Notes: generated by a model from the letters alone, not told the origin. DNA of 64,000 nt from an uncultured Chloroflexia bacterium (GCA_963808895.1 CAWEHL010000004.1:392277-456276), one strand, 5' to 3'; shown: positions 1-64,000, counted from the stretch's first letter. A program made the numbers and translations.

Positions 1-99
1 GGTCGCCTCGACCGGACGCTCCGCGGGGACGGTCTCGTGCAGGAATTCATCGCCATCCTCGAGGACTACGTCGCTCGGCGGTTCCCCGCCCCCGTTTGA
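1..99 (+). CDS. 3' end of an unidentified CDS entering from upstream of the window
   Basis: Open frame from position 1 (GRLDRTLRGDGLVQEFIAILEDYVARRFPAPV) ending at TGA 97-99. rimP usually sits upstream of nusA, but the 32 visible residues are not diagnostic. Confidence 0.3.
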   Translation, partial: GRLDRTLRGDGLVQEFIAILEDYVARRFPAPV

Positions 100-153
100 G
101 TCGTCCACCCGTCCGGGTATATACTTCCCGGTAACTGAACGGCCGCTCCGTGA

Positions 154-178
154 CGTGGGTGACCCCCACGTTTTTTTT
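154..178 (+). terminator. Intrinsic terminator / attenuator hairpin in the nusA leader
   Basis: CGTGGG (154-159), loop TGACC, CCCACG (165-170), followed directly by T8 (171-178). It lies between the upstream stop (99) and the nusA RBS (207-216). Confidence 0.6.
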
Positions 179-221
179 CGGACCGGTCGTTGCTTGGTTG
201 TGGGTGAAGAAGGAGGCGATC

Positions 222-1625
222 GTGAGTCGAGACTTCGTTGGCGCCCTCCTTCAGCTGAACGCCGAGAAGCAGGTCTCTCGTGAACAGCTCATCGGAGCGG
301 TGGAGGACGGCATCCAGTCGGCCTATCGCCGCGTCGCGGGCGACGAGGACATCCACGTCCGCATCGATGCGGAGTCGGGCCGGATCCGTGTGTTCCGCGC
401 TCGCCTCGTCGTCGAGGAGATCGAGGACGAGCTGACCCAGATCACCGTCGACGACGCCCGCAAGTTCGAGGCGACCGCCAAGCCCGGCGACCTCGTGGAG
501 ACGGAGCAGCTCGACGGCGACGTGTTCGGCCGGATCGGCGCCCAGACGGCCAAGCAGATCGTCCTGCAGCGCATCCGCGAGGTCGAGCGCGACCAGGTCT
601 TCGACCAGTTCGCGAGCCGTGAGGGCGAGCTCATCACCGGGACCGTCAACCGCGTCGAGCCACGGGCGATCATCCTCGACGTCGGCAAGAACACCGAGGC
701 GATCCTCGCCACGACCGAGCAGAGTGCCCTGGAGCACTACCGGATCGGGCAGAACGTCAAGGCGTTCGTGCTCGAGGTGCGGCGCTCGGTCCGCGGCCCG
801 CAGATCTTCGTGAGCCGCACGCACAAGGGCTTCCTGCGTCGCCTGTTCGAGCTCGAGGTGCCCGAGATCCACAGCGGGACGGTCGAGATCAAGGCGATCG
901 CCCGAGAGGCGGGCAGCCGCTCGAAGGTCGCGGTCACGTCGCGTCAGGACGGTCTTGACCCGGTCGGTGCGACCGTCGGTCAGCGCGGCGCGCGCGTCCA
1001 GGCGGTCGTCGCAGAGCTCGCCGGCGAGAAGATCGACGTCATCCCGTGGAACGATGACCCGGCGGTCTTCGTGGCCAACGCCCTGAGCCCGGCGCAGGTG
1101 CTGTCGGTCGATATCGATGAAGAGAAGCGGATCGCCTCCGTCACGGTCCCCGAGCGGATGTTGTCGCTGGCCATCGGCCGAGAGGGCCAGAATGCGCGGC
1201 TGGCGGCCCGTCTGACCGGCTGGCGTATCGACATCCGGAGCGATGTGTCCGTTGCGGAGGCCAAGGCGGCATCCGAGCAGACAGAAGCCGAAGCCGCGTC
1301 CGACCTCGCGGAGGTGGCCGCGGCGCCGAGTGACAGCTCCGGGTCGGGCGAGGCCACGCCAGCGGTAGCGGCGCCCGCCAAACCGAAGCGAACCACCAAG
1401 AAGGCGGCAACCGACGATGCCGTCGCCGCGACCGACGCTGTTGTTGCGCCGGCCGACGATGCCGTCGCCGCAACGGATGGTGTCGCGGCCCCGGCCAAGC
1501 CGAAGCGAACCACCAAGAAGGCGGCTGCCAAGAAGACCGATGACACCACGGACGCGTCACCGGACGGAACGGCAGACGCCGCGAACGGCACGGAACCCAC
1601 ACCCGCCGAGGAGGTGGCGACGTAG
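222..1625 (+). CDS. nusA: Transcription termination/antitermination factor NusA with a basic Ala/Pro/Lys-rich C-terminal tail
   Basis: ORF track 150..1625. NusA N-terminal, S1 and two KH regions are recognisable ([22 protein letters not shown]; [22 protein letters not shown]). In-frame GTG 222 follows GAAGGAGG (207-216), so it is preferred over 150. Confidence 0.93.
1383..1525 (+). repeat. In-frame direct duplication (117-nt period) inside the nusA 3' end
   Basis: CCGAAGCGAACCACCAAGAAGGCGGC occurs at 1383-1408 and 1500-1525. GACGATGCCGTCGCCGC also occurs twice in between. It encodes [14 protein letters not shown] twice. Confidence 0.8.
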
Positions 1626-1684
1626 CCGGGGCATCCACCCCGGCTCGACCGCTGCCCGCACGCCGGGTCCCGACCCGGACGTGC

Positions 1685-1951
1685 GTGGCATGTCGCACGT
1701 CTCGTGCCAAACGCGATCTGCGACGTATCGTCCGCACCCCGGCGGGCGAGGTCGTGTTCGACCCGACGGGACGCGTCGCCGGGCGAGGCGCCTACGTCTG
1801 TCATGACACCGACTGTCTATCCATCGCCATCACCAAGGGCGCCCTGAGCCGGGCGCTCGAGACCCAGCTCCCAGCGGCATTCCTCGCGGAGGCCGGTGTC
1901 GGAGCCATCCCCACGAATACCGCCCAAGGAGGAGCCCGTGGCAAGGAGTAG
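1685..1951 (+). CDS. ylxR: YlxR/RnpM family RNA-binding protein (DUF448)
   Basis: [39 protein letters not shown] matches the YlxR signature and the nusA-infB position. The conserved R-T-C-V-A-C motif begins at 1676, upstream of the first ATG/GTG/TTG (1685), so the true start may be non-canonical (CTG 1652). Confidence 0.85.
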
Positions 1952-3848
1952 GAGCGGCACCCGCGGCCGGCGCGGGCCCCGCAAGCCACCGCGTCGACCC
2001 GACCAGAATGCGTCGTCGGTCCAGACGATCGATCCGCGCGAGCGCGGCGCGATCGAGCTGCCCGGCACGATCACCGTCAAGGAGCTCGCCGAACTGCTAT
2101 CGGTCAACGTCGCGGATGTCATCCGCGAGCTGATCAAGAGCGGCATCTTCGCGACGATCAACCAGCTGATCGACCGCGACACCGCGTCGCTGGTCGCCTC
2201 GGAGCTCGGCTACGAGGTCGCCGAGGCGGTCGCCGCGTCGACGAACGGGACCGGACCCGAGGTGGAGGGTGACGGCGCGGCCCCGGAGGCGACCAAGGAA
2301 GTCCTGTTCGAGGAGGACGATCCCAAGAAGCTGGTGCCGCGCGCCCCGATCGTCACGGTCATGGGCCACGTCGACCACGGCAAGACCAGCCTGCTCGACG
2401 CCTTGCGCTCGACCGAGGTCGCCGCCGGAGAGCGAGGTGGCATCACCCAGCACATCGGCGCGTCGGAGATCGACCACGATGGCAAGCGGGTCGTCTTCCT
2501 CGACACGCCGGGCCACGAGGCCTTCACGGCGATGCGCGCGCGGGGGGCCCGCGTCACGGATATCGCGATCATCGTCGTCGCGGCGGATGACGGCGTGATG
2601 CCGCAGACGCTCGAGGCGATCAGCCATGCGAAGGCGGCCAAGGTGCCGCTGATCATCGCGCTCAACAAGATCGACAAGGCGGACGCGGACCCCACGCGGG
2701 TCAAGACCGAGCTCACCGAAGCGGGCGTCGTCATCGAGGAGTACGGCGGCGACGTCCCCCTCGTCGCGGTGTCGGCCAAGAGCGGCCAGGGCCTTGACGA
2801 GCTCATCGAGATGGTGCTGCTCGTCGCCGATCTCCAGGAGCTCAAGGCGAATCCCGATCGTCCGGCGATCGGCACGATCGTCGAGGCGCAGCTCGACAAG
2901 GCCCGCGGGGCGGTCGCGACGGCACTCATCCAGACGGGCACGCTCAACGTCGGCGACATCATCGTGGTGGGCGAGACCTTCGGTCGCGTCCGGGCGATGG
3001 AGAACGACCGCGGCAAGCGTGTGAAGCAGGCAGGACCCGCGAGCGCGGTGGTCGTCCTCGGTCTCTCGGAAGTGCCAGAGGCCGGTGACATCCTGCGCGT
3101 CGTCGCCGATGACAAGGCGGCCCGCACGGCCGTCGAGCAGCGCAAGGCCCAGGTCGCCGCGAAGGGCGGCGACGGCAGCGGTCGTGCGACGCTCGAGGAC
3201 CTGTACCGCCAGATCCAGGCGGGCCAGGCCAAGGAGCTGCGGATCATCCTCAAGGCCGACGTCTCGGGGTCGCTGGGTGCCATCACCCACGCGCTCGAGC
3301 AGCTCGACCAGGACGAGGTACGCATCAACGTGCTGCTCGAGGCAGCCGGCGACATCACCGACAACGACATCATGCTCGCGACGGCGTCGGATGCGATCGT
3401 GGTGGGCTTCAACACGTCGATCACCGAGACTGCCCGGCGAGCTGCCGAGGACGAGGGCGTCGACGTCCGCCTCTACGACATCATCTACAAGCTCACCGAC
3501 GACATCGACGCGGCCCTCAAGGGTCTGCTCGAGCCGGAGGAAGTGGAGGTCGTCGAGGGCCGGGCGGAGGTGCGCCAGGTCATCCGCGTCGGCAAGAACA
3601 CGGTCATCGCGGGCTCGTACGTCACCGACGGCCGGATCATCCGTGCGAACGCACGGATCTGGCGCGGTGGCCGCGTGATCGCGACCGACCGGATCGAGTC
3701 GTTGCGGCGCTTCCGTGATGACGTGCGCGAGGTCCAGACGAACTACGAATGCGGTATCGGTCTGGCCTCGTTCCACGACATCGAGGAAGGCGACGTCATC
3801 GAGTGCTACTCGACGCAGACCGTCAGCCGGGCCCCCGCGACGGCCTAG
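1938..3848 (+). CDS. infB: Translation initiation factor IF-2
   Basis: ORF track 1896..3848. GTPase motifs [21 protein letters not shown] and NKID, followed by the IF-2 C-terminal domains. GTG 1938 follows AAGGAGGA (1926-1933); GTG 1896 is the alternative start. Confidence 0.95.
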
Positions 3849-3865
3849 GCGGGCGCAGTTCATCG

Positions 3866-4387
3866 GTGACGCAACGGACTGACCGTATCGACGAGCTGCT
3901 CCGGCAGGAGATCGGCTCGATCGTGACTCGTGAGGTGGCCGACCCGCGCGTCGGGTTCGCCACGATCACGAAGGTGGAGACGACCCCGGACCTGCGCCAT
4001 GCCAAGGTCTGGGTGAGCGTCATCGGGCAGCCGAAAGAGCGTTCGGCGACGATCGCGGCGCTTAGCCGCGCGATGCCGTTCGTCCGCCGTGAGCTCGGCA
4101 AGACCCTCCGGCTTAAGCGCATCCCGGACCTCCATGTCGAGCTCGACGACACGGCCGAGCGGGGAACGCGCGTCCTCCATCTGCTCGACGAGCTCGAGTC
4201 GGGCACGGCGGAGCCGAGCATCGAGCTGCCCGCGGGTGAGACGCTGCCGACGCCCATCGCACGTGTCGGCCACGAGGGCGACGCGACCGAAGAACCGCCG
4301 TCCGCTGTGATCCCGCCGAAACCGCGGCGTCGCCGCGGTCGTGAGCGGTCGAAGGGCAACACCGGGGCACGGCGCTCGTCGCGATGA
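3866..4387 (+). CDS. rbfA: Ribosome-binding factor A
   Basis: RTDRIDELLRQEIGSIVTREVADPRVGFATITKVETTPDLRHAKVWVSV is typical RbfA. GTG 3866 is the first start after the infB stop. The ORF-track start 3749 overlaps infB. Confidence 0.9.
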   Translation: MTQRTDRIDELLRQEIGSIVTREVADPRVGFATITKVETTPDLRHAKVWVSVIGQPKERSATIAALSRAMPFVRRELGKTLRLKRIPDLHVELDDTAERGTRVLHLLDELESGTAEPSIELPAGETLPTPIARVGHEGDATEEPPSAVIPPKPRRRRGRERSKGNTGARRSSR

Positions 4388-5400
4388 CCGTCGATCTGTC
4401 GCCGTACCTGGACGCCGTGCCGGACGTCGTGGTCGAACGGCTCCGCGGGGCGCGCCGCGTGCTGGCGGTCTCGCACGAGAACCCCGATGCCGACACGCTC
4501 GGGGCCACGCTCGGCGTCGTTCGTCTCGTCGAGCGGCTCGGGGGCAGGGCGGATCCCGTCTGCACGGACCCGGTGCCGCCGCTGTATGCCTTCCTCGACG
4601 GCGTCGAGCGGTTCCGGACCGACCCGGACCCAGACGCCGCATATGACCTGCTCGTGCTGTCCGACTGCGCGACGCCCGATCGGGTCGGCGAGGTCGGGGT
4701 GCGGCACCGCGCGTTGTTCGATCGGCTACCACGAGTCGTCATCGACCATCACGCCTCGAACGCGCCGGTGGCGGACGCCGATTGGATCGAACCGCACGCC
4801 GCTGCGACGTGCGAGATGGTGACCTTGCTCGCGGTCTGCCTCGGCGTCCCATTGGCGTCGGATCCGTCGCTGGCCGCGGCGCTGATGGCGGGGATCGTCA
4901 TGGATACCGCCACGTTCGCCCATCCGAACGCGACGCCGCGCACGCTCGCCGTCTCCGCAGCTCTCGTCGAAGCGGGCGCGCCGCTGTCCGATATCTCGCG
5001 GCGGCTGTACCGCTCGAAACCCGCCGAGCAGCTCCGGCTGTTCGGACGGGTCCTCGACCGGCTCGAGTCCTACGACGAGGGACGCGTGGTGGCGTCGACG
5101 CTGCTCGACGCCGACCTCGCGGCGACCGGGACCCAGCCGCCGCAGAGCGAGGGCATCATCGACCTGCTGGCACAGGCCGAGGTCGCGGAGGTGGCCATCC
5201 TGTTCAAGGAGGCCGGCGACACGACCCGGATCAGCGTCCGGACCAAGCCCGGCGGCGTCGACGCGACCGTCCTCACGGGGCTGTTCGGCGGGGGAGGGCA
5301 CGCCCGGGCCGCGGGCGCGACCGTGCCGCTGCCCATCGATCAGGCACGAGACGCGGTGCTCGCCGAGGCGCGCAAGGCCGCGGCCGCCGTCACGCGCTGA
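4384..5400 (+). CDS. nrnA: DHH/DHHA1 phosphoesterase, NrnA-type oligoribonuclease / pAp phosphatase
   Basis: SHENPDADTLG, VIDHHASN (DHH motif) and GGGGHARAAG (DHHA1 motif). ATGA overlap with the rbfA stop. Confidence 0.85.
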   Translation: MTVDLSPYLDAVPDVVVERLRGARRVLAVSHENPDADTLGATLGVVRLVERLGGRADPVCTDPVPPLYAFLDGVERFRTDPDPDAAYDLLVLSDCATPDRVGEVGVRHRALFDRLPRVVIDHHASNAPVADADWIEPHAAATCEMVTLLAVCLGVPLASDPSLAAALMAGIVMDTATFAHPNATPRTLAVSAALVEAGAPLSDISRRLYRSKPAEQLRLFGRVLDRLESYDEGRVVASTLLDADLAATGTQPPQSEGIIDLLAQAEVAEVAILFKEAGDTTRISVRTKPGGVDATVLTGLFGGGGHARAAGATVPLPIDQARDAVLAEARKAAAAVTR

Positions 5401-5401
5401 C

Positions 5402-6361
5402 GTGGCACGTTCATCGCTCGGGCCGGGCCTCGACGGCATCCTCATCGTCGACAAGCCGATCGGTCCCACCTCGCATGACATCGTCGGGCTTGTCCGCCGA
5501 CTGGCCGCAACGAAGCGGGTCGGACACGGTGGGACGCTCGATCCGTTCGCATCCGGGGTGCTGCCCGTCTTCCTGGGTCGGGCGACCCGCGTGGTCGAGT
5601 TCCACCTTGCCGATCGGAAGGCATATCGGGCCACGATCTGTTTCGGCGCGTCGTCGGCGACGGATGATCTCGAGGGCGAACTCACGCCCTTGGAGGGACC
5701 GGCCCCTACCCGCCCCGCAGTCGAGGACGCGCTCGTCGGATTCCTCGGGCCGATCCGACAGCGTCCGCCGGCGTACTCGGCGATCAAGGTCGGTGGACGC
5801 CGCGCGTACGCCATGGCGCGCGCCGGCGAGACGGTCGAGCTCAAGGAGCGCGACGTGACGATCGACTCGCTGTCGCTTGCGTCGTGGGACGCCACCGAAC
5901 CGGATCGGCCGATCGCGGTGGTCGACGTGACGTGCTCCGCCGGGACGTACGTGCGCGCCCTCGCCCGCGATCTCGGCACCGCCGTCTCGAACGCCGCCTA
6001 CCTCGGGGCACTGCGGCGGACAGCGGCCGGACCCTTCTCGGTCGCCGATGCAGTGTCGCTGGACACCGTCCGGTCGGCGACTGCCGAGGGCCCGGATGGC
6101 CTCGTCCCGCTCCTTCGACCGGTCGATGCCGGGTTGGAGCGGTTCGCCCGGATCGCACTGGAGGAGCGCGAGGTCGATGCGGTCGCCCAGGGGCAGTACA
6201 TCCGGCCCGCGGCGGGGATACCGGCGGGCGGTGATCACTATCGCCTGGTCGACCCGGCCGGGCGGCTCGTCGCGATCGCCGTCCCGGCGGGCGCTGGTCG
6301 CCTCGCCCCGGACAAGGTCCTGGTCGGCGCCGGCGAACGACCCGCGTCGGTCGGCGCGTGA
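5402..6361 (+). CDS. truB: tRNA pseudouridine(55) synthase TruB
   Basis: GILIVDKPIGPTSHDIVGLVRRL...GHGGTLDPFASGVLPVFLGRATR is the TruB catalytic signature. Confidence 0.93.
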   Translation: MARSSLGPGLDGILIVDKPIGPTSHDIVGLVRRLAATKRVGHGGTLDPFASGVLPVFLGRATRVVEFHLADRKAYRATICFGASSATDDLEGELTPLEGPAPTRPAVEDALVGFLGPIRQRPPAYSAIKVGGRRAYAMARAGETVELKERDVTIDSLSLASWDATEPDRPIAVVDVTCSAGTYVRALARDLGTAVSNAAYLGALRRTAAGPFSVADAVSLDTVRSATAEGPDGLVPLLRPVDAGLERFARIALEEREVDAVAQGQYIRPAAGIPAGGDHYRLVDPAGRLVAIAVPAGAGRLAPDKVLVGAGERPASVGA

Positions 6362-7101
6362 TGGACGTCGTGCCGGGCGTCGACCGGCTGCGCCCCGAGC
6401 ACGGCCCGGTCTTCGCGGTCATCGGCGTCTTCGACGGCTTGCACCAGGGGCACATCTACCTGTTGGACCACCTCGTCCGCGAGGCCCTTAAGCGGGAGGC
6501 GCACGCGTGCGTCATCACGTTCGACCACCATCCCGACGAGGTCCTGACCGGCTCGGCGCCACCGCTGCTGCTCCATCCCGATGAGCGGGTGGCACGGTTG
6601 GCCGACGCCGGCGTCGATGTGACCGTCGTCCAGCACTTCGATGACGCGGTGCGACACACGACCTACGACGCCTTCCTCGCCACCATCCGCGACCGAGCCG
6701 ACCTCGCCGGGCTGCTCATGACGCCCGATGCCGCGTTCGGCTACGAGCGCGGTGGCACGCCTGACTCGGTGCGCGAGCTCGGTGAGCGGGAGGGCTTCGA
6801 TCTCGTGGTCGTCGAACCGCTCGCGATCGACGGCGCCGCCGTTCGGAGCAGCGACATCCGCGCGGCGATCGCCAGCGGCGACCTGGCCGGCGCGGAACGA
6901 CTCCTGGGGCGTCCGGTCGCGCTCCAGGGTGAGGCTCGCGGCGGTCGTCTGACGTTCGAGTGGCCGATGGCCATGCCGCCGGACGGCGACTATCCGGTGC
7001 GCATCGACGGGCGACCAGGCATCGCGACCATCGACGGCGCGAGCGTCACGCTCCCGGAAGGCTCGGCGGACGGCGTCGTGCGCTTGGAGTTCATCTCGTG
7101 A
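6358..7101 (+). CDS. ribF: FAD synthetase (FMN adenylyltransferase) of the RibF family with a short, degenerate C-terminal region in place of the riboflavin kinase domain
   Basis: VIGVFDGLHQGHIYLL and FDHHPDEVL are RibF N-terminal motifs. The protein is only 247 aa. After LLGRPVALQGE only about 60 aa remain and no PTAN-type kinase motif is present in any frame. Confidence 0.8.
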   Translation: MMDVVPGVDRLRPEHGPVFAVIGVFDGLHQGHIYLLDHLVREALKREAHACVITFDHHPDEVLTGSAPPLLLHPDERVARLADAGVDVTVVQHFDDAVRHTTYDAFLATIRDRADLAGLLMTPDAAFGYERGGTPDSVRELGEREGFDLVVVEPLAIDGAAVRSSDIRAAIASGDLAGAERLLGRPVALQGEARGGRLTFEWPMAMPPDGDYPVRIDGRPGIATIDGASVTLPEGSADGVVRLEFIS

Positions 7102-7613
7102 CCGAGCAAACGTGGCACCTGGCCCAGCTGAACGTCGGACGCACCCTGGCACCTGTCGAGTCGCCCGCGATCGAGGGCTTTCGAGCGCAGCTCGCTCCGA
7201 TCAATGCGCTCGCCGACGCCGATCCGGGGCTCGTGTGGCGGCTCCAGACCGAGGCCGGGAACGCGACGGACATCCGGCCCACGGAGGACGACCTGTTCCT
7301 GATCAACCTGAGCGTCTGGCGCTCGATCGAGGCGTTACGAGCGTTCACCTACACGAGTGCGCACGTCCAGGTCCTTCGGCAGCGTCGTTCCTGGTTCGAG
7401 CAGCTGGCCGAGGCGCATCTCGTGCTGTGGTGGGTGCCGGCCGGTCACATCCCATCGGTCGAGGAGGCCCTGGAGCGGCTCGACCGGTTGCGCCGCGACG
7501 GGCCGACGCCCGCAGCCTTCACGTTCCGCGCGCCGTTCGCGCCGGAGGCGGACCATCCGGGTGACGCGCTCGTCGACGCCGAGTTCTGCTGGCCGGAGCT
7601 CGCCGCGTCCTGA
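7098..7613 (+). CDS. DUF3291 domain protein
   Basis: WHLAQLNVGR...PAIEGFRAQLAPINALADADPGLVWRLQ...FLINLSVWRSIEALRAFTY is the DUF3291 pattern. GTG 7098 overlaps the ribF stop (GTGA). The ORF-track start 6960 lies inside ribF. Confidence 0.75.
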   Translation: MTEQTWHLAQLNVGRTLAPVESPAIEGFRAQLAPINALADADPGLVWRLQTEAGNATDIRPTEDDLFLINLSVWRSIEALRAFTYTSAHVQVLRQRRSWFEQLAEAHLVLWWVPAGHIPSVEEALERLDRLRRDGPTPAAFTFRAPFAPEADHPGDALVDAEFCWPELAAS

Positions 7614-7622
7614 TCCCCTCGG

Positions 7623-8186
7623 CTAAAGGCCCGGTCGCCACAGCGGCTCGTCGACGCCGCGCTCGTGGTTCTCGTACCGGGCCATCACGAAGAGCGCGTC
7701 CGAGAGGCGATTGAGGTAGGGAAGGACCAGTTCACCGATCGCCTCTTCGCGCGACAACGTGATCGCTTCGCGCTCCGCTCGGCGGCAGATCGTCCGCGCG
7801 ACATGCAGTTGCGCGGCACCCGGCGAGCCGCCGGGGAGCAGGAAGTTCGTGAGCGGGCCGACGGTCTCGTTCAGCTCGTCGATCAGGCGCTCGAGCTTCT
7901 CGACATGGTGCGGCTGGACGGTCGGGATCCGCTCGCGCCGTCCGTCATCGCTCGGCCAGCACAGATCCGAGCCAAGGTCGAAGAGCTCGTTCTGGATCGT
8001 CGTCAGCTCCGCGGCCAGGCGGTCCGACAGTCCGAGCGCAAGCGCGACGCCGATCGCGGAGTTCAGCTCATCGACCGTACCGTACGCCCGAACGCGTGCA
8101 GAATCCTTCGGGACGCGCCGGCCACCACCCAGCCCCGTGAGGCCCTCGTCGCCGGTCTTCGTGTAGATCCTGGTGAGCCGCGGCAT
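7623..8186 (-). CDS. PduO-type ATP:cob(I)alamin adenosyltransferase
   Basis: [41 protein letters not shown] is the PduO-type signature. The ORF is open to 8216 (GTG); ATG 8186 (MPRLTRIYT) gives the usual N-terminus. Confidence 0.85.
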
Positions 8187-8297
8187 GCCGAGGAGCATAC
8201 CGGCCAGCCGCCCCACGATGGCGCGATAGGGGCCGCTCTGCTACCATCCGCCGGTCATACAGGTAGGAATAGGACAAAGTTCGTGTCGGAGGACCGA

Positions 8298-8567
8298 GTG
8301 CCGCTCGCGCGGGAACAGAAGCAGGAGATCATCACCGGGTACGCCACCAAGGAAGGCGATACCGGTTCGCCGGAGGTCCAGGTCGCGCTCCTGACGGAGC
8401 GGATCACGGACCTGACGGAGCATCTCCGCCGCTTCCCCAAGGACAACCATTCGCGCCGCGGCCTCCTCAAGCTCGTCGGCCAGCGCCGCCGCCTTCTCGC
8501 GTATCTGATGAAGAAGGACAGCGCGCGCTACCGGACCGTCATCGGACGGCTCGGACTCCGCCGCTAG
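8298..8567 (+). CDS. rpsO: 30S ribosomal protein S15
   Basis: [69 protein letters not shown] is S15. GTG 8298 follows GGAGGA (8288-8293) and gives 89 aa. In-frame GTG 8283 is an alternative. Confidence 0.92.
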
Positions 8568-8655
8568 CGCCGCGTCACGTCGCGGGCTCCGCCCCGACGT
8601 CCCTGGGCTCCCGTAGGGCGCCCTCGCACACCCGGCACCAGCAGCGCAGCAGGCT

Positions 8656-8671
8656 GACCCGCCCGCGGGTC
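8656..8671 (+). terminator. GC-rich hairpin downstream of rpsO (possible rpsO terminator or processing site)
   Basis: GACCCGC (8656-8662) and GCGGGTC (8665-8671) are inverted repeats. No T-tract follows. Confidence 0.3.
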
Positions 8672-8675
8672 GTCG

Positions 8676-8695
8676 CCTCCTCCACGGCAAGGAGG
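8676..8695 (+). promoter_or_regulatory. Hairpin in the pnp leader that sequesters the Shine-Dalgarno sequence
   Basis: CCTCCT (8676-8681) pairs with AGGAGG (8690-8695), which is the pnp SD, with an 8-nt loop. The TTG start is at 8706. Confidence 0.45.
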
Positions 8696-8705
8696 AAGGT
8701 CTCTC

Positions 8706-11303
8706 TTGTCTCAGATCTTCGAGACGCAATTCGGTGGTCGCACGCTGACCATCGAGACCGGCAAGCTCGCCCGACTCGCGGGCGGGTCCGTCACCGTCCG
8801 CTTCGGTGACACCATGGTGCTCGGCACCGCGAACCGGTCGGAACCCCGTCCCGGGCTCGATTTCTTCCCGCTCACGGTCGACTTCGAGGAGCGGATGTAC
8901 GCCGCGGGCAAGATCCCGGGCGGCTTCATCAAGCGCGAGGCGCGGCCGTCGGAAGCGGCCATCCTGGCGGCGCGTCTGACCGACCGCCCGATCCGCCCGC
9001 TCTTCCCCGATGGCTACAAGGACGACGTCCAGCTCGTCATCACGGTCCTCTCGACCGACCAGGAGAACGACCCCGACGTGCTCGGCACGGTCGCGGCGTC
9101 GGCGGCGCTGACGATCAGCGAGATCCCGTTCCTCGGCCCGATCGGCGCGGTGCGCGTGGGTCGGATCGACGGCGAGTTCGTCATCAACCCGACCTACAGC
9201 GACCTCGAGCGGTCGGAGCTCGACCTCGTCGTCTCCGGCACCCGCGACGCGATCATGATGGTCGAGGCGGGGGCCAAGCTCCTGCCCGAGGACATCATGG
9301 CCGAGGCGATCCTGTTCGGCCATCGCGCGATCCAGCCGCTGATCGACCTGCAGGAGGAGCTCCAGAAGGCGGTCGGCAAGACGAAGCGCATCCCGTACAT
9401 CGAGCCGTCGGCCGAGTCGGTGCTGGACTTCGTCGCTGCGGCCAAGGATGGTCGCGAGTTCGCGGTCATCGATGTCGAGACGACCGGCACCGACGCGGCC
9501 CTCGGCGACCTTCTCGAGGTCGCCGTCGTCAAGGTCACGCGACGGGGCGATCGGCGACCGCTGGTCGACGCTCGTGAACCCGGGCCGCCCGATCGTCGGG
9601 AATCAGCTCCACGGCCTGACCGACGCGGACGTCGCCGGTGCGCCGTCGCCGGCCGAAGCCGTCCAGCAGGCGCTCGACCATATCGGCGACGCGATCGTCG
9701 TCGGGCACAACGTCGGGTTCGATCTCGGCTTCCTCGAGGCCGCGTTGTCATCCGCCAAGCTCGAGCCCGGCCGCTACATCGATACGCTGGTCCTCGCCCG
9801 CGAGGGCTACCCCGAGATCGGGCAGTACAAGCTCGAGGGCCTGTCGTCGTTCTTCGGGATCGATCTCAGCCAGAACCATCGGGCGCTGCCCGATGCCGAA
9901 GCGACCGCTGCATTGCTGCTGTGGTTCGCCAACGACCTGCCCAGTCGCATCGAGACCCTGAAGGCGCAGATCGGCGACTCGATCCGGGCGCAACCGCTCG
10001 GGTGGTGACGCCAAGGGCCTGCTCGAGACGGCGCGCCGCAACGCCCGTGTCAGCAAGAGCCTGTTCGGGCTGATCCACAAGAAGACCGTCCGCAAGCTCG
10101 TTCTCGACGAGGGGATCCGGATGGACGGCCGCGGCGTCACGGATATCCGGCCCATCTCGGTCGACGTCGGGCTGGTCCCGCGGGCCCATGGCTCGGGGCT
10201 GTTCACGCGTGGTGACACGCAGGCGTTGACGATCGCGACGCTCGGCTCGTCCTCGGACGTCCAGCGGATCGACACGATCAGCCCGATCACCGAGAAGCGC
10301 TATCTCCACCACTACAACATGCCGCCGTACAGCACCGGCGAGAACAAGCCGATGCGTGGGCCCGGCCGGCGCGAGATCGGCCACGGCAACCTGGCCGAGC
10401 GGGCGCTGGTGCCCGTGCTTCCCGACCACGATGAGTTCCCGTACGTCATCCGCCTCGTCAGCGAGTGCGTGACGTCGAACGGGTCGACCTCGATGGCCTC
10501 GACCTGCGGCTCGACGCTCGCGCTGATGGATGCCGGTGTGCCGATCAAGGCCCCGGTCGCCGGCGCGGCGATGGGCCTGATGTCGGAGCCCGACGGCCGG
10601 TTCGCGGTCCTGACCGACATCCTCGGCAAGGAGGATGCCTTCGGTGACATGGACTTCAAGGTCACCGGCACGCGGAACGGCATCACCGCCCTGCAGATGG
10701 ACATCAAGGTCCAGGGCATCAACGAGGCGATCATCCGCGACGGGCTGAAGCAGGCCCTCGACTGCGCGGCTGTTCATCTTCGACAAGATGACCGAGGTGC
10801 TGCCCGAGGCGCGCGGCGAGATGAGCGACTTCGCTCCGCGCATCATCACGATCAAGATCAACCCCGAGAAGATCCGCGAGATCATCGGCAAGGGCGGATC
10901 GATGATCCGCAAGATCCAGGAAGAGACCCAGACCGAGATCAACGTCGAGGACGACGGGACCGTGGAGATCGCGGCCGTGTCCGGCGAGAACTCGCGCAAG
11001 GCGATCCAGTGGATCGAGTCACTGACCCGCGAGGTCGAGATCGGGGCGCTCTATCTCGGCAAGGTCACCCGGATCATGGGCTTCGGCGCCTTCGTCGAGA
11101 TCCTGCCGGGCAAGGAGGGTCTGGTCCGCATCGGCGAGCTCGCCGACTACCACGTGCCCACCGTCGAGGACGTCGTGTCCGTCGGCGATGAGGTGATGGT
11201 CGTCGTGACCGAGATCGACCGCCAGGGCCGGGTCAATCTCTCGCGCAAGGCGGCGATGCAGCGGCATCTCGCCAAGGAGACCGTCGGCAGCGGCACGGAA
11301 TAG
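8706..11303 (+). CDS. pnp: Polyribonucleotide nucleotidyltransferase (PNPase) with an inserted DEDDh exonuclease domain; reading frame broken three times (+1 each) in this assembly
   Basis: Four collinear pieces. 8706-~9537, frame 0: RNase PH-1 ([29 protein letters not shown]...). ~9538-~10002, frame 1: exonuclease insert. ~10003-~10760, frame 2: [37 protein letters not shown], RNase PH-2. ~10762-11303, frame 0: KH ([11 protein letters not shown]) and S1 ([15 protein letters not shown]). Length 2598 = 865 codons + 3 extra bases. Confidence 0.9.
9453..10003 (+). other. DEDDh (DnaQ/RNase T/Orn-like) 3'-5' exonuclease domain embedded in pnp
   Basis: Exo I: [10 protein letters not shown]. Exo II: [13 protein letters not shown]. 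Exo III: [14 protein letters not shown]. PNPase linker sequence flanks it on both sides, with no start or stop signal of its own. Confidence 0.8.
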
Positions 11304-11353
11304 GCTCGCCGGGGCCGGCCTCGCGGCCGGCTCGAACACCAACGTTCGCTCAC

Positions 11354-11379
11354 GAGACCCGGCTCAGCTGCCGGGTCTC
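11354..11379 (+). terminator. Hairpin terminator downstream of pnp
   Basis: GAGACCCGGC (11354-11363), loop TCAGCT, GCCGGGTCTC (11370-11379). The 10-bp perfect stem lies 50 nt after the pnp stop. No T-tract, which is common in GC-rich genomes. Confidence 0.55.
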
Positions 11380-11520
11380 GGTCTGTCCAGCCTGCCTCGC
11401 CCGAGCCCGCCCCTCATCTGGCTGATTCACATCGTGATCACACCCCAGCGAACGGGGTCGCGAGGAGGCCCACTGCTATACTCCCGCCGTGCCCGACCTG
11501 ATCAAGACCACAGCGGAGCC

Positions 11521-12594
11521 ATGCCCAACGTGATCGCCAAGCCCCTCACCGTCGCGGTCGTCGGCGCTACCGGCCTGGTCGGCAGGACGATGACGCGCCT
11601 GCTCGTCGAGCGGGCCTTCCCGTTCACCGAGCTGCGGCTGCTCGCGAGCGAGCGCAGCGCCGGCACCGAGGTCGATGTCGCGGGCACCGTCCACACGGTT
11701 CGCCAGGCCACGCCCGATGCGTTCGACGGGGTCGACATCGCGCTGTTCAGCGCCGGGGGAGATACCTCCACGGCACTCGCCCCGGCAGCCGCGAAGCGCG
11801 GCGCCACAGTGATCGACAACTCGAGCGCCTGGCGGATGGATCCATCCGTCCCGCTCGTGGTGAGCCAGGTCAATCCAGACGACCTGGTGCGGCACGAGGG
11901 CATCATCGCGAACCCGAACTGCTCGACGATGCAGCTCGTCCCCGTGCTCATGGCCCTGCGCGATAGCGTCGGTCTCGAGCGTGTCGTGGTCGACACGTAC
12001 CAGGCGGTGTCGGGCACCGGCGGCAAGGCGACGCGCGAGCTTCAGGACCAGGTCGAGGCATACGTCGAGCAGCGTCCGCTGACCACGAACGTCTACCCGC
12101 ACCAGGTCGCCTTCAACGCCCTACCGCAGGTCGATGTCTTCCTCGACAACGGGTACACGAAGGAGGAGTGGAAGCTCGTCACGGAAAGCCGGAAGATCCT
12201 CCACCTGCCGGACCTGCGCATCTCGAGCACAGCCGTACGCATCCCGGTCTTCGTGGCGCACTCGGAGGCCGTCCACGTGGAGACGACCGATCCGATCACA
12301 CCCGATCGGGCTCGTACGCTGTTCGCCGCGGTCCCCGGGGTCGTCGTCCAGGACGATCCGTCGACATCGACCTATCCGCTCGCGACGACGGCGGCCGGCA
12401 GCGATGAGGTGTTCGTCGGGCGCATCCGGCAGGATCCGTCGATCGCGGGCGGTCGCGGCCTGGCGTTCTGGGTCGTGAGCGACAACCTGCGCAAGGGCGC
12501 CGCGACCAACGCTGTCGAGCTCGCGGAGATCCTCGTCGAGCGGGGCTGGGTCAGGGCCGCCGCGACACGGGACGCGGCCGGATCCCCCGCGTGA
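11521..12594 (+). CDS. asd: Aspartate-semialdehyde dehydrogenase
   Basis: VAVVGATGLVGRTM, FSAGGDTS, NSSAWRMDPSVPLVVSQVNP and ANPNCSTMQL (active-site Cys). ATG 11521 is preferred over the ORF-track start 11434. Confidence 0.92.
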   Translation: MPNVIAKPLTVAVVGATGLVGRTMTRLLVERAFPFTELRLLASERSAGTEVDVAGTVHTVRQATPDAFDGVDIALFSAGGDTSTALAPAAAKRGATVIDNSSAWRMDPSVPLVVSQVNPDDLVRHEGIIANPNCSTMQLVPVLMALRDSVGLERVVVDTYQAVSGTGGKATRELQDQVEAYVEQRPLTTNVYPHQVAFNALPQVDVFLDNGYTKEEWKLVTESRKILHLPDLRISSTAVRIPVFVAHSEAVHVETTDPITPDRARTLFAAVPGVVVQDDPSTSTYPLATTAAGSDEVFVGRIRQDPSIAGGRGLAFWVVSDNLRKGAATNAVELAEILVERGWVRAAATRDAAGSPA

Positions 12595-13313
12595 CCGACG
12601 CCGAGCGCCGAGCGGCGCTCGAGGCGATCGCGGCGGAGGTCCGCGACTGCACCCGCTGCCGGCTCCATGCGACCCGGACGAACGCCGTCCCCGGCGAAGG
12701 TGACCCCTCGACGGAGGTCGTGTTCATCGGCGAGGGCCCGGGCCAGAACGAGGACCTCGAGGGTCGACCGTTCGTCGGCCGTGCCGGCGGCCTCCTCGTG
12801 AACCTGCTCGGCCACATCGGCTGGACGCGGGATGACGTCTTCATCACCAACATCGTCAAATGCCGGCCGCCGGGCAACCGTGACCCAGAGCCCGATGAGG
12901 TCGCGGCGTGCGCGCCGTACCTGCACCGCCAGCTCGAGGCACTCGATCCGGCCGTGATCGTGACCCTCGGCCGTCACTCGATGGGGCGGTTCATGCCGGG
13001 TGCGCGCATCTCGCAGGCGCACGGCACGACGGGACCGGTCGATCCGGCGACCGGCGCAGAGGACGCCACGGTCTTCGCGATGTACCACCCCGCCGCGGCT
13101 CTGCGGACGCCGTCCATCGAGCGCGAGAGTTACGAGGACGTGGCACGCATCCCGGGCGTGCTCCTCGAATCGCGCGAACGACGGCGTGAGGATCGCCTCG
13201 CCCGCCGCGAGGCCGCGTTGGCCGCCTCCGCCGCCACCGCGGCGACATCACCCATCGGCCCGGTCATCGTCGATCCAGACACGGATCCGACCGACCAACT
13301 CACCTTCTTCTGA
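12591..13313 (+). CDS. Family 4 uracil-DNA glycosylase
   Basis: CTRCRLHATRTNAVPGEGDP..VVFIGEGPGQNEDLEGRPFVGRAGGLL..ITNIVKCRPPGNRDP..HPAAALR. GTGA overlap with the asd stop. Confidence 0.9.
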   Translation: MTDAERRAALEAIAAEVRDCTRCRLHATRTNAVPGEGDPSTEVVFIGEGPGQNEDLEGRPFVGRAGGLLVNLLGHIGWTRDDVFITNIVKCRPPGNRDPEPDEVAACAPYLHRQLEALDPAVIVTLGRHSMGRFMPGARISQAHGTTGPVDPATGAEDATVFAMYHPAAALRTPSIERESYEDVARIPGVLLESRERRREDRLARREAALAASAATAATSPIGPVIVDPDTDPTDQLTFF

Positions 13314-13333
13314 ATCACAAGCAACAGGTACCC

Positions 13334-15004
13334 ATGATCAACAGCCCGGACACGCCGCTCCGCATCATCCCGCTCGGCGGGGTGGGGGAGATCGGCAAGA
13401 ACATGTACGTCTTCGAATACGGCGATGACATCGTCGTCATCGACTGCGGATTGATGTTCCCCGACGAGGAGATGTTCGGCATCGACCTCGTCATCCCCGA
13501 CGTCTCCTATCTCAAGGAACGGCGCGACAAGGTGCGCGCGTTCCTCATCACCCACGCACACGAGGACCACGTCGGCGCGCTGCCGTACGTCCTGCCCGAG
13601 TTCCCGGGCGTGCCGATCTACGCGAGCACGCTCGCGCGCGGCCTCCTCAGCGTGAAGGTCAAGGAGCACAAGCTCCACGACAACCCGATGCACGCGCTCG
13701 ACCCAGGCGACGAGCTCGACATCGGCCCGTTCCACGTCATCCCGTTCCGCGTCGGGCACTCGATCCCCGACGCGATGGGGATCGCGCTCAAGACCCCCGC
13801 CGGGACGGTCGTCCACACGGGCGATTTCAAGTTCGACCACACACCGGTCGACGGCAAGCTCTCGGACTTCGCGATCCTCGCCAGGCTCGGTGCGGAAGGG
13901 GTCGCGTGCCTCCTGTCCGACTCGACCCGGGCCGAGAACCCCGGATACACCCCTTCGGAGCGGACCGTCGGCGAGGCCTTCCGCGAGATCATGGAGCCGC
14001 TCGAGGGCCGCGTGATCGTCGCGACGTTCGCCAGCAACATCGCGCGCATCCAGCAAGTGCTCGATGCCGCCGCTGATATGAGCCGAGACGTCTCGGTCAT
14101 CGGTCGGTCGATGGAGCAGAACTTCCGCATCGCGACCGAGCTCGGCTATCTCACCTACGAGCCGTCGCGGATCATCTCGAAGGACCGCATCAAGGACTAC
14201 GAGGACGGCAAGCTCGTCATCGCCACGACCGGGGCCCAGGGCGAGCCGATGGCAGGCCTCGCCCGGATGGCCAACCGCGACCATCGATTCGTCGAGATCC
14301 AGCCCGGCGACACGGTCATCGTCAGCGCCAGCCCGATCCCAGGCAACGAGGAATACGTCTCGCGGACGATCGACAACCTGTTCAAGGCCGGCGCGAACGT
14401 CTACTACCACACGATCAAGCGCGCGCATGTCTCGGGCCACGCGAGCCAGGAAGAGCTCAAGCTCATGCTCGGCCTCACCAAGCCGAAGCATTTCATCCCG
14501 ATCCATGGCGAATTCCGGATGCAGGTCCAACACGGTCGTCTCGCGATCGAGACCGGCGTCGATCCGGCCAACGTGTTCATCATCGAGAACGGCACGCCGA
14601 TCGAGTTGTTCGCCGATGGATCGGCGCGGCGCGGCAGCCCGGTGACGGCGGGCTATGTGTTCGTCGACGGCCTGTCCGTCGGCGACGTCGGTGAGGTCGT
14701 GCTGCGCGACCGCCGCTCGCTCGCCAACGACGGCATCTTCATGATCGTGGTCACGGTCGACAAGCAGACCGGGTCGGTCGTCGGGCGACCCGAGATCGTG
14801 ACGCGCGGCTTCGTCCACATGAACGAGCAGGACCCGCGCATCGAGGAAGCCATCGATCGGGTGATCAGCGCCGTCGACACGCCCGGTGACCACATCAGCG
14901 AGATCGGGCTCCTGAAGAGCCAGATCAAGGACGCGGTATCGACCTTCCTGTACGAGCAGACCAAGCGGCGCCCGCTCGTGTTCCCCGTCGTGGTCGAGGT
15001 CTGA
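13334..15004 (+). CDS. rnj: Ribonuclease J
   Basis: LRIIPLGGVGEIGKNMYVFEY, ITHAHEDHVGALPY (metallo-beta-lactamase motif), plus beta-CASP and C-terminal regions; 556 aa. Confidence 0.93.
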   Translation: MINSPDTPLRIIPLGGVGEIGKNMYVFEYGDDIVVIDCGLMFPDEEMFGIDLVIPDVSYLKERRDKVRAFLITHAHEDHVGALPYVLPEFPGVPIYASTLARGLLSVKVKEHKLHDNPMHALDPGDELDIGPFHVIPFRVGHSIPDAMGIALKTPAGTVVHTGDFKFDHTPVDGKLSDFAILARLGAEGVACLLSDSTRAENPGYTPSERTVGEAFREIMEPLEGRVIVATFASNIARIQQVLDAAADMSRDVSVIGRSMEQNFRIATELGYLTYEPSRIISKDRIKDYEDGKLVIATTGAQGEPMAGLARMANRDHRFVEIQPGDTVIVSASPIPGNEEYVSRTIDNLFKAGANVYYHTIKRAHVSGHASQEELKLMLGLTKPKHFIPIHGEFRMQVQHGRLAIETGVDPANVFIIENGTPIELFADGSARRGSPVTAGYVFVDGLSVGDVGEVVLRDRRSLANDGIFMIVVTVDKQTGSVVGRPEIVTRGFVHMNEQDPRIEEAIDRVISAVDTPGDHISEIGLLKSQIKDAVSTFLYEQTKRRPLVFPVVVEV

Positions 15005-15006
15005 CC

Positions 15007-17463
15007 GTGGCCAAGGCACGCCGGACGAGTCCTCGAGCGGCCAGTCGAGCGCCGCGCGGCCGCTCGACCACCGCGCGCTTCCGGCGGGACGTCGCCCGGA
15101 TCTTCACGCCCGAGGTCGTCCGCTCGATCGTCGGGACGGCGATGATGGCACTCGGTGCGATCACGCTGATCGCGCTGATCCTGCCAGGGCAGGGTGCGCT
15201 CACCGACTGGTGGCGCGACTCGATCGCGCCTTGGTTCGAGACCGGCCGCTGGCTGCTCCCGTTCCTGCTGCTCGGTGGGGGCTGGTACGTGGCCGGCGGA
15301 CCTGGCCGGGCGCCCGGGTCTGGCTGGGGGATGACGATCGCAGGGCTGGCGATCGCGTACATCGCGGCGCTGGGCGCGTTCGAAGTGCTCAAGATCGAAC
15401 TGTTCGACACGGAGCGGGGCGGCGGGCGTATCGGGCGGTTCCTGGCCGGGACGCTGCAGCCATTGCTCACCGGGCCCGGCACGTTCGTGCTGCTCGCGGC
15501 GGTCGCGGGTCTTGGGCTGATGCTCGCGTTCAACCTCCAGCTGCGGGATCTCATCGCGCCGTTCACGGGCGCCGCTCGGTGGGTCGGTTCGACGACGGCC
15601 GACTCGATGCGTCGAGCGAACGAGGCCAGGCCGCAGAAACCCGCGCAGCCGGCGGCCTCGCGCGCGGCGAAGGCCGCCGCCGCCGCTGCCGCCAAGCCCC
15701 CGGTCGCCGTCCCGATGGCCACCGCCGATGAGCTGGCGGCTGCCCGGAGCATCCTCGATGAGCCCGCGCCGCTGTCGAACCAGTCGCCGGTCAGCCAGAC
15801 CGTCTGGACAGGTCCGCTCGACGGCGGATCGAGCGGTGCTGCGGCACGTCTCAGCCGCGTCCCGGAAAACGGGAACGGCGTCGGCAGCGGGACGAGCCGG
15901 GTCGCGACCGCGGTCGCCGCACACCTTCCGACCGCCCTGGAGTCGCTCAACGCGATCGCCTGGACCCTGCCCTCGGTCGAGCTGCTCGAGCCGCGTGCCG
16001 CGGGGCGCGTCGGTGCCGGCGTCGACCACGAGTCGAACAAGCGGCGCATCGAAGAGAAGCTCTTGAGCTTCTCGATCCCGGCCAAGGTCGTGGCCGTCAA
16101 CTCCGGGCCGGTGGTGACCCAGTACGAGGTCCGTCCCGAGCATCACGTCAAGGTGTCGCGCATCGAGGCCCTGGCCGACGACCTGGCGATGGCCCTGGCG
16201 GCCCGCTCGATCCGGATCGAGGCGCCGATCCCGGGCAAGGACGTCGTCGGCATCGAGATCCCGAACTCCGTCAGCGAGGTCGTCGGCTTCAAGCCGCTCG
16301 TCGACGAGAGCGGGATGCTCGGTTCGACGAGCCCGCTCACGTTCGCCCTCGGACGCGACGTGTCGGGCAAGGCCTACGCGGTCGATCTGGCCAAGATGCC
16401 CCACCTGCTGGTCGCCGGCGCGACGGGCTCGGGCAAGAGCGTGTGCGTCAACGCCCTGATCACCAGCCTGCTCATGCGAGCCCGCCCGGACGAGGTGCGG
16501 CTGATCCTGGTCGACCTCAAGCGCGTCGAGCTGGCGCCCTACAACGGGCTGCCGCATCTGCTTCAGCACGTCATCGTCGAGCCTGGCGAGGCCAAGGCCG
16601 TGCTCAACTGGGCGGTCCGCGAGATGGAGGAGCGCTACAAGCTCCTGGCCGCCCACGGCGTGCGCAACATCGCCGCCTTCAACGATCGGCCGGAGGCCGC
16701 CGGCAACGGCAGCGGTGAGGGCGACGAGACCGCCGAGCGGATGCCCTACATCGTGCTGATCATCGACGAACTGGCCGACCTGATCATGCGCGAGGGCCGG
16801 AAGGTCGAGGATCCCGTCGTCAAGATCGCCCAGAAGGCACGCGCCGTCGGCATCCACCTCGTGCTCGCCACCCAGCGTCCATCGGTGAACGTCGTGACCG
16901 GCCTGATCAAGGCCAACGTGCCGTCGCGGATCGCGTTCGCGATGGCATCGATGGTCGACTCCCGCACGGTGCTCGACGCGCCCGGCGCCGAGGACCTCAT
17001 CGGCCGCGGCGACATGCTCTACCAGCCCGTCGACCTGCCGCGCCCGGTGCGCATGCAGGGCGTGTTCGTGAGCGACCGCGAGGTCGGCTCGATCACCAAG
17101 CACTGGCTCGACCAGACCGACGGCCGGACCTTCTACGACGAGGGCATCCTCGCGTTCGCCGACCCCGAGGACGGCGGGGGTGGCGGCGACGGCGGCCAGT
17201 TCGCCTGGTTGCGCAAGCTCGGCGTCGACGAGATGACCGTGCCCGCGGCTGAACTCGTGACCAGCAGCCAGCGCGCGAGCACCTCGATGCTCCAGACCAA
17301 GTTGAAGCTCGGCTTCGCGCGGGCGAGCCGGGTCATGGACGAGCTCGAGCGCTACGGGATCATCGGGCCGCAGGATCCGCGGAATCCCGCCACCCCGCGC
17401 CAGATCTACGGCCCCGACAACTGGTTCCGTACCCAGGACGATATCGACGATCCGGGCGACTGA
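15007..17463 (+). CDS. ftsK: DNA translocase FtsK/SpoIIIE
   Basis: N-terminal TM segments, an Ala/Pro linker, Walker A VAGATGSGKSVCVNALI, Walker B IVLIIDELADL, and a gamma wHTH (STSMLQTKLKLGFARASRVMDELE). Confidence 0.95.
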   Translation: MAKARRTSPRAASRAPRGRSTTARFRRDVARIFTPEVVRSIVGTAMMALGAITLIALILPGQGALTDWWRDSIAPWFETGRWLLPFLLLGGGWYVAGGPGRAPGSGWGMTIAGLAIAYIAALGAFEVLKIELFDTERGGGRIGRFLAGTLQPLLTGPGTFVLLAAVAGLGLMLAFNLQLRDLIAPFTGAARWVGSTTADSMRRANEARPQKPAQPAASRAAKAAAAAAAKPPVAVPMATADELAAARSILDEPAPLSNQSPVSQTVWTGPLDGGSSGAAARLSRVPENGNGVGSGTSRVATAVAAHLPTALESLNAIAWTLPSVELLEPRAAGRVGAGVDHESNKRRIEEKLLSFSIPAKVVAVNSGPVVTQYEVRPEHHVKVSRIEALADDLAMALAARSIRIEAPIPGKDVVGIEIPNSVSEVVGFKPLVDESGMLGSTSPLTFALGRDVSGKAYAVDLAKMPHLLVAGATGSGKSVCVNALITSLLMRARPDEVRLILVDLKRVELAPYNGLPHLLQHVIVEPGEAKAVLNWAVREMEERYKLLAAHGVRNIAAFNDRPEAAGNGSGEGDETAERMPYIVLIIDELADLIMREGRKVEDPVVKIAQKARAVGIHLVLATQRPSVNVVTGLIKANVPSRIAFAMASMVDSRTVLDAPGAEDLIGRGDMLYQPVDLPRPVRMQGVFVSDREVGSITKHWLDQTDGRTFYDEGILAFADPEDGGGGGDGGQFAWLRKLGVDEMTVPAAELVTSSQRASTSMLQTKLKLGFARASRVMDELERYGIIGPQDPRNPATPRQIYGPDNWFRTQDDIDDPGD

Positions 17464-17595
17464 GCAGGCCCGAACGTACCTCTGGCCGGCCGGCCGAGGG
17501 CCTGCGGTATCCTGTGCGTCGAACGGTCGCTCGGGCGGCGCGGCGCCTGGTGGCCGGCACCGACCCGAGCAGCACGAGCAGGACGGGACTGCCTA

Positions 17596-18948
17596 GTGAC
17601 GACGAGGGATCAGGTCCGGCGCGCGGCTGGGGCGGAGCGTGATACGCGCGCGCCGGCCAGCGACGTCGCACCCGGACTCCCCGAACGCCTCCTCGCTGCT
17701 CGTGAACGCAAGGGCGTCGATCTGTATCGCGCGGAGCGGGACACGAAGATCCGCGCTCGCTACCTCGCGGCGTTGGAGCGCGGCGACTATCGCGAGCTCC
17801 CCGGCGCCGTCTATACCAAGGGCTTCCTGCGCAACTACGCGCTCTACCTCGGGCTCGACCCCGACGAGGTCCTGTTGCAGTGGCGTCGTGAGCGTGGTGC
17901 GCCCCAGGAACCGCAGGCGGTCATCGCCGTCCCGCGCCCGATCGCCGCGCCCCGCCGCGGGCTGACCTTCTCACCGAGTCTCATCGTCTTCGCCCTCCTC
18001 GTCGCGCTCGTGATCGGCTTCATGGTGTGGCTCGGGTTCCAACTGCTGCGCTTCTCGAAGCCCCCGACGATCTCGGTCACGAACCCGGCCGTCGCCGTGC
18101 TCAACGTCGACGAGGACGCGACGTCCTACCTCCTCGAAGGCATGACGATCCCGGGCGGCTCGGTGACCGTGAAGACCGCCGATGTCGAGGCGCGCGCCAA
18201 CGCCGACTCGGCGGGGCAGTGGGAGCTCAAGGTCGACTTGCGCCGTGGCGAGAACCAATTCCGCATCACGGCCACGGATCCCGCGACCGGGAAACAGGCG
18301 GAAGCCCCGGTCGAGCGTGTGATCACCGTGCCGTTCCGCGTCATCGAGGCGCCGACGCTGACCGTCGACCAACCCGCCGACAGCGCCACATACGAGAACG
18401 GGGCGATCCCGATCCAGGGGCGTACGACGAACGCCGGCACGGTCGTGGTCACCGCCGCGTACAACGGCCCCGCCTCGACCGGGGGCAAGGGCCCGACCCC
18501 GCCGCCACCTGCCAAACCCGCACCGGTCAGCGTCAAGGTCGACGACGACGGCTCGTTCAACGCGCCACTCGAACTCACGACCGGGAAATGGTCGATCACG
18601 GTGACCGCCTCAAGCCCCGAGGGCAAGACGACGTCACTGACGCGCGCCGTGACGGTCGCGTTCAAGGGCGTGAACCTCGTGGTGTCCATCGATGGCGGCC
18701 GCGCCTGGCTCAAGGTCTGGGTCGATGGCAAGCTCGACCCGAAGACAGGTGCCGCAGGGAAGGTGCTCGGCGACGGCAAGACACTCACCTTCACCGGGAA
18801 GGATTCGATCGAGGTCCGGACCGGCTCGTCCGGCGTGACGAAGTTCACCCTCAACGGCGTGTCCTTGGGCGCGCTCGGGAAGAGCGGTACCCCCGAGACG
18901 TGGCTGTTCGCGCCGCCCGACGAACCGGTCATGACCCAGCGCCGGTAG
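17596..18948 (+). CDS. RodZ-like HTH membrane protein with a DUF4115-type C-terminal domain
   Basis: LPERLLAARERKGVDLYRAERDTKIRARYLAALERGDYRELPGAVYTKGFLRNYALYLGLD, one TM segment (LIVFALLVALVIGFMVWLGF), a beta-rich extracellular region, and a terminal WLKVWVDGKL block. Confidence 0.75.
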   Translation: MTTRDQVRRAAGAERDTRAPASDVAPGLPERLLAARERKGVDLYRAERDTKIRARYLAALERGDYRELPGAVYTKGFLRNYALYLGLDPDEVLLQWRRERGAPQEPQAVIAVPRPIAAPRRGLTFSPSLIVFALLVALVIGFMVWLGFQLLRFSKPPTISVTNPAVAVLNVDEDATSYLLEGMTIPGGSVTVKTADVEARANADSAGQWELKVDLRRGENQFRITATDPATGKQAEAPVERVITVPFRVIEAPTLTVDQPADSATYENGAIPIQGRTTNAGTVVVTAAYNGPASTGGKGPTPPPPAKPAPVSVKVDDDGSFNAPLELTTGKWSITVTASSPEGKTTSLTRAVTVAFKGVNLVVSIDGGRAWLKVWVDGKLDPKTGAAGKVLGDGKTLTFTGKDSIEVRTGSSGVTKFTLNGVSLGALGKSGTPETWLFAPPDEPVMTQRR

Positions 18949-18959
18949 CGACACCGATC

Positions 18960-19466
18960 GTGGAGCCGCCGAGCGACGAGGAGCTTCTCGCGTTGTCGCG
19001 CCGGGTCGGCGATGCATGCCGATCGCGAGGGACGCGGGTCGGCACCGCCGAGTCGTGCACGGGTGGGCTCATCGCGCACCTCATCACGGAGGTCCCGGGT
19101 TCCAGCGAGTACTTCCTCGGTGCCCTGGTGACGTACGCCAACGAGGTGAAGACGGGCCTTGCGGATGTCCCGGCAGGCGTCCTCGAGGCGCATGGTGCGG
19201 TCTCCGCACAGGTCGCGAAGGCGATGGCCGAGGGGGCGCGCGGCCGGCTCGGGGTCGACGTCGCGGTCGCCGTCACCGGGGTGGCAGGGCCCGATGGCGG
19301 CTCGGCCTCGAAGCCGGTCGGTCTGACCTACGTGGCCGTCGCCGATGGCGGCGGCGACGACGTGCGCCGATTCGTATGGGATAGCGACCGGGCGGGTAAC
19401 AAGCGCTTGAGCGCCGCCGCTGCCCTGGAGTTGCTGCTCGAGCGTCTCGTCCTCCCGGCCGCGTGA
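18960..19466 (+). CDS. CinA C-terminal domain protein (nicotinamide-nucleotide amidohydrolase PncC family)
   Basis: VGTAESCTGGLIAHLITEVPGSSEYFLGALVTYANEVK..AVTGVAGPDGGSASKPVGLTYVAV. GTG 18960 is the first start after the rodZ-like stop, inside ORF-track entry 18027..19466. Confidence 0.85.
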   Translation: MEPPSDEELLALSRRVGDACRSRGTRVGTAESCTGGLIAHLITEVPGSSEYFLGALVTYANEVKTGLADVPAGVLEAHGAVSAQVAKAMAEGARGRLGVDVAVAVTGVAGPDGGSASKPVGLTYVAVADGGGDDVRRFVWDSDRAGNKRLSAAAALELLLERLVLPAA

Positions 19467-20977
19467 CACGCGACGCCGCCGCCATCGGGGCGGGTCTGGC
19501 CCCGGCTCGTGAGGCCCGGGCCATCGCCGCCGGCGAACGCATCCATGTCGTCGGCGCTGGTGGAGCGGGCGCGAGTGCGGCGGCGCTCCTCGCGGCTGCG
19601 TCCGGGGCCGTCGTGTCCGGGTGCGATGCGGGCGGGCCATCGCCGTACACGGTCGCGCTGGATGCGGTCGGTATCGAGGTCGTCACCGGCCACGACGCGG
19701 CGCACGTCACGGACGAGCCCAGACCCGATCGGCTCGCCGTGACGAAGGCGCTGACCGCGGTCGACGCCGACCATCCGGAGCTCCGCGCCGCGCGTGACCT
19801 CGGTATCCCGGCGGAGCCGTGGCAGCAGGTCATCGCCGACGCCGCCGTGGGCCGGCGGCTGGTCGCCGTCGCGGGGACGCACGGGAAGAGCACGACGGCG
19901 GGATGGCTGGTCCACGTCCTGGCGGAAGCCGGCCGGGATCCCTCGGCGTTCGTCGGAGCGTTGCTGCCGGCAGCGCTGACGGGCGGCACGTCGGCCACGG
20001 CCAGGACGGGGCGCGGAGACGTCTTCGTCGTGGAGGCCGACGAGTACGCGGGGAACTTCGACGCGTACCGACCCGGGCTCGCGGTCCTGACCAGCATCGA
20101 ATGGGATCACCCCGACGTCTTCGCGGACGACACCGCCGTCCGCGAGGCGTTCGTTGCCTGGCTCGCTCGCATGCCAAGCGGTGGGATGCTCGTCGCGAAC
20201 GTTTCGGATCCAGGGGTCGCGGCGATCCTCTCGCGACCGGAGCTCGCTCACCTGACCGTGGTCCGGACGGCTGTGCACGACGCGGCCAAGCCTGCGGACG
20301 CGGCCCTCCGCGCGACCGTCGTCGAGGCGGGCACGACCGGCACGACGCTCGCGATCGATGGCCTCGCCGATGACGCCGGCACGGTCGAGATCCGGCTGCC
20401 GACGGCCGGACGGCACAACGCCGCCAATGCGCTGGGTGTGGCCGGCGCAGCCAAGGTCCTTGGCCTTCCGGCGGGCGACATCGTGCACGGGCTCGAGACG
20501 TTTCCCGGTGTCGGTCGCCGGCTCGAGCGCAAGGGCGAATCCGCCGGTGTCGTCGTCTACGACGACTACGGCCACCATCCGACGGCCATACGCGCCACGA
20601 TCGAGGCGGTCCGGCAGCGGGAGCCGGGGCGTCGCATCTGGGCGGTCTATGAGCCGCTGACGTACCATCGGACGGCCGCTCTCATCGACGAGTTCGCGGC
20701 GTCGCTAGCGACCGCCGACGCGGTCGTCATCGCCGATATCTGGGCCGGCCGGGATCCGGACACGACGATCGCTTCGGCCGCGGGTCTCGCGGATACGGTA
20801 GCGACCGCTCGCTCGGACATCCCGGTCGCGGCGCCTGGCTCGGTGGAAGCGACAAGCCGGTGGCTGGCAGCCAATGTCCGAGCCGGCGACGCCGTCCTGG
20901 TGATGGGTGGCGGCCGTAGCTATCTGATCGCGACGGACCTGCTCGAACGGCTGGATACGGAGACCGGATCACGATGA
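19463..20977 (+). CDS. murC: UDP-N-acetylmuramate--L-alanine ligase (Mur ligase family)
   Basis: RIHVVGAGGAGASAAALLAA, VAVAGTHGKSTTAGWL and VVEADEYAGNF are the MurC pattern. Mpl cannot be fully excluded without a search. Confidence 0.8.
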   Translation: MTRDAAAIGAGLAPAREARAIAAGERIHVVGAGGAGASAAALLAAASGAVVSGCDAGGPSPYTVALDAVGIEVVTGHDAAHVTDEPRPDRLAVTKALTAVDADHPELRAARDLGIPAEPWQQVIADAAVGRRLVAVAGTHGKSTTAGWLVHVLAEAGRDPSAFVGALLPAALTGGTSATARTGRGDVFVVEADEYAGNFDAYRPGLAVLTSIEWDHPDVFADDTAVREAFVAWLARMPSGGMLVANVSDPGVAAILSRPELAHLTVVRTAVHDAAKPADAALRATVVEAGTTGTTLAIDGLADDAGTVEIRLPTAGRHNAANALGVAGAAKVLGLPAGDIVHGLETFPGVGRRLERKGESAGVVVYDDYGHHPTAIRATIEAVRQREPGRRIWAVYEPLTYHRTAALIDEFAASLATADAVVIADIWAGRDPDTTIASAAGLADTVATARSDIPVAAPGSVEATSRWLAANVRAGDAVLVMGGGRSYLIATDLLERLDTETGSR

Positions 20978-21363
20978 CGCTCGACCACGCGGCCGCTTCC
21001 GACCTGCTCGAGCGGTACGGGCACGCCTGGGAGGCCTTCGATGGCGATGCCTGGACGGCGCTGTTCACCGACGACGTCGAATATCTCGAGGATCCGTTCG
21101 CAGATCCGATGGTCGGGCACAATGCCCTACGCGCATACCTGCTCGAGGCGGCCGATCGCCAGCAGGACGTCGAATTCACCGTCGAACGCCACTGGGTCGT
21201 GGCGCCGACCGTCCTGGCCGCCTGGCATGCCAGCTACGTCCGGCGTTCGGATCGCGCCCGGGTCCGGCTCGCCGGATTCATGACGATGGAGGTCGCGGAG
21301 GACGGGCGTATCGCCCGGTTTCGCGAGTGGTGGCACCGACAGGAGTCGACCGTCACCAGCTGA
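20974..21363 (+). CDS. SnoaL-like / NTF2-fold protein
   Basis: 129 aa. LLERYGHAWEAFDGDAWTALFTDDVEYLEDPF fits the SnoaL/NTF2 pattern. ATGA overlap with murC. Confidence 0.6.
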   Translation: MTLDHAAASDLLERYGHAWEAFDGDAWTALFTDDVEYLEDPFADPMVGHNALRAYLLEAADRQQDVEFTVERHWVVAPTVLAAWHASYVRRSDRARVRLAGFMTMEVAEDGRIARFREWWHRQESTVTS

Positions 21364-21378
21364 CATAGGAGGAGATGC

Positions 21379-21870
21379 ATGGCGAGCGATGTCTCGTTCG
21401 ACGTCGTGAGCGACTTCGATGAGCAGGAGCTTCGGAACGCCCTCGATCAGGTCCGGCGCGAGGTGTCGCAGCGCTACGACTTCAAGGGCGTGACCGTCGA
21501 TCTGACGCAGAACAAGACCGAACTCGTGCTCGTCACCGACGACGAATACCGCGCGAGCGCCGTCAAGGATCTGATCGAGTCGAAGGCGATCCGGCGCGAT
21601 CTGTCGCTCAAGATCTTCGACTGGGGCAAGGTCGAGCCGGCCGGTGGCAACAAGGTCCGCCAGGAGATCAAGCTCCGGCGCGGGTTGACGGATGACGTCG
21701 CCAAGCGGATCACGAAGCTGATCCGCGACGAGTTCCCGAAGGTCAAGTCGCAGATCCAAGGCGACGCCGTGCGAGTATCCGGCAAGAGCAAGGACGAGCT
21801 ACAGAAGGTCATCACGCGCCTGCGCGAGCTCGACGAGCCCGTCCCGCTGCAGTTCCAGAACTACCGCTGA
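21379..21870 (+). CDS. yajQ: YajQ family (UPF0234) nucleotide-binding protein
   Basis: SFDVVSDFDEQELRNALDQVRREVSQRYDFKG....IKLRRGLTDDVAKRITKLIRDEFPKVKSQIQGDAVRVSGKSKDELQ. AGGAGA precedes the ATG. Confidence 0.9.
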   Translation: MASDVSFDVVSDFDEQELRNALDQVRREVSQRYDFKGVTVDLTQNKTELVLVTDDEYRASAVKDLIESKAIRRDLSLKIFDWGKVEPAGGNKVRQEIKLRRGLTDDVAKRITKLIRDEFPKVKSQIQGDAVRVSGKSKDELQKVITRLRELDEPVPLQFQNYR

Positions 21871-21881
21871 GGGCCGACGAC

Positions 21882-21983
21882 GTGCCAGGTGCGAGGTTCG
21901 CCAGGATCGTGATGTTGATCGTCGCGTTCGTCATCATCGTCGGGCTGGTGCTCTCGACCGTGGCGTACCCGCTCGCATTCTGA
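21882..21983 (+). CDS. Possible 33-aa hydrophobic micro-protein
   Basis: GTG 21882 to TGA 21981-21983 encodes VPGARFARIVMLIVAFVIIVGLVLSTVAYPLAF, a single TM helix. The stop overlaps the ATG of the next gene (TGATG). It is not in the ORF track because it is under 60 aa. Confidence 0.35.
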   Translation: MPGARFARIVMLIVAFVIIVGLVLSTVAYPLAF

Positions 21984-23950
21984 TGGTCGACGAGACGGCG
22001 GGGTCCGTGGACGACGTGATGCGCGAGGGTGTCGCCGTCAGCGGCGGCGCGCCGGCCACGGAGGGAGCGGCCGCCCCGGAGGAAGCGGCTGGCCCTGTCG
22101 GTGACGCAGTGCCCGCCGACGAGGCCGTCCCCGAGCGGGCGCCAGAGGTCACCCACGAGGCCGCGATCGACGGAGATGCCGACGAACTCGCGTCCGACGC
22201 CGCCGCGGCGGAGGCCGACGGGTCGATCGACGAGGACGGATCCGCCGGCACGAACGAAGACCCGACGACCGCGTCAGAGGCGACCGGGCCACGGACGGTG
22301 GGTCGGCTCGTCGCGGATGCACTCCGCACCGCAGGCGTGCGCTACGCGTTCACGGTGCCCGGCGAATCGTTCCTGGGCCTGCTCGACGGTCTCCGCGAGG
22401 CCGGCATCCGCATCGTCGCGACCCGCCACGAGGGTGGTGCCGCCTTCATGGCCGAAGCCCACGGCAACCTGACCGGGCGACCCGCGGCCTGCCTCGGGAC
22501 GCGTGCCGTCGGCGCAGCGAATCTCGCCATCGGCATCCACACCGCGCGCCAGGACTCATCGCCGATGTTCGCGCTCGTCGGTCAGGTCGAGCGTCCGCAT
22601 CGCGGTCACGAGGCGTTCCAGGAGATCGATCAGGTCGCGACGATCGGCGGGCTCGCCAAGTGGGCGGCCGAACCGACCCAACCGGGCGACGTCGCCGGCA
22701 TCATGGACGAGGCCGTCCGACAAGCCACGACCGGACGGCCGGGTCCCGTCGTGCTGTCGTTCCCGGAGGACCTGCTCGACGAGATCGTCCCGGATGACGC
22801 TCCCGTCGCGGCGGAACGCTCGCCATCGGGGCGACCCTCTGACGCCGACATCCGCACGGTGATCGAGCTGCTTGCATCGGCCGACCGGCCGGTCATCGTC
22901 GCCGGCGGCGGCGTCCTTCGGGCGCGAACATCGACCGACCTGTTGCGCTTCGCGGAGCTGCTCCAGGTCCCGGTCGTGGCGGGCTGGCGCCGGGCGGACG
23001 TCATCTCGAACGACCACCCGCTGTACCTCGGTATGGCCGGGCTTGGGGCAGCGCCGTCCGTCCGCGACCGGCTGCTCGCTGCAGACGCCATGCTGGTCAT
23101 CGGATGCCGGCTCAACGAGCCCACCTCCTGGGAGGACACGATCCCCGGCGCCTCGACGGCATGGGCGTGGGTCGACATCGATCCGCATCGCCCGTTCGGC
23201 CCTCGTCCTCCGGATCTGACGGTCACCGCCGACGCGCGCACGTTCCTGCGTGCCGCGAATGAACGCCTCGTCGGCCGGGCTGTCCTCGATGCCGAGAAGG
23301 TTCGGAAGCGGCAGGAGAACAACGAGACCGACCGGGCCGCATGGGAGACCGCCTCGATCGTCGATGCCGACGCCGACTCGTGGACGGGTCCGGGCGTCCA
23401 TCCCGGCCGGGTCATCACGACGCTGCGGGCCGTGCTCCCCGACGACGCCATCCTCACGACCGACGCCGGCAACTTCGCCGGCTGGGCCGGCCGTGGCTTC
23501 CGGTTCCGCCGACCCGGTACGTTCATCGGTCCCACCTCCGGCGCGATGGGTTACGCCGTCCCCGCGGCGATCGCCGCGGCCCTCGTGCATCGCGACCGAC
23601 CAGTCGTCGCTCTCGCCGGCGACGGCGGGATGGCGATGACGATGGCGGAGCTCGAGACCGCGAACCGGGAGGGCGCCAGGATCATCGTCCTCGTCTTCGA
23701 CAATGAGCGGTACGGGACCATCCGGATGTGGCAGGACCGGCGCGGGAGCGGTGAGGGCGTCGGGACGGAGCTCGGTCCCATCGATTTCGCCGCCGTCGCC
23801 CGTGGCCTTGGCGCGCGTGGCGTTCGGGTGGAGCATGATGCCGACCTCGAGCCCGCCCTTCGACAGGCGCTTGCCGAGGACCGTTCGACGGTGATCCACC
23901 TCGCGCTCGATCGCGCGTGGGTCTCGGTGGACCGACCGGCGACGGCCTGA
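21983..23950 (+). CDS. Thiamine pyrophosphate-dependent enzyme (acetolactate synthase large-subunit-like) with an acidic ~100-aa N-terminal extension
   Basis: VGRLVADALRTAGVRYAFTVPGESFLGLLD..ATRHEGGAAFMAEAH (N-terminal TPP domain) and GDGGMAMTMAELETA (TPP-binding motif). The first ~100 aa are Ala/Glu/Asp-rich low complexity. Confidence 0.85.
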   Translation: MVDETAGSVDDVMREGVAVSGGAPATEGAAAPEEAAGPVGDAVPADEAVPERAPEVTHEAAIDGDADELASDAAAAEADGSIDEDGSAGTNEDPTTASEATGPRTVGRLVADALRTAGVRYAFTVPGESFLGLLDGLREAGIRIVATRHEGGAAFMAEAHGNLTGRPAACLGTRAVGAANLAIGIHTARQDSSPMFALVGQVERPHRGHEAFQEIDQVATIGGLAKWAAEPTQPGDVAGIMDEAVRQATTGRPGPVVLSFPEDLLDEIVPDDAPVAAERSPSGRPSDADIRTVIELLASADRPVIVAGGGVLRARTSTDLLRFAELLQVPVVAGWRRADVISNDHPLYLGMAGLGAAPSVRDRLLAADAMLVIGCRLNEPTSWEDTIPGASTAWAWVDIDPHRPFGPRPPDLTVTADARTFLRAANERLVGRAVLDAEKVRKRQENNETDRAAWETASIVDADADSWTGPGVHPGRVITTLRAVLPDDAILTTDAGNFAGWAGRGFRFRRPGTFIGPTSGAMGYAVPAAIAAALVHRDRPVVALAGDGGMAMTMAELETANREGARIIVLVFDNERYGTIRMWQDRRGSGEGVGTELGPIDFAAVARGLGARGVRVEHDADLEPALRQALAEDRSTVIHLALDRAWVSVDRPATA

Positions 23951-23957
23951 CCGCGTC

Positions 23958-24837
23958 TCACGGCGGCAGGGTCGGGAGCGCCGCCTCGGCGTCCCGTATC
24001 GCCGCTCCGACGCTCGCCAATCCATCGCGGTGGTGCGCCACGAAGCCCGCTTCGAACGGCGCCGCCACCTGCTCGCGAATCCTCGCGAACGCCGCCTCGC
24101 ATCCCGCGAGGATCGCTGCGACTCGCCGCTCGTCGGTCTGCAGCGCAAACAGCCCCGCCATCGACGCTGGCGTCGTTCCGAGCCCTTGGACCTGTGCGTC
24201 GAAGCGCGCGATCAGCCGTTGCGCGAACGCAGGCCGCTCCGGGACGACGCCGCCCGCGATCGATGCGACGCACGCGCGCCATGCGTCGAGGGCGTGGACC
24301 GCGCCGGGATCCGCGGCGATCCGGGCATCGAGATCGGCGAGCGCGGGTCGCAGCCGTGACAGCAGACGGTCGCGCAGGCCGAAGACGGCGTCGTTCGCTG
24401 AAGGCAGACACCCTGGATCGACTCGCGCCCGTCCCGTACAGGGTGTTGCGAAATCGCTTTTGGTCGGCAAGCGGCAGGCTCGCAAGGCCGATGCGGTTCG
24501 GGTCCCGCGCTTGAGCCTCCGGGAGCCGTCCCACGAAGGTCGACACTCCGAATCCCCAGCGCTCCGCCCACTCGATCGGCTCGAGATCGGCGTCGGGGAC
24601 TGTCGGCGGTGGCTCGACCCACGGTTCCCACGCGAACCCGTGCGCCTGCATGCATCGCGCCACGAGCACCGCGACGGCCTCGGAACGGCGCGCATCGATG
24701 TCGCGTCCATCGTCGCCCACGGCGAGTGCGGCAGTGACGGTCATCGGCGCCGGAGTCGATCCGGTGGGGAGCGCGCTGCTCGCGAGCCACAGACCGCCGA
24801 TGATGCCGAGGATCAGGGCAGCGTAGGCCGCCCTCAC
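23958..24837 (-). CDS. Hypothetical exported protein; one +1 frame break near 24430
   Basis: GTG 24837 overlaps the upstream stop (GTGA). The N-terminal signal/anchor is VRAAYAALILGIIGGLWLASSALP. The first part sits in the frame of ORF 23551..25251 and the rest in ORF 23958..24710. 880 nt = 293 codons + 1. Confidence 0.5.
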
Positions 24838-25436
24838 GGCAGCCAGGCGACCGGCGTCGTGTAGGTACCGCCCCGCCAACCGCCGCCCTGGTAGACCGAT
24901 CCGTACCCGAGGGCGCGATACGACCCGCTGCCGCAGTCCGCGGCGGTCCCCATGTCGACGCCGGCGACCCAGCCGAAGGCCACGCTCGTGTTGTAGACAT
25001 AGCCGGTATCGCGGCAGGTGGTCCAGCCGCTTGCGCCATATCGCTGCAGGATCACTCGGCTTCGTAGCTCGCCGATCGGCTGGGCGACGCGGTATCCGCT
25101 CGTGCACGGCCAGCGATACGAGCGGACGACGGCATCGGCGCCGCCGCCCGACAGCGCGCTCAGGCCGACCGCCAGATGCAGACACCCGTCGACCGTCGAG
25201 CGGTACGGCATGCCGGACGTCCCGCGCTGGCCGTCCGACAACAGCACCCATCGCGGCCCGCCGAACACCTCGTCATAGATGCACAGGTACTTGACCCCGC
25301 TCCCAGGGTCCTCCCAGACCGTGCCCGGTACGCACGCCTCGCTCGGTACCGGTCCAGCGGCGGCCACGACCGCCGTAGGCGCACCCAGGAGGGCGAGGGC
25401 AACGGCGCCCACCAGGAGCACGCGCACACTGATCAT
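24834..25436 (-). CDS. Secreted Cys-containing hypothetical protein
   Basis: Signal peptide MISVRVLLVGAVALALLGAPTAVVAAAG, 200 aa, six Cys, Gly/Tyr/Trp-rich C-terminus. I recognised no family. Confidence 0.55.
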   Translation of the reverse strand: MISVRVLLVGAVALALLGAPTAVVAAAGPVPSEACVPGTVWEDPGSGVKYLCIYDEVFGGPRWVLLSDGQRGTSGMPYRSTVDGCLHLAVGLSALSGGGADAVVRSYRWPCTSGYRVAQPIGELRSRVILQRYGASGWTTCRDTGYVYNTSVAFGWVAGVDMGTAADCGSGSYRALGYGSVYQGGGWRGGTYTTPVAWLP

Positions 25437-25540
25437 CGACGATCCTCCGTCTCCCGGCGCGCGAGGCGGGATCGCCGTCGGAGGGGGAGGAGACTAGGTG
25501 TCGACCCTTAGCGCGGGCTCACCTTCCGATGCACGGCGAC

Positions 25541-26401
25541 TCAGCGGCCGCGTGCGGCGACGATCGAGAACGACAACGGGATACGTCCCCGCTCCTCTGG
25601 TCGCACGTCGCGGTGGCCTCCCCACCAGTCGACCGGGTGCTCGGTGACCTCCTGGACGGCCAGGCCGGCTCGAAGCAGCGCCGTCACGACCTCACCGAGC
25701 GTCCAGGCTCGAGCGAACTTCCAGTGCTGGTCCTGATCGGGGATCGATAGGCGGTCGATGTACTCGGGCGCCCAGCCCTTCGATGCCTCCGGTCCGGCGA
25801 AGTAGTCGTAATCGGTCGCGATCCACCGACCGTCCCGGTCGACATCGAACAGCCACTCAGCCGGGTGCCCGTCGAACAGGACGAGGCGCCCGTCGGCGGA
25901 CAGCAACCGCCGGATGACGCGCGCCCACGCGTCGAGGTCCTGGAGCCAGATCAGCGCGCCACGCCCGGTGTACACGAGGTCGCCCGTCCCATCGAGCTCG
26001 GCCGGGGCGTCGAGCACGTCCGCTTCGATCCACCGAGCACGGGCGCCGACGGCCTCGGACAACCGCCGAGCGAGCTCGAGCATGCGCGGGCTGAAGTCGA
26101 TCCCGACGACCTCCTCGGCGCCGAGGTTCCAAAGTGAGAGCGTGTCGCGGCCCCCCGCGCACTGAAGATGGATGGCACGCCGACAGCGGCCGTGCAGGTC
26201 GCCGATCAGCGCCGCCTCGACAGGGAAGAGGTTCGAGCCACCGTCCCGGATCAGCGCTACGGCCTCGTCGAACCAGCGTTCGTATCGCTCGGCCGCCTCG
26301 TCCCACGCCGCCCGGTTCGACCGATGCATGCCACGCACGTCGGCCCGTTCGGCGGGCGTCGCTGACCGGACGTGGCCATCCGCGTCGTCATCGTGGTCCA
26401 T
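25541..26401 (-). CDS. Class I SAM-dependent methyltransferase
   Basis: AIHLQCAGGRDTLSLWNLGAEEVVGIDFSPRMLELARRL (motif I and post-I); 286 aa. Confidence 0.75.
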   Translation of the reverse strand: MDHDDDADGHVRSATPAERADVRGMHRSNRAAWDEAAERYERWFDEAVALIRDGGSNLFPVEAALIGDLHGRCRRAIHLQCAGGRDTLSLWNLGAEEVVGIDFSPRMLELARRLSEAVGARARWIEADVLDAPAELDGTGDLVYTGRGALIWLQDLDAWARVIRRLLSADGRLVLFDGHPAEWLFDVDRDGRWIATDYDYFAGPEASKGWAPEYIDRLSIPDQDQHWKFARAWTLGEVVTALLRAGLAVQEVTEHPVDWWGGHRDVRPEERGRIPLSFSIVAARGR

Positions 26402-26428
26402 GGCGCGAGTCTAGGCGTGCACAGATAG

Positions 26429-26457
26429 TTGACGGCGCAACAATCTTGCCGTAGTGT
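26429..26457 (+). promoter_or_regulatory. Sigma-70-like promoter upstream of the pirin gene
   Basis: TTGACG (26429-26434), a 17-nt spacer, then TAGTGT (26452-26457). AAGGAG is at 26471-26476 and the ATG at 26487. Confidence 0.45.
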
Positions 26458-26486
26458 TTCAGAAGCAACCAAGGAGTTCGAGTCAC

Positions 26487-27497
26487 ATGCCCGCCATCGT
26501 CCCCGATGACATCGCCATCCTCCCGCGGATCCCGGCGCCGGATCCAGCGATCGCTCGAGAGCGCGCCGTCAGGTCCGTGACGACGGCTCCACATGGGTTC
26601 GAAGGGGAGGGGTTCCCGGTCCGCCGCGCCTTCGCGGGCGTCGCGCTCGAAGACCTCGACCCGTTCATCCACCTCGACCAGATGGGTGAGGTCGAATACG
26701 CGCCCGGTGAGGCCAAGGGCACACCCTGGCACCCGCACCGCGGGTTCGAGACCGTCACCTACATGATCGACGGCGTGTTCGAGCACAGCGACTCGAACGG
26801 CGGCGGGGGCGTCATCACCAACGGCGACACGCAGTGGATGACCGCTGGGTCAGGGATCCTGCATATCGAGAAGCCCCCGGAGCACCTCGTTCGGAGCGGT
26901 GGTCTGTTCCACGGCTTCCAGCTGTGGGTCAACCTCCCGGCCGCACAGAAGTGGTCACAGCCCCGCTACCAGGACATCCGGGCGAGCGAGGTCTCGCTCC
27001 TGTCCTCGCCTGACGGTGGGTCGATCGTCCGCGTCATCGCCGGCGACGTCGCGGGTCATGCGGGTCCTGGCTCGACCTACAGTCCGATGACGCTCGTGCA
27101 CGCGACACTGAGCCCCGGTGCGCGCCTGGCGATCCCATGGCGACCGGACTACAACGCGCTGGTCTACGTGATGAACGGCGATGGCACGATCGGCGCGGAC
27201 GCCGGCAACGCCGCGCCGGTGAGCACGGGCCGACTGGCCGTCCTGGGTCCGGGTGACGCGATCGCCCTGTCCGCCGCGAGCCACCAGGAGAGCCGCAGCC
27301 CGACGATGGATGTCCTGATCCTCGGCGGTCGGCCGATCCATGAGCCCGTCGCATGGCTCGGCCCGTTCGTGATGAACACGCGCGAAGAGGTCCTCCAGGC
27401 CGTGTCGGACTACCAGGCCGGCCGACTGGGCAGCATCCCGGCGGTCCACAGCGCGCCGACCCACCTCGTCGAGACGAGGGCCCCGCACGACCGCTGA
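26487..27497 (+). CDS. Pirin family protein
   Basis: GFEGEGFPVRRAF..PWHPHRGFETVTYMIDGVFEHSDSNGGGGVI..GDTQWMTAGSGILHIE. ATG 26487 follows AAGGAG; the ORF-track start is 26454. Confidence 0.9.
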   Translation: MPAIVPDDIAILPRIPAPDPAIARERAVRSVTTAPHGFEGEGFPVRRAFAGVALEDLDPFIHLDQMGEVEYAPGEAKGTPWHPHRGFETVTYMIDGVFEHSDSNGGGGVITNGDTQWMTAGSGILHIEKPPEHLVRSGGLFHGFQLWVNLPAAQKWSQPRYQDIRASEVSLLSSPDGGSIVRVIAGDVAGHAGPGSTYSPMTLVHATLSPGARLAIPWRPDYNALVYVMNGDGTIGADAGNAAPVSTGRLAVLGPGDAIALSAASHQESRSPTMDVLILGGRPIHEPVAWLGPFVMNTREEVLQAVSDYQAGRLGSIPAVHSAPTHLVETRAPHDR

Positions 27498-27560
27498 GAC
27501 GCCCATACCCTGGCTGGTCGTCGCGCTTCGATGGGTGCCGCCCTCGGCTAGAGTGGGCCG

Positions 27561-28793
27561 GTGTCCGAACCCGTGACGGCCGAGGCTCGGCCGGCCGCAC
27601 CCTCGAGCGCCGTCATCCCGGTCGGAGTCATCGCCGGTCTCTTCCTCGCGTCGCTCGCCATGCGGCCGCAGATCCTGGCGATCGGCCCGCTGCTGCCGTT
27701 CATGCGCGACGATCTGGGTCTGCCCGCCGGCGTCGCGGGGCTGCTTACGACCATCCCCGTCCTGTGCATGGGCCTGTTCGCCCCCGTCGGTCCGCGACTC
27801 GCCGCGAGACTCGGGGCGGGACGCGCGTTCGTCCTGTGTCTCGGCACGATCGTCGGGTTCGGCCTGCTGCGGGCCTTCTCGCCGAGTGTGCCCCTCGTCC
27901 TGGCGACGACGCTTGGCATCGGTGTGGGTATCGGTTCGGCAGGAGCGATCCCGTCGATGGTCGTGTCGCGTCGAGTGCCGGCGCGTCCCGTGCTCGGCAC
28001 GGGCGCGTACGCCGGTGGCATCGTCGCAGGCTCGACGATCGCGGCAGGGATCGCCGTCCCGCTTGCGATCGACGGGGACTGGCGTCGAGCGCTGCTGATC
28101 ATCTCGCTCGCCTCGATCGGCTCGATCGTCGCGTGGATCGTCCTCGTCGGCGTCCGGGGTCCGTCGCCGGGCGCGACCGGTCCTCGTCGATTGCCCTGGC
28201 GTGAAGGGACGGCCTGGTTGCTGATCGTCGTCTTCGGCCTGCAGTCCGTCCTGTTCTACGGGATCGTCTCGTGGCTTCCGAACGTCTACGTCGAGCGCGG
28301 CTGGGACGCCACCCAGGCCGGTGCGCTGATCGCGGTGTTCAACGGGATCGGCCTGCTGACGACCGTCGGCCTGCCCCTCGTGGCCGACCGGCTCGGGGCG
28401 CGCCGGCCCCAGCTTCTGGTCTCGGCGGTGGTAGCCGTGGTGGGCCTGATCGGCATCGCCCTCGCGCCGGATCTCGCGTTCCTGTGGGTCGTCATCCTCG
28501 GGCTATCGCTCGGCGCGGTGTTCCCGCTCGTCCTGACCCTTCCACTCGATGTCGCCCATGATCCGGCCCGCGTCGGCTCGGTGGCCGCGCTGATGCTCCT
28601 CGGCGGCTATGTCCTGTCCTCGTTAGGGCCGGTCGTGCTTGGGACCGCCCGCGACGTCACCGGCGATTTCGAAGCGAGCCTGTGGATCCTCGTCGCTGTC
28701 GCGATCCTCCTCGTCGGCTCGTGCCTGCCCCTTTCGCCAGCTCGACTTCGACGGGGGATCAGCGACCTCCCCGCCACGGCGCCGGCCCCGTAG
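27561..28793 (+). CDS. MFS transporter (CynX/NimT-like)
   Basis: 410 aa with about 12 predicted TM segments. MRPQILAIGPLLPFMRDDLGLPAGVAGLLTTIPVLCMGLFAP is typical of this MFS subfamily. Confidence 0.8.
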   Translation: MSEPVTAEARPAAPSSAVIPVGVIAGLFLASLAMRPQILAIGPLLPFMRDDLGLPAGVAGLLTTIPVLCMGLFAPVGPRLAARLGAGRAFVLCLGTIVGFGLLRAFSPSVPLVLATTLGIGVGIGSAGAIPSMVVSRRVPARPVLGTGAYAGGIVAGSTIAAGIAVPLAIDGDWRRALLIISLASIGSIVAWIVLVGVRGPSPGATGPRRLPWREGTAWLLIVVFGLQSVLFYGIVSWLPNVYVERGWDATQAGALIAVFNGIGLLTTVGLPLVADRLGARRPQLLVSAVVAVVGLIGIALAPDLAFLWVVILGLSLGAVFPLVLTLPLDVAHDPARVGSVAALMLLGGYVLSSLGPVVLGTARDVTGDFEASLWILVAVAILLVGSCLPLSPARLRRGISDLPATAPAP

Positions 28794-28971
28794 CGGACTG
28801 ATCGTGGCGCCGACGCTTGTCATCCGGACCGGGTTGGTGGAGAATGCGCCGCGATGACCCGTCACCAGGCGCACCACCACTGCATGTGTCATGCCGCTGC
28901 CGAGCAGGGCAGGTGGTGTCGCTAGGCGTGCGTCTTCCCAGATAGGCCGCACGCCGGCCCGGACCCCCGAA

Positions 28972-29004
28972 CCCCTGCTGAGATGGCAGGGGTCTTTTCG
29001 TTTC
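28972..29004 (+). terminator. Rho-independent terminator-like hairpin, possibly an attenuator, 32 nt upstream of the rhodanese start
   Basis: CCCCTGC (28972-28978), loop TGAGATG, GCAGGGG (28986-28992), then TCTTTTCGTTTC (28993-29004). Confidence 0.5.
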
Positions 29005-29035
29005 TACGGCAACCCACCCGAACGAGGAAACGCCA

Positions 29036-30367
29036 GTGACCACCACCAGATCCATCGATACCGCGGAGCTCAGGGATCGCCTCGATGATCCGTCGCTCAC
29101 CATCGTCGACGTGCGCCCACTCGCGGCGTACAACGGATGGCGGCTCGGCTCGGAGAACCGCGGCGGCCACATCCCCGGCGCCGTGGCATTTCCCGTCGCC
29201 TGGCTCGATACGGTCGATGAGCCCGAGATCGCCCGATTGTTCGCCGGGAAGGGGATCACCGCCGATCGAGCGATCGTGGTGTACGGCGATGGAGCTGCGG
29301 ACGCATCCCGCCTGGCCGAGCGCCTGGTGGGCTTCGGCGTCGAGGGTGCTCGCGTGTACGAGCCGGGGTTCGCGGCCTGGGCCGCCGATCCCGCGCTGCC
29401 GGTCGAGCGACTGCCGAAGTACGAGAAGCTCGTCCACATCGACTGGCTCAAGGCCCTTCTGGCTGGCGAGACGCCCGAAGCCGCTCCGACCGGCGACTTC
29501 CGCCTGTTCCACGTCAACTTCGGTGTCCCGGAGGAATACGCCGAGGCCCACATCCCGAATGCGCTGTATCTCGATACGAACTCGCTCGAGGATCCCGCCG
29601 ACTGGAATCGACGATCCCCGGAGGAGCTCGATCGGGCGATCCGATCGCTCGGCATCACCAAGGACACGACCGTGGTCGTGTACGGCCGCGATACCGAGGG
29701 CGACGCGAACGAGAAGTGGCCGGGGCGACGCGCCGGTCAGATCGCCGCGACGCGCGCGCTGATGATCCTCACCTACGCCGGCGTCGAGGACGTCCGCCTG
29801 CTCGACGGTGGCTACGACTGGTGGGTCCGCGACGGCAATCCGGTCGAGACGGTCATCCGCGAGCCATCGCCGGTCGCCGACTTCGGCGCCGCTATCCCGG
29901 TCCGGCCCGAGGTCATCGTCGATATCGACGAGGCCAAGGAGATCATCGCCGACACCGAGGGCGCGGCTCTCGTCAGCGTTCGGACGTGGCGTGAGCACAT
30001 CGGTGCCGTGAGCGGCTACAACTACATCGGGCCGGCGGGCCGGATCAGCGGCGACGTGTGGGGCAACTGCGGTAGCGACGCGTACCACATGCAGCACTAC
30101 CGGAATGTCGACAACACGATGCGTGCCTATCCGGAGATCACCGCGAACTGGACCGAGGCGGGCATCGTGCCGGAGAAGTGGGTCGCCTTCTACTGCGGGA
30201 CGGGCTGGCGCGCCAGCGAGACATGGTTCTACGCGTTCCTCCAGGACTGGCCGCGCATCGCGGTGTACGACGGCGGCTGGTTCGAGTGGAGCCAGGACCC
30301 GGACAGGAACCCCATCGAGATCGGGGTCCCGGAGACGGAGACGCCACGCGACGTGTACGTGGCCTGA
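29036..30367 (+). CDS. Multi-domain rhodanese-like sulfurtransferase
   Basis: 443 aa. Repeated rhodanese modules (IVDVRPLAAYNGWRLG..GGHIPGAV; HIPNALYL) and a C-terminal active-site loop YCGTGWRASETW. GTG 29036 follows GAGGAAA. Confidence 0.8.
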   Translation: MTTTRSIDTAELRDRLDDPSLTIVDVRPLAAYNGWRLGSENRGGHIPGAVAFPVAWLDTVDEPEIARLFAGKGITADRAIVVYGDGAADASRLAERLVGFGVEGARVYEPGFAAWAADPALPVERLPKYEKLVHIDWLKALLAGETPEAAPTGDFRLFHVNFGVPEEYAEAHIPNALYLDTNSLEDPADWNRRSPEELDRAIRSLGITKDTTVVVYGRDTEGDANEKWPGRRAGQIAATRALMILTYAGVEDVRLLDGGYDWWVRDGNPVETVIREPSPVADFGAAIPVRPEVIVDIDEAKEIIADTEGAALVSVRTWREHIGAVSGYNYIGPAGRISGDVWGNCGSDAYHMQHYRNVDNTMRAYPEITANWTEAGIVPEKWVAFYCGTGWRASETWFYAFLQDWPRIAVYDGGWFEWSQDPDRNPIEIGVPETETPRDVYVA

Positions 30368-30442
30368 TCCGACCGGTGGGCGCGCCCGCTGTCACGCGGG
30401 CGCGCGCCGATCACGCGCGGCGATCCCGCCAAGTGCGGCAAG

Positions 30443-31603
30443 ATGCGGTCATGGAGGACGACGCGCGCCTCAGTCCGCTTGACCGCCGTGCCCGGGACGC
30501 CGGGTGCGCCGCTGCGGCTCGGGATCATCGGCTGTGGTGACGTCGCCTACAGGCACTACCTGCCCGCGCTCGAGCCGGACGCCGCTCGCGTCCGGATCGT
30601 CTCGGTCATGGACACGCGCCTCGAGGCAGCGGAGGCGCTGACCCGGGAGATCGCGAGCTGGTCGCCCGACGCACGCGCGTTCGACAAGCTCGACGCGATG
30701 CTCGAGGCCGGCGGGCTCGACGGGGTCATCGATCTCGCTCCCGCGCCATCCCATGGCGTGGTCAACGAGACGATCCTCGCAGCGGGCGTCCCGCTCTACA
30801 CCGAGAAGCCTCTCGCCTCGACGGTCGCCCAGGCGGATCGCCTGATCGAGACGGCCCGGGCGGCCGGCGTCACGTTCCTGTCGGCTCCGGGCGAGGCGGC
30901 GACGCGTCGGATGAAGTGGCTCGACGAGCTGATCCGGTCCGGGCGCTATGGCCGGCCGACGCTCGTCTTCGCCCATCACGCCGACCCGGGTCCCGCGGCC
31001 TGGCGCGAATACACCGGCGATCCTCGCCCGTTCTACGGCCCGGGCGTCGGTCCGGTCATCGACCACGGCGTGTACCGGCTGCACCAGATGACGATGCTCC
31101 TGGGGCCGGTGGTCCGCGTACAGGCGATGGGCACGATCAGCATCCCGAACCGCGTCGCGCGTGGTGGACCGCTGCGCGGGCAGCCGATCTCGGTGACGAC
31201 ACCAGATCACGTACTCATCAACCTCGAGTTCGTCAGCGGTGCGCTCGGTCAGCTCCTCGCGAGCTTCGCGACCGCGGCGTCGAAGATGCCGTGGCTCGAG
31301 GTCCACCTCGAGGGCGCGTCGATCAGCTTCGGCGGGCGATCGTGGGAGATGGATTCGCCCGTCAGCCTGTACGTCGACGACGGCACGCCCGACGCCGAGG
31401 AAGGCTGGCAAGACGCCATCGAGATCCCGGTCGACGACCTGCCCGTCGTCGAGTCGGGGGCGCGGCATTTCGTCGACGTGCTCCTCGGCGAGGCGGAGCC
31501 CGTGCTCACAGCCGAACACGCCAGGCACGTGCTCGACATCATCGTCAAGGCGTACGCATCGATCGACGACGGCGCGACGCACGCCACCGAAACGACCTTC
31601 TGA
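30443..31603 (+). CDS. Gfo/Idh/MocA family oxidoreductase
   Basis: LRLGIIGCGDVAYRHYLPAL is the Rossmann N-terminus; EKPLA motif (LYTEKPLASTV). The true start may be downstream of 30443. Confidence 0.8.
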   Translation: MRSWRTTRASVRLTAVPGTPGAPLRLGIIGCGDVAYRHYLPALEPDAARVRIVSVMDTRLEAAEALTREIASWSPDARAFDKLDAMLEAGGLDGVIDLAPAPSHGVVNETILAAGVPLYTEKPLASTVAQADRLIETARAAGVTFLSAPGEAATRRMKWLDELIRSGRYGRPTLVFAHHADPGPAAWREYTGDPRPFYGPGVGPVIDHGVYRLHQMTMLLGPVVRVQAMGTISIPNRVARGGPLRGQPISVTTPDHVLINLEFVSGALGQLLASFATAASKMPWLEVHLEGASISFGGRSWEMDSPVSLYVDDGTPDAEEGWQDAIEIPVDDLPVVESGARHFVDVLLGEAEPVLTAEHARHVLDIIVKAYASIDDGATHATETTF

Positions 31604-31606
31604 GGG

Positions 31607-32839
31607 TCAGGCCCGCTCGAGCAGGAAGAACGTCTCCATCGGACCCTTGCCCTTGATATCGACGAGGCCGCGCGACTCGAGCCGGTAGCGGTCGCGGAGG
31701 CGCTCCTCCACGGCCCCCGTGACCTGGATCTGCCCGGCGACCCCGGTCGACTCCATCCGGCTCGCGAGATTGACCGTGTCGCCCCAGACGTCGTAGATGC
31801 TCCTGCGCTTGCCGACGACGCCCGCGACGACCGGGCCCGTATGGATGCCGATCCGGAACCTCACGCCGAGCCGGGCAGCCGCATCGTTGTCGTCCATCGC
31901 CCGGGCGATGTCGATCGCCAGGTCCGCCATCCGCTCGAGATGATCAGGGCTCCAGATCGGCATGCCTCCGACGATCATGTAGGCGTCGCCGATGGTCTTG
32001 ACCTTCTCGAGGTCGCTCGCGTCGACGAGGGTGTCGAACACGCCGAATACCTGGTCGAGGAGCCTGACGAGCTCCTCGGGATCCATCGTGGTCGACATCG
32101 CGGTGAACCCGACGATATCGGCGAAGAGCAGCGACACGTCGTCGTGGCGATCGGCGATCAACCCTTCACCGGCTCGGATTCGATCGGCGATGGGCTCCGG
32201 GAGGATGTTGAGCAGCAGCTCGAGGTTCTGCTGGTTGGCCACCTCCAGCTGGCGCTGGGCGGTCACGTCCGTGCCATAGACGTTCGTGAACTGGAATTCC
32301 GGGACGTCGACGGCGAGGAGTTCGAAGTGACGACCGGCACTGTGCACGTGGACCGACCGCCGCTGTCCTTCGCCGGCGGCGAGACGGAGGTCCTCGGCCC
32401 AGGGCTGCGGGAACGGTGCACCGAGCGTCCCCCCGAGTCCGGCGATCAACTCGTTCGCTGCAGGATTCACATAGACGAGGACCCCGTCCATCGAGATGCG
32501 GAAGACGGGGTTCGGGTTCTGGTCGGGGAATTTGGTGATCGCGCGCTGCGCCGTGACGTCGGTGCCATAGACGTTCGTGAAGCCGACGTCGGGCAGGCGC
32601 ACCGCGAGCAATTCGTACGTGCGAGGACCGACGCGGACGTCGATCGGGCCGTCCGACGTCAGCAGCTGGTCGAGCCATGTCCCTGGCACGGCCTGATCGA
32701 CCTCGAGCCCGAGCGTGTCGATGACGGGACGGCTCGCCGCATTCGCGTAGATCAGTACGCCATCGTCCGCGACGCGCAACACCGGGTGCGGGTTCGCCCC
32801 GGGGAACAACTCGGTCTTCGGATCGGGCGCTGAGACCAT
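31607..32839 (-). CDS. Class III adenylate/guanylate cyclase with two tandem N-terminal sensor (PAS-like) repeats
   Basis: Catalytic domain: LLFADIVGFTAMS..GDAYMIVGG..RIGIHTGPVVAGVVGKRRSIYDVWGDTVNLASRMES. N-terminal duplication marked by FTNVYGTDVTAQR twice. Confidence 0.88.
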   Translation of the reverse strand: MVSAPDPKTELFPGANPHPVLRVADDGVLIYANAASRPVIDTLGLEVDQAVPGTWLDQLLTSDGPIDVRVGPRTYELLAVRLPDVGFTNVYGTDVTAQRAITKFPDQNPNPVFRISMDGVLVYVNPAANELIAGLGGTLGAPFPQPWAEDLRLAAGEGQRRSVHVHSAGRHFELLAVDVPEFQFTNVYGTDVTAQRQLEVANQQNLELLLNILPEPIADRIRAGEGLIADRHDDVSLLFADIVGFTAMSTTMDPEELVRLLDQVFGVFDTLVDASDLEKVKTIGDAYMIVGGMPIWSPDHLERMADLAIDIARAMDDNDAAARLGVRFRIGIHTGPVVAGVVGKRRSIYDVWGDTVNLASRMESTGVAGQIQVTGAVEERLRDRYRLESRGLVDIKGKGPMETFFLLERA

Positions 32840-32885
32840 CCGCAGTAGCCCTCGACGTGGATGCGCGCGAATCCTACGGGAACCG

Positions 32886-34523
32886 TCAGGCGTCGAGTCG
32901 CCAGACCTCGACCGGTTCGCGCTTGCCCTTGACGGCGATCGCTCCGAGCGCCGTGCCGATCGCGTCGGCGCCGAGTGCCTCCCACGTCGAGCGGCCGACG
33001 ACGATCTGACCCGGCTCCGCGGCGGTCATGAGCCGCGCCGCCGTATTGGTGGTGTCGCCGATGACCGCGAAGCTACGGCGCTCGGCGGCGCCCACATCGC
33101 CCAGGACCGCCGGACCGGTATTGATGCCGATCCGAAAGGTCGGCCAGCCCGTGCGGCTGGCGGCGATGGGACCCGCCGCCGCCACGATCGCTCGCGCCGC
33201 GCGGGCTGCACGCGCCGCGTGATCGGGCTGATCGCCCTCGGTATTGAAGATCGCCATGATCCCGTCGCCTGCGAAATGCTCGATGACGCCACCCGCAGCA
33301 TCGATCGATGGGACGACGGCCGCCCAGAAGGCGTTCAGCATCTCGAGCACCTCCGTCGGGGGACGCGTTTCCGAGAACGTCGTGAACCCAGCCAGATCGG
33401 CGAAGAGGACACTGACCACCCGCTCCTCACCGGGGAGCGCCACCCCCGGCTCGTCGGCTCGCCGGATCCGTTCCGCGACCACGGACGGGAGGTAGGGCTG
33501 GAACGAGGCATCGAGCCTGCGCAGCTCCTCGGCGGTGCCCGTGAGGAGCGCGACTTCCTCGTTCGTGGCGCCCTCGCTCCGCAGCTGGTCGAGCACGCCT
33601 TCGACGGGCCGCCCCTCGGCCTGCGCCGACGCGACCGCCGCGATGGCACCGGCGTGCCAGCGATCGATACGCGCGAGGGTCTGCTCCAGGTAGAGCCCGC
33701 CGAACGCCCCGGTCAGCGAACCGCTGCGGCGGTATTCCTCACGCGCCCCGAGCGCGATGAGCCCGAACGCCGCGAGCATCAGCACGTGCCATTCCCACCA
33801 GCTGAGCTGCCAGTTGCGGCTCACGACGACCGCGATCATCGCCTCGGCGAGCAGGATCAGCGCGACGGAGATGGTGAGGAGGATCGTCCCGCCCCGCTGG
33901 CGATACAGGCGGTAGGTGCGCCACGCGGCGAAGGCGTACAGCGCGACCGCGACGACACCGAGGATCGTCAGCAGGCCCACGCCCTCCGTCGGCGGAGGAG
34001 GGCCGTCGAGCGGAGGCAGCCGAAGCAGTGACAGGGCGCCCCACAGGACCATCAGCCCGATCAGGCCGGCGAGGATGGCCGGTCGTGCGCGCAGGACGAT
34101 GGGTCCACCCGGTCCGGCGATCGAGCTCGTCGACGCGGCAGCGAAGAACGCCGCGAGCACGAGACCGACCGGCGTCGCGATCGAGAAGCCGGCATTCGGG
34201 CTGTCGAGCAGGACGCCGGGCGTCGCCAGCGCGTGGAGGCCAAGGAATCCCGCCGCAGAGAGGAACGAGAACGAGATCAGCACGAGACGGGCGTCGCGAT
34301 ACCGTCCCGCGGCGACGTTGGTGATGTAGGCGAGTGCCACGCTGACCGCAGCGGTCAGCAGCACGATCCAGAAGTGGCTCGGATGGTGCTCCCACTCCAT
34401 GTCGAGCTCGGGGCGAACGAGAAGGAGCGCCAGGCCGAGGAGTGGCAGCACGACGGCGAGGGGGACCGCCCACGGCACGTCACCCGGCCGTTCCTGCCCC
34501 CTTGCTGGAGCCTGTGTGGCCAT
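32886..34523 (-). CDS. Membrane-anchored class III adenylate/guanylate cyclase
   Basis: About 7-8 N-terminal TM helices, then VLFADLAGFTTFSE..GDGIMAIFN..RIGINTGPAVLGDVG..FAVIGDTTNTAARL. Confidence 0.88.
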   Translation of the reverse strand: MATQAPARGQERPGDVPWAVPLAVVLPLLGLALLLVRPELDMEWEHHPSHFWIVLLTAAVSVALAYITNVAAGRYRDARLVLISFSFLSAAGFLGLHALATPGVLLDSPNAGFSIATPVGLVLAAFFAAASTSSIAGPGGPIVLRARPAILAGLIGLMVLWGALSLLRLPPLDGPPPPTEGVGLLTILGVVAVALYAFAAWRTYRLYRQRGGTILLTISVALILLAEAMIAVVVSRNWQLSWWEWHVLMLAAFGLIALGAREEYRRSGSLTGAFGGLYLEQTLARIDRWHAGAIAAVASAQAEGRPVEGVLDQLRSEGATNEEVALLTGTAEELRRLDASFQPYLPSVVAERIRRADEPGVALPGEERVVSVLFADLAGFTTFSETRPPTEVLEMLNAFWAAVVPSIDAAGGVIEHFAGDGIMAIFNTEGDQPDHAARAARAARAIVAAAGPIAASRTGWPTFRIGINTGPAVLGDVGAAERRSFAVIGDTTNTAARLMTAAEPGQIVVGRSTWEALGADAIGTALGAIAVKGKREPVEVWRLDA

Positions 34524-34578
34524 GGTGGGCAGGATACGACCGGCTCGAAGGCCACGGCCGGTCCGGCATCATCGGGAC

Positions 34579-35616
34579 GTGACCGACCGCGTCCTATCCA
34601 CGCGCGCCCTCAACCGGGCACTGCTCGCGCGCCAGCTGCTGCTCGAGCGCTCGACGCTATCGATCCCGGACGCCGTCGAGCAGGTCGGGGGGCTGCAGAC
34701 GCAGTACGCGCCGTCCGGCTATGTCGGGCTGTGGACGCGTCTTGCCGGGTTCGAACGGGCGGATCTGACCCGGGCGCTCGAGGACCGCGCGGTCATCCAG
34801 GCCACCCTCCTGCGGGTGACGATCCATATCGTCTCGCGGCGGGAGTACTGGGCATATGCCCTCGGCGTGCGCGCCGCCCGCCGCGACCAGTGGCGGCGGA
34901 CGTTCGGGCGGATGACCGGGGCAGGGGAGGAGGACCTCGCCGCGGCGGCCGATCGACTTCGGGCGCGCCTCGTGGACGGGCCCCAGGACGTGAAGGAGCT
35001 CGGCGACATGGCCAAGGGATTCCTTGGCACCCACGGGCTTTGGGTCGATCTCGTCCGCGTGCCCCCAGCAGGCACATGGGAGCGACGGCGCGCGGACCGG
35101 ATCGGGCTCGCGGACGAGTGGGTCGGGGCGCCGGACACGACCGAAGAGGCCGGACGGACGCATCTGGTCAGAGCGTACCTGCGAGCGTTCGGCCCGGCCG
35201 CCTGGGCCGACATCGCATCGTGGGCCGGCTTGGCCGCAACGGCGGTCAAGGCAGCGGCTAGCGATCTCGAGCTGGCTCGCTATCGAGACGAGGCAGGGCG
35301 CGAGCTCGTCGACCTGCCGGGGCAGCCGCTGCCCGACGAAGACATGCCGGCACCCGTCCGGTTCCTGCCGCACTGGGATGCCAACCTGCTCGTCCATGCG
35401 CGCCGGACTGGGTTACTGCCGGAGCCGTTCCGGCCGCGGGTCTTCTCCACGAAGAACCCGTTCTCCGTCGGGACGTACCTCGTGGATGGGTCCGTCGCCG
35501 GAGCGTGGTCGTTGCGCGACGGCCGCATCGAGCTCGATCCCTTCCGCGAGGTCCCGGCCGACGTCCAGCGCGACATCGAACGCGAGCGAGAGGCACTCGA
35601 GGCGTTCCACGCCTGA
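34579..35616 (+). CDS. Winged-helix DNA-binding domain protein of the YcaQ/AlkZ family (putative DNA glycosylase)
   Basis: LSTRALNRALLARQLLLERS..DAVEQVGGLQTQYAPSGYVGLWTRLAGF..ATLLRVTIHIVSRREY. GTG 34579 is preferred; the ORF-track start 34399 overlaps the divergent cyclase. Confidence 0.75.
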   Translation: MTDRVLSTRALNRALLARQLLLERSTLSIPDAVEQVGGLQTQYAPSGYVGLWTRLAGFERADLTRALEDRAVIQATLLRVTIHIVSRREYWAYALGVRAARRDQWRRTFGRMTGAGEEDLAAAADRLRARLVDGPQDVKELGDMAKGFLGTHGLWVDLVRVPPAGTWERRRADRIGLADEWVGAPDTTEEAGRTHLVRAYLRAFGPAAWADIASWAGLAATAVKAAASDLELARYRDEAGRELVDLPGQPLPDEDMPAPVRFLPHWDANLLVHARRTGLLPEPFRPRVFSTKNPFSVGTYLVDGSVAGAWSLRDGRIELDPFREVPADVQRDIEREREALEAFHA

Positions 35617-35666
35617 CACGTGGATCCGCCAGACGTGCGACGCGAGTCCGCTGCCATACTCGGGTC

Positions 35667-36113
35667 ATGCGGTTCACGACGACGCTCGACTCGGCCGGCA
35701 AGAACGCGGCTGGCTTCCGCGTCCCACGTGAGGTCGTCGAGGCGCTCGGGAAGGGCAAGCGTCCGCCGGTCGTCGTGACGATCAACGGGTACTCGTACCG
35801 CAACACGGTCGCGGTCTACGGGGACGAGTTCCTCATCGGCGTGGCACAGGAGCATCGCGCGCCAGCCGGCGTCACGCCCGGCGACACGATCGAGGTCGAC
35901 CTCGAGCTCGACACAGCGCCGCGTGAGGTCGACGTCCCAGCCGACTTCGCTGCCGCCCTCGAAGCGGCACCTGTCGCGAAGCGCGCGTTCGAAGCCCTGT
36001 CGTACAGCAACAAGCGGCGCTACACGCTCTCGATCGAAGACGCGAAGTCCGCCGAGACGCGGCAGCGCCGCATCGAGAAGTCCGTCAGAGAGCTCGAGGG
36101 CGCCGCCGGCTGA
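35667..36113 (+). CDS. DUF1905 / YdeI-OmpD-associated family protein
   Basis: FTTTLDSAGKNAAGFRVPREVVEALGKGKRPPVVVTINGYSYR (DUF1905) and FEALSYSNKRRYTLSIEDAKSAETRQRRIEKSV (YdeI C-terminal). ATG 35667 lies within ORF 35505..36113. Confidence 0.75.
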   Translation: MRFTTTLDSAGKNAAGFRVPREVVEALGKGKRPPVVVTINGYSYRNTVAVYGDEFLIGVAQEHRAPAGVTPGDTIEVDLELDTAPREVDVPADFAAALEAAPVAKRAFEALSYSNKRRYTLSIEDAKSAETRQRRIEKSVRELEGAAG

Positions 36114-36122
36114 CCGCGAACG

Positions 36123-36506
36123 TCAGATGGAAGCGGGTGCCGTCCGCATCATCCACGAGTCGCGGGCGATCACGATCGCCAGGAACAGGATCAGGAAGCC
36201 GTTGACGGGATGGAGGGCCGCCACGGCCGGCGTCGATTCGCGCATCAGCACCAGCACGGACTGCAGGATGAAGAGCCCGAAGATGACGACGGCGAGGATC
36301 GCCGGTCGCCGGCCCATCCCGCCGAGGATACCGAGGACGAGCAGGACGATCGTGAACAGGCTGAGCGTGTAGCCCAGGTTCCGATGCGCGTCGAACATGG
36401 TCGGAGACTCGAAGACGCCGCGTCCAGCCAGCCACACCTGGACCACCAGCGCGGCCACGAAGACCCACGCGACCACCGTGTGCAACGTACGTGCGATCGA
36501 TCGCAC
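36123..36506 (-). CDS. Small integral membrane protein (4 TM), unknown function
   Basis: 127 aa with four hydrophobic segments (VVAWVFVAALVVQVWL; LSLFTIVLLVLGILGG; AILAVVIFGLFILQSVLVL; GFLILFLAIVIA). Confidence 0.6.
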   Translation of the reverse strand: MRSIARTLHTVVAWVFVAALVVQVWLAGRGVFESPTMFDAHRNLGYTLSLFTIVLLVLGILGGMGRRPAILAVVIFGLFILQSVLVLMRESTPAVAALHPVNGFLILFLAIVIARDSWMMRTAPASI

Positions 36507-36548
36507 CGATCTGCCCCTCCCTCACGGATCCCCGGCGACCCCGGGAGC

Positions 36549-37226
36549 CTAACCCCTGGACGCCACGACGAACAGATGCCAGTACGCCCAGCCGTCCTCC
36601 TGGTCGGTGGCCTCGTCGAGGAGCTCGAGTCCTTCTGCCGTGAGCCATTGTCGGACCCGATCGCGACCGGGGTAGTAGTGGTAGCCGGCGGTGTCGCCCT
36701 CGATGACCTCGCCGCGGACCGCGGGTAGCCCGCGCTCGCGGTTCAGGTCCCACGCTGCCTCGATCTCGGCGTCATCGACCTCTTCGACCGTCAGATACAG
36801 GTGCGCCCCCGGTTTGACGGCCCGCCGCAGGTTCCTGATGACGAGCGGCCAGTCCTCGGGCGGCACGTTCTCCATCGCATCGACGGTCATCGCGCCATCG
36901 AACTCCGCGTCGAAGGACATCTCCTGGAGCCCGATCTGCTCGAGGCGCTCGGCCAGTCCGCGTCGACGGGCCTGCGCGAGCATGCCGGCGGACTGGTCGA
37001 TGCCGACCACGCGGCGCCCGGCATCCCGTATCCGAGCGAAGTACTGCCCGGTCCCACAGGGCGCGTCGAGCACGAGCCCGTTCGGTGGGCAGGTCGCGAC
37101 GAGGCGATCGATGAACGCGGTGTGCGACGTCGTCGGGTAGGGCGAGTCGTCGTATGTCGCGGCGTCCGCGTCGTAGTCCGCGCGTACCGCGTCGCGCCGT
37201 TCGCGTAGCCAGGCCGCTCGGTCCAT
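36549..37226 (-). CDS. Class I SAM-dependent methyltransferase
   Basis: VLDAPCGTGQYFARIRDAGRRVVGIDQSAGMLAQARRRG (motif I); 225 aa. Confidence 0.8.
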   Translation of the reverse strand: MDRAAWLRERRDAVRADYDADAATYDDSPYPTTSHTAFIDRLVATCPPNGLVLDAPCGTGQYFARIRDAGRRVVGIDQSAGMLAQARRRGLAERLEQIGLQEMSFDAEFDGAMTVDAMENVPPEDWPLVIRNLRRAVKPGAHLYLTVEEVDDAEIEAAWDLNRERGLPAVRGEVIEGDTAGYHYYPGRDRVRQWLTAEGLELLDEATDQEDGWAYWHLFVVASRG

Positions 37227-37368
37227 GGCCCAACTCTACGGCTGCCCCGTCGCAGCGCGGGCGACCCCGCGACGGCGTGCCGACGCGGGCACCCGGCGCC
37301 CTGAGCACATCCTGCGGTTCCGTGGCATCGTTGCGCTTGCAACCACATCGCGATGGAGGAACCCTGAG

Positions 37369-37791
37369 ATGACCGATGCTGCCGCCTGGGAGGAGCAGCT
37401 GATCTCCGAGATGCGTGCCAACGGCGGGAAGGTGGACAGCGGGCCACTCGCCGGGCATCCGCTCCTGATCATGACCAGCAAGGGGGCGCGGAGCGGCGCC
37501 GAGCGACGGTCGATCCTGACCTATCACCGCGACGGCGACGATCTCATCGTCGCGGGGACCGCCGGCGGCTCGAAGAAGGACCCGGCGTGGATCCACAACG
37601 TGAAGGCCGACCCGAATATCGACGTCGAGGTCGACAACGAACGCTCCGGGGCGACGGCGACGATCGTCGCGGACGGCCCGGAGCGCGACCGGCTGTGGGA
37701 CGACCATGTCCGAGCGCTGCCGTGGTTCGCGGACTACCCGGCACAGACCGGCCGGCTGATCCCACTGGTCCGGATCCGCCGTTCCGCGTAG
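37369..37791 (+). CDS. Deazaflavin (F420)-dependent nitroreductase family protein (DUF385)
   Basis: GGKVDSGPLAGHPLLIMTSKGARSGAERRSILTYHRDGDDLIVAGTAGGSKKDPAWIHNVKADPNIDV. ATG 37369 follows GGAGGA (37355-37360). Confidence 0.85.
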   Translation: MTDAAAWEEQLISEMRANGGKVDSGPLAGHPLLIMTSKGARSGAERRSILTYHRDGDDLIVAGTAGGSKKDPAWIHNVKADPNIDVEVDNERSGATATIVADGPERDRLWDDHVRALPWFADYPAQTGRLIPLVRIRRSA

Positions 37792-37820
37792 CCCGCTTCA
37801 CTCGGAACGTCGTCGAGGGG

Positions 37821-37853
37821 TTGACAAGCGCAGTCCATAACCATATGGTTATG
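37821..37853 (+). promoter_or_regulatory. Promoter with an overlapping 18-bp perfect palindrome (probable ArsR operator)
   Basis: TTGACA (37821-37826), a 17-nt spacer, TATGGT (37844-37849). Palindrome CATAACCATATGGTTATG at 37836-37853 covers the -10. The arsR ATG at 37859 leaves almost no leader. Confidence 0.6.
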
Positions 37854-37858
37854 CAGCG

Positions 37859-38209
37859 ATGCCTGATAACCAGCTCGACGCCGTCTTCGGCGCCCTTGCC
37901 GACCCCACCCGCCGCGCCATCCTGGCGCGCCTCGCGGACGGGGATGCCTCGGTCCTCGAGCTGACAGCACCGTTCCAAGTCTCCCAGCCCGCCATCTCGA
38001 AGCACCTCCGTGTGCTCGAGGCGGCGGGCTTGATCTCGCGCAGCCGAAAGGCGACCACGCGTCTCAGCCATCTCGAGGCGGATCCCCTCAGGAAGGCGAC
38101 GGAGTGGCTCGTCAGCTACCGCGAGTACTGGGAGGAAAGCCACGAGCGTCTGGACGCGCTGCTTGCAGCGCTCCAGGTCGACCGAAACGCAGAGAGGAAA
38201 CCCCGATGA
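37859..38209 (+). CDS. ArsR/SmtB family transcriptional regulator
   Basis: FGALADPTRRAILARLADGDASVLELTAPFQVSQPAISKHLRVLEAAGLISRSRK is the ArsR wHTH signature. Confidence 0.9.
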   Translation: MPDNQLDAVFGALADPTRRAILARLADGDASVLELTAPFQVSQPAISKHLRVLEAAGLISRSRKATTRLSHLEADPLRKATEWLVSYREYWEESHERLDALLAALQVDRNAERKPR

Positions 38210-38692
38210 CCAAGACGCAGATCGATGCCCCGGCCGGCGTCCCTTTCATCGACATCACCCGTGAGTTCGACGCACCGCGCGACCTCGTCTTCCGGGCCTA
38301 CTCGGATCCGGAGCTGATCGTCCAGTGGCTCGGGCCACGGAAGTACAAGATGAACCTCGACGCCTGGGACGCGCGCGATGGCGGGAACGTGGCGCTACAC
38401 CCATAGCGACGACCAGGGCAACGCCTATGGCTTCCACGGCGTGTTCCATGGCGACCAGACGCCTGACGGGATGCTCCAGACCTTCGAATTCGAGGGCTGG
38501 CCGGGCCACGTGTCCCTCGAGTCGATCCGCTTCGAGGAGCGCGACGGCAAGACGATCATCCGGAACCACTCCGTCTACCAGTCGGTGGCCGACCGCGACG
38601 GGATGATCGAGTCCGGCATGGAGGAGGGCATGAACGACGGTTTCGACCGCCTCGACGAGCTCCTCGCCACGCTGCGCCAGCCGGTGGCCTGA
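38206..38692 (+). CDS. SRPBCC / AHSA1 (activator of Hsp90 ATPase homolog 1-like) family protein; one +1 frame break near 38386
   Basis: ATGA overlap with arsR. MTKTQIDAPAGVPFIDITREFDAPRDLVFRAYSDPELIVQWLGPR (ORF 38104..38406) continues in ORF 38378..38692 (WRYTHSDDQGNAYGFHGVFHG...). 487 nt = 162 codons + 1. Confidence 0.75.
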
Positions 38693-38694
38693 CG

Positions 38695-39090
38695 ATGGAC
38701 TACAAGCTCGAACTCGTCCCGATCCCGGTCGCCGACGTCGATCGGGCGAAGGCCTTCTACAGCGAGAAGGTCGGCTTCGCGATCGACGTCGACCACCAGC
38801 CCAACGACGACTTCCGCATCGTCCAGCTGACCCCGCCAGGGTCCGGCTGCTCGATCATGGTGGGCAAGGGCGCGATCCGGACGGCACCGGGCTCCGTCCA
38901 GGGTCTCCAGCTCGTCGTCGAGGACATCGAAGCCGCGCATGCCGAGCTGACCGCGCGTGGTCTCGACATCGGGCCGATCCGTCATTTCGAGAACGGTGAA
39001 TGGTTCGACGGGAAGGGCGGCCAGTGGAACTCGTTCGCCTTCTTCGACGACCCGGACGGCAACGGCTGGGCGTTGCAGGAGCGTGGGTGA
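38695..39090 (+). CDS. VOC (glyoxalase/bleomycin-resistance) family protein
   Basis: LELVPIPVADVDRAKAFYSEKVGFAIDVD...FFDDPDGNGWALQER; 131 aa. Confidence 0.8.
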   Translation: MDYKLELVPIPVADVDRAKAFYSEKVGFAIDVDHQPNDDFRIVQLTPPGSGCSIMVGKGAIRTAPGSVQGLQLVVEDIEAAHAELTARGLDIGPIRHFENGEWFDGKGGQWNSFAFFDDPDGNGWALQERG

Positions 39091-39622
39091 TGGCCGACCG
39101 AGAACCGATCGAGACGAAGAACCTCGATATCTACGGGTTTGACGCCGCTCCCGTGGAGCCGGCCGCAGGCGACCTCGATCGCCTTCATCGACCCGACGGC
39201 GCGATCATCACGTGGTTCCTCGGCACGGTCGGTCGCGACGGCCGCCCACATGCGGCCGGTGTCGGCGCGGTGTTGGACGATGGCGATCTCTACTTCACGA
39301 GCGGCCCGGCACGCAAGAAGTCGAAGTGAACTCGCTGCGAACCCCGCGTGCATCGATCTCCGTCAGCCTGCCGGGCATCGACCTCGTCTTCGAAGGGGAA
39401 GTCGAGCGGGTGACCGACCGCCCGACGCTCGAGGCTCTCGTCCCGAAGTTCAACGCCGAGCGGCTGGCCCGCGCACCGTCGAGGGCGACGCCGTCACCGC
39501 GCCATTCAGCGCCCCGAGTGCTGGGCCACCGCCCTGGTACGCTGTACCGCTTCAGATTCGACAAGGTGATCGGCGTCGCCACAGCAGAGCCCTACGGTGC
39601 CACGCGCTGGCGCTTCGCCTGA
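39090..39622 (+). CDS. Pyridoxamine 5'-phosphate oxidase-like (PNPOx/FMN-binding split-barrel) family protein; frame broken 4-5 times
   Basis: TGATG overlap with the VOC gene. The sequence runs through three frames: ...WFLGTVGRDGRPHAAGVGAVLDDGDLYFTSGPARKKSK / ELAANP / RASISVSLPGIDLVFEGEVERVTDRPTLEALVPKFNAE / GWPA / RTVEGDAVTAPFSAPSAGPPPW / TLYRFRFDKVIGVATAEPYGATRWRF. Confidence 0.6.
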
Positions 39623-39749
39623 TCACGGATAGCACGCCCGGCATGCCGGGCTGAATGCGAACCTTCCGGCCCTTCGTCGCCGACCGGCGACGGAGGGCCT
39701 CCGCGCGTCGACGGCGTCACCGCGAGCCCGCGTGTGGCATCGTCCGTGG

Positions 39750-40301
39750 ATGGCGTCCCCCATCGCGGCCCGCAGCGCCATTACCGCCGAGCTGACTGCC
39801 GTCGACCTCGTCCAGCTGCGGGATCTGCTGTGGGCCGCCTTTCCCCCGGGCGAGGACGGGTTCACCGAGGACGACTGGCAGCACGGCATGGGTGGCCGGC
39901 ACTTCGTGGCGGAGTCGGACGGCGTGATCGTGAGCCACGCGAGTGTCGTCGAGCGCGAGATCCACATCGGCGGCAGTGCGCTTCGGACCGGGTACGTCGA
40001 GGCGGTCGGGACGCGTCCTGAGGAGCAGCGTCGCGGGTTCGGGAGCGCCGTCGTCCAGGCCGCGACCGATCACGTGCGCGCGACGTACGAGCTCGGCGTG
40101 CTGGGAACGGGCGAGCACGCGTTCTACGAGCGATTCGGCTGGCGGACATGGCATGGCCACGCGTACGTGCGGACGCCCCACGGGCCGGAACGCACGCCGG
40201 ACGAGGAGGGCTTCATCATGGTCCTCCGAACGCCGTCATCCCCCGAGCTGGACCCAGAGGCGTCGATCAGCTGCGACTGGCGACCGGGCGATGTCTGGTA
40301 G
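39750..40301 (+). CDS. GNAT acetyltransferase resembling aminoglycoside 2'-N-acetyltransferase AAC(2')-I
   Basis: DWQHGMGGRHFVAESDGVIVSHASVVEREIHIGGSALRTGYVEAVGTRPEEQRRGFG...ERFGWRTWHG..RTPDEEGFIMVL..ISCDWRPGDVW parallels my recollection of mycobacterial AAC(2')-Ic, including the terminal CDWRxGDVW. GTG 39732 is an alternative start. Confidence 0.75.
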   Translation: MASPIAARSAITAELTAVDLVQLRDLLWAAFPPGEDGFTEDDWQHGMGGRHFVAESDGVIVSHASVVEREIHIGGSALRTGYVEAVGTRPEEQRRGFGSAVVQAATDHVRATYELGVLGTGEHAFYERFGWRTWHGHAYVRTPHGPERTPDEEGFIMVLRTPSSPELDPEASISCDWRPGDVW

Positions 40302-41679
40302 CGACTGGGTCGCAGCGTCGGCCACATCGCTTGCGAACGACATCCGAACAGGGCGGCGCTCGTCGGTGGAGGTCGTGACGGCGGTCATCGAGCGCATCGA
40401 CGCGGTGAACCCGCGGATCAACGCGGTCGTGCGGCGAGTCGATGGCGTGCTCGATGCGGCTCGCCGCGCCGACGAGCAGCTGGCGCGCGGCCAGGCGGCC
40501 GGGCCGCTCCACGGTCTGCCGTTCACGATCAAGGATTCGTTCGACACTGCGGGCACGGTGACGACGGCTGGGACGATCGGGTGGCGCGAACGCGTGCCAG
40601 CGACGGATGCGACCGTGGTCGCCCGCCTGCGCGCCGCGGGCGCGATCCTCGTAGGGAAGACGAACACGCCGGAGTTCACGTGGTCGGACGAGACCGATAA
40701 CGACGTCTACGGCCGGACCTCGAACCCCTATGACGTCGCCCGAACGCCCGGCGGAAGCAGTGGCGGCTCAGCGGCGATCGTCGCCGCAGGAGCGTCGCCG
40801 TTCGACGTCGGTAGTGACACTGGGGACAGCATCCGCCAGCCGGCGCACGTCTGCGGTGTCGCAGGGATCAAGCCGACGACCGGACGCGTGCCGCGGACCG
40901 GTCACTCGCCGGACTTTCGCGGGCTCTTCCAGGCGTTCACCCAGCTCGGACCGATCGCCCGGTACGTCCAGGACCTCGGGCTGATCCTGCCGATCATCGC
41001 CGGGCCGGATGGGATCGATCCGTTCGTCTACCCGGTGGCTCTAGGCGATCCATCGACGGTCCGGATCTCCGGTCTCCGGGTCGCGCTGTTCACCGACAAC
41101 GGCGTGCGCACACCGACACCGTCGACGGTCGATGCCGTCCGCGCCGCGGCGTCTGCGCTCGAGGCCGAGGGTGCACGCGTCGAGGAGCGCCGGCCGCCGC
41201 GGATGGATGAGGTCGCGGATGCGTGGCAGTCGATGATCTCGGCCGACGGCCACGCCTGGCTGACGCGCTTGATCAACGGGGCCGGGACGCCCGGGCACGG
41301 CTCCTACGACACGCGAGGGTGGGTCGAGTTCACCGACGGGCTGCCGGGGCCTGCGTTGACCGCGCTGGTCGAACGGGCGGATGGCGTCCGCTCGCGGATG
41401 CTGCAGTGGATGCACGACGTCGATGTCATCGTCTGCCCGGCCATGCCACAGCCGGCGATCCTGCATGGCGGCAGCAACGACCCGGCGTTCGGTGACACGT
41501 ACAGCGACGTGCACAACCTCACAGGCTTTCCCGCGGTCGTCGTCCGCGGTGGCACATCACCCGAGGGACTCCCCATCGGCGTCCAGCTCGTGGCGGGGCC
41601 GTGGCGCGAAGACGTCGCCTTGGCGGCTGCCCGGGTCGTCGAGGTGGTATCCGGCGGGTGGCGACCGCCGCCGTCATGA
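40291..41679 (+). CDS. Amidase (amidase-signature family)
   Basis: LHGLPFTIKDSFDTAG and GGSSGGSAAIVAAGASPFDVGSDTGDSIRQPA are the AS signature. ATG 40291 overlaps the end of the acetyltransferase gene by 11 nt. Confidence 0.88.
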   Translation: MSGSDWVAASATSLANDIRTGRRSSVEVVTAVIERIDAVNPRINAVVRRVDGVLDAARRADEQLARGQAAGPLHGLPFTIKDSFDTAGTVTTAGTIGWRERVPATDATVVARLRAAGAILVGKTNTPEFTWSDETDNDVYGRTSNPYDVARTPGGSSGGSAAIVAAGASPFDVGSDTGDSIRQPAHVCGVAGIKPTTGRVPRTGHSPDFRGLFQAFTQLGPIARYVQDLGLILPIIAGPDGIDPFVYPVALGDPSTVRISGLRVALFTDNGVRTPTPSTVDAVRAAASALEAEGARVEERRPPRMDEVADAWQSMISADGHAWLTRLINGAGTPGHGSYDTRGWVEFTDGLPGPALTALVERADGVRSRMLQWMHDVDVIVCPAMPQPAILHGGSNDPAFGDTYSDVHNLTGFPAVVVRGGTSPEGLPIGVQLVAGPWREDVALAAARVVEVVSGGWRPPPS

Positions 41680-41703
41680 CGAAGCGGGGGTAGGCTGGCC
41701 GTC

Positions 41704-42093
41704 GTGTTCGAATCGCTCGACTACGTGTACATGCCCAGTCGGGACGTCGCAGCGGACCTGGCCTACTTCACCGACATCCTCGGAGGGCGCCTCATCTTCG
41801 CGATCGACGGCATGGGAGCGCGGGTCGCGATGCTCGAGCTCACCGAGGGTCCGCCCAGACTGCTACTCGCGGACCACCTGGAAGGCGATCGACCGGTCCT
41901 CGTCTACCGGGTCGCGGACCTCGAGGCGGCGTCGGACGAGCTGCGGCAGCGCGGCTGGGACGAGGGGCACGGCCTCGAGATCCCGCAGGGTCCGGTCCGC
42001 TCGTTCGCCGGTCCCGGCGGTCATCGACTCGCGATCTACGAGCGGTCGCGACCGGGGGTCGAACGGTCCTTCGATGGTCGGCGCGACTTCTGA
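41704..42093 (+). CDS. VOC/glyoxalase-like family protein
   Basis: 129 aa. LDYVYMPSRDVAADLAYFTDILGGRLIF...GPGGHRLAIYE. Confidence 0.6.
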   Translation: MFESLDYVYMPSRDVAADLAYFTDILGGRLIFAIDGMGARVAMLELTEGPPRLLLADHLEGDRPVLVYRVADLEAASDELRQRGWDEGHGLEIPQGPVRSFAGPGGHRLAIYERSRPGVERSFDGRRDF

Positions 42094-42174
42094 TCGCTCA
42101 TTCGTCAGGCATCCCACGCGACCGGCAGCGTGCGCGGCTTGCGGAAGACGAGCCCGGTCGGTGGCGTGGCGCCG

Positions 42175-43279
42175 TCAGCGAGGCGCAGCCCCGGCCAGCG
42201 TTCGACGCGCGGCCTCGAGCGCGACCTGTGTCTCGAGCCGCGCGAGGTGCAGCCCGACGCAGGCGTGCGGACCCTGAGCGAAGGCGAGATGGGAGCGCGC
42301 GTTCTCCCGCGCGATGTCGAACCGGTCGGGGTCCGGGAACGTCGCCGGATCGCGGTTCGCAGCAGTGAGCGAGACGATCACGAGATCGCCGCGACCGATG
42401 TGCGCTCCTCCGAGCTCCACGTCCTCGGTCGCGTAGCGATCGACCCGTCCGGCGGCCGGCTCCAGCCGAAGCGATTCCTCGACGGCGTTCGCGATGACCG
42501 TCCGATCCCGAACGATCGCCTCCAGCGCTCCCGGCGTGGTCAGGACGTGCCAGAACAGCGATGTCGTCATGCCCTCGCTGGTCTCGATGCCACCGAACAT
42601 CATCACGGCCGCGTTCGACACGATCTCCGGGCGGCTGAGCGTCTCGGTAGCGTCGGCGAGGACGCCGCCCGCGCGGTCGATGGTCGCGCCGACATGCCGG
42701 TCGAGGGCTGCGACGGCCTCGGGGGCTCGATCCCCGATCTCGCCACCGGCCGACACCCGGTCCACGGCGGCGACGATCTCGTCATACCAGCCGAGCACGA
42801 CAGCGGGCTCGACGTCGAGGAGATCAAGCGCCGCCGCGACGACGCGGACGGCGAGCGGGCCGGCGAGGTCGCGGCGGACCTCCGCACGGCCTCGGGGGCG
42901 GAGTGCCTCGACAAGGTCCGTGGCCTCGGTTCGGACCCGCTCCCCGAACCGCTCCATCACCTGTGGCCGACGGAAGGCCGTCGCGAACGGGTCACGATGA
43001 CGACGGTGCTCCTCACCATCGAGCGAGAGCATGCTCGGGCCGACCACGCGAGCCGTCGAGAAGCGCGGATCGTCGACGGTGAAGCGAGCCGCATCGCGCA
43101 TGACATCGATGCATAGGTCACGTCGGCGTCACAAGCCAACCATCGAGCGCCGGGATCCATGCGACCGGTGCCTGCTCTCGAAGCGACGCGAGCACGGGGT
43201 AGGGGTCCGCATCGAGCTCGGCGAGCGTGATCGAGACGACGGGCTCGCCGGGGGCAGGGATGGCGGTCACGGCCGTCAC
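42175..43279 (-). CDS. Cytochrome P450; one +1 frame break near 43125
   Basis: Heme loop FAQGPHACVGLHLARLE, with an EESLR-type K helix (VEESLRLEP). The N-terminus (VTAVTAIPAPGEPVVSITLAELDADPYPVLASLREQAPVAWIPALDGWLVT) lies in a different frame upstream of ORF 42175..43101. 1105 nt = 368 codons + 1. Confidence 0.85.
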
Positions 43280-43343
43280 TCTACGCCGCCTTCCGTACCG
43301 ACCGGTCTGAACCGATCTTGCCGGGACGTCGTACCTTCACTAC

Positions 43344-44093
43344 ATGAGCCCGGTTCGCGCGAGACGACTGCTTGGTGCGCTGTTCGCGGGCGTGCTCACG
43401 CTCGCGATCGCACCGACGGTCGCCGCCACGCCTTCGTCGTCCTATCAGCTCGATCTGGGCCGGCGCACCGACTACGTCGGCCAGACGAACCTCGTCCAAT
43501 GCGTCGGGGCAAGCATGCAGATGATGCTGAACATGATGAGCACACGCGATGACCGGACCGCCGCGACGCAGCTCCGCCTACAGAGGCTCGCTCGGGAATG
43601 GAGCGGACCGAGTCGGAACGGGCGGATCCGACAGGGCGCAAGCGTCCGAGGCTGGGCACGCGGCCTGACGCTCGAAGGTGGTGGCCCGTACCAGGTCGTC
43701 GGGAAGGACACGGTGCAGGAGGCGCTGCTCACCGCGGCTCGCGCGATGCGGACCACGGGTCGGCCTGTGGGGCTCCTGGTGTGGCGAGGCCGTCACGCGT
43801 GGGTGATGAGCGGCTTCCGCGCGACCAGGGACCCGTTGCTACCCGGGGCACGCGTCACGGCAGCGATCGTGGAGGATCCGCTGCACCCCTACGGTGACTC
43901 GACCACCTGGGGCCGGAGCCCGCGCCCGGGCGAGGCCCTTTCGATCGGCGAGCTCAGCACCCAGTTCGTCCGGCGGCGCCAGTCCACGCTGACGCCAGCG
44001 CTGTCGGGCAAATTCGTGATCGTCCTCCCGTTCCAGTTCGACCAGCGCACGTTGCGGCTTCATGGGCTTCCTGCGTCGACTGCTCGGGGGTGA
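43344..44093 (+). CDS. Secreted hypothetical protein, possibly a C39-like/papain-fold cysteine peptidase
   Basis: Signal peptide MSPVRARRLLGALFAGVLTLAIAPTVAA. QTNLVQCVGASMQMM places Gln six residues before Cys, as in papain-like enzymes. A later GRHAWVMSGF supplies a candidate catalytic His. The family assignment is tentative. Confidence 0.45.
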   Translation: MSPVRARRLLGALFAGVLTLAIAPTVAATPSSSYQLDLGRRTDYVGQTNLVQCVGASMQMMLNMMSTRDDRTAATQLRLQRLAREWSGPSRNGRIRQGASVRGWARGLTLEGGGPYQVVGKDTVQEALLTAARAMRTTGRPVGLLVWRGRHAWVMSGFRATRDPLLPGARVTAAIVEDPLHPYGDSTTWGRSPRPGEALSIGELSTQFVRRRQSTLTPALSGKFVIVLPFQFDQRTLRLHGLPASTARG

Positions 44094-44319
44094 ATCGAGC
44101 TCGCCACCGGACGAGACGCAACCCCCCGAGGATGCGGCGTCGGCGGAAGCCGACGAGCGCGCCCGCGATCTGGAACTGCTACGCGAGGAGCAGGATCGCT
44201 TGGACGACCTGGCGCGACGGCAGCTTCGCTACGCCGACTACGCCTGGGAACCGCCGGCGCAAGGCGGGGAGCGGCGCGCCGACGACGCGGACAAGGGGAC
44301 CGGCGGCGGGGAAACGTGA
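44062..44319 (+). CDS. Small acidic hypothetical protein
   Basis: 85 aa, Asp/Glu-rich, overlapping the previous gene by 32 nt. No recognisable family, and coding status is uncertain. Confidence 0.3.
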   Translation: MGFLRRLLGGESSSPPDETQPPEDAASAEADERARDLELLREEQDRLDDLARRQLRYADYAWEPPAQGGERRADDADKGTGGGET

Positions 44320-44320
44320 G

Positions 44321-44677
44321 CTAGGTCAGGCCACTCGCCCGGTCGATGAGCTGCAGCAGATCGTGGGCGGCTAGCTCGATCTCCTTGTGGCGCCACTCGG
44401 CAGCACGGAAGTGGCACGCGATGATCCCCGATCGGTGGATCCGACGAAAGTCGCCGAAGACGAACGCGAATCGAGCCTTGGTTTCGTCCGACGCGCCGAC
44501 GGTGAGCCCGAGATGCCACTCGCCGTATTCGTCCCACGGATGGCGTTCGAGAAAACGGTTCTCGTCGTCGGCGCTGGGCTGGACCTCGCCCCAGTCGCTC
44601 CGAAGCACGTACTGACGGGCGCGGATGAGCCGCTCCGCTCGGGCGATGGCTCGCTCGTTGACGACGTACTTCGCCAT
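44321..44677 (-). CDS. Hypothetical protein (118 aa)
   Basis: MAKYVVNERAIARAERLIRARQYVLRSDWGEV...; non-repetitive composition. ATG 44677 lies within ORF 44321..44812. I recognised no family. Confidence 0.5.
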   Translation of the reverse strand: MAKYVVNERAIARAERLIRARQYVLRSDWGEVQPSADDENRFLERHPWDEYGEWHLGLTVGASDETKARFAFVFGDFRRIHRSGIIACHFRAAEWRHKEIELAAHDLLQLIDRASGLT

Positions 44678-44720
44678 GGTGGGGTCGAGTATGACCGGCC
44701 GTTTGGCTACCATCCACGCG

Positions 44721-45347
44721 ATGGATGCCCTGAGGATGCCAGCCTCGATCGCCGGACTTCCCGTCCCCCAGGACGAGGTGTCGGATGCGTCGTGGCGCTG
44801 GGCACAGCGCACACTCCCGCGCTATCTGCTGGCGCATTCGGTGCGCTCTTACTGCTGGGGCGCCGCGATCGGCGCGTGGGAGGGTCTGACCGTCGACAGC
44901 CAGGTGCTGTGGTGTGCCTCGCTGTTCCACGATGCCGGTCTCACCACGATCCCGCGCAACACGATGTGCTTCGAGATCGAGGGCGCCGAGTTCGCGCGTC
45001 GAACGCTGGAACGGTTCGGCATGGCTGCGGATGCCGCGGACCGCGCCGCGATCGCGATCATCCTGCACATGCAGCCCGCGGTGACGCTGGATGACGGTGT
45101 CGAGCCCGTGCTCCTCGATCGCGGCACGGCGATCGACGTCCGCGGGGTCGACGTCGACCTCGTCGAGAGCGTCCGCGGAACGGTGACCCGGAAGTTCCCA
45201 CGCGGGGCGTTCGACCGGCATTTCGTGAGCGCCATCCGACGCGAGGTCGCACGACGGGGCGATTGCCAGAGCGCCCGGCTGCTCCACGACGCCGACCTCG
45301 AGGCCGGCGATGGCGCGGTCACCGTGGGCGATGGACGCCACCGCGCC
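44721..45347 (+). CDS. HD-domain protein; no in-frame stop before the next gene
   Basis: LLAHSVRSYCWGAAIG...LWCASLFHDAGL (H..HD metal motif). The frame runs straight on into the prolyl aminopeptidase ATG at 45348, so the 3' end given is nominal. Confidence 0.6.
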
Positions 45348-46578
45348 ATGCTGACGTTCCGGGCTCCCGGGGCCGTCTTCACCGAGCGAGAGCACACCGT
45401 CCCGCTCGACCACGCCGACCCGACCGGCGCCGACGATCACGGTATTCACCCGTGAGGTCGCCGCGCCGGACGGTCTGGATCGCCCGTACCTCGTCTTCCT
45501 TCAGGGCGGACCCGGCTTCGAGGCGGCCCGGCCGACGAGCCCGCCGACCGGCTGGATGAAGCGGGCACTCCTCGACTACCGCGTGCTGCTCCTCGATCAG
45601 CGGGGCACCGGACGGTCGACGCCGGTCGGGCCGACGATCCCGGGCGACACGCCGCGGGAGCAGGCCGACTACCTGACCCATTTCCGCGCCGACTCGATCG
45701 TGCGTGACGCTGAGCTGATCCGGAAGGAGCTCGGCGTCGAGCGCTGGAGCATCCTCGGCCAGAGCTTCGGCGGCTTCACATCGATGACCTACCTGTCGAT
45801 CGCACCCGATGGGCTTGCCGAGGCGTTCATGACCGGCGGCCTGTCGCCGATCGGGCGGTCGGTCGATGACATCTACGGCGCCACCTATCGGCGTCTGCTC
45901 AGGTCGAACCGCCGCTACTTCGAGCGGTACCCGGACGACCGATCGCCGGATCCGCGACATCCTGCTGCGCCTCGATGACGAGGACGTGCGACTGCCGACG
46001 TGGCGATCGATTGACGGCGCGGCGGTTCCGACAACTCGGCCTCTGGCTCGGCGACAGTGCGGGGTTCGAGCTTCTCCATCACGTCGTCGAGCTGCCGTTC
46101 GGGTCGCTCGCGTTCCTCAACGACACCGAGGCCGGCGTGCGCTTCTACCGCAACCCGATCTACGCGACGCTGCACGAGTCGTCGTACGCGGATGGCGTCG
46201 CGACCCGCTGGTCCGCTCGACCGGCTGCTGCCCGACGAGATCGTCACCGAGGGCTATATGACCGCCGAGCACGTCTTCCCCTGGATGTGGGAGGACTACG
46301 GAGCGCTGCGCGGCCAGCGCGACGCCGCGGAGCTGCTCGCCGAGCACCCGTGGCCCCGCCTGTACGACGCCGACCGGCTCCGCCGCAACGAGGTCCCGGT
46401 CGCGGCGACGATCTACGTCAACGACCTGTACGTCGAGCGCGACTTCGCCGAGGAGACGGCGGCGACGATCCGGGGCATCCGTGTGTGGGAGACGGACGAG
46501 TTCGAGCACAACGGTCTGCGGGCGGATGGCGAGCGCGTCCTCGGCCGTCTGATCGACCTCGTCCGCGGGCGCGCCTGA
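45348..46578 (+). CDS. Prolyl aminopeptidase-like alpha/beta hydrolase (S33 family); four +1 frame breaks
   Basis: MLTFRAPGAVFTEREHTVPLDHADPTG / TITVFTREVAAPDGLDRPYLVFLQGGPGFEA..LLLDQRGTGRST..ILGQSFGGFTS (GxSxG) / RRIRDILLRLDDEDVRLPT / GDRLTARRFRQLG...ADGVATRWSA / DRLLPDEIV...WETDEFEHNGLRADGERV. Breaks lie near 45430, 45939, 46001 and 46218. 1231 nt = 409 codons + 4. Confidence 0.8.
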
Positions 46579-47235
46579 TGGCGGCGGCGAAGGCGACCGA
46601 CGACGAGGGCCTCCGACGCCTCGGTGGCGGTCGATGGCAGACCCGAGACGAGCGATTCACGATCGAGCCGCAGTCGGGCACCTGGGCCATCGTCGACGCG
46701 GAGCAGACCGACGAGCTGGGTCTGCCCCTCGTCCGCGGCCCATACGCGACGCTGACGGCGGCCAAGGCCGCCATCGCCGATGCACGCGGATCGGCAGCCC
46801 CGACGTCGCCGCTTGAAGGATCGCCCCACGGCGGTCGCCAAGACGAGCGGTTCGTCATCCACGGCGCCACCGAGCAGCGCAGCGACGAAGGCCGCGAAAC
46901 CGAAGGAACCGCAGGAACCCGAGGAGCCGCGCTGGTTCCGCGACCTGGAGCCTGACGGGCGGCGACGCGCCGCGAAGCTGATCGACCGGCTGACGGCCGC
47001 CGGCGTCGACGACGCGGAGAACCTCGTCCGGCGCGACCTGGTCGGCGAGGTGCCCGCCGTGGCGGCCTACGCGATCGGTCGCGCCGTCCGCGGGCTCGGC
47101 GACGATCCAAGTCCTGCCGATATCGCGGAACTGCTCAGCGAGGGACGGGACGGCGAGCTCGGTGTGCGCTGGCGGTTGGTCGATGAGGACGGGCGGGCGA
47201 TCAGGCTCGAGCGACGCGACATCCAGGGCGGATGA
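46578..47235 (+). CDS. Hypothetical protein; one +1 frame break near 46810
   Basis: TGATG overlap with the peptidase stop. MAAAKATDDEGLRRLGGGRWQTRDERFTIEPQSGTWAIVDAEQ... continues in ORF 46780..47235 (...RWFRDLEPDGRRRAAKLIDRLTAAGVDDAENLV...). I recognised no family. Confidence 0.45.
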
Positions 47236-48122
47236 TCGATCGGTCCGCGTACGAGCTCGAGGTCGACGAGGCGTTCGAGGGGCCGAAGCTCGACCAGCGT
47301 CTGTGGCTTACCCACTACCTGCCGCACTGGAGCTCGCGCTCGGCGACGCGAGCCCGATATGACGTCGGGGGAGGGGAGCTTCGCCTCCGGATCGACGCCG
47401 ACCAGCCGGCGTGGAACCCCGAGAAGGACGGCTGGATCCGGGCGTCCGCTCTGCAGACCGGGCAGTTCGCCGGACCGGTCGGCAGCCGCAGCGGACAGCT
47501 GCAGTTCACCGATGGGCTCGTCGTCCGCGAGGCCCAGCCGGTCGCGGCGCTGTACACGCCGACATACGGCCTGCTCGAGGTCCGGCTGCGAGCGGTCGCG
47601 GACCCGGCGAACATGGTCGCGCTCTGGATGATCGGGTTCGAGGATGTGCCCGAACGATCCGGCGAGATCTGCATCTGCGAGATCTTCGGACGGGATGTCG
47701 GCGCAGGGACGTCACGGATCGGCGTGGGCGTCCATCCGTGGGCGGACCCGCGGCTACGCGACGACTTCGAGCAGGTGCCCGTCGATATCGATGCGCGCGA
47801 GCCGCATTGGTACGCCGCCGAGTGGCGCCCGGGCACGGTCGGCTTCTACGTCGACGAGCAGCTCGTCAAGGTCGTCGATGGGGCGCCGACGTACCCGATG
47901 CAGTCGATGCTGACGCTCTACGAGTTCGGCGACGGCCCCGAGCCGCTGTCACCGGCCGACGAGTACCCGAAGATCGCGATCGTCGAGCGGTTCCGCGGGT
48001 GGAGACCCGTCAGCGGCCCCGGCGCTCGGCCATCCGCGTTCCCGATCGGCAAGACCGGAGCGCCGGCTACTCGCGCGTCAGCGGCCACACGATCTGGGTC
48101 CGGAGCGTTGCAGGGTCGCTGA
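47232..48122 (+). CDS. Concanavalin A-like / glycoside hydrolase family 16-like beta-sandwich protein
   Basis: ALWMIGFEDVPERSGEICICEIFG resembles the GH16 W....GEIDI(x)E..G strand, with Cys in place of the middle Asp. ATGA overlap with the previous gene. The last ~55 nt overlap the convergent gene. Confidence 0.5.
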   Translation: MIDRSAYELEVDEAFEGPKLDQRLWLTHYLPHWSSRSATRARYDVGGGELRLRIDADQPAWNPEKDGWIRASALQTGQFAGPVGSRSGQLQFTDGLVVREAQPVAALYTPTYGLLEVRLRAVADPANMVALWMIGFEDVPERSGEICICEIFGRDVGAGTSRIGVGVHPWADPRLRDDFEQVPVDIDAREPHWYAAEWRPGTVGFYVDEQLVKVVDGAPTYPMQSMLTLYEFGDGPEPLSPADEYPKIAIVERFRGWRPVSGPGARPSAFPIGKTGAPATRASAATRSGSGALQGR

Positions 48123-48562
48123 CCGACCGCATGTCGTCGACGTACGACTCCCACGCGCCGACGCCATCGTCGTACCCCGGCTGGGCATGGATCCACTCGT
48201 GCAACGCGTCGTAGGTGCCACTCAGGCCGTCGTATGACCCGAGATGGGTGGTCCGTGCCACGGGGCCGCCGGGAAGCTCGGACCGCCCGACCTCGCCGGG
48301 CGCGCATCCCTCGAGCGCGGGTAGATCCGGCGACGACACCGACCGGGAAGCCGATCTCGACGTCCACGACGTCCGGGCCGAACCGGTGATACCGGCCGAA
48401 GGGCGGCCCCGCGATGCTCCCGCCGGCAGCGACGATGCGCGCTGCCACGAGCGGGATGCCCTGGTCGAACGCTGACGCAAGGTCGAGCTCGGCCATCGGC
48501 TGTACGACACGGATCGCGGCGGTCGGCTGGGGCTCGAGCTCGAGGATCTCGGGTTCGGTCAT
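48067..48562 (-). CDS. GyrI-like small-molecule-binding domain protein; one +1 frame break near 48332
   Basis: MTEPEILELEPQPTAAIRVVQPMAELDLASAFDQGIPLVAARI..GPPFGRYHRFGPDVVDVEIGFPVGVV (ORF 47918..48562) continues as PDLPALEGC..ELPGGPVARTTHLGSYDGLSGTYDALHEWIHAQ (ORF 48067..48510). Confidence 0.7.
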
Positions 48563-48665
48563 GGGATCTGCGTCTCCTCCACGACCGAAGTATGCGCGGT
48601 TCGTCGTTGATGCCCCGTTAACGAGTCGTTCCTAGAGTCGCCCTGTCTTGCACGAGAGGAGGCTC

Positions 48666-49082
48666 ATGATCGCCGGCACGATGACCCTGCGCGACATCCC
48701 GCTCTTTGCGACCAGCAGCGATCGAACCCTCGAGATCATCACCAGCATCGCGCACGAGACCTCGTACCCCGCCGGGGCCGTGCTCGTACGTGAGGGTGAC
48801 ATCGGTGACTCGCTGATCGTCATCCGAAGCGGCTCGGCGACCGTGCGGCAAGCGGGCCGCGAGCTGCCCGGGCTTGGCGCGGGCGATTTCCTCGGCGAGA
48901 TCGCGCTGATCGACGGCGGCGCGCGGACGGCGACCGTCACTGCCGCCGAGCCGATCGAAGCGCTCGTGATCGACAAGGACGGGTTCGCGCGTCTGATGGA
49001 GGAGTTCCCGGTCATCCGCTATGACCTGATCAGCGCGCTCACCCGACGGCTACGGGCTCGAGGCGCCGAGCCGACCGACTGA
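48666..49082 (+). CDS. Stand-alone cyclic-nucleotide-binding (CAP effector) domain protein
   Basis: LRDIPLFATSSDRTLEIITSIAHETSYPAGAVLVREGDIGDSLIVIRSGSATV...GDFLGEIALIDGGARTATVTA. No HTH follows. ATG 48666 comes after GAGAGGAGG. Confidence 0.85.
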   Translation: MIAGTMTLRDIPLFATSSDRTLEIITSIAHETSYPAGAVLVREGDIGDSLIVIRSGSATVRQAGRELPGLGAGDFLGEIALIDGGARTATVTAAEPIEALVIDKDGFARLMEEFPVIRYDLISALTRRLRARGAEPTD

Positions 49083-49086
49083 TCGG

Positions 49087-50742
49087 TCAGCCGCGAGCGC
49101 AGCCGCGGAGCACGTCCGCGGTCGAGGCCGCGAGGCGGCGACGAGCCTCCTCCAGACGATCGAGCGGGGCGAGCCCGCGCTGGATGACCTCGTCGTGGAT
49201 CGACTCGCCGACGCTGGCGCGCACCCCACGCGCCCAGCGCCGCCCGACCCAGCCAGCGTGGAGCCCGAGCAGCCGGGCCAGGAGATAGCCGATCAGGATG
49301 CTCACCAGCAACACCGCGAACGGCATCGGGACCGCGCCGATGATCGGGACATCGACGCTGTCGACGATGGGCCGGGCCAGGATCCAGACCACGACCCAGG
49401 CGGCCGAGACGGCGATGGCGATCGCCGCCAGCGTCTGGAGCAGACCCAGGAACCACCACCATCGACTGGTCGGCGGTTCGAGGCGGTCCAGGCCGGCGAT
49501 CCCGCGGTCGACGGCGCGCTCCAACCCCTCGCGCAGCGGGACCGGCTCCATCGTGGCGGCGAGGGCGGGCCGGACGCCCGGGCTGGCGTCGGTGAGCGCG
49601 GCACCCAACGCGATCCGCAACGATTCGACGGCCGGTGACAGCGGCGCCCGCTCCCGCCAGCGGAGCATGTGGCCGGTCGGGTCGGCGACCTTCGTGTCGC
49701 GCCCCGACGCACGATAGATCAGGGAGGTCAGCCGACCCATCGGCCCGGTGCCCTTCGCGCGCGCGCGAGCACGGGTCGCGGCGACCGCGTGCCGTTCGAG
49801 TCCGGGCAGGTCGATCGCCCGCAGCACGGCCGCCGTCGCGTCATCGATCGCGGCCGTCCGCGCCTTGTCGGCGAGGAACGGGGCCACGTCGCGCCCTGGT
49901 GCGATGCCGGCGTCGCGCGCCAGGTCCCGCGCCGACTCGACGACGGACGCAGCCACACGCGCGCGGACCACGGCCTTCGCGGCGGCGCCGTCGGCGAGCC
50001 AGGCACGGAACTCATCGAGGTCCGGCGTCGGTGTCGCGGTCGTCATCAGGACCGGGACGGGCGGCTGATCCGAGACAGTCAGACGCTGCCCGAGGTCGCG
50101 TTCGAGGTCGTGGCGGATACGGGGTCGGTCGCCGTCGGTCAGCCGATCCGCCTTGTTCACGACCACCGCCTGTCGATCCAGGCGGGGGATCCATGTCCGC
50201 AGGAAGCCGTCATGGAGGATCGCGTCGTGGTACTTCTCGAGGTCCGTGACCCAGGCGACGGCATCGACGAGCGGGAGCAGCGCCTCGACGCGCTCGCGGT
50301 GGGTGCCGACGACCGAATCCATGTCGGGCAGGTCGAGGATCGCCACCGAGCGAAGCGCCTCTGACCCGTGCTCGCGCACCTCGGACACGCCCAGCCACTC
50401 GAGGAGCGGACTGAGCCCCTCGCGATCAGCATCAGGGACCCACGCGACCGGCTCGGCGGTCGTCGGTCGCCGGGCCGACGCACGGCTCACCGTCGCGCCG
50501 GCCAGCGCGTTGAGGAGGCTCGATTTCCCGACACCGGTACCGCCGACCAGTGCGAGCACGTAGGCATCAGAGGGGAACCCGAGGCGTCGGATCCCGTCGG
50601 CGTGCACGTCACGAGCTGTCACGGTCGGGATGCCGAGGACGTCGGCCGCCTCGATCGCCTGCAGCAGTGAGGCGAGGCAGCGCAGGAGGGCGTCATCGGC
50701 ATCCTCGAGCGGCGGGGCCGTCGAGCCGCCGGTCGCTGCCAT
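49087..50742 (-). CDS. P-loop GTPase (dynamin/HSR1-like) with C-terminal TM segments
   Basis: G1: LVGGTGVGKSSLLNALAG. G3-like: ILDLPDMDS. G4: VVNKADR. C-terminal hydrophobic helices: WWWFLGLLQTLAAIAIAVSAAWVVVWIL and IIGAVPMPFAVLLVSILIGYLLARLL. Confidence 0.75.
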   Translation of the reverse strand: MAATGGSTAPPLEDADDALLRCLASLLQAIEAADVLGIPTVTARDVHADGIRRLGFPSDAYVLALVGGTGVGKSSLLNALAGATVSRASARRPTTAEPVAWVPDADREGLSPLLEWLGVSEVREHGSEALRSVAILDLPDMDSVVGTHRERVEALLPLVDAVAWVTDLEKYHDAILHDGFLRTWIPRLDRQAVVVNKADRLTDGDRPRIRHDLERDLGQRLTVSDQPPVPVLMTTATPTPDLDEFRAWLADGAAAKAVVRARVAASVVESARDLARDAGIAPGRDVAPFLADKARTAAIDDATAAVLRAIDLPGLERHAVAATRARARAKGTGPMGRLTSLIYRASGRDTKVADPTGHMLRWRERAPLSPAVESLRIALGAALTDASPGVRPALAATMEPVPLREGLERAVDRGIAGLDRLEPPTSRWWWFLGLLQTLAAIAIAVSAAWVVVWILARPIVDSVDVPIIGAVPMPFAVLLVSILIGYLLARLLGLHAGWVGRRWARGVRASVGESIHDEVIQRGLAPLDRLEEARRRLAASTADVLRGCARG

Positions 50743-52453
50743 CAGGTGGGTTCCGGAAGGGCACGGACGTCTGCGGCAGCGGCCCGCAGGTCCGCGGCGA
50801 GCGCCGACAGGACGCCCGCCTCGGGGAGCAGCGCATCGAACCTGGCTCGCTCCTCATCGAAGGTCGTCGATAGCGCCTCGTCGAGCCGCTGCTTGGCGTG
50901 AGCGACGAGCTCGACCATGGCGGCCTCACCGAACAGCGCCGCCAGCACCTTCTGATTGAGGAACGCGGTGGCCGCCGCGACCCCGAGCTCGGCACCAGTG
51001 AGTCCGCCCGTGTGGATGAACGTGGCGAGCATCACCCCCGTGCCCATGGCGTTGACGCCGACCGCGGCGCCGCGCGCGAGCATCCGCTTGGGCCGGCCGC
51101 TCGCCTGGATCTCCTCCGTGATGCCCTCGATCCAGCGCTCGAGGCGCTCCTCCAGACGACGATCGAAATCGGGGGAGGGCACCCACAGGCCGGGCTGCTC
51201 GGCGAGCGCGCGACTCGCGACCGGCGTCTCGGACCACGAGGTCGCTGTCCGCCGAGCCGCCTCGGCCGCCTGCAAGCGCGCGACGGCCGTCAGGTCTTCG
51301 GTCGTCGCGGCACGGACCTCGGCGACCGGGCGCCGTCGCCGGCCGCAGGACCGCGGCGATCGCGCCACGGAGCCGCCCGATCCCCTCGGAGAAGAAGCGG
51401 GTCATCTCGATCGGCGCCGACGAACGTCTGCCACTGACGGAGCGCTTCCTCCCTGAGGAAGGTGCCGCGGGCGACCTCGTGGCGGAGACCCTCGAGCGCC
51501 GTCTCGTATGCCCGGTCGGCGATCCGACGCAACGCCTCGACGTCGATGGACTCGTGGTCGGCGTCGTCGGCGATCTGGTCGATCGACTCGCCCAGGCCCG
51601 TCAGCGATCCCGTCAGGGCGCGCGCGGCGAGCGCGACCCGCGCATCGTGATCGGCACGCAACCGCGCGATCTCGCTCAGTACCGGCGCGATCGCGCCTGT
51701 GGCCAGCCGATCGCCGGCCGGATCGAGCGCGCCCTCCGCCACGGTGACGATCTCCCGTGCCGGGCCGTCCTCGACCCCGGACTGCGCCTCATCAAGCCCG
51801 GCCTCGCTGAGCAGACGGCGGACGTCGGCAAGGATGTCGGCCCGGTCCGACGGGTCCGGCGGCATCCGGTTCACGATGACCTGCAGCGGGAGACCCCGCT
51901 CACGCACGCGGTCCAGGACCCCCCACGGCACGCGGTCCGCGTAGCGAGTCGCGGTCGTCACGAACAGAGCGAGATCGGCGGCCTCGATCAGACGGTCGGT
52001 GAGGTCGCGGTTCGCGTGCTCGATCGAATCGATATCCGGAGCGTCGACGAGGACGAGTCCCCGCTCGATCGTCGCGTCCTCGACGAACCGGACCAGCGAC
52101 GGCGGGATCCGAGCGAACGTCCCCTCGGCAAGGCCGACGCGATCGTCGGGGTGGACGAGGACGACCGCGACGCGTGTCGTCGGGCGCAGGACACCGGTCT
52201 CGCTCGCAGCGCGACCGGCGATCGTGTTGAAGACCGTGCTCTTGCCGGCGCCCGTGGGTCCGACGAGGACCACGAGCAACGGAGCCTCGAGCGACGCCGC
52301 CCGGACCCGCACATGCCCGGCCAGGTGGTCGGCGAGACGGGTGGCCCGCGTCGATGCCGCTTCGCTCCGCGGTCGCGTCGCCAGTCGCCGATCAGCGAGC
52401 GCGTCCAGCCGCTCGACGAGGGCGCGCAGTTCGGCGGGGGCAGTCCCGTTCAT
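50742..52453 (-). CDS. P-loop GTPase (dynamin/HSR1-like), partner of the downstream GTPase; two +1 frame breaks near 51412 and 51343
   Basis: G1: LVGPTGAGKSTVFNTIAG. G3-like: LVDAPDIDS. The gene spans ORFs 51290..52453, 50926..51405 (MTRFFSEGIGRLRGAIAAVLR) and 50742..51368. The stop overlaps the next start (TGATG). 1712 nt = 570 codons + 2. Confidence 0.7.
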
Positions 52454-52536
52454 CCTCCCACCCTACCCGCGTCGTGCGGTGGCTGTGGAGTTTCCGAGCG
52501 GGATGCCTCCCGTCGCAGGCGGCTTTCAGCCGCCGT

Positions 52537-53374
52537 TCACGGGACGGAGATCACGACCTCGAGGTACTCGCTCGGCACGACCATCGTGCCGTCGTCGGCC
52601 GCGTTGAACCGGCCGATGAGCTCGAGCATGTCGGCCTCGAGCGCCTCGCGGCCTGACTCGCCCACGGCCTCGAACGCCTTGAGCGTCGGCCCGTAGAACG
52701 TGCGCCAGTACTCGATGTAGTGCTCCGGCGAGCGGTCGCGGAAGGTGTAGAACCGCTTCTCCGCCTTCAGGTCGGCGATCTGTGCCGTTGAAGAGCTCGC
52801 GCAGCCGGGCTTCGGTGCCCCATTGGATCGGTGAGCGCAGACCGGCCGGCGGCGGCGCGTGCTTCGCGATCACCTTGAACAGGTTGCCGATGAATCCATC
52901 GGGGGTATGCGCGACGATGCCGATGCGGCCGCCCGGCTTCACCACGCGCGCGAGTTCCGAGGCCGTCTTCTCCTGGTCAGGCGCGAACATCGACCCGAAG
53001 ACCGAGCTCACGACGTCGAAGCTCGCATCCGGGAACGGGAGCGCCTCGGCATCGCCCTCGACGAACTCGACGGGAAGTCCCTCGGCATCGGCCCGTCGGC
53101 GTGCTCGCTCGAGCAGGGCAGGGACGTAGTCGACGCCGGTCACGTCGCATCCCCGACGCGCCGCCGCGAGCGCCGCGTTGCCGCTGCCGGTCGCGACGTC
53201 GAGGACGCGCTCCGTCGAATGGACGTCGAGCGCCTCGATCAGCAGCTCGGAGACGATCTGGATCTGCGTCCCGATCATGTGGTAGTCGCCGCTCGACCAG
53301 GTCGCCTGCTGGCGCGTCTTGATCGCTGCGAGGTCCGGCGTCGGCGCGGGGTCTACCGTGGTGCTGGTCGTCAT
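52537..53374 (-). CDS. Class I SAM-dependent methyltransferase; one +1 frame break near 52783
   Basis: VLDVATGSGNAALAAARRGCDVTGVDYVPALLERAR, VKPGGRIGIV. After RLRELFNG the sequence continues in another frame (QIADLKAEKRFYTFRDRSPEHYIEYWRTFYGPTLKAF...EYLEVVISVP) to TGA at 52537-52539. Confidence 0.8.
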
Positions 53375-53536
53375 ATCGTGCGATCTCCCTTCTGGACTGG
53401 GTGCGAACGAGCATCGGGCGAAAGAGAGACCGTCCGCATCTGCGGAAATCCCTATCTATAGGCGTGGCGCGTCGTCATCCTGTTCGAACTTCGCCTGAGC
53501 GAGCAGCCGGCTCTGCGGATGGGCGCTCGGTGACGG

Positions 53537-54226
53537 TCACGTCCGAACGACGGTATCAGCGCCGCGTCCGGGGACGCGCCGAAGTCGCGACGGATGCCGG
53601 AGCAGCGTGATCGCCGCCCCGAGGAGCGCACCGGACATCGTCTCCGCCAGATCGGTCATCGTGTCTTCGTAGGTGAGGTCCATACCGCGGGCACCGAGCT
53701 TGAGCCCGATCCATTCGCCGATCTCCCAGACGCCCGCGGCTGCCATCCCCGCGAGTGCCGCCACGCCGGCTGCCTCCCACGACGTGCGCGTGCGAGGCGT
53801 GGCGAGTGCGCCCACGACCGAGGCGAGGGTCGCCCCGTCGGCGAAATGGATCAGATCGTCGACGTGCGCGCGCTGGTAGATGCCGATCGCGTTGCCGCCG
53901 GCGTCGACGAGGAGGGGGAGCGTGATCGCCAGATCGATCTCGCGCGGATACGGCTGTGGTCGACCCTGGAGCCTCCAGACGAGCGGAACGGCGAGGAGTC
54001 CGCCTGCGTAGCCCAGGGCGCGGACCCGCATCGCCTTGCCGCTGTAGCGCGGCGCCGATGAATTCACCCAGGCATCGATGGCGAGGGCGATGACGGCTGC
54101 CTTGGCGGCGCTGATCGCGGCGATCCATACGACGTCCGCGGGCGTGGGCGGCGGCGTCGGGGGCTGCGATACAGCTGACGGAGACGCGGGCGCGGCGACG
54201 TTGGGCGGCGATGACAGCGACATCAT
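53537..54226 (-). CDS. Integral membrane protein, unknown function
   Basis: 229 aa with a Pro-rich N-terminus and several hydrophobic segments (VVWIAAISAAKAAVIALAIDAW; LGYAGGLLAVPLVW; AGVAALAGMAAAGVWEIGEWIG). Confidence 0.55.
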   Translation of the reverse strand: MMSLSSPPNVAAPASPSAVSQPPTPPPTPADVVWIAAISAAKAAVIALAIDAWVNSSAPRYSGKAMRVRALGYAGGLLAVPLVWRLQGRPQPYPREIDLAITLPLLVDAGGNAIGIYQRAHVDDLIHFADGATLASVVGALATPRTRTSWEAAGVAALAGMAAAGVWEIGEWIGLKLGARGMDLTYEDTMTDLAETMSGALLGAAITLLRHPSRLRRVPGRGADTVVRT

Positions 54227-54343
54227 GGCTATGGTGCCGCATCCTGCCTCTCGACGACCTCAAGGCGGCCGCGAGGCGGCTGCAAGCCCGCCGACACATG
54301 TCGCACGGCGCCGACGTTCTGAAGTCCGTGCCAGCCTTGCTGG

Positions 54344-55348
54344 ATGGCCGATGCCCCCGAGCCGGACGTTGATGCGCCCCAGCCGGACGTTGATGCGCCC
54401 CAGCCGGACCTTCGGCGACGCTTGCGCGATCGCTTCCTCCAGGGCGTGAAGGAACACGATGTTTCGGGTCTGTCCGCCGAGATCGCCTACCGGTTCCTGT
54501 TCGCCGTGTTCCCGTTCGGGCTGTTCGTCGCCGCGCTGGGGTCGTTCGTCGCCGTCTATTTCCACATCGACAACCCAGCCGACGAGGTCGTCCGCGCGCT
54601 CGGCGACAACCTGCCGCCGTCGATCGCCGAGGCGATCCGTCCCGAACTCCAGCACCTCCTCTCCTCGGCCCGTCCGGATCTGGTGAGCATCGGCGCGCTC
54701 GCCGCCTTGTGGGCCGCTACGGGCGGGGTCAACGCCGTCGTGAAGGGGATGCATCGCGCATACGAGGTGGACGAGATCCGCCCGTTCGTCATGCGCTACG
54801 TCGTGGCGGTCGGACTCACGCTGGTCGCCGCGGTCGTCATCGTCGGCTCGTTCGTCACCATCGTCGGAGGCGCCATGCTCACCGAACGCCTTGTCGGGCG
54901 GTTGGGTCTCGGGGAGGTCGCGAGCACCGTGCTGTGGTGGCTGCGCTGGCCGGCGCTGTTCTTCGCGCTGACCGGCGCCGTCGCGATCATGTATCGCTAT
55001 GGTCCGAGTGTGGCCGTCCCGTGGCGCTGGGTCCTGGCCGGCGCCGCGGCATTCGCGGCCGGATGGCTCGTCGTGACGGCGTTGCTCGGGTACTACGTCG
55101 GCCATGTCGCGGATTACGGCGCGACCTACGGGTCCCTCGGCGCCGTGATCGTGCTCATGACGTGGCTCTACGTCACAGCGGCGTTGCTGATGCTGGGCGC
55201 CGAGGTCACGGCGTCGCTGGCCCACGAACTGACGCCCGACGCGATACGCCGGCGAGGTGAGGAGGAGGCGGTCGCCCATGCGGTCGGTGGCGCTGCCGAC
55301 GAGCTGCGCGACGGCGTCGAGACCGCGAGGCGCCGCGTCACCTCCTAG
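54344..55348 (+). CDS. YihY/BrkB family membrane protein
   Basis: SGLSAEIAYRFLFAVFPFGLFVAALGSF...YRYGP...YGSLGAVIVLMTWLYVTAALLMLGAEV is the typical YihY signature. Confidence 0.85.
   Translation: MADAPEPDVDAPQPDVDAPQPDLRRRLRDRFLQGVKEHDVSGLSAEIAYRFLFAVFPFGLFVAALGSFVAVYFHIDNPADEVVRALGDNLPPSIAEAIRPELQHLLSSARPDLVSIGALAALWAATGGVNAVVKGMHRAYEVDEIRPFVMRYVVAVGLTLVAAVVIVGSFVTIVGGAMLTERLVGRLGLGEVASTVLWWLRWPALFFALTGAVAIMYRYGPSVAVPWRWVLAGAAAFAAGWLVVTALLGYYVGHVADYGATYGSLGAVIVLMTWLYVTAALLMLGAEVTASLAHELTPDAIRRRGEEEAVAHAVGGAADELRDGVETARRRVTS
54356..54410 (+). repeat. In-frame 21-nt tandem repeat (~2.6 copies) at the 5' end of the YihY-family gene
   Basis: CCCGAGCCGGACGTTGATGCG / CCCCAGCCGGACGTTGATGCG / CCCCAGCCGGAC..., encoding PEPDVDA PQPDVDA PQPD. 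Confidence 0.8.
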
Positions 55349-55461
55349 GGCTTCGAGGGGCGTCTCGGGCGATCGTCAGCGACGGCGCAAGCCGGCAAGC
55401 GGCCACACGGGGAGCGGCGACCCGTGGCCGGGCCGTAGCATCGACGTCAGCAGGAGGGCTG

Positions 55462-56001
55462 ATGTCGGAAACGACGTTGCCGGACGAGAACCCCATGACG
55501 GCCGACTCGATCTCCCACGACGAGGGGCATCGACAGGCGCGCGTGCGGGAGGGCCTGACGATGGCCCTCTATATCGGGCTGTCCTTGCTCGCGGTGATGG
55601 TCGCGCTCCCGCGCAACGTGACGGCCTCCCTCGAACCGCACCCAGCGGTGGCGCTGTTCCTGACCTCGATCTCGCTGCTGATCGCGCACCAGCTCGCGTT
55701 CCGCCTCTCGGCCCGCCTGGCGCACCAGGGCGCGCTCGGCGCCGAGCACCTCGACCTGCTCGCGGCGCAGGTCGTCGGCGGCCTCGCCGTCACGGCCGTC
55801 GCGGTGATCCCGGTCATCCTCTTCGAGGGCAGGACGGGCGTCGTGATCGCCGAGCTCGCGTTGCTCGCGTTCATCGCCGTCGTCGGTTATGCATCGGCCA
55901 GGACGATCCATGTCAGTCGGGTCCGCGCCCTGTTGTCCGTGCTTGGCGTCATCGCCCTCGTGCTCGTGGTGCTCTGGATCAAGGAGCTCGTACACCATTG
56001 A
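55462..56001 (+). CDS. Integral membrane protein, unknown function
   Basis: 179 aa with 4-5 hydrophobic helices (LYIGLSLLAVMVAL; VALFLTSISLLIAHQLAF; VVGGLAVTAVAVIPVILF; LALLAFIAVVGYA; LLSVLGVIALVLVVLWI). Confidence 0.55.
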   Translation: MSETTLPDENPMTADSISHDEGHRQARVREGLTMALYIGLSLLAVMVALPRNVTASLEPHPAVALFLTSISLLIAHQLAFRLSARLAHQGALGAEHLDLLAAQVVGGLAVTAVAVIPVILFEGRTGVVIAELALLAFIAVVGYASARTIHVSRVRALLSVLGVIALVLVVLWIKELVHH

Positions 56002-56083
56002 CCGGCGTATCAGCCACCTGCAACGCCTTCCCGGCGCGTGTGCGTGGCGTTCGCGTCCTCCGACGCGTGAGTCTTGGTCCGTC

Positions 56084-56710
56084 ATGACGCTCGAGACCTA
56101 CCGTCGAAAGCGGCGGTTCGACGAGACACCTGAACCGCCGGGCGCGGAGGTGCCGTCGCCGGCGAGCGAGGGGAAGGCCGGGGGTCGCTTCGTCGTGCAG
56201 CGGCACCGGGCGACCCGGCTCCACTACGACGTCCGTCTGGAGCTCGGCGGCGTCCTCGTGTCGTGGGCGGTGCCGCGCGGGCCCTCCCTCGACCCCGAAG
56301 CGCGTCGGCTGGCCATCCACGTCGAGGATCACCCGATCGACTACTTCGACTTCGAGGGCGTCATCCCCGGAAAGCAGTACGGCGCCGGAGACGTCATCGT
56401 GTGGGACTGGGGGACGTGGCTCGCCGATCCCGACACGGCCGACGCCGCCAGAGCGATCCGGGATGGCGAGCTGAAGTTCACGCTCGATGGCGAGAAGCTG
56501 CACGGCGCATTCGTGCTGGTGCGCATGCGCTGGACCGACTCGCCGAAGGACCAATGGCTGATGATCCACCGGCGCGATCGATACGCCGCGAAAGGCTGGG
56601 ACGCTGAGGACTTTCCGGCGAGCGTCAAGTCGGGCCGGACCAACGACGAGGTGGCCGCGCGTGTCAGACCGAAGCGCCGCGCCCGAAAGCCGGCGAGGGC
56701 GGTGGCATGA
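56084..56710 (+). CDS. Stand-alone LigD 3'-phosphoesterase (PE) domain protein
   Basis: YRRKRRFDETPEP...RFVVQRHRATRLHYDVRLELGGVLVSWAVPRGPSLDP..RLAIHVEDHPIDYFDFEGVIP..YGAGDVIVWDWG. ATG 56084 lies inside ORF 55889..56710. Confidence 0.85.
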   Translation: MTLETYRRKRRFDETPEPPGAEVPSPASEGKAGGRFVVQRHRATRLHYDVRLELGGVLVSWAVPRGPSLDPEARRLAIHVEDHPIDYFDFEGVIPGKQYGAGDVIVWDWGTWLADPDTADAARAIRDGELKFTLDGEKLHGAFVLVRMRWTDSPKDQWLMIHRRDRYAAKGWDAEDFPASVKSGRTNDEVAARVRPKRRARKPARAVA

Positions 56711-57672
56711 ACGAGCTTGCGTATCGCGCCGCTGAACGGCGACTGTGGGACGCGGTCGGCGCCCGACCGATCGAACGACGCATCCATCTCGAGCGTATCG
56801 GCGTCGACGTCCGGATCCAGGAGATCGGCCACGGACCGCCGGTCCTGTTCATCCACGGCGTCGCGACGAGCGGCGTGAGCTGGGCTGGGCTGGCGGCGCG
56901 GGCGCGTGGCTTCCGCTGCCTGATCCTCGACCGGCCCGGGACCGGGCTCAGCCAGGCGCTCGATCGCCCGGTCGATCCAACGACCCTGGCCGCGATGGCC
57001 GACGTCCTCGTGGCCGACGTCCTGGACGCCCTGGACATCGCCACCGCGCATATCGTCGCCAGCTCGTTCGGGGGATACATGGCGCTTCGCTCGGCCGCCG
57101 CGACGCCGGCGCGTATCGGCCGGATGGTGCAGTTCAGCTGGCCCGTGGGCGCACCGACGCCGACGCTGCCGCTGTTCCTGCGGGCCATGGGGCTGCCCGG
57201 GTTCCGCCGTCTCGTGGAGGCGATACCGCGCACGGATCGATCGGTGCGCCTGCTGTTCCACCAGCTCGGGCATCGCGACAAGCTGCTCGACGGTCGCATC
57301 AGCCGCGAGGATCTCGCGTGCTACGCGGCACTCATGGCGCATACGGACACGCTCCGCAACGAGTTCGCTCCCGCACGTGCGCTGATCTCACCGTTGCGCG
57401 GCCTGGCTCGCCTGCATCTGCCGGACGACGTCCTGCGGCGGGTCGCCTGCCCGACGCTGTTCATCTGGGGAGGGCGGGATCCGTTCGGTGGTGCGGCTGT
57501 CGGTCGGGCCCTCGTCGAGCGGATCCCGACAGCCACGCTCGACCTGATGGCCGACGCCGGCCACAGCCCGTGGCTCGACGACATGGCTGCGAGCGTCTCG
57601 AAGATGACGGCGTTCCTGGCGGGCGACCGACGTCGCACAGCAGTGCCGGAAACGGCCGCTGCGATCGCGTGA
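56707..57672 (+). CDS. Alpha/beta hydrolase fold protein
   Basis: GPPVLFIHGVATSGVSWAGL..LILDRPGTGLS..IVASSFGGYMALR (nucleophile elbow). ATGA overlap with the PE gene. Confidence 0.8.
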   Translation: MNELAYRAAERRLWDAVGARPIERRIHLERIGVDVRIQEIGHGPPVLFIHGVATSGVSWAGLAARARGFRCLILDRPGTGLSQALDRPVDPTTLAAMADVLVADVLDALDIATAHIVASSFGGYMALRSAAATPARIGRMVQFSWPVGAPTPTLPLFLRAMGLPGFRRLVEAIPRTDRSVRLLFHQLGHRDKLLDGRISREDLACYAALMAHTDTLRNEFAPARALISPLRGLARLHLPDDVLRRVACPTLFIWGGRDPFGGAAVGRALVERIPTATLDLMADAGHSPWLDDMAASVSKMTAFLAGDRRRTAVPETAAAIA

Positions 57673-57722
57673 CGACCGTCTGGCCGCACCTCGTCGTCGC
57701 CATCCGCGGCACACTCTAGGGC

Positions 57723-58701
57723 GTGACCACCAAGCGCTCGTCGATGCCCGAGTTCATCCCGCCGATGCTCGCGACGCTCGTCGGGGCGCCGTTCGATGAC
57801 CCTGACTGGACGTTCGAGATCAAGTGGGACGGCTTCCGCGTCGAGACCGTGATCGACGCCGGGACCGTTCGCCTGTGGACCCGCGGCCAGCAGGACGCGG
57901 CCGGGTATTTCGGTCCATTCCTCGCACCCGCCGACTGGATCGCCGCCGAGCAGGCCATCGTCGATGGTGAGGTGATCGCCCTCGACGATCGGGGCGAGCC
58001 GGACTTCGCCCTGCTCCAGGCGCGCATCAAGGGCAAGGGGAGCGCTGGCGTGCCGACGCCGTTCGTCTACGAGGTCTTCGACCTGATGTGGCTCGACGGC
58101 CGGTCGCTGATCGCCGAACCGCTGGAAGTGCGTCGCCGGTTGCTGAAGGACGTGCTTCGAGCGGATCCGCGGGTGCGGCTCAGCGAGGACATCGCCGCGG
58201 ACGGCATCGCGTTCTTCGAGGCGGCGCGAGTCCGCCAGCTCGAGGGGATCATGGCGAAGGACCGCCGCTCGACCTACGAGCCCGGCAAGCGGACGATGGC
58301 CTGGCAGAAGGTGAAGATCCGGCCGGAGCAGGAGCTCGTCGTCGGAGGGTGGACCAAGGGCACCGGCAAGGCCGTCGAGCTCGGCGCGTTGCTCGTCGGC
58401 GTGTACGAGGACGGCGCCCTCCGCTACGCGGGCAAGGTCGGCGCGGGGTTCAACGATGCGACCCGATCGGAGCTGATCGCCGCCCTGACCCCGCTCGCCT
58501 CCGATCATCAGCCGTTCGCCGAGATCGCCGCCGCGGGCCGTCGCAAAGACCGCGCTCTGGCTACGTCCCGAGCTCGTGATCCGTGCCGAGTTCGCCGGCT
58601 GGACCGGTGACGGTCTCGTCCGCCAGGCGGCATACAAGGGCTTCGACCTGGGCAAAGACCCCAAGAAGGTCCGGCGCGAGGTGGCGCGCGCGGCCGGCTG
58701 A
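57723..58701 (+). CDS. ATP-dependent DNA ligase (LigD ligase domain); one +1 frame break near 58527
   Basis: FIPPMLATL, motif I EIKWDGFR, DGEVIALD, YEVFDLMWLDG, EGIMAKD and WQKVK. After HQPFAEI the sequence continues in the next frame (PPRAVAKTALWLRPELVIRAEFAGWTGDGLVRQAAYKGF) to TGA 58699-58701. Confidence 0.85.
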
Positions 58702-58709
58702 TCAGCGCG

Positions 58710-60086
58710 TCACGGACTCCAGAACGCGAAATCGCCGTCGAGCTGGATCGGATCCGAGCCGTCTGCGTACCGGACGACCACGTGAGTCGTGCCGGCCTCA
58801 TCGACCTCGGGCAGCAGGATCGACGCGCTGTCGGGTGCCCACAGGCGATGGCTGAGCGCGTACTGGTCGAAATACGCGAGCAATGAGCTGACGAACCGCT
58901 CGGCCGGGCGGACGATCGGCTGCGACAGGGTCTGGCCCGAGGCGACGTCGGCAAAGATGAGGCGCACTTCCGTCGCGGCGTCCTGCGATGGAGCCGCGGA
59001 TGACGCGGCGGATGCGATCGATGGCTGGACGCGCAGCGCCGCGATCGTCTTGCCGTCGGGCGACCACCAGAACGCCACGACCAGCCCATCGACGAGCGTC
59101 CTGACGTCGCCAGACGCCGCATCGATGAGCTTCAGCGGGCCCAGCGGGAACCCCGCGACGTCATCCGCGGTCGCCGACGCGATCGAGGCGACGGATCCGC
59201 CCTTCGGATCGAAGGTCAGGGCGGTCTGCCCGTACACGGTCATCGCGTGTTCATTCGAGCCGTCACGGTGCGATACGACGACCTCGCCGGGCCCGCCGAT
59301 CGCCCCGCGCACGAACGCTCTCGACGCGTGATCGGGGCTGACGATCCCGGCTCGGAAGTCGCCCGGTCGCTTCAACGACTCCCCCTTGGCGCTCCCGTCG
59401 GCCCCGATCTCGCCAAGGAAGCTCTCGCTGCCGGTGCCGATGTGGGCGAACAACCGGTCCGCATCCAGCCAGTCGAAGTACAGCGGGTTGCCGGAGCGGA
59501 CGAGTGACCCCTTGCCGCTCCCGTCGACCGGCGCGCTGCCGTCAGCCGGGGCGACGCGCAGCGACAGCTTGTCGCTCTCGTTGGCGAGGAAGGAGACCGA
59601 TCGACCGTCTGGCGTCCAATACACGTAGAAGGGCGCGGCGCTCGGCCGAAGGAAGATCACCGTCGGGTCCGCCGGAGCGGTGGCGGCGTCAGCGACGTCG
59701 AACACCACGACCCCGGTGTTCGTCCCGTCCGAGCGGATGACCGCGATGTGCGAGCCGTCCGGGGACCACGATGGGAAGCCGAACTGGCCCTTGCTCGTGT
59801 CCGCGAGCACGCGTGTCGAGCCGTCGGTCGCGACGATCGAGAGCGACCCATCGGTCTCCTGGACGGCGATCGAGCCCGTCGACGCGATCGGATGACCAGC
59901 CGAGGCCGAGCCCGCAGGCGCGGGGCTGGCGGGTGCGCCGCTCGCCTGACCGCTGGCGGGCGGCGCCGCGCTAGGCGACACGGCAGCGGACGTGATGGGT
60001 GCGGACGGTGAGGGAGTGGGGCTGGCACAGCCGGCCACGAGGATCGCCAGGATCGCGACGGAGGCGACGCCTCGTTTCGACCTCAT
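58710..60086 (-). CDS. Lipoprotein with TolB-like PD40 beta-propeller repeats
   Basis: Lipobox MRSKRGVASVAILAILVAGC. PD40 motifs FPSWSPDGSHIAV, YWTPDGRSVSF and WWSPDGKTIAA. ATG 60086 is in frame with ORF 58710..60905, whose upstream 273 codons look non-coding. Confidence 0.8.
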   Translation of the reverse strand: MRSKRGVASVAILAILVAGCASPTPSPSAPITSAAVSPSAAPPASGQASGAPASPAPAGSASAGHPIASTGSIAVQETDGSLSIVATDGSTRVLADTSKGQFGFPSWSPDGSHIAVIRSDGTNTGVVVFDVADAATAPADPTVIFLRPSAAPFYVYWTPDGRSVSFLANESDKLSLRVAPADGSAPVDGSGKGSLVRSGNPLYFDWLDADRLFAHIGTGSESFLGEIGADGSAKGESLKRPGDFRAGIVSPDHASRAFVRGAIGGPGEVVVSHRDGSNEHAMTVYGQTALTFDPKGGSVASIASATADDVAGFPLGPLKLIDAASGDVRTLVDGLVVAFWWSPDGKTIAALRVQPSIASAASSAAPSQDAATEVRLIFADVASGQTLSQPIVRPAERFVSSLLAYFDQYALSHRLWAPDSASILLPEVDEAGTTHVVVRYADGSDPIQLDGDFAFWSP

Positions 60087-60368
60087 CGGACAACGATACG
60101 CATGCAGCCTTCCAGTCGGATGCCCGCGGCTGAACATGCGCCTGCCCGCGACCGAGGTGTGACCGTGACGGTGAGCCGGTCCACGATGGTGACGAGCGGT
60201 CCTGTCCGGTCCAGACGGGTGACACCGAGGCACCGAATTCGCCACGGTGGTGCGCGGACGCAACCCTGCGGGTAGGAAGAAAGGGCTACTCTTCGGCAGT
60301 ACCCAGAGCAGGGGTTTACCCACCGGACAGCTCGGAACCTCGCGCACGATCAGGGGGACATCCAGGTC

Positions 60369-62354
60369 ATGTCGCTGCTTCAACGCATGGAGCGCGCCCA
60401 GAAGGCGAAGGAGGCTGCTGAGGCAGCCAAGAACGGCAGCGCAGCGCCCGAAGCGTCCGAGGCCGCCGCCCCGACCCCGCCCGAAACCGCCCCCGTGCCA
60501 ACGGCCATCACGCCCGTCCCGATCTCCACGAACGGTAACGGGACGAAGCGCGCCCCCGTGCCTGTCGGGCCGGCGAACGTCGGTCCGGCCATCCCGAGCG
60601 GGATGATGCGGCCGGCTCCGACGCCCGCCCGCGAGGACCTCATCCGCGAGGTCCGCTACCGCCTCCAGACCGAGGTCGTCGGCGCGTTCAAGACGCTGCT
60701 CGACGCCAAGGAGAGCGAGGTCCACGAGCGGATCGAGGGCCTGGTCGACCGGGTGATCGCCCAAGGCGGCTTCGCGGTCACCCGCGACGAGCGCGAGCGC
60801 CTGGTCGAGGAGATGGTCCACGACGTGACCGGGTTTCGGGCCGCTGGAGCCGCTTCTCGCCGACCCGACCATCACCGAGGTCATGGTCAACGGCCCGGAC
60901 CACATCTACATCGAGCGCAAGGGCAAGATCCAGCGCATCGATACGCGTCTTCCTCAACGACCAGCACGTGCTGCGGGTCATCGACCGGATCATCACGCCG
61001 CTCGGTCGGCGGATCGACGAGTCGAGCCCGCGCGTCGACGCGCGACTGCCCGATGGCTCACGCGTGAACGCGGTCATCGAGCCGCTCTCGCTGGTCGGCC
61101 CGGTCATCACGGTCCGCAAGTTCTCCAAGACGCCCTACACCGTCGACGACCTCGTCAAGTTCGGGACGGCGACGCCCGAGATGTTCGACTTCCTGCAAGC
61201 GTGCATCGAGGCGCGGCTCAACGTGTTCGTCTCGGGTGGCACGGGCTCGGGCAAGACGACGACCCTGAACGTGCTGTCGACCTTCATCCCGAACGACGAG
61301 CGGATCGTCACCATCGAGGACGCCGCCGAGCTCCAGCTCCAGCCAGGACCACGTGATCACGCTCGAGTCGCGTCCGCCGAACCTCGAGGGAGAGGGCGAG
61401 ATCACGATCCGGAGCCTGCTGCGTAACGCGATGCACATGCGCCCCGACCGCATCATCGTCGGGGAGTGCCGCGCGGGCGAGGCGCTGGACATGCTCCAGG
61501 CGATGACGACGGGTCACGACGGGTCGCTGTCGACCGGCCACGCGAACAGCCCCAAGGACATGCTCCGGCGGCTCGAGACGATGGTCCTGATGACCGGCTA
61601 CCAGCTGCCGTTGCGCGCCATCCGCGAGCAGATGTCGTCGGCCGTCGACATCATCGTCCACACGGCGCGGCTCAAGGACGGCACCCGCAAGATCGTCAAT
61701 ATCACCGAGATCTACGGTGTCGAGGACGACGAGATCCTCACCCACGACATCTTCCGGTTCGTCCAGACGGGCTACCACGAAGGCAAGATCGAGGGCAGCC
61801 TGCAGCCGACCGGGATCCGCCCCACGTTCATGGGCCAGTTCCAGCGCGCGGGCGTGGACCTGCCGCCAGGCGAGTTCGGCATCCCGCCCGAGGACCCCGA
61901 CAACCCCATCCGTCCACAGAAGAGCCGCTTCGGCGCGCGACTGACCACGCACGCCGAGTTCACGCCCGTGCCGCGCGGCGATGGCAAGGCGATCGTCGCC
62001 GGCGGGATGGTGTACGTCTCGTCGATCGGACCGGTCGACCCGGAGACCGGCGAGGTCATCACCGGCTCGATCAAGGACCAGACGCGCCGCTGCATGACCA
62101 ACCTGACCGAGCGCCTGCAGGCAGCCGGGACGAGCATGGACCGGGTCGTGTGGGCGAACTGGTCGCTCAAGGAACCGTCGGACTTCGACGAGTTCAACGA
62201 AGAGTGGAATCGCTGGTTCCCGGGTGATCCGCCCATCGGCCAGCTCACGCTCATGCCGCCACTCCAGCGACGTGCCGGGTTCGGCGTGTCGCTCGGGGTG
62301 ATCGCCACTGTCGAACCCATCGCCGAAGAGGTCGGCACCGGGTGGGACGCCTGA
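60369..62354 (+). CDS. cpaF: CpaF/TadA-type type II/IV secretion ATPase, continuous in frame with a C-terminal RidA/YjgF-like domain; three +1 frame breaks
   Basis: Pieces: 60369-~60831 (frame 0, ...[10 protein letters not shown]); ~60832-~60945 (frame 1, [37 protein letters not shown]); ~60947-~61342 (frame 2, [28 protein letters not shown]..Walker [28 protein letters not shown]); ~61344-62354 (frame 0, [26 protein letters not shown]-like..[13 protein letters not shown]). Confidence 0.85.
61941..62354 (+). other. RidA/YjgF/L-PSP-like domain at the 3' end of the cpaF reading frame
   Basis: [84 protein letters not shown] follows the RidA family pattern. There is no stop between it and CpaF in this frame. 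Confidence 0.6.
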
Positions 62355-62383
62355 TCGACTGATCGTCGGAAAGGGGGGACACG

Positions 62384-63331
62384 ATGTCGCGCCGCGATGT
62401 GCTTCGCGACGCCGCCCGCACGCTCCTGCTCGGCATGTCCGGGTGGGCCGTCGGTGCGGTCCTCATCGCGAGGTTCGCCACGGGCTCGCTCGTGTCCGAC
62501 CTCGACCTCGTCTACCTGTGTGTCGTGGTGTGGGTCGCGGTGCCCGTCGCGGCCATCGCGGCCGCTCGCCTGCTGCAGAACCGCAATGTGCGACGCCCAG
62601 CCGCCGGGCCACGGACGTCGCTCGTCTGGGGCGTGATCGCCCTGGCGACATGCGCCGCGATCATCGACACGACGCGCGTCATCGCGCAGGGCTGGTCGAC
62701 CATGCAGGTCTGGATCGCGCTCTCCCTCCTCACGCCGTTCGGCGTGGCGGTCGGCACCGTCCCCCAGCTCCTCCGGACCGGGGACGTCCGCCAAGCGTCG
62801 GTCGCGGCATCGAGCCGGGTGCGGTTCGGGCTCCTCGGCGGGGCGCTCGCGGTCTTCGCGACAGCCCTCGTCATCAGCGACGCCCTCCTCGCGAACGCCG
62901 GGGTGGTCGCCTACGCCTGCGACGCGTCGATGCCCGCGGATCTCTGCGCCGCCATCCAGCCGACCCAGCCCGTCCTCGGCGCGTTCGGGTGGGTGATGGT
63001 CAGTGTCTTCGCCGTGGGTGCTCTCGTGGCGTTCGCGTTCGACCTCAGTGCGCTGGCGGCGGGTGCCGTAGGCATGATGTATCTGGCGGGGGCCTTCTGG
63101 GTCCGCTATCCGTGGGGCGGGATCGTCGATGGGTCGCTCACCGTGGGGTCGCCGGCCGTCCTGCTCGCAGTACACGCCATCGCGGGGCTAGCGTTGATCG
63201 TGGCGGTCGCTCTGATCCAGGTCTTCCGCGAGCCCGGCGGCTCGGAGACCGAGCGCGCGCTCACGGCGTGGTTGCGGGCCGAGTCGTTCCTCCCCGAGCA
63301 GCGGCCCGCCGATGGAAAGGCCGCGAGCTAG
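62384..63331 (+). CDS. Polytopic membrane protein, unknown function
   Basis: 315 aa with about 8 hydrophobic segments. It bears no resemblance to the TadB/TadC (GspF) platform proteins I know. Confidence 0.55.
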   Translation: MSRRDVLRDAARTLLLGMSGWAVGAVLIARFATGSLVSDLDLVYLCVVVWVAVPVAAIAAARLLQNRNVRRPAAGPRTSLVWGVIALATCAAIIDTTRVIAQGWSTMQVWIALSLLTPFGVAVGTVPQLLRTGDVRQASVAASSRVRFGLLGGALAVFATALVISDALLANAGVVAYACDASMPADLCAAIQPTQPVLGAFGWVMVSVFAVGALVAFAFDLSALAAGAVGMMYLAGAFWVRYPWGGIVDGSLTVGSPAVLLAVHAIAGLALIVAVALIQVFREPGGSETERALTAWLRAESFLPEQRPADGKAAS

Positions 63332-63954
63332 CCGTTCCCATCCTGGCCGTCGCCGACGAGCGGCACCGGCACGACGTGCTCGGCGAGGAACCAGACCTGC
63401 AGCTCGTGGCGCCGTAGGACATCGCCCATCAGCAGGTCGTTGGAGCCCCAGTCCTCGAGCTCCTCGGTCGTCGTGATCGCCGCACGCACCTTCTCGATGA
63501 TGGTTTCGTGCGCCTGGAGCGTGCGGTCGATCATGACCGCGACTTCCTCGGCGCCATCCGGCGGGCGCGGGATCGTCGTCAGCTCAGCGGCGTGACGGGG
63601 ATCACCCACCGCGATGCCGCCCAAACTCTGGACGCGCTCGGCGATGAGGTCGACCAGCTCGAGCTGCTCCTCGGCGTGCTTGTCGAACAGCAGGTGGAGC
63701 TGGTAGAAGGTCGGGCCCGCCAGCAGCCAGTGATGCTTCTTGTACAGCGCGTACAGGATCATCGTGTCGGCGAGGATCTCGTTCAGCGCCTCGCAGCTCT
63801 TGGCGCGCTTGTCGTCCGCGAGCGCGATCGGCAGCCGACGAAGCGTGCCGAACGATTGAAGCTCGGGACCACGTTCGTCGAGACGGGGATCGGGCGAGCG
63901 GCGCCCGCTGCCGTTGCGATGCTGCGTGCGAGGTCGCGTCGTAGTCGTCGCCAT
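63328..63954 (-). CDS. dps: Dps family DNA-protection/ferritin-like protein
   Basis: LNEILADTMILYALYKKHHWLLAGPTFYQLHLLFDKHAEEQLELVDLIAERVQSLGG...HELQVWFLAEH is the Dps ferroxidase-site pattern. A GGAGG SD (63962-63966, minus sense) precedes ATG 63954. Confidence 0.88.
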   Translation of the reverse strand: MATTTTRPRTQHRNGSGRRSPDPRLDERGPELQSFGTLRRLPIALADDKRAKSCEALNEILADTMILYALYKKHHWLLAGPTFYQLHLLFDKHAEEQLELVDLIAERVQSLGGIAVGDPRHAAELTTIPRPPDGAEEVAVMIDRTLQAHETIIEKVRAAITTTEELEDWGSNDLLMGDVLRRHELQVWFLAEHVVPVPLVGDGQDGNG

Positions 63955-64000
63955 AGGGGAGCCTCCGGGTGGGACGGTCGTGTGCCGTCCCCCAGGGTGC

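Follow-up and report, generated by a model that had tools for sequence, protein, structure and literature searches.

A DEDDh exonuclease domain within the helical linker of a Limnocylindria-type Chloroflexota PNPase

The pnp gene at positions 8706-11303 (+ strand) of the window, by which we mean the whole 64,000-nucleotide stretch of DNA analyzed, encodes a PNPase with a complete DEDDh 3'-5' exonuclease inside its all-alpha linker. This had been proposed in an earlier note, and it was borne out by Pfam, by the Exo motifs and by about 40 genomes. It is very likely that this is a real, conserved, in-frame domain insertion and that the frame breaks in this copy are errors. To the full reading, in which the breaks are errors and an in-frame DEDDh-PNPase would carry out hydrolysis beside its phosphorolytic sites, with RNA the likelier substrate, we assign a probability of roughly 0.55.

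We read the gene from a TTG start at 8706 to a TAG stop at 11301-11303. After removal of three extra bases it is 2595 nt long, equal in length to the intact gene of a relative (L005, ORF at 1748-4342), with no internal stops; MFM2104451.1 is another intact sequence. Its features, together with the adjacent rpsO gene, are as follows:

8298..8567, + strand: rpsO (ribosomal protein S15, 89 aa), by ORF translation
8690..8695, + strand: AGGAGG ribosome-binding site, 10 nt 5' of the TTG, by direct reading
8706..11303, + strand: pnp with inserted exonuclease, 864 aa after dropping the three extra bases
8706..9350, + strand: RNase PH-1 core and RNase_PH_C subdomain (residues 1-215), by Pfam
9351..9452, + strand: N-terminal part of the all-alpha (helical) domain (residues 216-249), including predicted helix 237-247
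9453..9930, + strand: DEDDh (DnaQ/PolC-type) 3'-5' exonuclease core (residues ~250-408), by Pfam PF00929, PDB profile and AlphaFold/Foldseek
9471..9479, + strand: Exo I, D256-V-E258, by direct reading
9721..9723, + strand: Exo II aspartate D339, in GHNVGFD, by direct reading
9877..9894, + strand: Exo III, H391-RALP-D396 (DEDDh signature), by direct reading
9931..10141, + strand: C-terminal part of the all-alpha domain (residues 409-478), predicted helices
10142..10808, + strand: RNase PH-2 (catalytic, phosphorolytic) and RNase_PH_C subdomain (residues 479-700), by Pfam and alignment to solved PNPases
10809..11024, + strand: KH domain (residues ~701-772), by Pfam KH_1
11025..11258, + strand: S1 domain (residues ~773-850), by Pfam S1

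The domain order is RNase PH-1, the start of the all-alpha domain, the DEDDh exonuclease, the remaining portion of the all-alpha domain, RNase PH-2, KH and S1. In a Pfam scan of the merged 864-aa protein we found RNase_PH (7.9e-53, two stretches), RNase_PH_C (8.2e-23, twice), RNase_T (PF00929; E = 2.7e-24, 87 bits against a cut-off of 24, residues 254-404, model positions 2-164 of 164), KH_1 (1.1e-10) and S1 (1.1e-17), all of which the earlier note had expected. It had also expected the PNPase helical-domain model (PF03726), of which only the tail matched (positions 50-80 of 81, residues 445-475, E = 3e-4, below the gathering score). Two NCBIfam models, the PNPase equivalog TIGR03591 (949 bits against a cut-off of 525) and NF008805 (944 bits against 471), each matched in two stretches with the insert between them. 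The RNase PH-1 region aligns with residues ~18-250 of solved PNPases and alignment with PDB PNPases resumes from residue ~442-456 onward, leaving a gap between the two aligning blocks of ~228 aa here versus ~70 aa in canonical PNPases. The PH-2 active-site motifs (the S/T-rich phosphate loop, the metal-binding GDMDFK, and RREIGHG) are identical or near-identical to those of solved PNPases.

The ~70 non-exonuclease residues left in the linker are predicted to be helical, and its C-terminal part consists in the predicted models of the continuation of a long helix (393-431) followed by helices 435-446 and 450-468. The all-alpha linker domain is thus probably kept, but diverged and split. The foreign part, which had been sized at 183 aa, is smaller and comprises the DnaQ core at residues ~250-408, about 155-160 aa; the ~25 residues past Exo III are, in the predicted models, the last exonuclease helix running on into the helical domain.

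All of the catalytic motifs quoted in the earlier note (D256-x-E258, D339 and H391-x4-D396) are present. In a PDB profile search, the insert matched the PolC exonuclease domain (2p1j, 3e-35; 9qpc, 3e-34) and DinG (8e-29), with further matches to DnaQ, epsilon and ExoX; RNase T matched over the C-terminal ~80 residues only (about 1e-9, against 3e-35 for PolC). The top NCBIfam matches were all of PolC, DinG, DnaQ or Cho-like type. Orn and REXO2 were absent from the PDB profile matches, and Orn from the NCBIfam top matches. An AlphaFold model of the insert (pLDDT 89, pTM 0.85) had as its best Foldseek match PolC 9qpc, with an rmsd of 1.9 Å over 166 columns at 36% identity; S. aureus DinG 8zef was also among the best matches, and the Foldseek probability was 1.0 against each of PolC, DinG, DnaQ, epsilon, ExoX and RNase T. 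The model and the Foldseek matches support an RNase H-like alpha/beta fold, and together with the 87 bits of PF00929 they uphold the DnaQ/RNase T fold supposed earlier. The insert falls in the proofreading group of exonucleases (PolC, DinG, DnaQ) and does not side with either Orn or RNase T. In a neighbor-joining tree of exonuclease domains the inserts form one clade, and the tree singles out no donor among PolC-, DinG- and Cho-like domains.

To see whether related genomes carry the same insertion had been suggested in the earlier note. We found the insert with both junctions in about 40 genomes that represent species in GTDB (Chloroflexota / Candidatus Limnocylindrales), in 31 of which the gene is a single uninterrupted ORF of ~860 codons, including on MEGAHIT and SPAdes short-read contigs. 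Both junctions also recur in a 26-member protein cluster deposited across NCBI, JGI, ENA and Logan. A misassembly at 9450-10010, joining pnp to an unrelated DnaQ-like gene, has nothing in its favor other than the general noisiness of the contig, and recurrence of both junctions in about 40 independent assemblies, from different assemblers and samples, and in the 26-member cluster refutes it; we consider it extremely improbable, and the initial worry about a chimeric join is dispelled.

An 864-aa cluster is present in a representative library of 1.84 billion proteins. Among the best 150 matches in that library, only the 50%-identity cluster P0121 matched full-length in a single stretch, and among the nine top matches that were scanned with Pfam the insert was found in P0121 only. 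Outside the insert, the protein is about 44-61% identical to insert-free PNPases of the library, the nearest of which (P0125, 61% identity) has a similar locus, rpsO-pnp-...-UDG. No relative in the first protein search had exceeded 541 aa, including those on contigs of megabase size. Those relatives were fragmentary because of contig ends (in L002 the contig ends inside the gene) and noisy long-read contigs (L001 and L003 are indel-ridden), and full-length relatives were missing because of how that search selected its candidates.

As assembled, this copy of pnp cannot be translated into one protein. Frame was called with a 7-state HMM and stop-codon bookkeeping, which replaced a sliding-window GC3 measure that was too noisy, and three frame changes were found in pnp, each +1 (frame 0 to 1 to 2 to 0). 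Alignment with the intact L005 gene gave exactly three uncompensated one-base insertions:

9537, + strand: extra A, first frame break; GTC-A-CGC in the window, GTC CGC in L005 and GTA CGC in L003
9991, + strand: extra C, second frame break; missing in L003, L004 and L005
10763, + strand: extra T, third frame break; missing in L003 and L005

Of the break sites proposed earlier (~9537, ~10002 and 10761), the first was exact, the third lies at 10763, and the second lies 11 nt upstream of where it had been placed; the reading of the sequence there as AQPLG followed directly by GDAKG was wrong, as alignment with an intact relative puts the extra base at 9991.

The three breaks are almost certainly errors, single bases inserted in a noisy metagenome assembly that was probably built from long reads, because three close relatives (L003, L004 and L005) are without them and insertions of one base recur in other genes of the window. 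Their absence from these relatives, among them the 97.9%-identical contig L003, settles the caveat that had been attached to the frame breaks, and all three insertions lie 0-5 nt from sites polymorphic among relatives, as is typical of consensus errors. At least four unrelated window genes are broken too: at least nine more breaks were found in a pip-like gene (3), a CpaF-like gene (3), a methyltransferase gene (1) and a GTPase gene (at least 2), against 3 in pnp, and the 7 that were read in detail, in the first three of these genes, are all +1. A signature of exactly three +1 breaks per gene was rejected on the counts for the methyltransferase and GTPase genes.

A genuine, freshly inactivated pseudogene, in which the three insertions are real, would also account for the frame breaks as assembled, and the large neighbors nusA, infB, truB, rnj and ftsK are intact in the window, which also counts in its favor. 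We nevertheless judge this improbable: the corrected gene is without a stop or other lesion, has the length of L005 and a dN/dS of 0.047, its close relative L003 has none of the insertions, and both the broken genes elsewhere in the window and the position of the insertions beside polymorphic sites speak for consensus errors.

Three same-direction shifts that restore the frame look non-random at first sight, and the first protein search gave fragments of relatives only, so that programmed +1 frameshift sites, or an insert that is a removable mobile element (an intein or intron-encoded ORF), had to be weighed. The 31 relatives with the gene in a single frame, and the closest relatives without the extra bases, go against frameshifting; no Hint or homing-endonuclease match was found in Pfam or NCBIfam and no Rfam intron in the window, where the Rfam gathering scan returned no match. 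Both versions are refuted as far as sequence comparison reaches, and their likelihood is close to nil. Conserved frame breaks, programmed frameshifting and an assembly-breaking repeat were likewise rejected on the 31 intact ORFs and the 864-aa library cluster. A promoter/terminator scan of 8200-11600 found nothing relevant inside pnp.

The gene order around pnp is nusA-infB-rbfA-DHH/DHHA1 gene-truB-...-rpsO-pnp, with S15 called at the same position in the relatives L002, L003 and L085. With rpsO adjacent, pnp is the canonical rpsO-pnp ortholog, and the gene, linked to rpsO, encodes the housekeeping PNPase of a Chloroflexota bacterium of Limnocylindria type.

The five residues D256, E258, D339, H391 and D396 are invariant in 32/32 sequences, down to 45% insert identity. 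Mean identity to the window copy is 63% for the insert versus 88% for PH-2. Between the window and L005, the closest intact relative, dN/dS is 0.046 for the insert and 0.047 for the remainder of the gene, and in the closest species pairs it is about 0.25 for the insert; absolute cross-species values are inflated because a GC3 of about 91% depresses dS, and we placed weight only on the core-domain comparison and the closest pair. Read in this way, the values indicate that the insert is under purifying selection. A domain insertion within one polypeptide, as opposed to a nested gene, had been the earlier interpretation, and it stands on the single ORF in 31 relatives, the invariant catalytic residues and the purifying selection.

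The faster evolution of the insert relative to the PNPase catalytic domains would fit a DEDDh domain that is mainly structural, regulatory or binding, with little catalysis, for example one that gates the side pore in response to 3' ends or nucleotides; the helical domain is thought to control access of NDP and phosphate to the active site (PMC2723993). A dN/dS well below 1, and five metal-binding and general-base residues that are all invariant in 32 species, as is usual where catalysis has been kept, make such a role unlikely by a wide measure.

In the confident parts of both AlphaFold models, helix 237-247 is followed by a beta strand at 252, and one helix (393-431) runs from Exo III into the helical bundle. 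A rigid fusion of the insert with the helical domain is predicted. The full-length model (28-row alignment) has a mean pLDDT of 54 and a pTM of 0.45 and is usable only at residues ~240-470, and our placement of the exonuclease on the ring comes from homologous PNPases of solved structure instead of from modeling this protein. The helical domain of E. coli PNPase is on the opposite face from S1/KH, where it lines a pore leading to the active site (PMC2723993). Our proposal is that the enzyme would form a trimer like other PNPases, with three phosphorolytic sites in the ring together with three hydrolytic DEDDh sites that depend on Mg2+. Each DEDDh domain would be fixed rigidly between a linker of 4 residues and an unbroken helix of 39 residues, on the ring face opposite the KH/S1 RNA entry portal and beside the helical-domain side pore to the active site. 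Their most likely role would be to hydrolyze nucleic-acid 3' ends ill-suited to phosphorolysis; candidate substrates are short end-product oligoribonucleotides, 3' ends at low phosphate or high NDPs, and tails from PNPase's own reverse reaction. The enzyme would then be a single-polypeptide counterpart of a PH-ring plus a hydrolytic nuclease.

We consider RNA the likelier substrate because of the host enzyme. Counting against an RNA role, the closest characterized relatives of the insert, PolC proofreading domains and DinG, are DNA-directed. The same architecture could instead house an exonuclease whose targets are DNA or RNA-DNA hybrids, in the resection of 3' ends, the removal of R-loops or repair, with PNPase serving as a scaffold, or its own reported DNA-end activities exploited, outside RNA decay. 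Such a role would suit the nearest relatives of the insert, which are PolC proofreading, DinG N-terminal, Cho-like DnaQ-GIY-YIG, epsilon and ExoX domains; the B. subtilis DinG exonuclease prefers ssDNA, breaks down the RNA strand in RNA-DNA hybrids and needs Mn2+ to cleave ssRNA (PMC12525004). A uracil-DNA glycosylase-family gene two genes downstream of pnp hints weakly in the same direction. The host, however, is a canonical RNA-decay PNPase with intact KH/S1, within a translation and RNA-processing cluster, and sequence does not reveal the substrate preference of a DEDDh domain, as DNA and RNA alike are substrates of RNase T and of the DinG exonuclease. We regard the DNA or hybrid role as rather unlikely, though it is the main rival.

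The earlier suggestion that the insert clears nanoRNA is weakened in its Orn-like form, given an insert of PolC/DinG/DnaQ type and a candidate nanoRNase of DHH/DHHA1 (NrnA) type encoded 3 kb upstream, within the pnp gene cluster; because of this nearby protein, nanoRNA clearance may already be covered. For hydrolysis next to phosphorolysis on RNA, a more ambitious version would be that the Limnocylindria, abundant in soil and freshwater, have as a whole class made an essential PNPase into a dual-chemistry homotrimer, with DEDDh sites at the "exit" face and RNA 3' ends or leftover oligonucleotides passed between the two chemistries inside a single particle. We offer this version only tentatively and would lean against it at present.

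PNPase is among the most conserved and best-studied RNA-decay enzymes, and to our knowledge the solved PNPase structures all share one five-domain plan. Full-text literature searches found no published description of a DEDDh-carrying PNPase. The novelty claimed earlier holds in this respect but not in databases, where full-length copies are deposited as plain "polyribonucleotide nucleotidyltransferase" and fragments as "exonuclease domain-containing protein"; this is an annotation blind spot that hides insert-bearing PNPases under plain labels. The helical domain, the least-understood domain of PNPase, would thereby be shown to accommodate a large functional graft, and new functions may arise there. 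The fusion would also be a natural one for probing phosphorolytic-hydrolytic cooperation, including end-product clearance, phosphate/NDP dependence, tail removal and R-loop removal. If the dual-chemistry reading is true, nature would here have put to the test why PNPase depends on a partner nanoRNase.

Canonical PNPases (TIGR03591; solved from E. coli, S. antibioticus, C. crescentus, S. aureus and others) have the same PH-1/helical/PH-2/KH/S1 order, and the protein shares with them the PH-2 catalytic motifs, rpsO-pnp synteny and strong matches to all solved PNPases. Unlike them, it carries a ~155-aa DEDDh exonuclease inside a helical domain in which the N-terminal two-thirds of the Pfam model are unrecognizable. 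The PolC and DinG modules are its best sequence and structure matches, with the same Exo I/II/III motifs, and are likewise monomeric modules fused to a larger enzyme; in PolC the exonuclease domain is itself inserted, inside the PHP domain. Their hosts are a polymerase or a helicase whereas the host here is a phosphorolytic RNase, and identity is only 35-41%.

A phosphorolytic PNPase and a DEDD-family hydrolase are also reported to share one decay pathway where Orn/REXO2 follows PNPase (human mitochondria) and where RNase D joins the Caulobacter degradosome (PMC7261184, PMC6521605, PMC4245959). Unlike the insert, these partners are polypeptides separate from PNPase; Orn and REXO2, both dimeric nanoRNases, belong to another DEDDh subgroup, and the insert has no specific similarity to Orn. 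Elsewhere such cooperation needs separate proteins, be they Orn/REXO2, RNase D or Rrp44/Rrp6. The eukaryotic RNA exosome combines an inert PH-like ring and an S1/KH cap with hydrolytic Rrp44 and Rrp6, the latter a DEDD enzyme. The likeness lies in a PH-domain ring, an S1/KH cap and a hydrolytic 3'-5' exonuclease, partly on the face opposite the cap; the ring here keeps its phosphorolytic sites, however, and its hydrolytic module is covalently inserted, is DEDDh and not RNB/DEDDy, and would be present in three copies. The parallel is one of analogy and not homology of the fusion. If the dual-chemistry reading holds, the Limnocylindria enzyme would be the bacterial equivalent, encoded by one gene, of the PH-ring and hydrolytic nuclease of the exosome.

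A six-frame translation of the window showed the polyribonucleotide nucleotidyltransferase (PNPase) coding sequence passing from frame 0 to 1, 2 and back to 0, and a hidden Markov model of codon-position GC located the frame changes near 9539, 10006 and 10765. The gene and its 5' neighbor are located as follows:

8298-8567, + strand: rpsO, 5' neighbor of pnp
8706-11303, + strand: pnp, TTG start with AGGAGG ahead of it, 138 nt 3' of rpsO

Joining the frames yielded a product of 864 amino acids with two copies each of RNase_PH (Pfam E = 7.9e-53) and RNase_PH_C (E = 8.2e-23), together with RNase_T (PF00929, residues 254-404; E = 2.7e-24, 87 bits against a cut-off of 24), KH_1 (E = 1.1e-10) and S1 (E = 1.1e-17). 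The order RNase_PH, RNase_T, RNase_PH, KH_1, S1, with matches far above chance, bears out the claim of an earlier note, made without database searches, that an exonuclease domain lies inside this PNPase. The product scored 949 bits against the NCBIfam PNPase equivalog (cut-off 525), in a match split into two stretches. It had every sequence-level feature of PNPase assessed except two: the N-terminal part of the helical-domain model was unrecognizable, the Pfam match (E = 3e-4) being confined to the last 30 model positions, and the frame was broken, the latter in the window copy only. This gene is orthologous to housekeeping pnp. The insert (residues ~250-408) had the motifs, profile matches and fold of a DEDDh exonuclease; in NCBIfam it matched the exonuclease modules of PolC, DinG, Cho-like "DEDD exonuclease domain-containing" proteins and DnaQ.

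We compared the frame breaks with the closest intact relative, L005 (DATNFQ010000235.1; 89.5% nucleotide identity over 4.4 kb), and found exactly three uncompensated indels within pnp, each one surplus base in the window:

9537, + strand: extra A
9991, + strand: extra C
10763, + strand: extra T

None of the three was present in L005 or in L003, a JGI contig with 97.9% identity across pnp, and the extra C was also absent from L004, which covers 9574-10497 only. Sites polymorphic among these three relatives lay within 0-5 nt of each extra base; at 9536/9537, for example, the window reads CA, one relative C and the other A. Deleting the three bases gave a pnp of 2595 nt, equal in length to that of L005, with no internal stop, a protein identity of 96.9% and a dN/dS of 0.047. 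Four further window genes also carried uncompensated frame breaks:

45355-46578 (approximate), + strand: proline-iminopeptidase-like hydrolase, three breaks near 45940, 46012 and 46215, read as +1 (one extra base)
50745-52462, - strand: dynamin-like GTPase, at least two breaks near 51328 and 51410
52529-53455, - strand: SAM methyltransferase, one break near 52782, read as +1
60276-62354 (approximate), + strand: CpaF/TadA-type ATPase, three breaks near 60835, 60941 and 61343, read as +1

Since nusA, infB, truB, rnj (RNase J) and ftsK are intact, the errors are clustered, and the window is most readily interpreted as a contig from long-read metagenome sequencing in which clusters of single-base insertions remain. 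Judged from these alignments, the pnp breaks are assembly errors; that the window copy is instead a genuine, fresh pseudogene seems very improbable. L003 (JGI 3300044699 Ga0418691_29437) comes from nearly the same organism (92% identity over 18.5 kb, an alignment that opened 179 gaps) and is noisier than the window; its indels fragment most genes and break pnp at other places. In L042 (CAVZTA010000016.1; protein P0051), a Nanopore-style metagenome-assembled genome, the gene is broken 5' of Exo II, away from all the breaks of the window copy, by another independent, non-conserved indel.

To determine how widely the architecture occurs, we searched proteins with the linker, insert and linker as query, resulting in 667 relatives, many of which had RNase_PH, RNase_T and RNase_PH in one open reading frame at 100% query coverage. 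The longest had 541 amino acids, which suggested conserved frame breaks; inspection of the loci led us to reject this, as the short relatives came from a contig ending inside the gene (L002) or from indel-ridden contigs (L001, L003). Many contigs carrying the N-terminal part of the gene, among them those of P0001, P0004-P0006, P0015, P0016 and P0056 as well as L002 (checked, a contig end), stop within one ~30-codon stretch at the start of PH-2, running from ATLG to RYLHHYN. The probable cause is that the assembly graph breaks where co-occurring strains share a conserved segment. Because contigs break there, the word-indexed search returned only fragments, though 864-aa proteins are present in the collection.

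We then searched one genome per GTDB species with an insert alignment and found ~40 loci (L005-L043 and L050) that were 44-95% identical across the insert and its two junctions, labeled Chloroflexota, Candidatus Limnocylindrales or Chloroflexia apart from a few evidently mis-binned contigs. The gene was a complete single reading frame of ~860 codons, ending in AAMQRHLAK, in 31 of these, including MEGAHIT and SPAdes short-read assemblies. A domain insertion, as the earlier note had proposed, thus stands over a chimeric join.

When 1.84 billion representative proteins were searched exhaustively, the full architecture occurred, among the best 150 matches, in a single cluster at 50% identity, P0121 (864 aa, matched in a single stretch, 6-855). 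The next full-length matches were canonical PNPases, each matched in at least two stretches, the best insert-free match among the 150 being P0125 (741 aa, 61% identity). The P0125 locus resembles that of the window (rpsO-pnp-...-UDG, a uracil-DNA glycosylase-family gene, then a 560-aa gene), so the insertion post-dates the split from the P0125 lineage. The inserts formed one clade in a neighbor-joining tree of exonuclease domains, which points to a single insertion event; identity was 35-41% to PolC, DinG-like and Cho-like domains alike and therefore does not single out a donor. In the longer canonical PNPases scanned with Pfam, no exonuclease domain was found, the extra length coming from additional S1 or KH repeats, from C-terminal tails or from linker stretches with no assigned domain. 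P0147 (899 aa) has two KH matches and, separating RNase_PH_C from the helical domain, ~125 residues with no domain assigned, P0191 (944 aa) ~55 extra residues ahead of PH-2 and three KH matches, P0132 (914 aa) and P0136 (983 aa) three S1 domains, and P0128 (1219 aa) a ~500-aa C-terminal extension. The region between PH-1 and PH-2 may be a recurrent insertion site in PNPases.

No catalytic residue varied in the 32 sequences compared: Exo I keeps D256 and E258, Exo II keeps D339, and Exo III keeps H391 and D396, the DEDDh signature. The insert had a mean identity to the window of 63% across these sequences; the helical segments on either side had 56-69%, and PH-1, PH-2, KH and S1 had 88-94%. Nei-Gojobori dN/dS in the closest species pairs was ~0.25 for the insert and ~0.12 for the core, absolute values being inflated by 91% GC3; between the window and L005 it was 0.05 for both. 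By these measures the insert is under selection, and it looks catalytically competent.

Searching PDB sequences with an insert profile, we found the PolC exonuclease domain first (2p1j, 3e-35; 9qpc, 3e-34), then S. aureus DinG (8zef, 8e-29), followed by Cas2-DEDDh, DnaQ, epsilon and ExoX. RNase T matched at about 1e-9 over its C-terminal third only, and Orn and REXO2 were absent from the matches. An AlphaFold model of residues 236-443 was confident (pLDDT 89, pTM 0.85), with PolC as the best Foldseek match (rmsd 1.9 Å over 166 columns, 36% identity) and DinG at 2.0 Å; profile and model both support a DnaQ/RNase T fold. In alignments to solved PNPases, residues 3-237 corresponded to ~18-250 and 442/456-850 to ~307/316-709, leaving a linker of ~228 residues compared with ~70 in canonical PNPases, a net gain of ~155 residues that equals a DnaQ core in size. 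The full-length AlphaFold model was otherwise poor (pLDDT 54) and served for attachment geometry only. In both models, helix 237-247 is followed after four residues by the first beta strand (252-259), the Exo III helix is unbroken over 39 residues (393-431), and helices 435-446 and 450-468 follow it and join PH-2. The insertion point thus follows the all-alpha domain's first helix. The exonuclease appears, in these models, rigidly mounted on the helical domain rather than tethered.

The helical domain of E. coli PNPase sits on the ring face opposite the S1/KH domains and forms part of a pore to the active site, additional to the central channel, that is believed to control the passage of NDPs and phosphate (PMC2723993). 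By homology, the product would trimerize and carry three DEDDh sites on the face opposite S1/KH, beside these pores. Hydrolysis there would finish or complement the steps at which phosphorolysis is poor, namely on short end-products, on 3' ends under low phosphate or high NDP, and on tails left by the reverse reaction. We consider such a dual-chemistry 3'-5' exonuclease, with hydrolysis complementing phosphorolysis, the most likely model (probability roughly 0.55, functional part included); trimerization, placement at the pore, substrate and coupling of the two chemistries are its predicted elements. The main rival, considerably less likely, is that the insert acts on DNA or RNA-DNA hybrids: its nearest characterized relatives serve in DNA proofreading and repair, and the exonuclease of B. 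subtilis DinG has ssDNA as its preferred substrate, also digests the RNA of hybrids and needs Mn2+ to cleave ssRNA (PMC12525004). The earlier note's suggestion of a built-in Orn is weakened, because the insert falls outside the Orn/RNase T subgroup and the nusA-infB-rbfA-truB cluster already holds a DHH/DHHA1 gene, itself relevant to any built-in nanoRNase. This gene and others nearby are:

4384-5400, + strand: DHH/DHHA1 protein, NrnA-type candidate nanoRNase or pAp phosphatase, between rbfA and truB, 3 kb 5' of pnp
6358-7101, + strand: FAD synthetase domain
6960-7613, + strand: DUF3291, overlapping the FAD synthetase domain in a different frame
13334-15004, + strand: RNase J, 556 aa, intact, three genes 3' of pnp

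The order pnp-asd-UDG-rnj-ftsK is the same in L001 and L003 and partly so in L085; two major RNA-decay enzymes are thus kept close. L003 has the FAD synthetase and DUF3291 called as one 354-aa product, and these are either a fused gene broken in one assembly or two adjacent genes. In 23883-25602, 39083-39799 and 43025-43687 the hidden Markov model found neither strand to show a clear periodicity of codon-position GC, and an Rfam scan at gathering thresholds found no match anywhere in the 64-kb window.

Taken at the level of sequence, the insertion is a real and conserved PNPase variant with a predicted function. Regarding novelty, we found no published description of the architecture in the open full-text literature, though non-open literature or automated domain-architecture tables may hold one. 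The sequences themselves are not new: full-length copies are deposited as plain "polyribonucleotide nucleotidyltransferase" (e.g. MFM2104451.1 and MFZ9702886.1, the latter from Candidatus Limnocylindrus sp.) and fragments as "exonuclease domain-containing protein." The architecture would nonetheless surprise a specialist and offers a directly testable system. In function it may resemble the eukaryotic exosome, whose PH ring works with hydrolytic nucleases that include one DEDD enzyme, and systems in which PNPase is paired with a separate Orn, REXO2 or RNase D. Those systems, however, use separate polypeptides and other DEDD subgroups, whereas here both activities would reside in one polypeptide.
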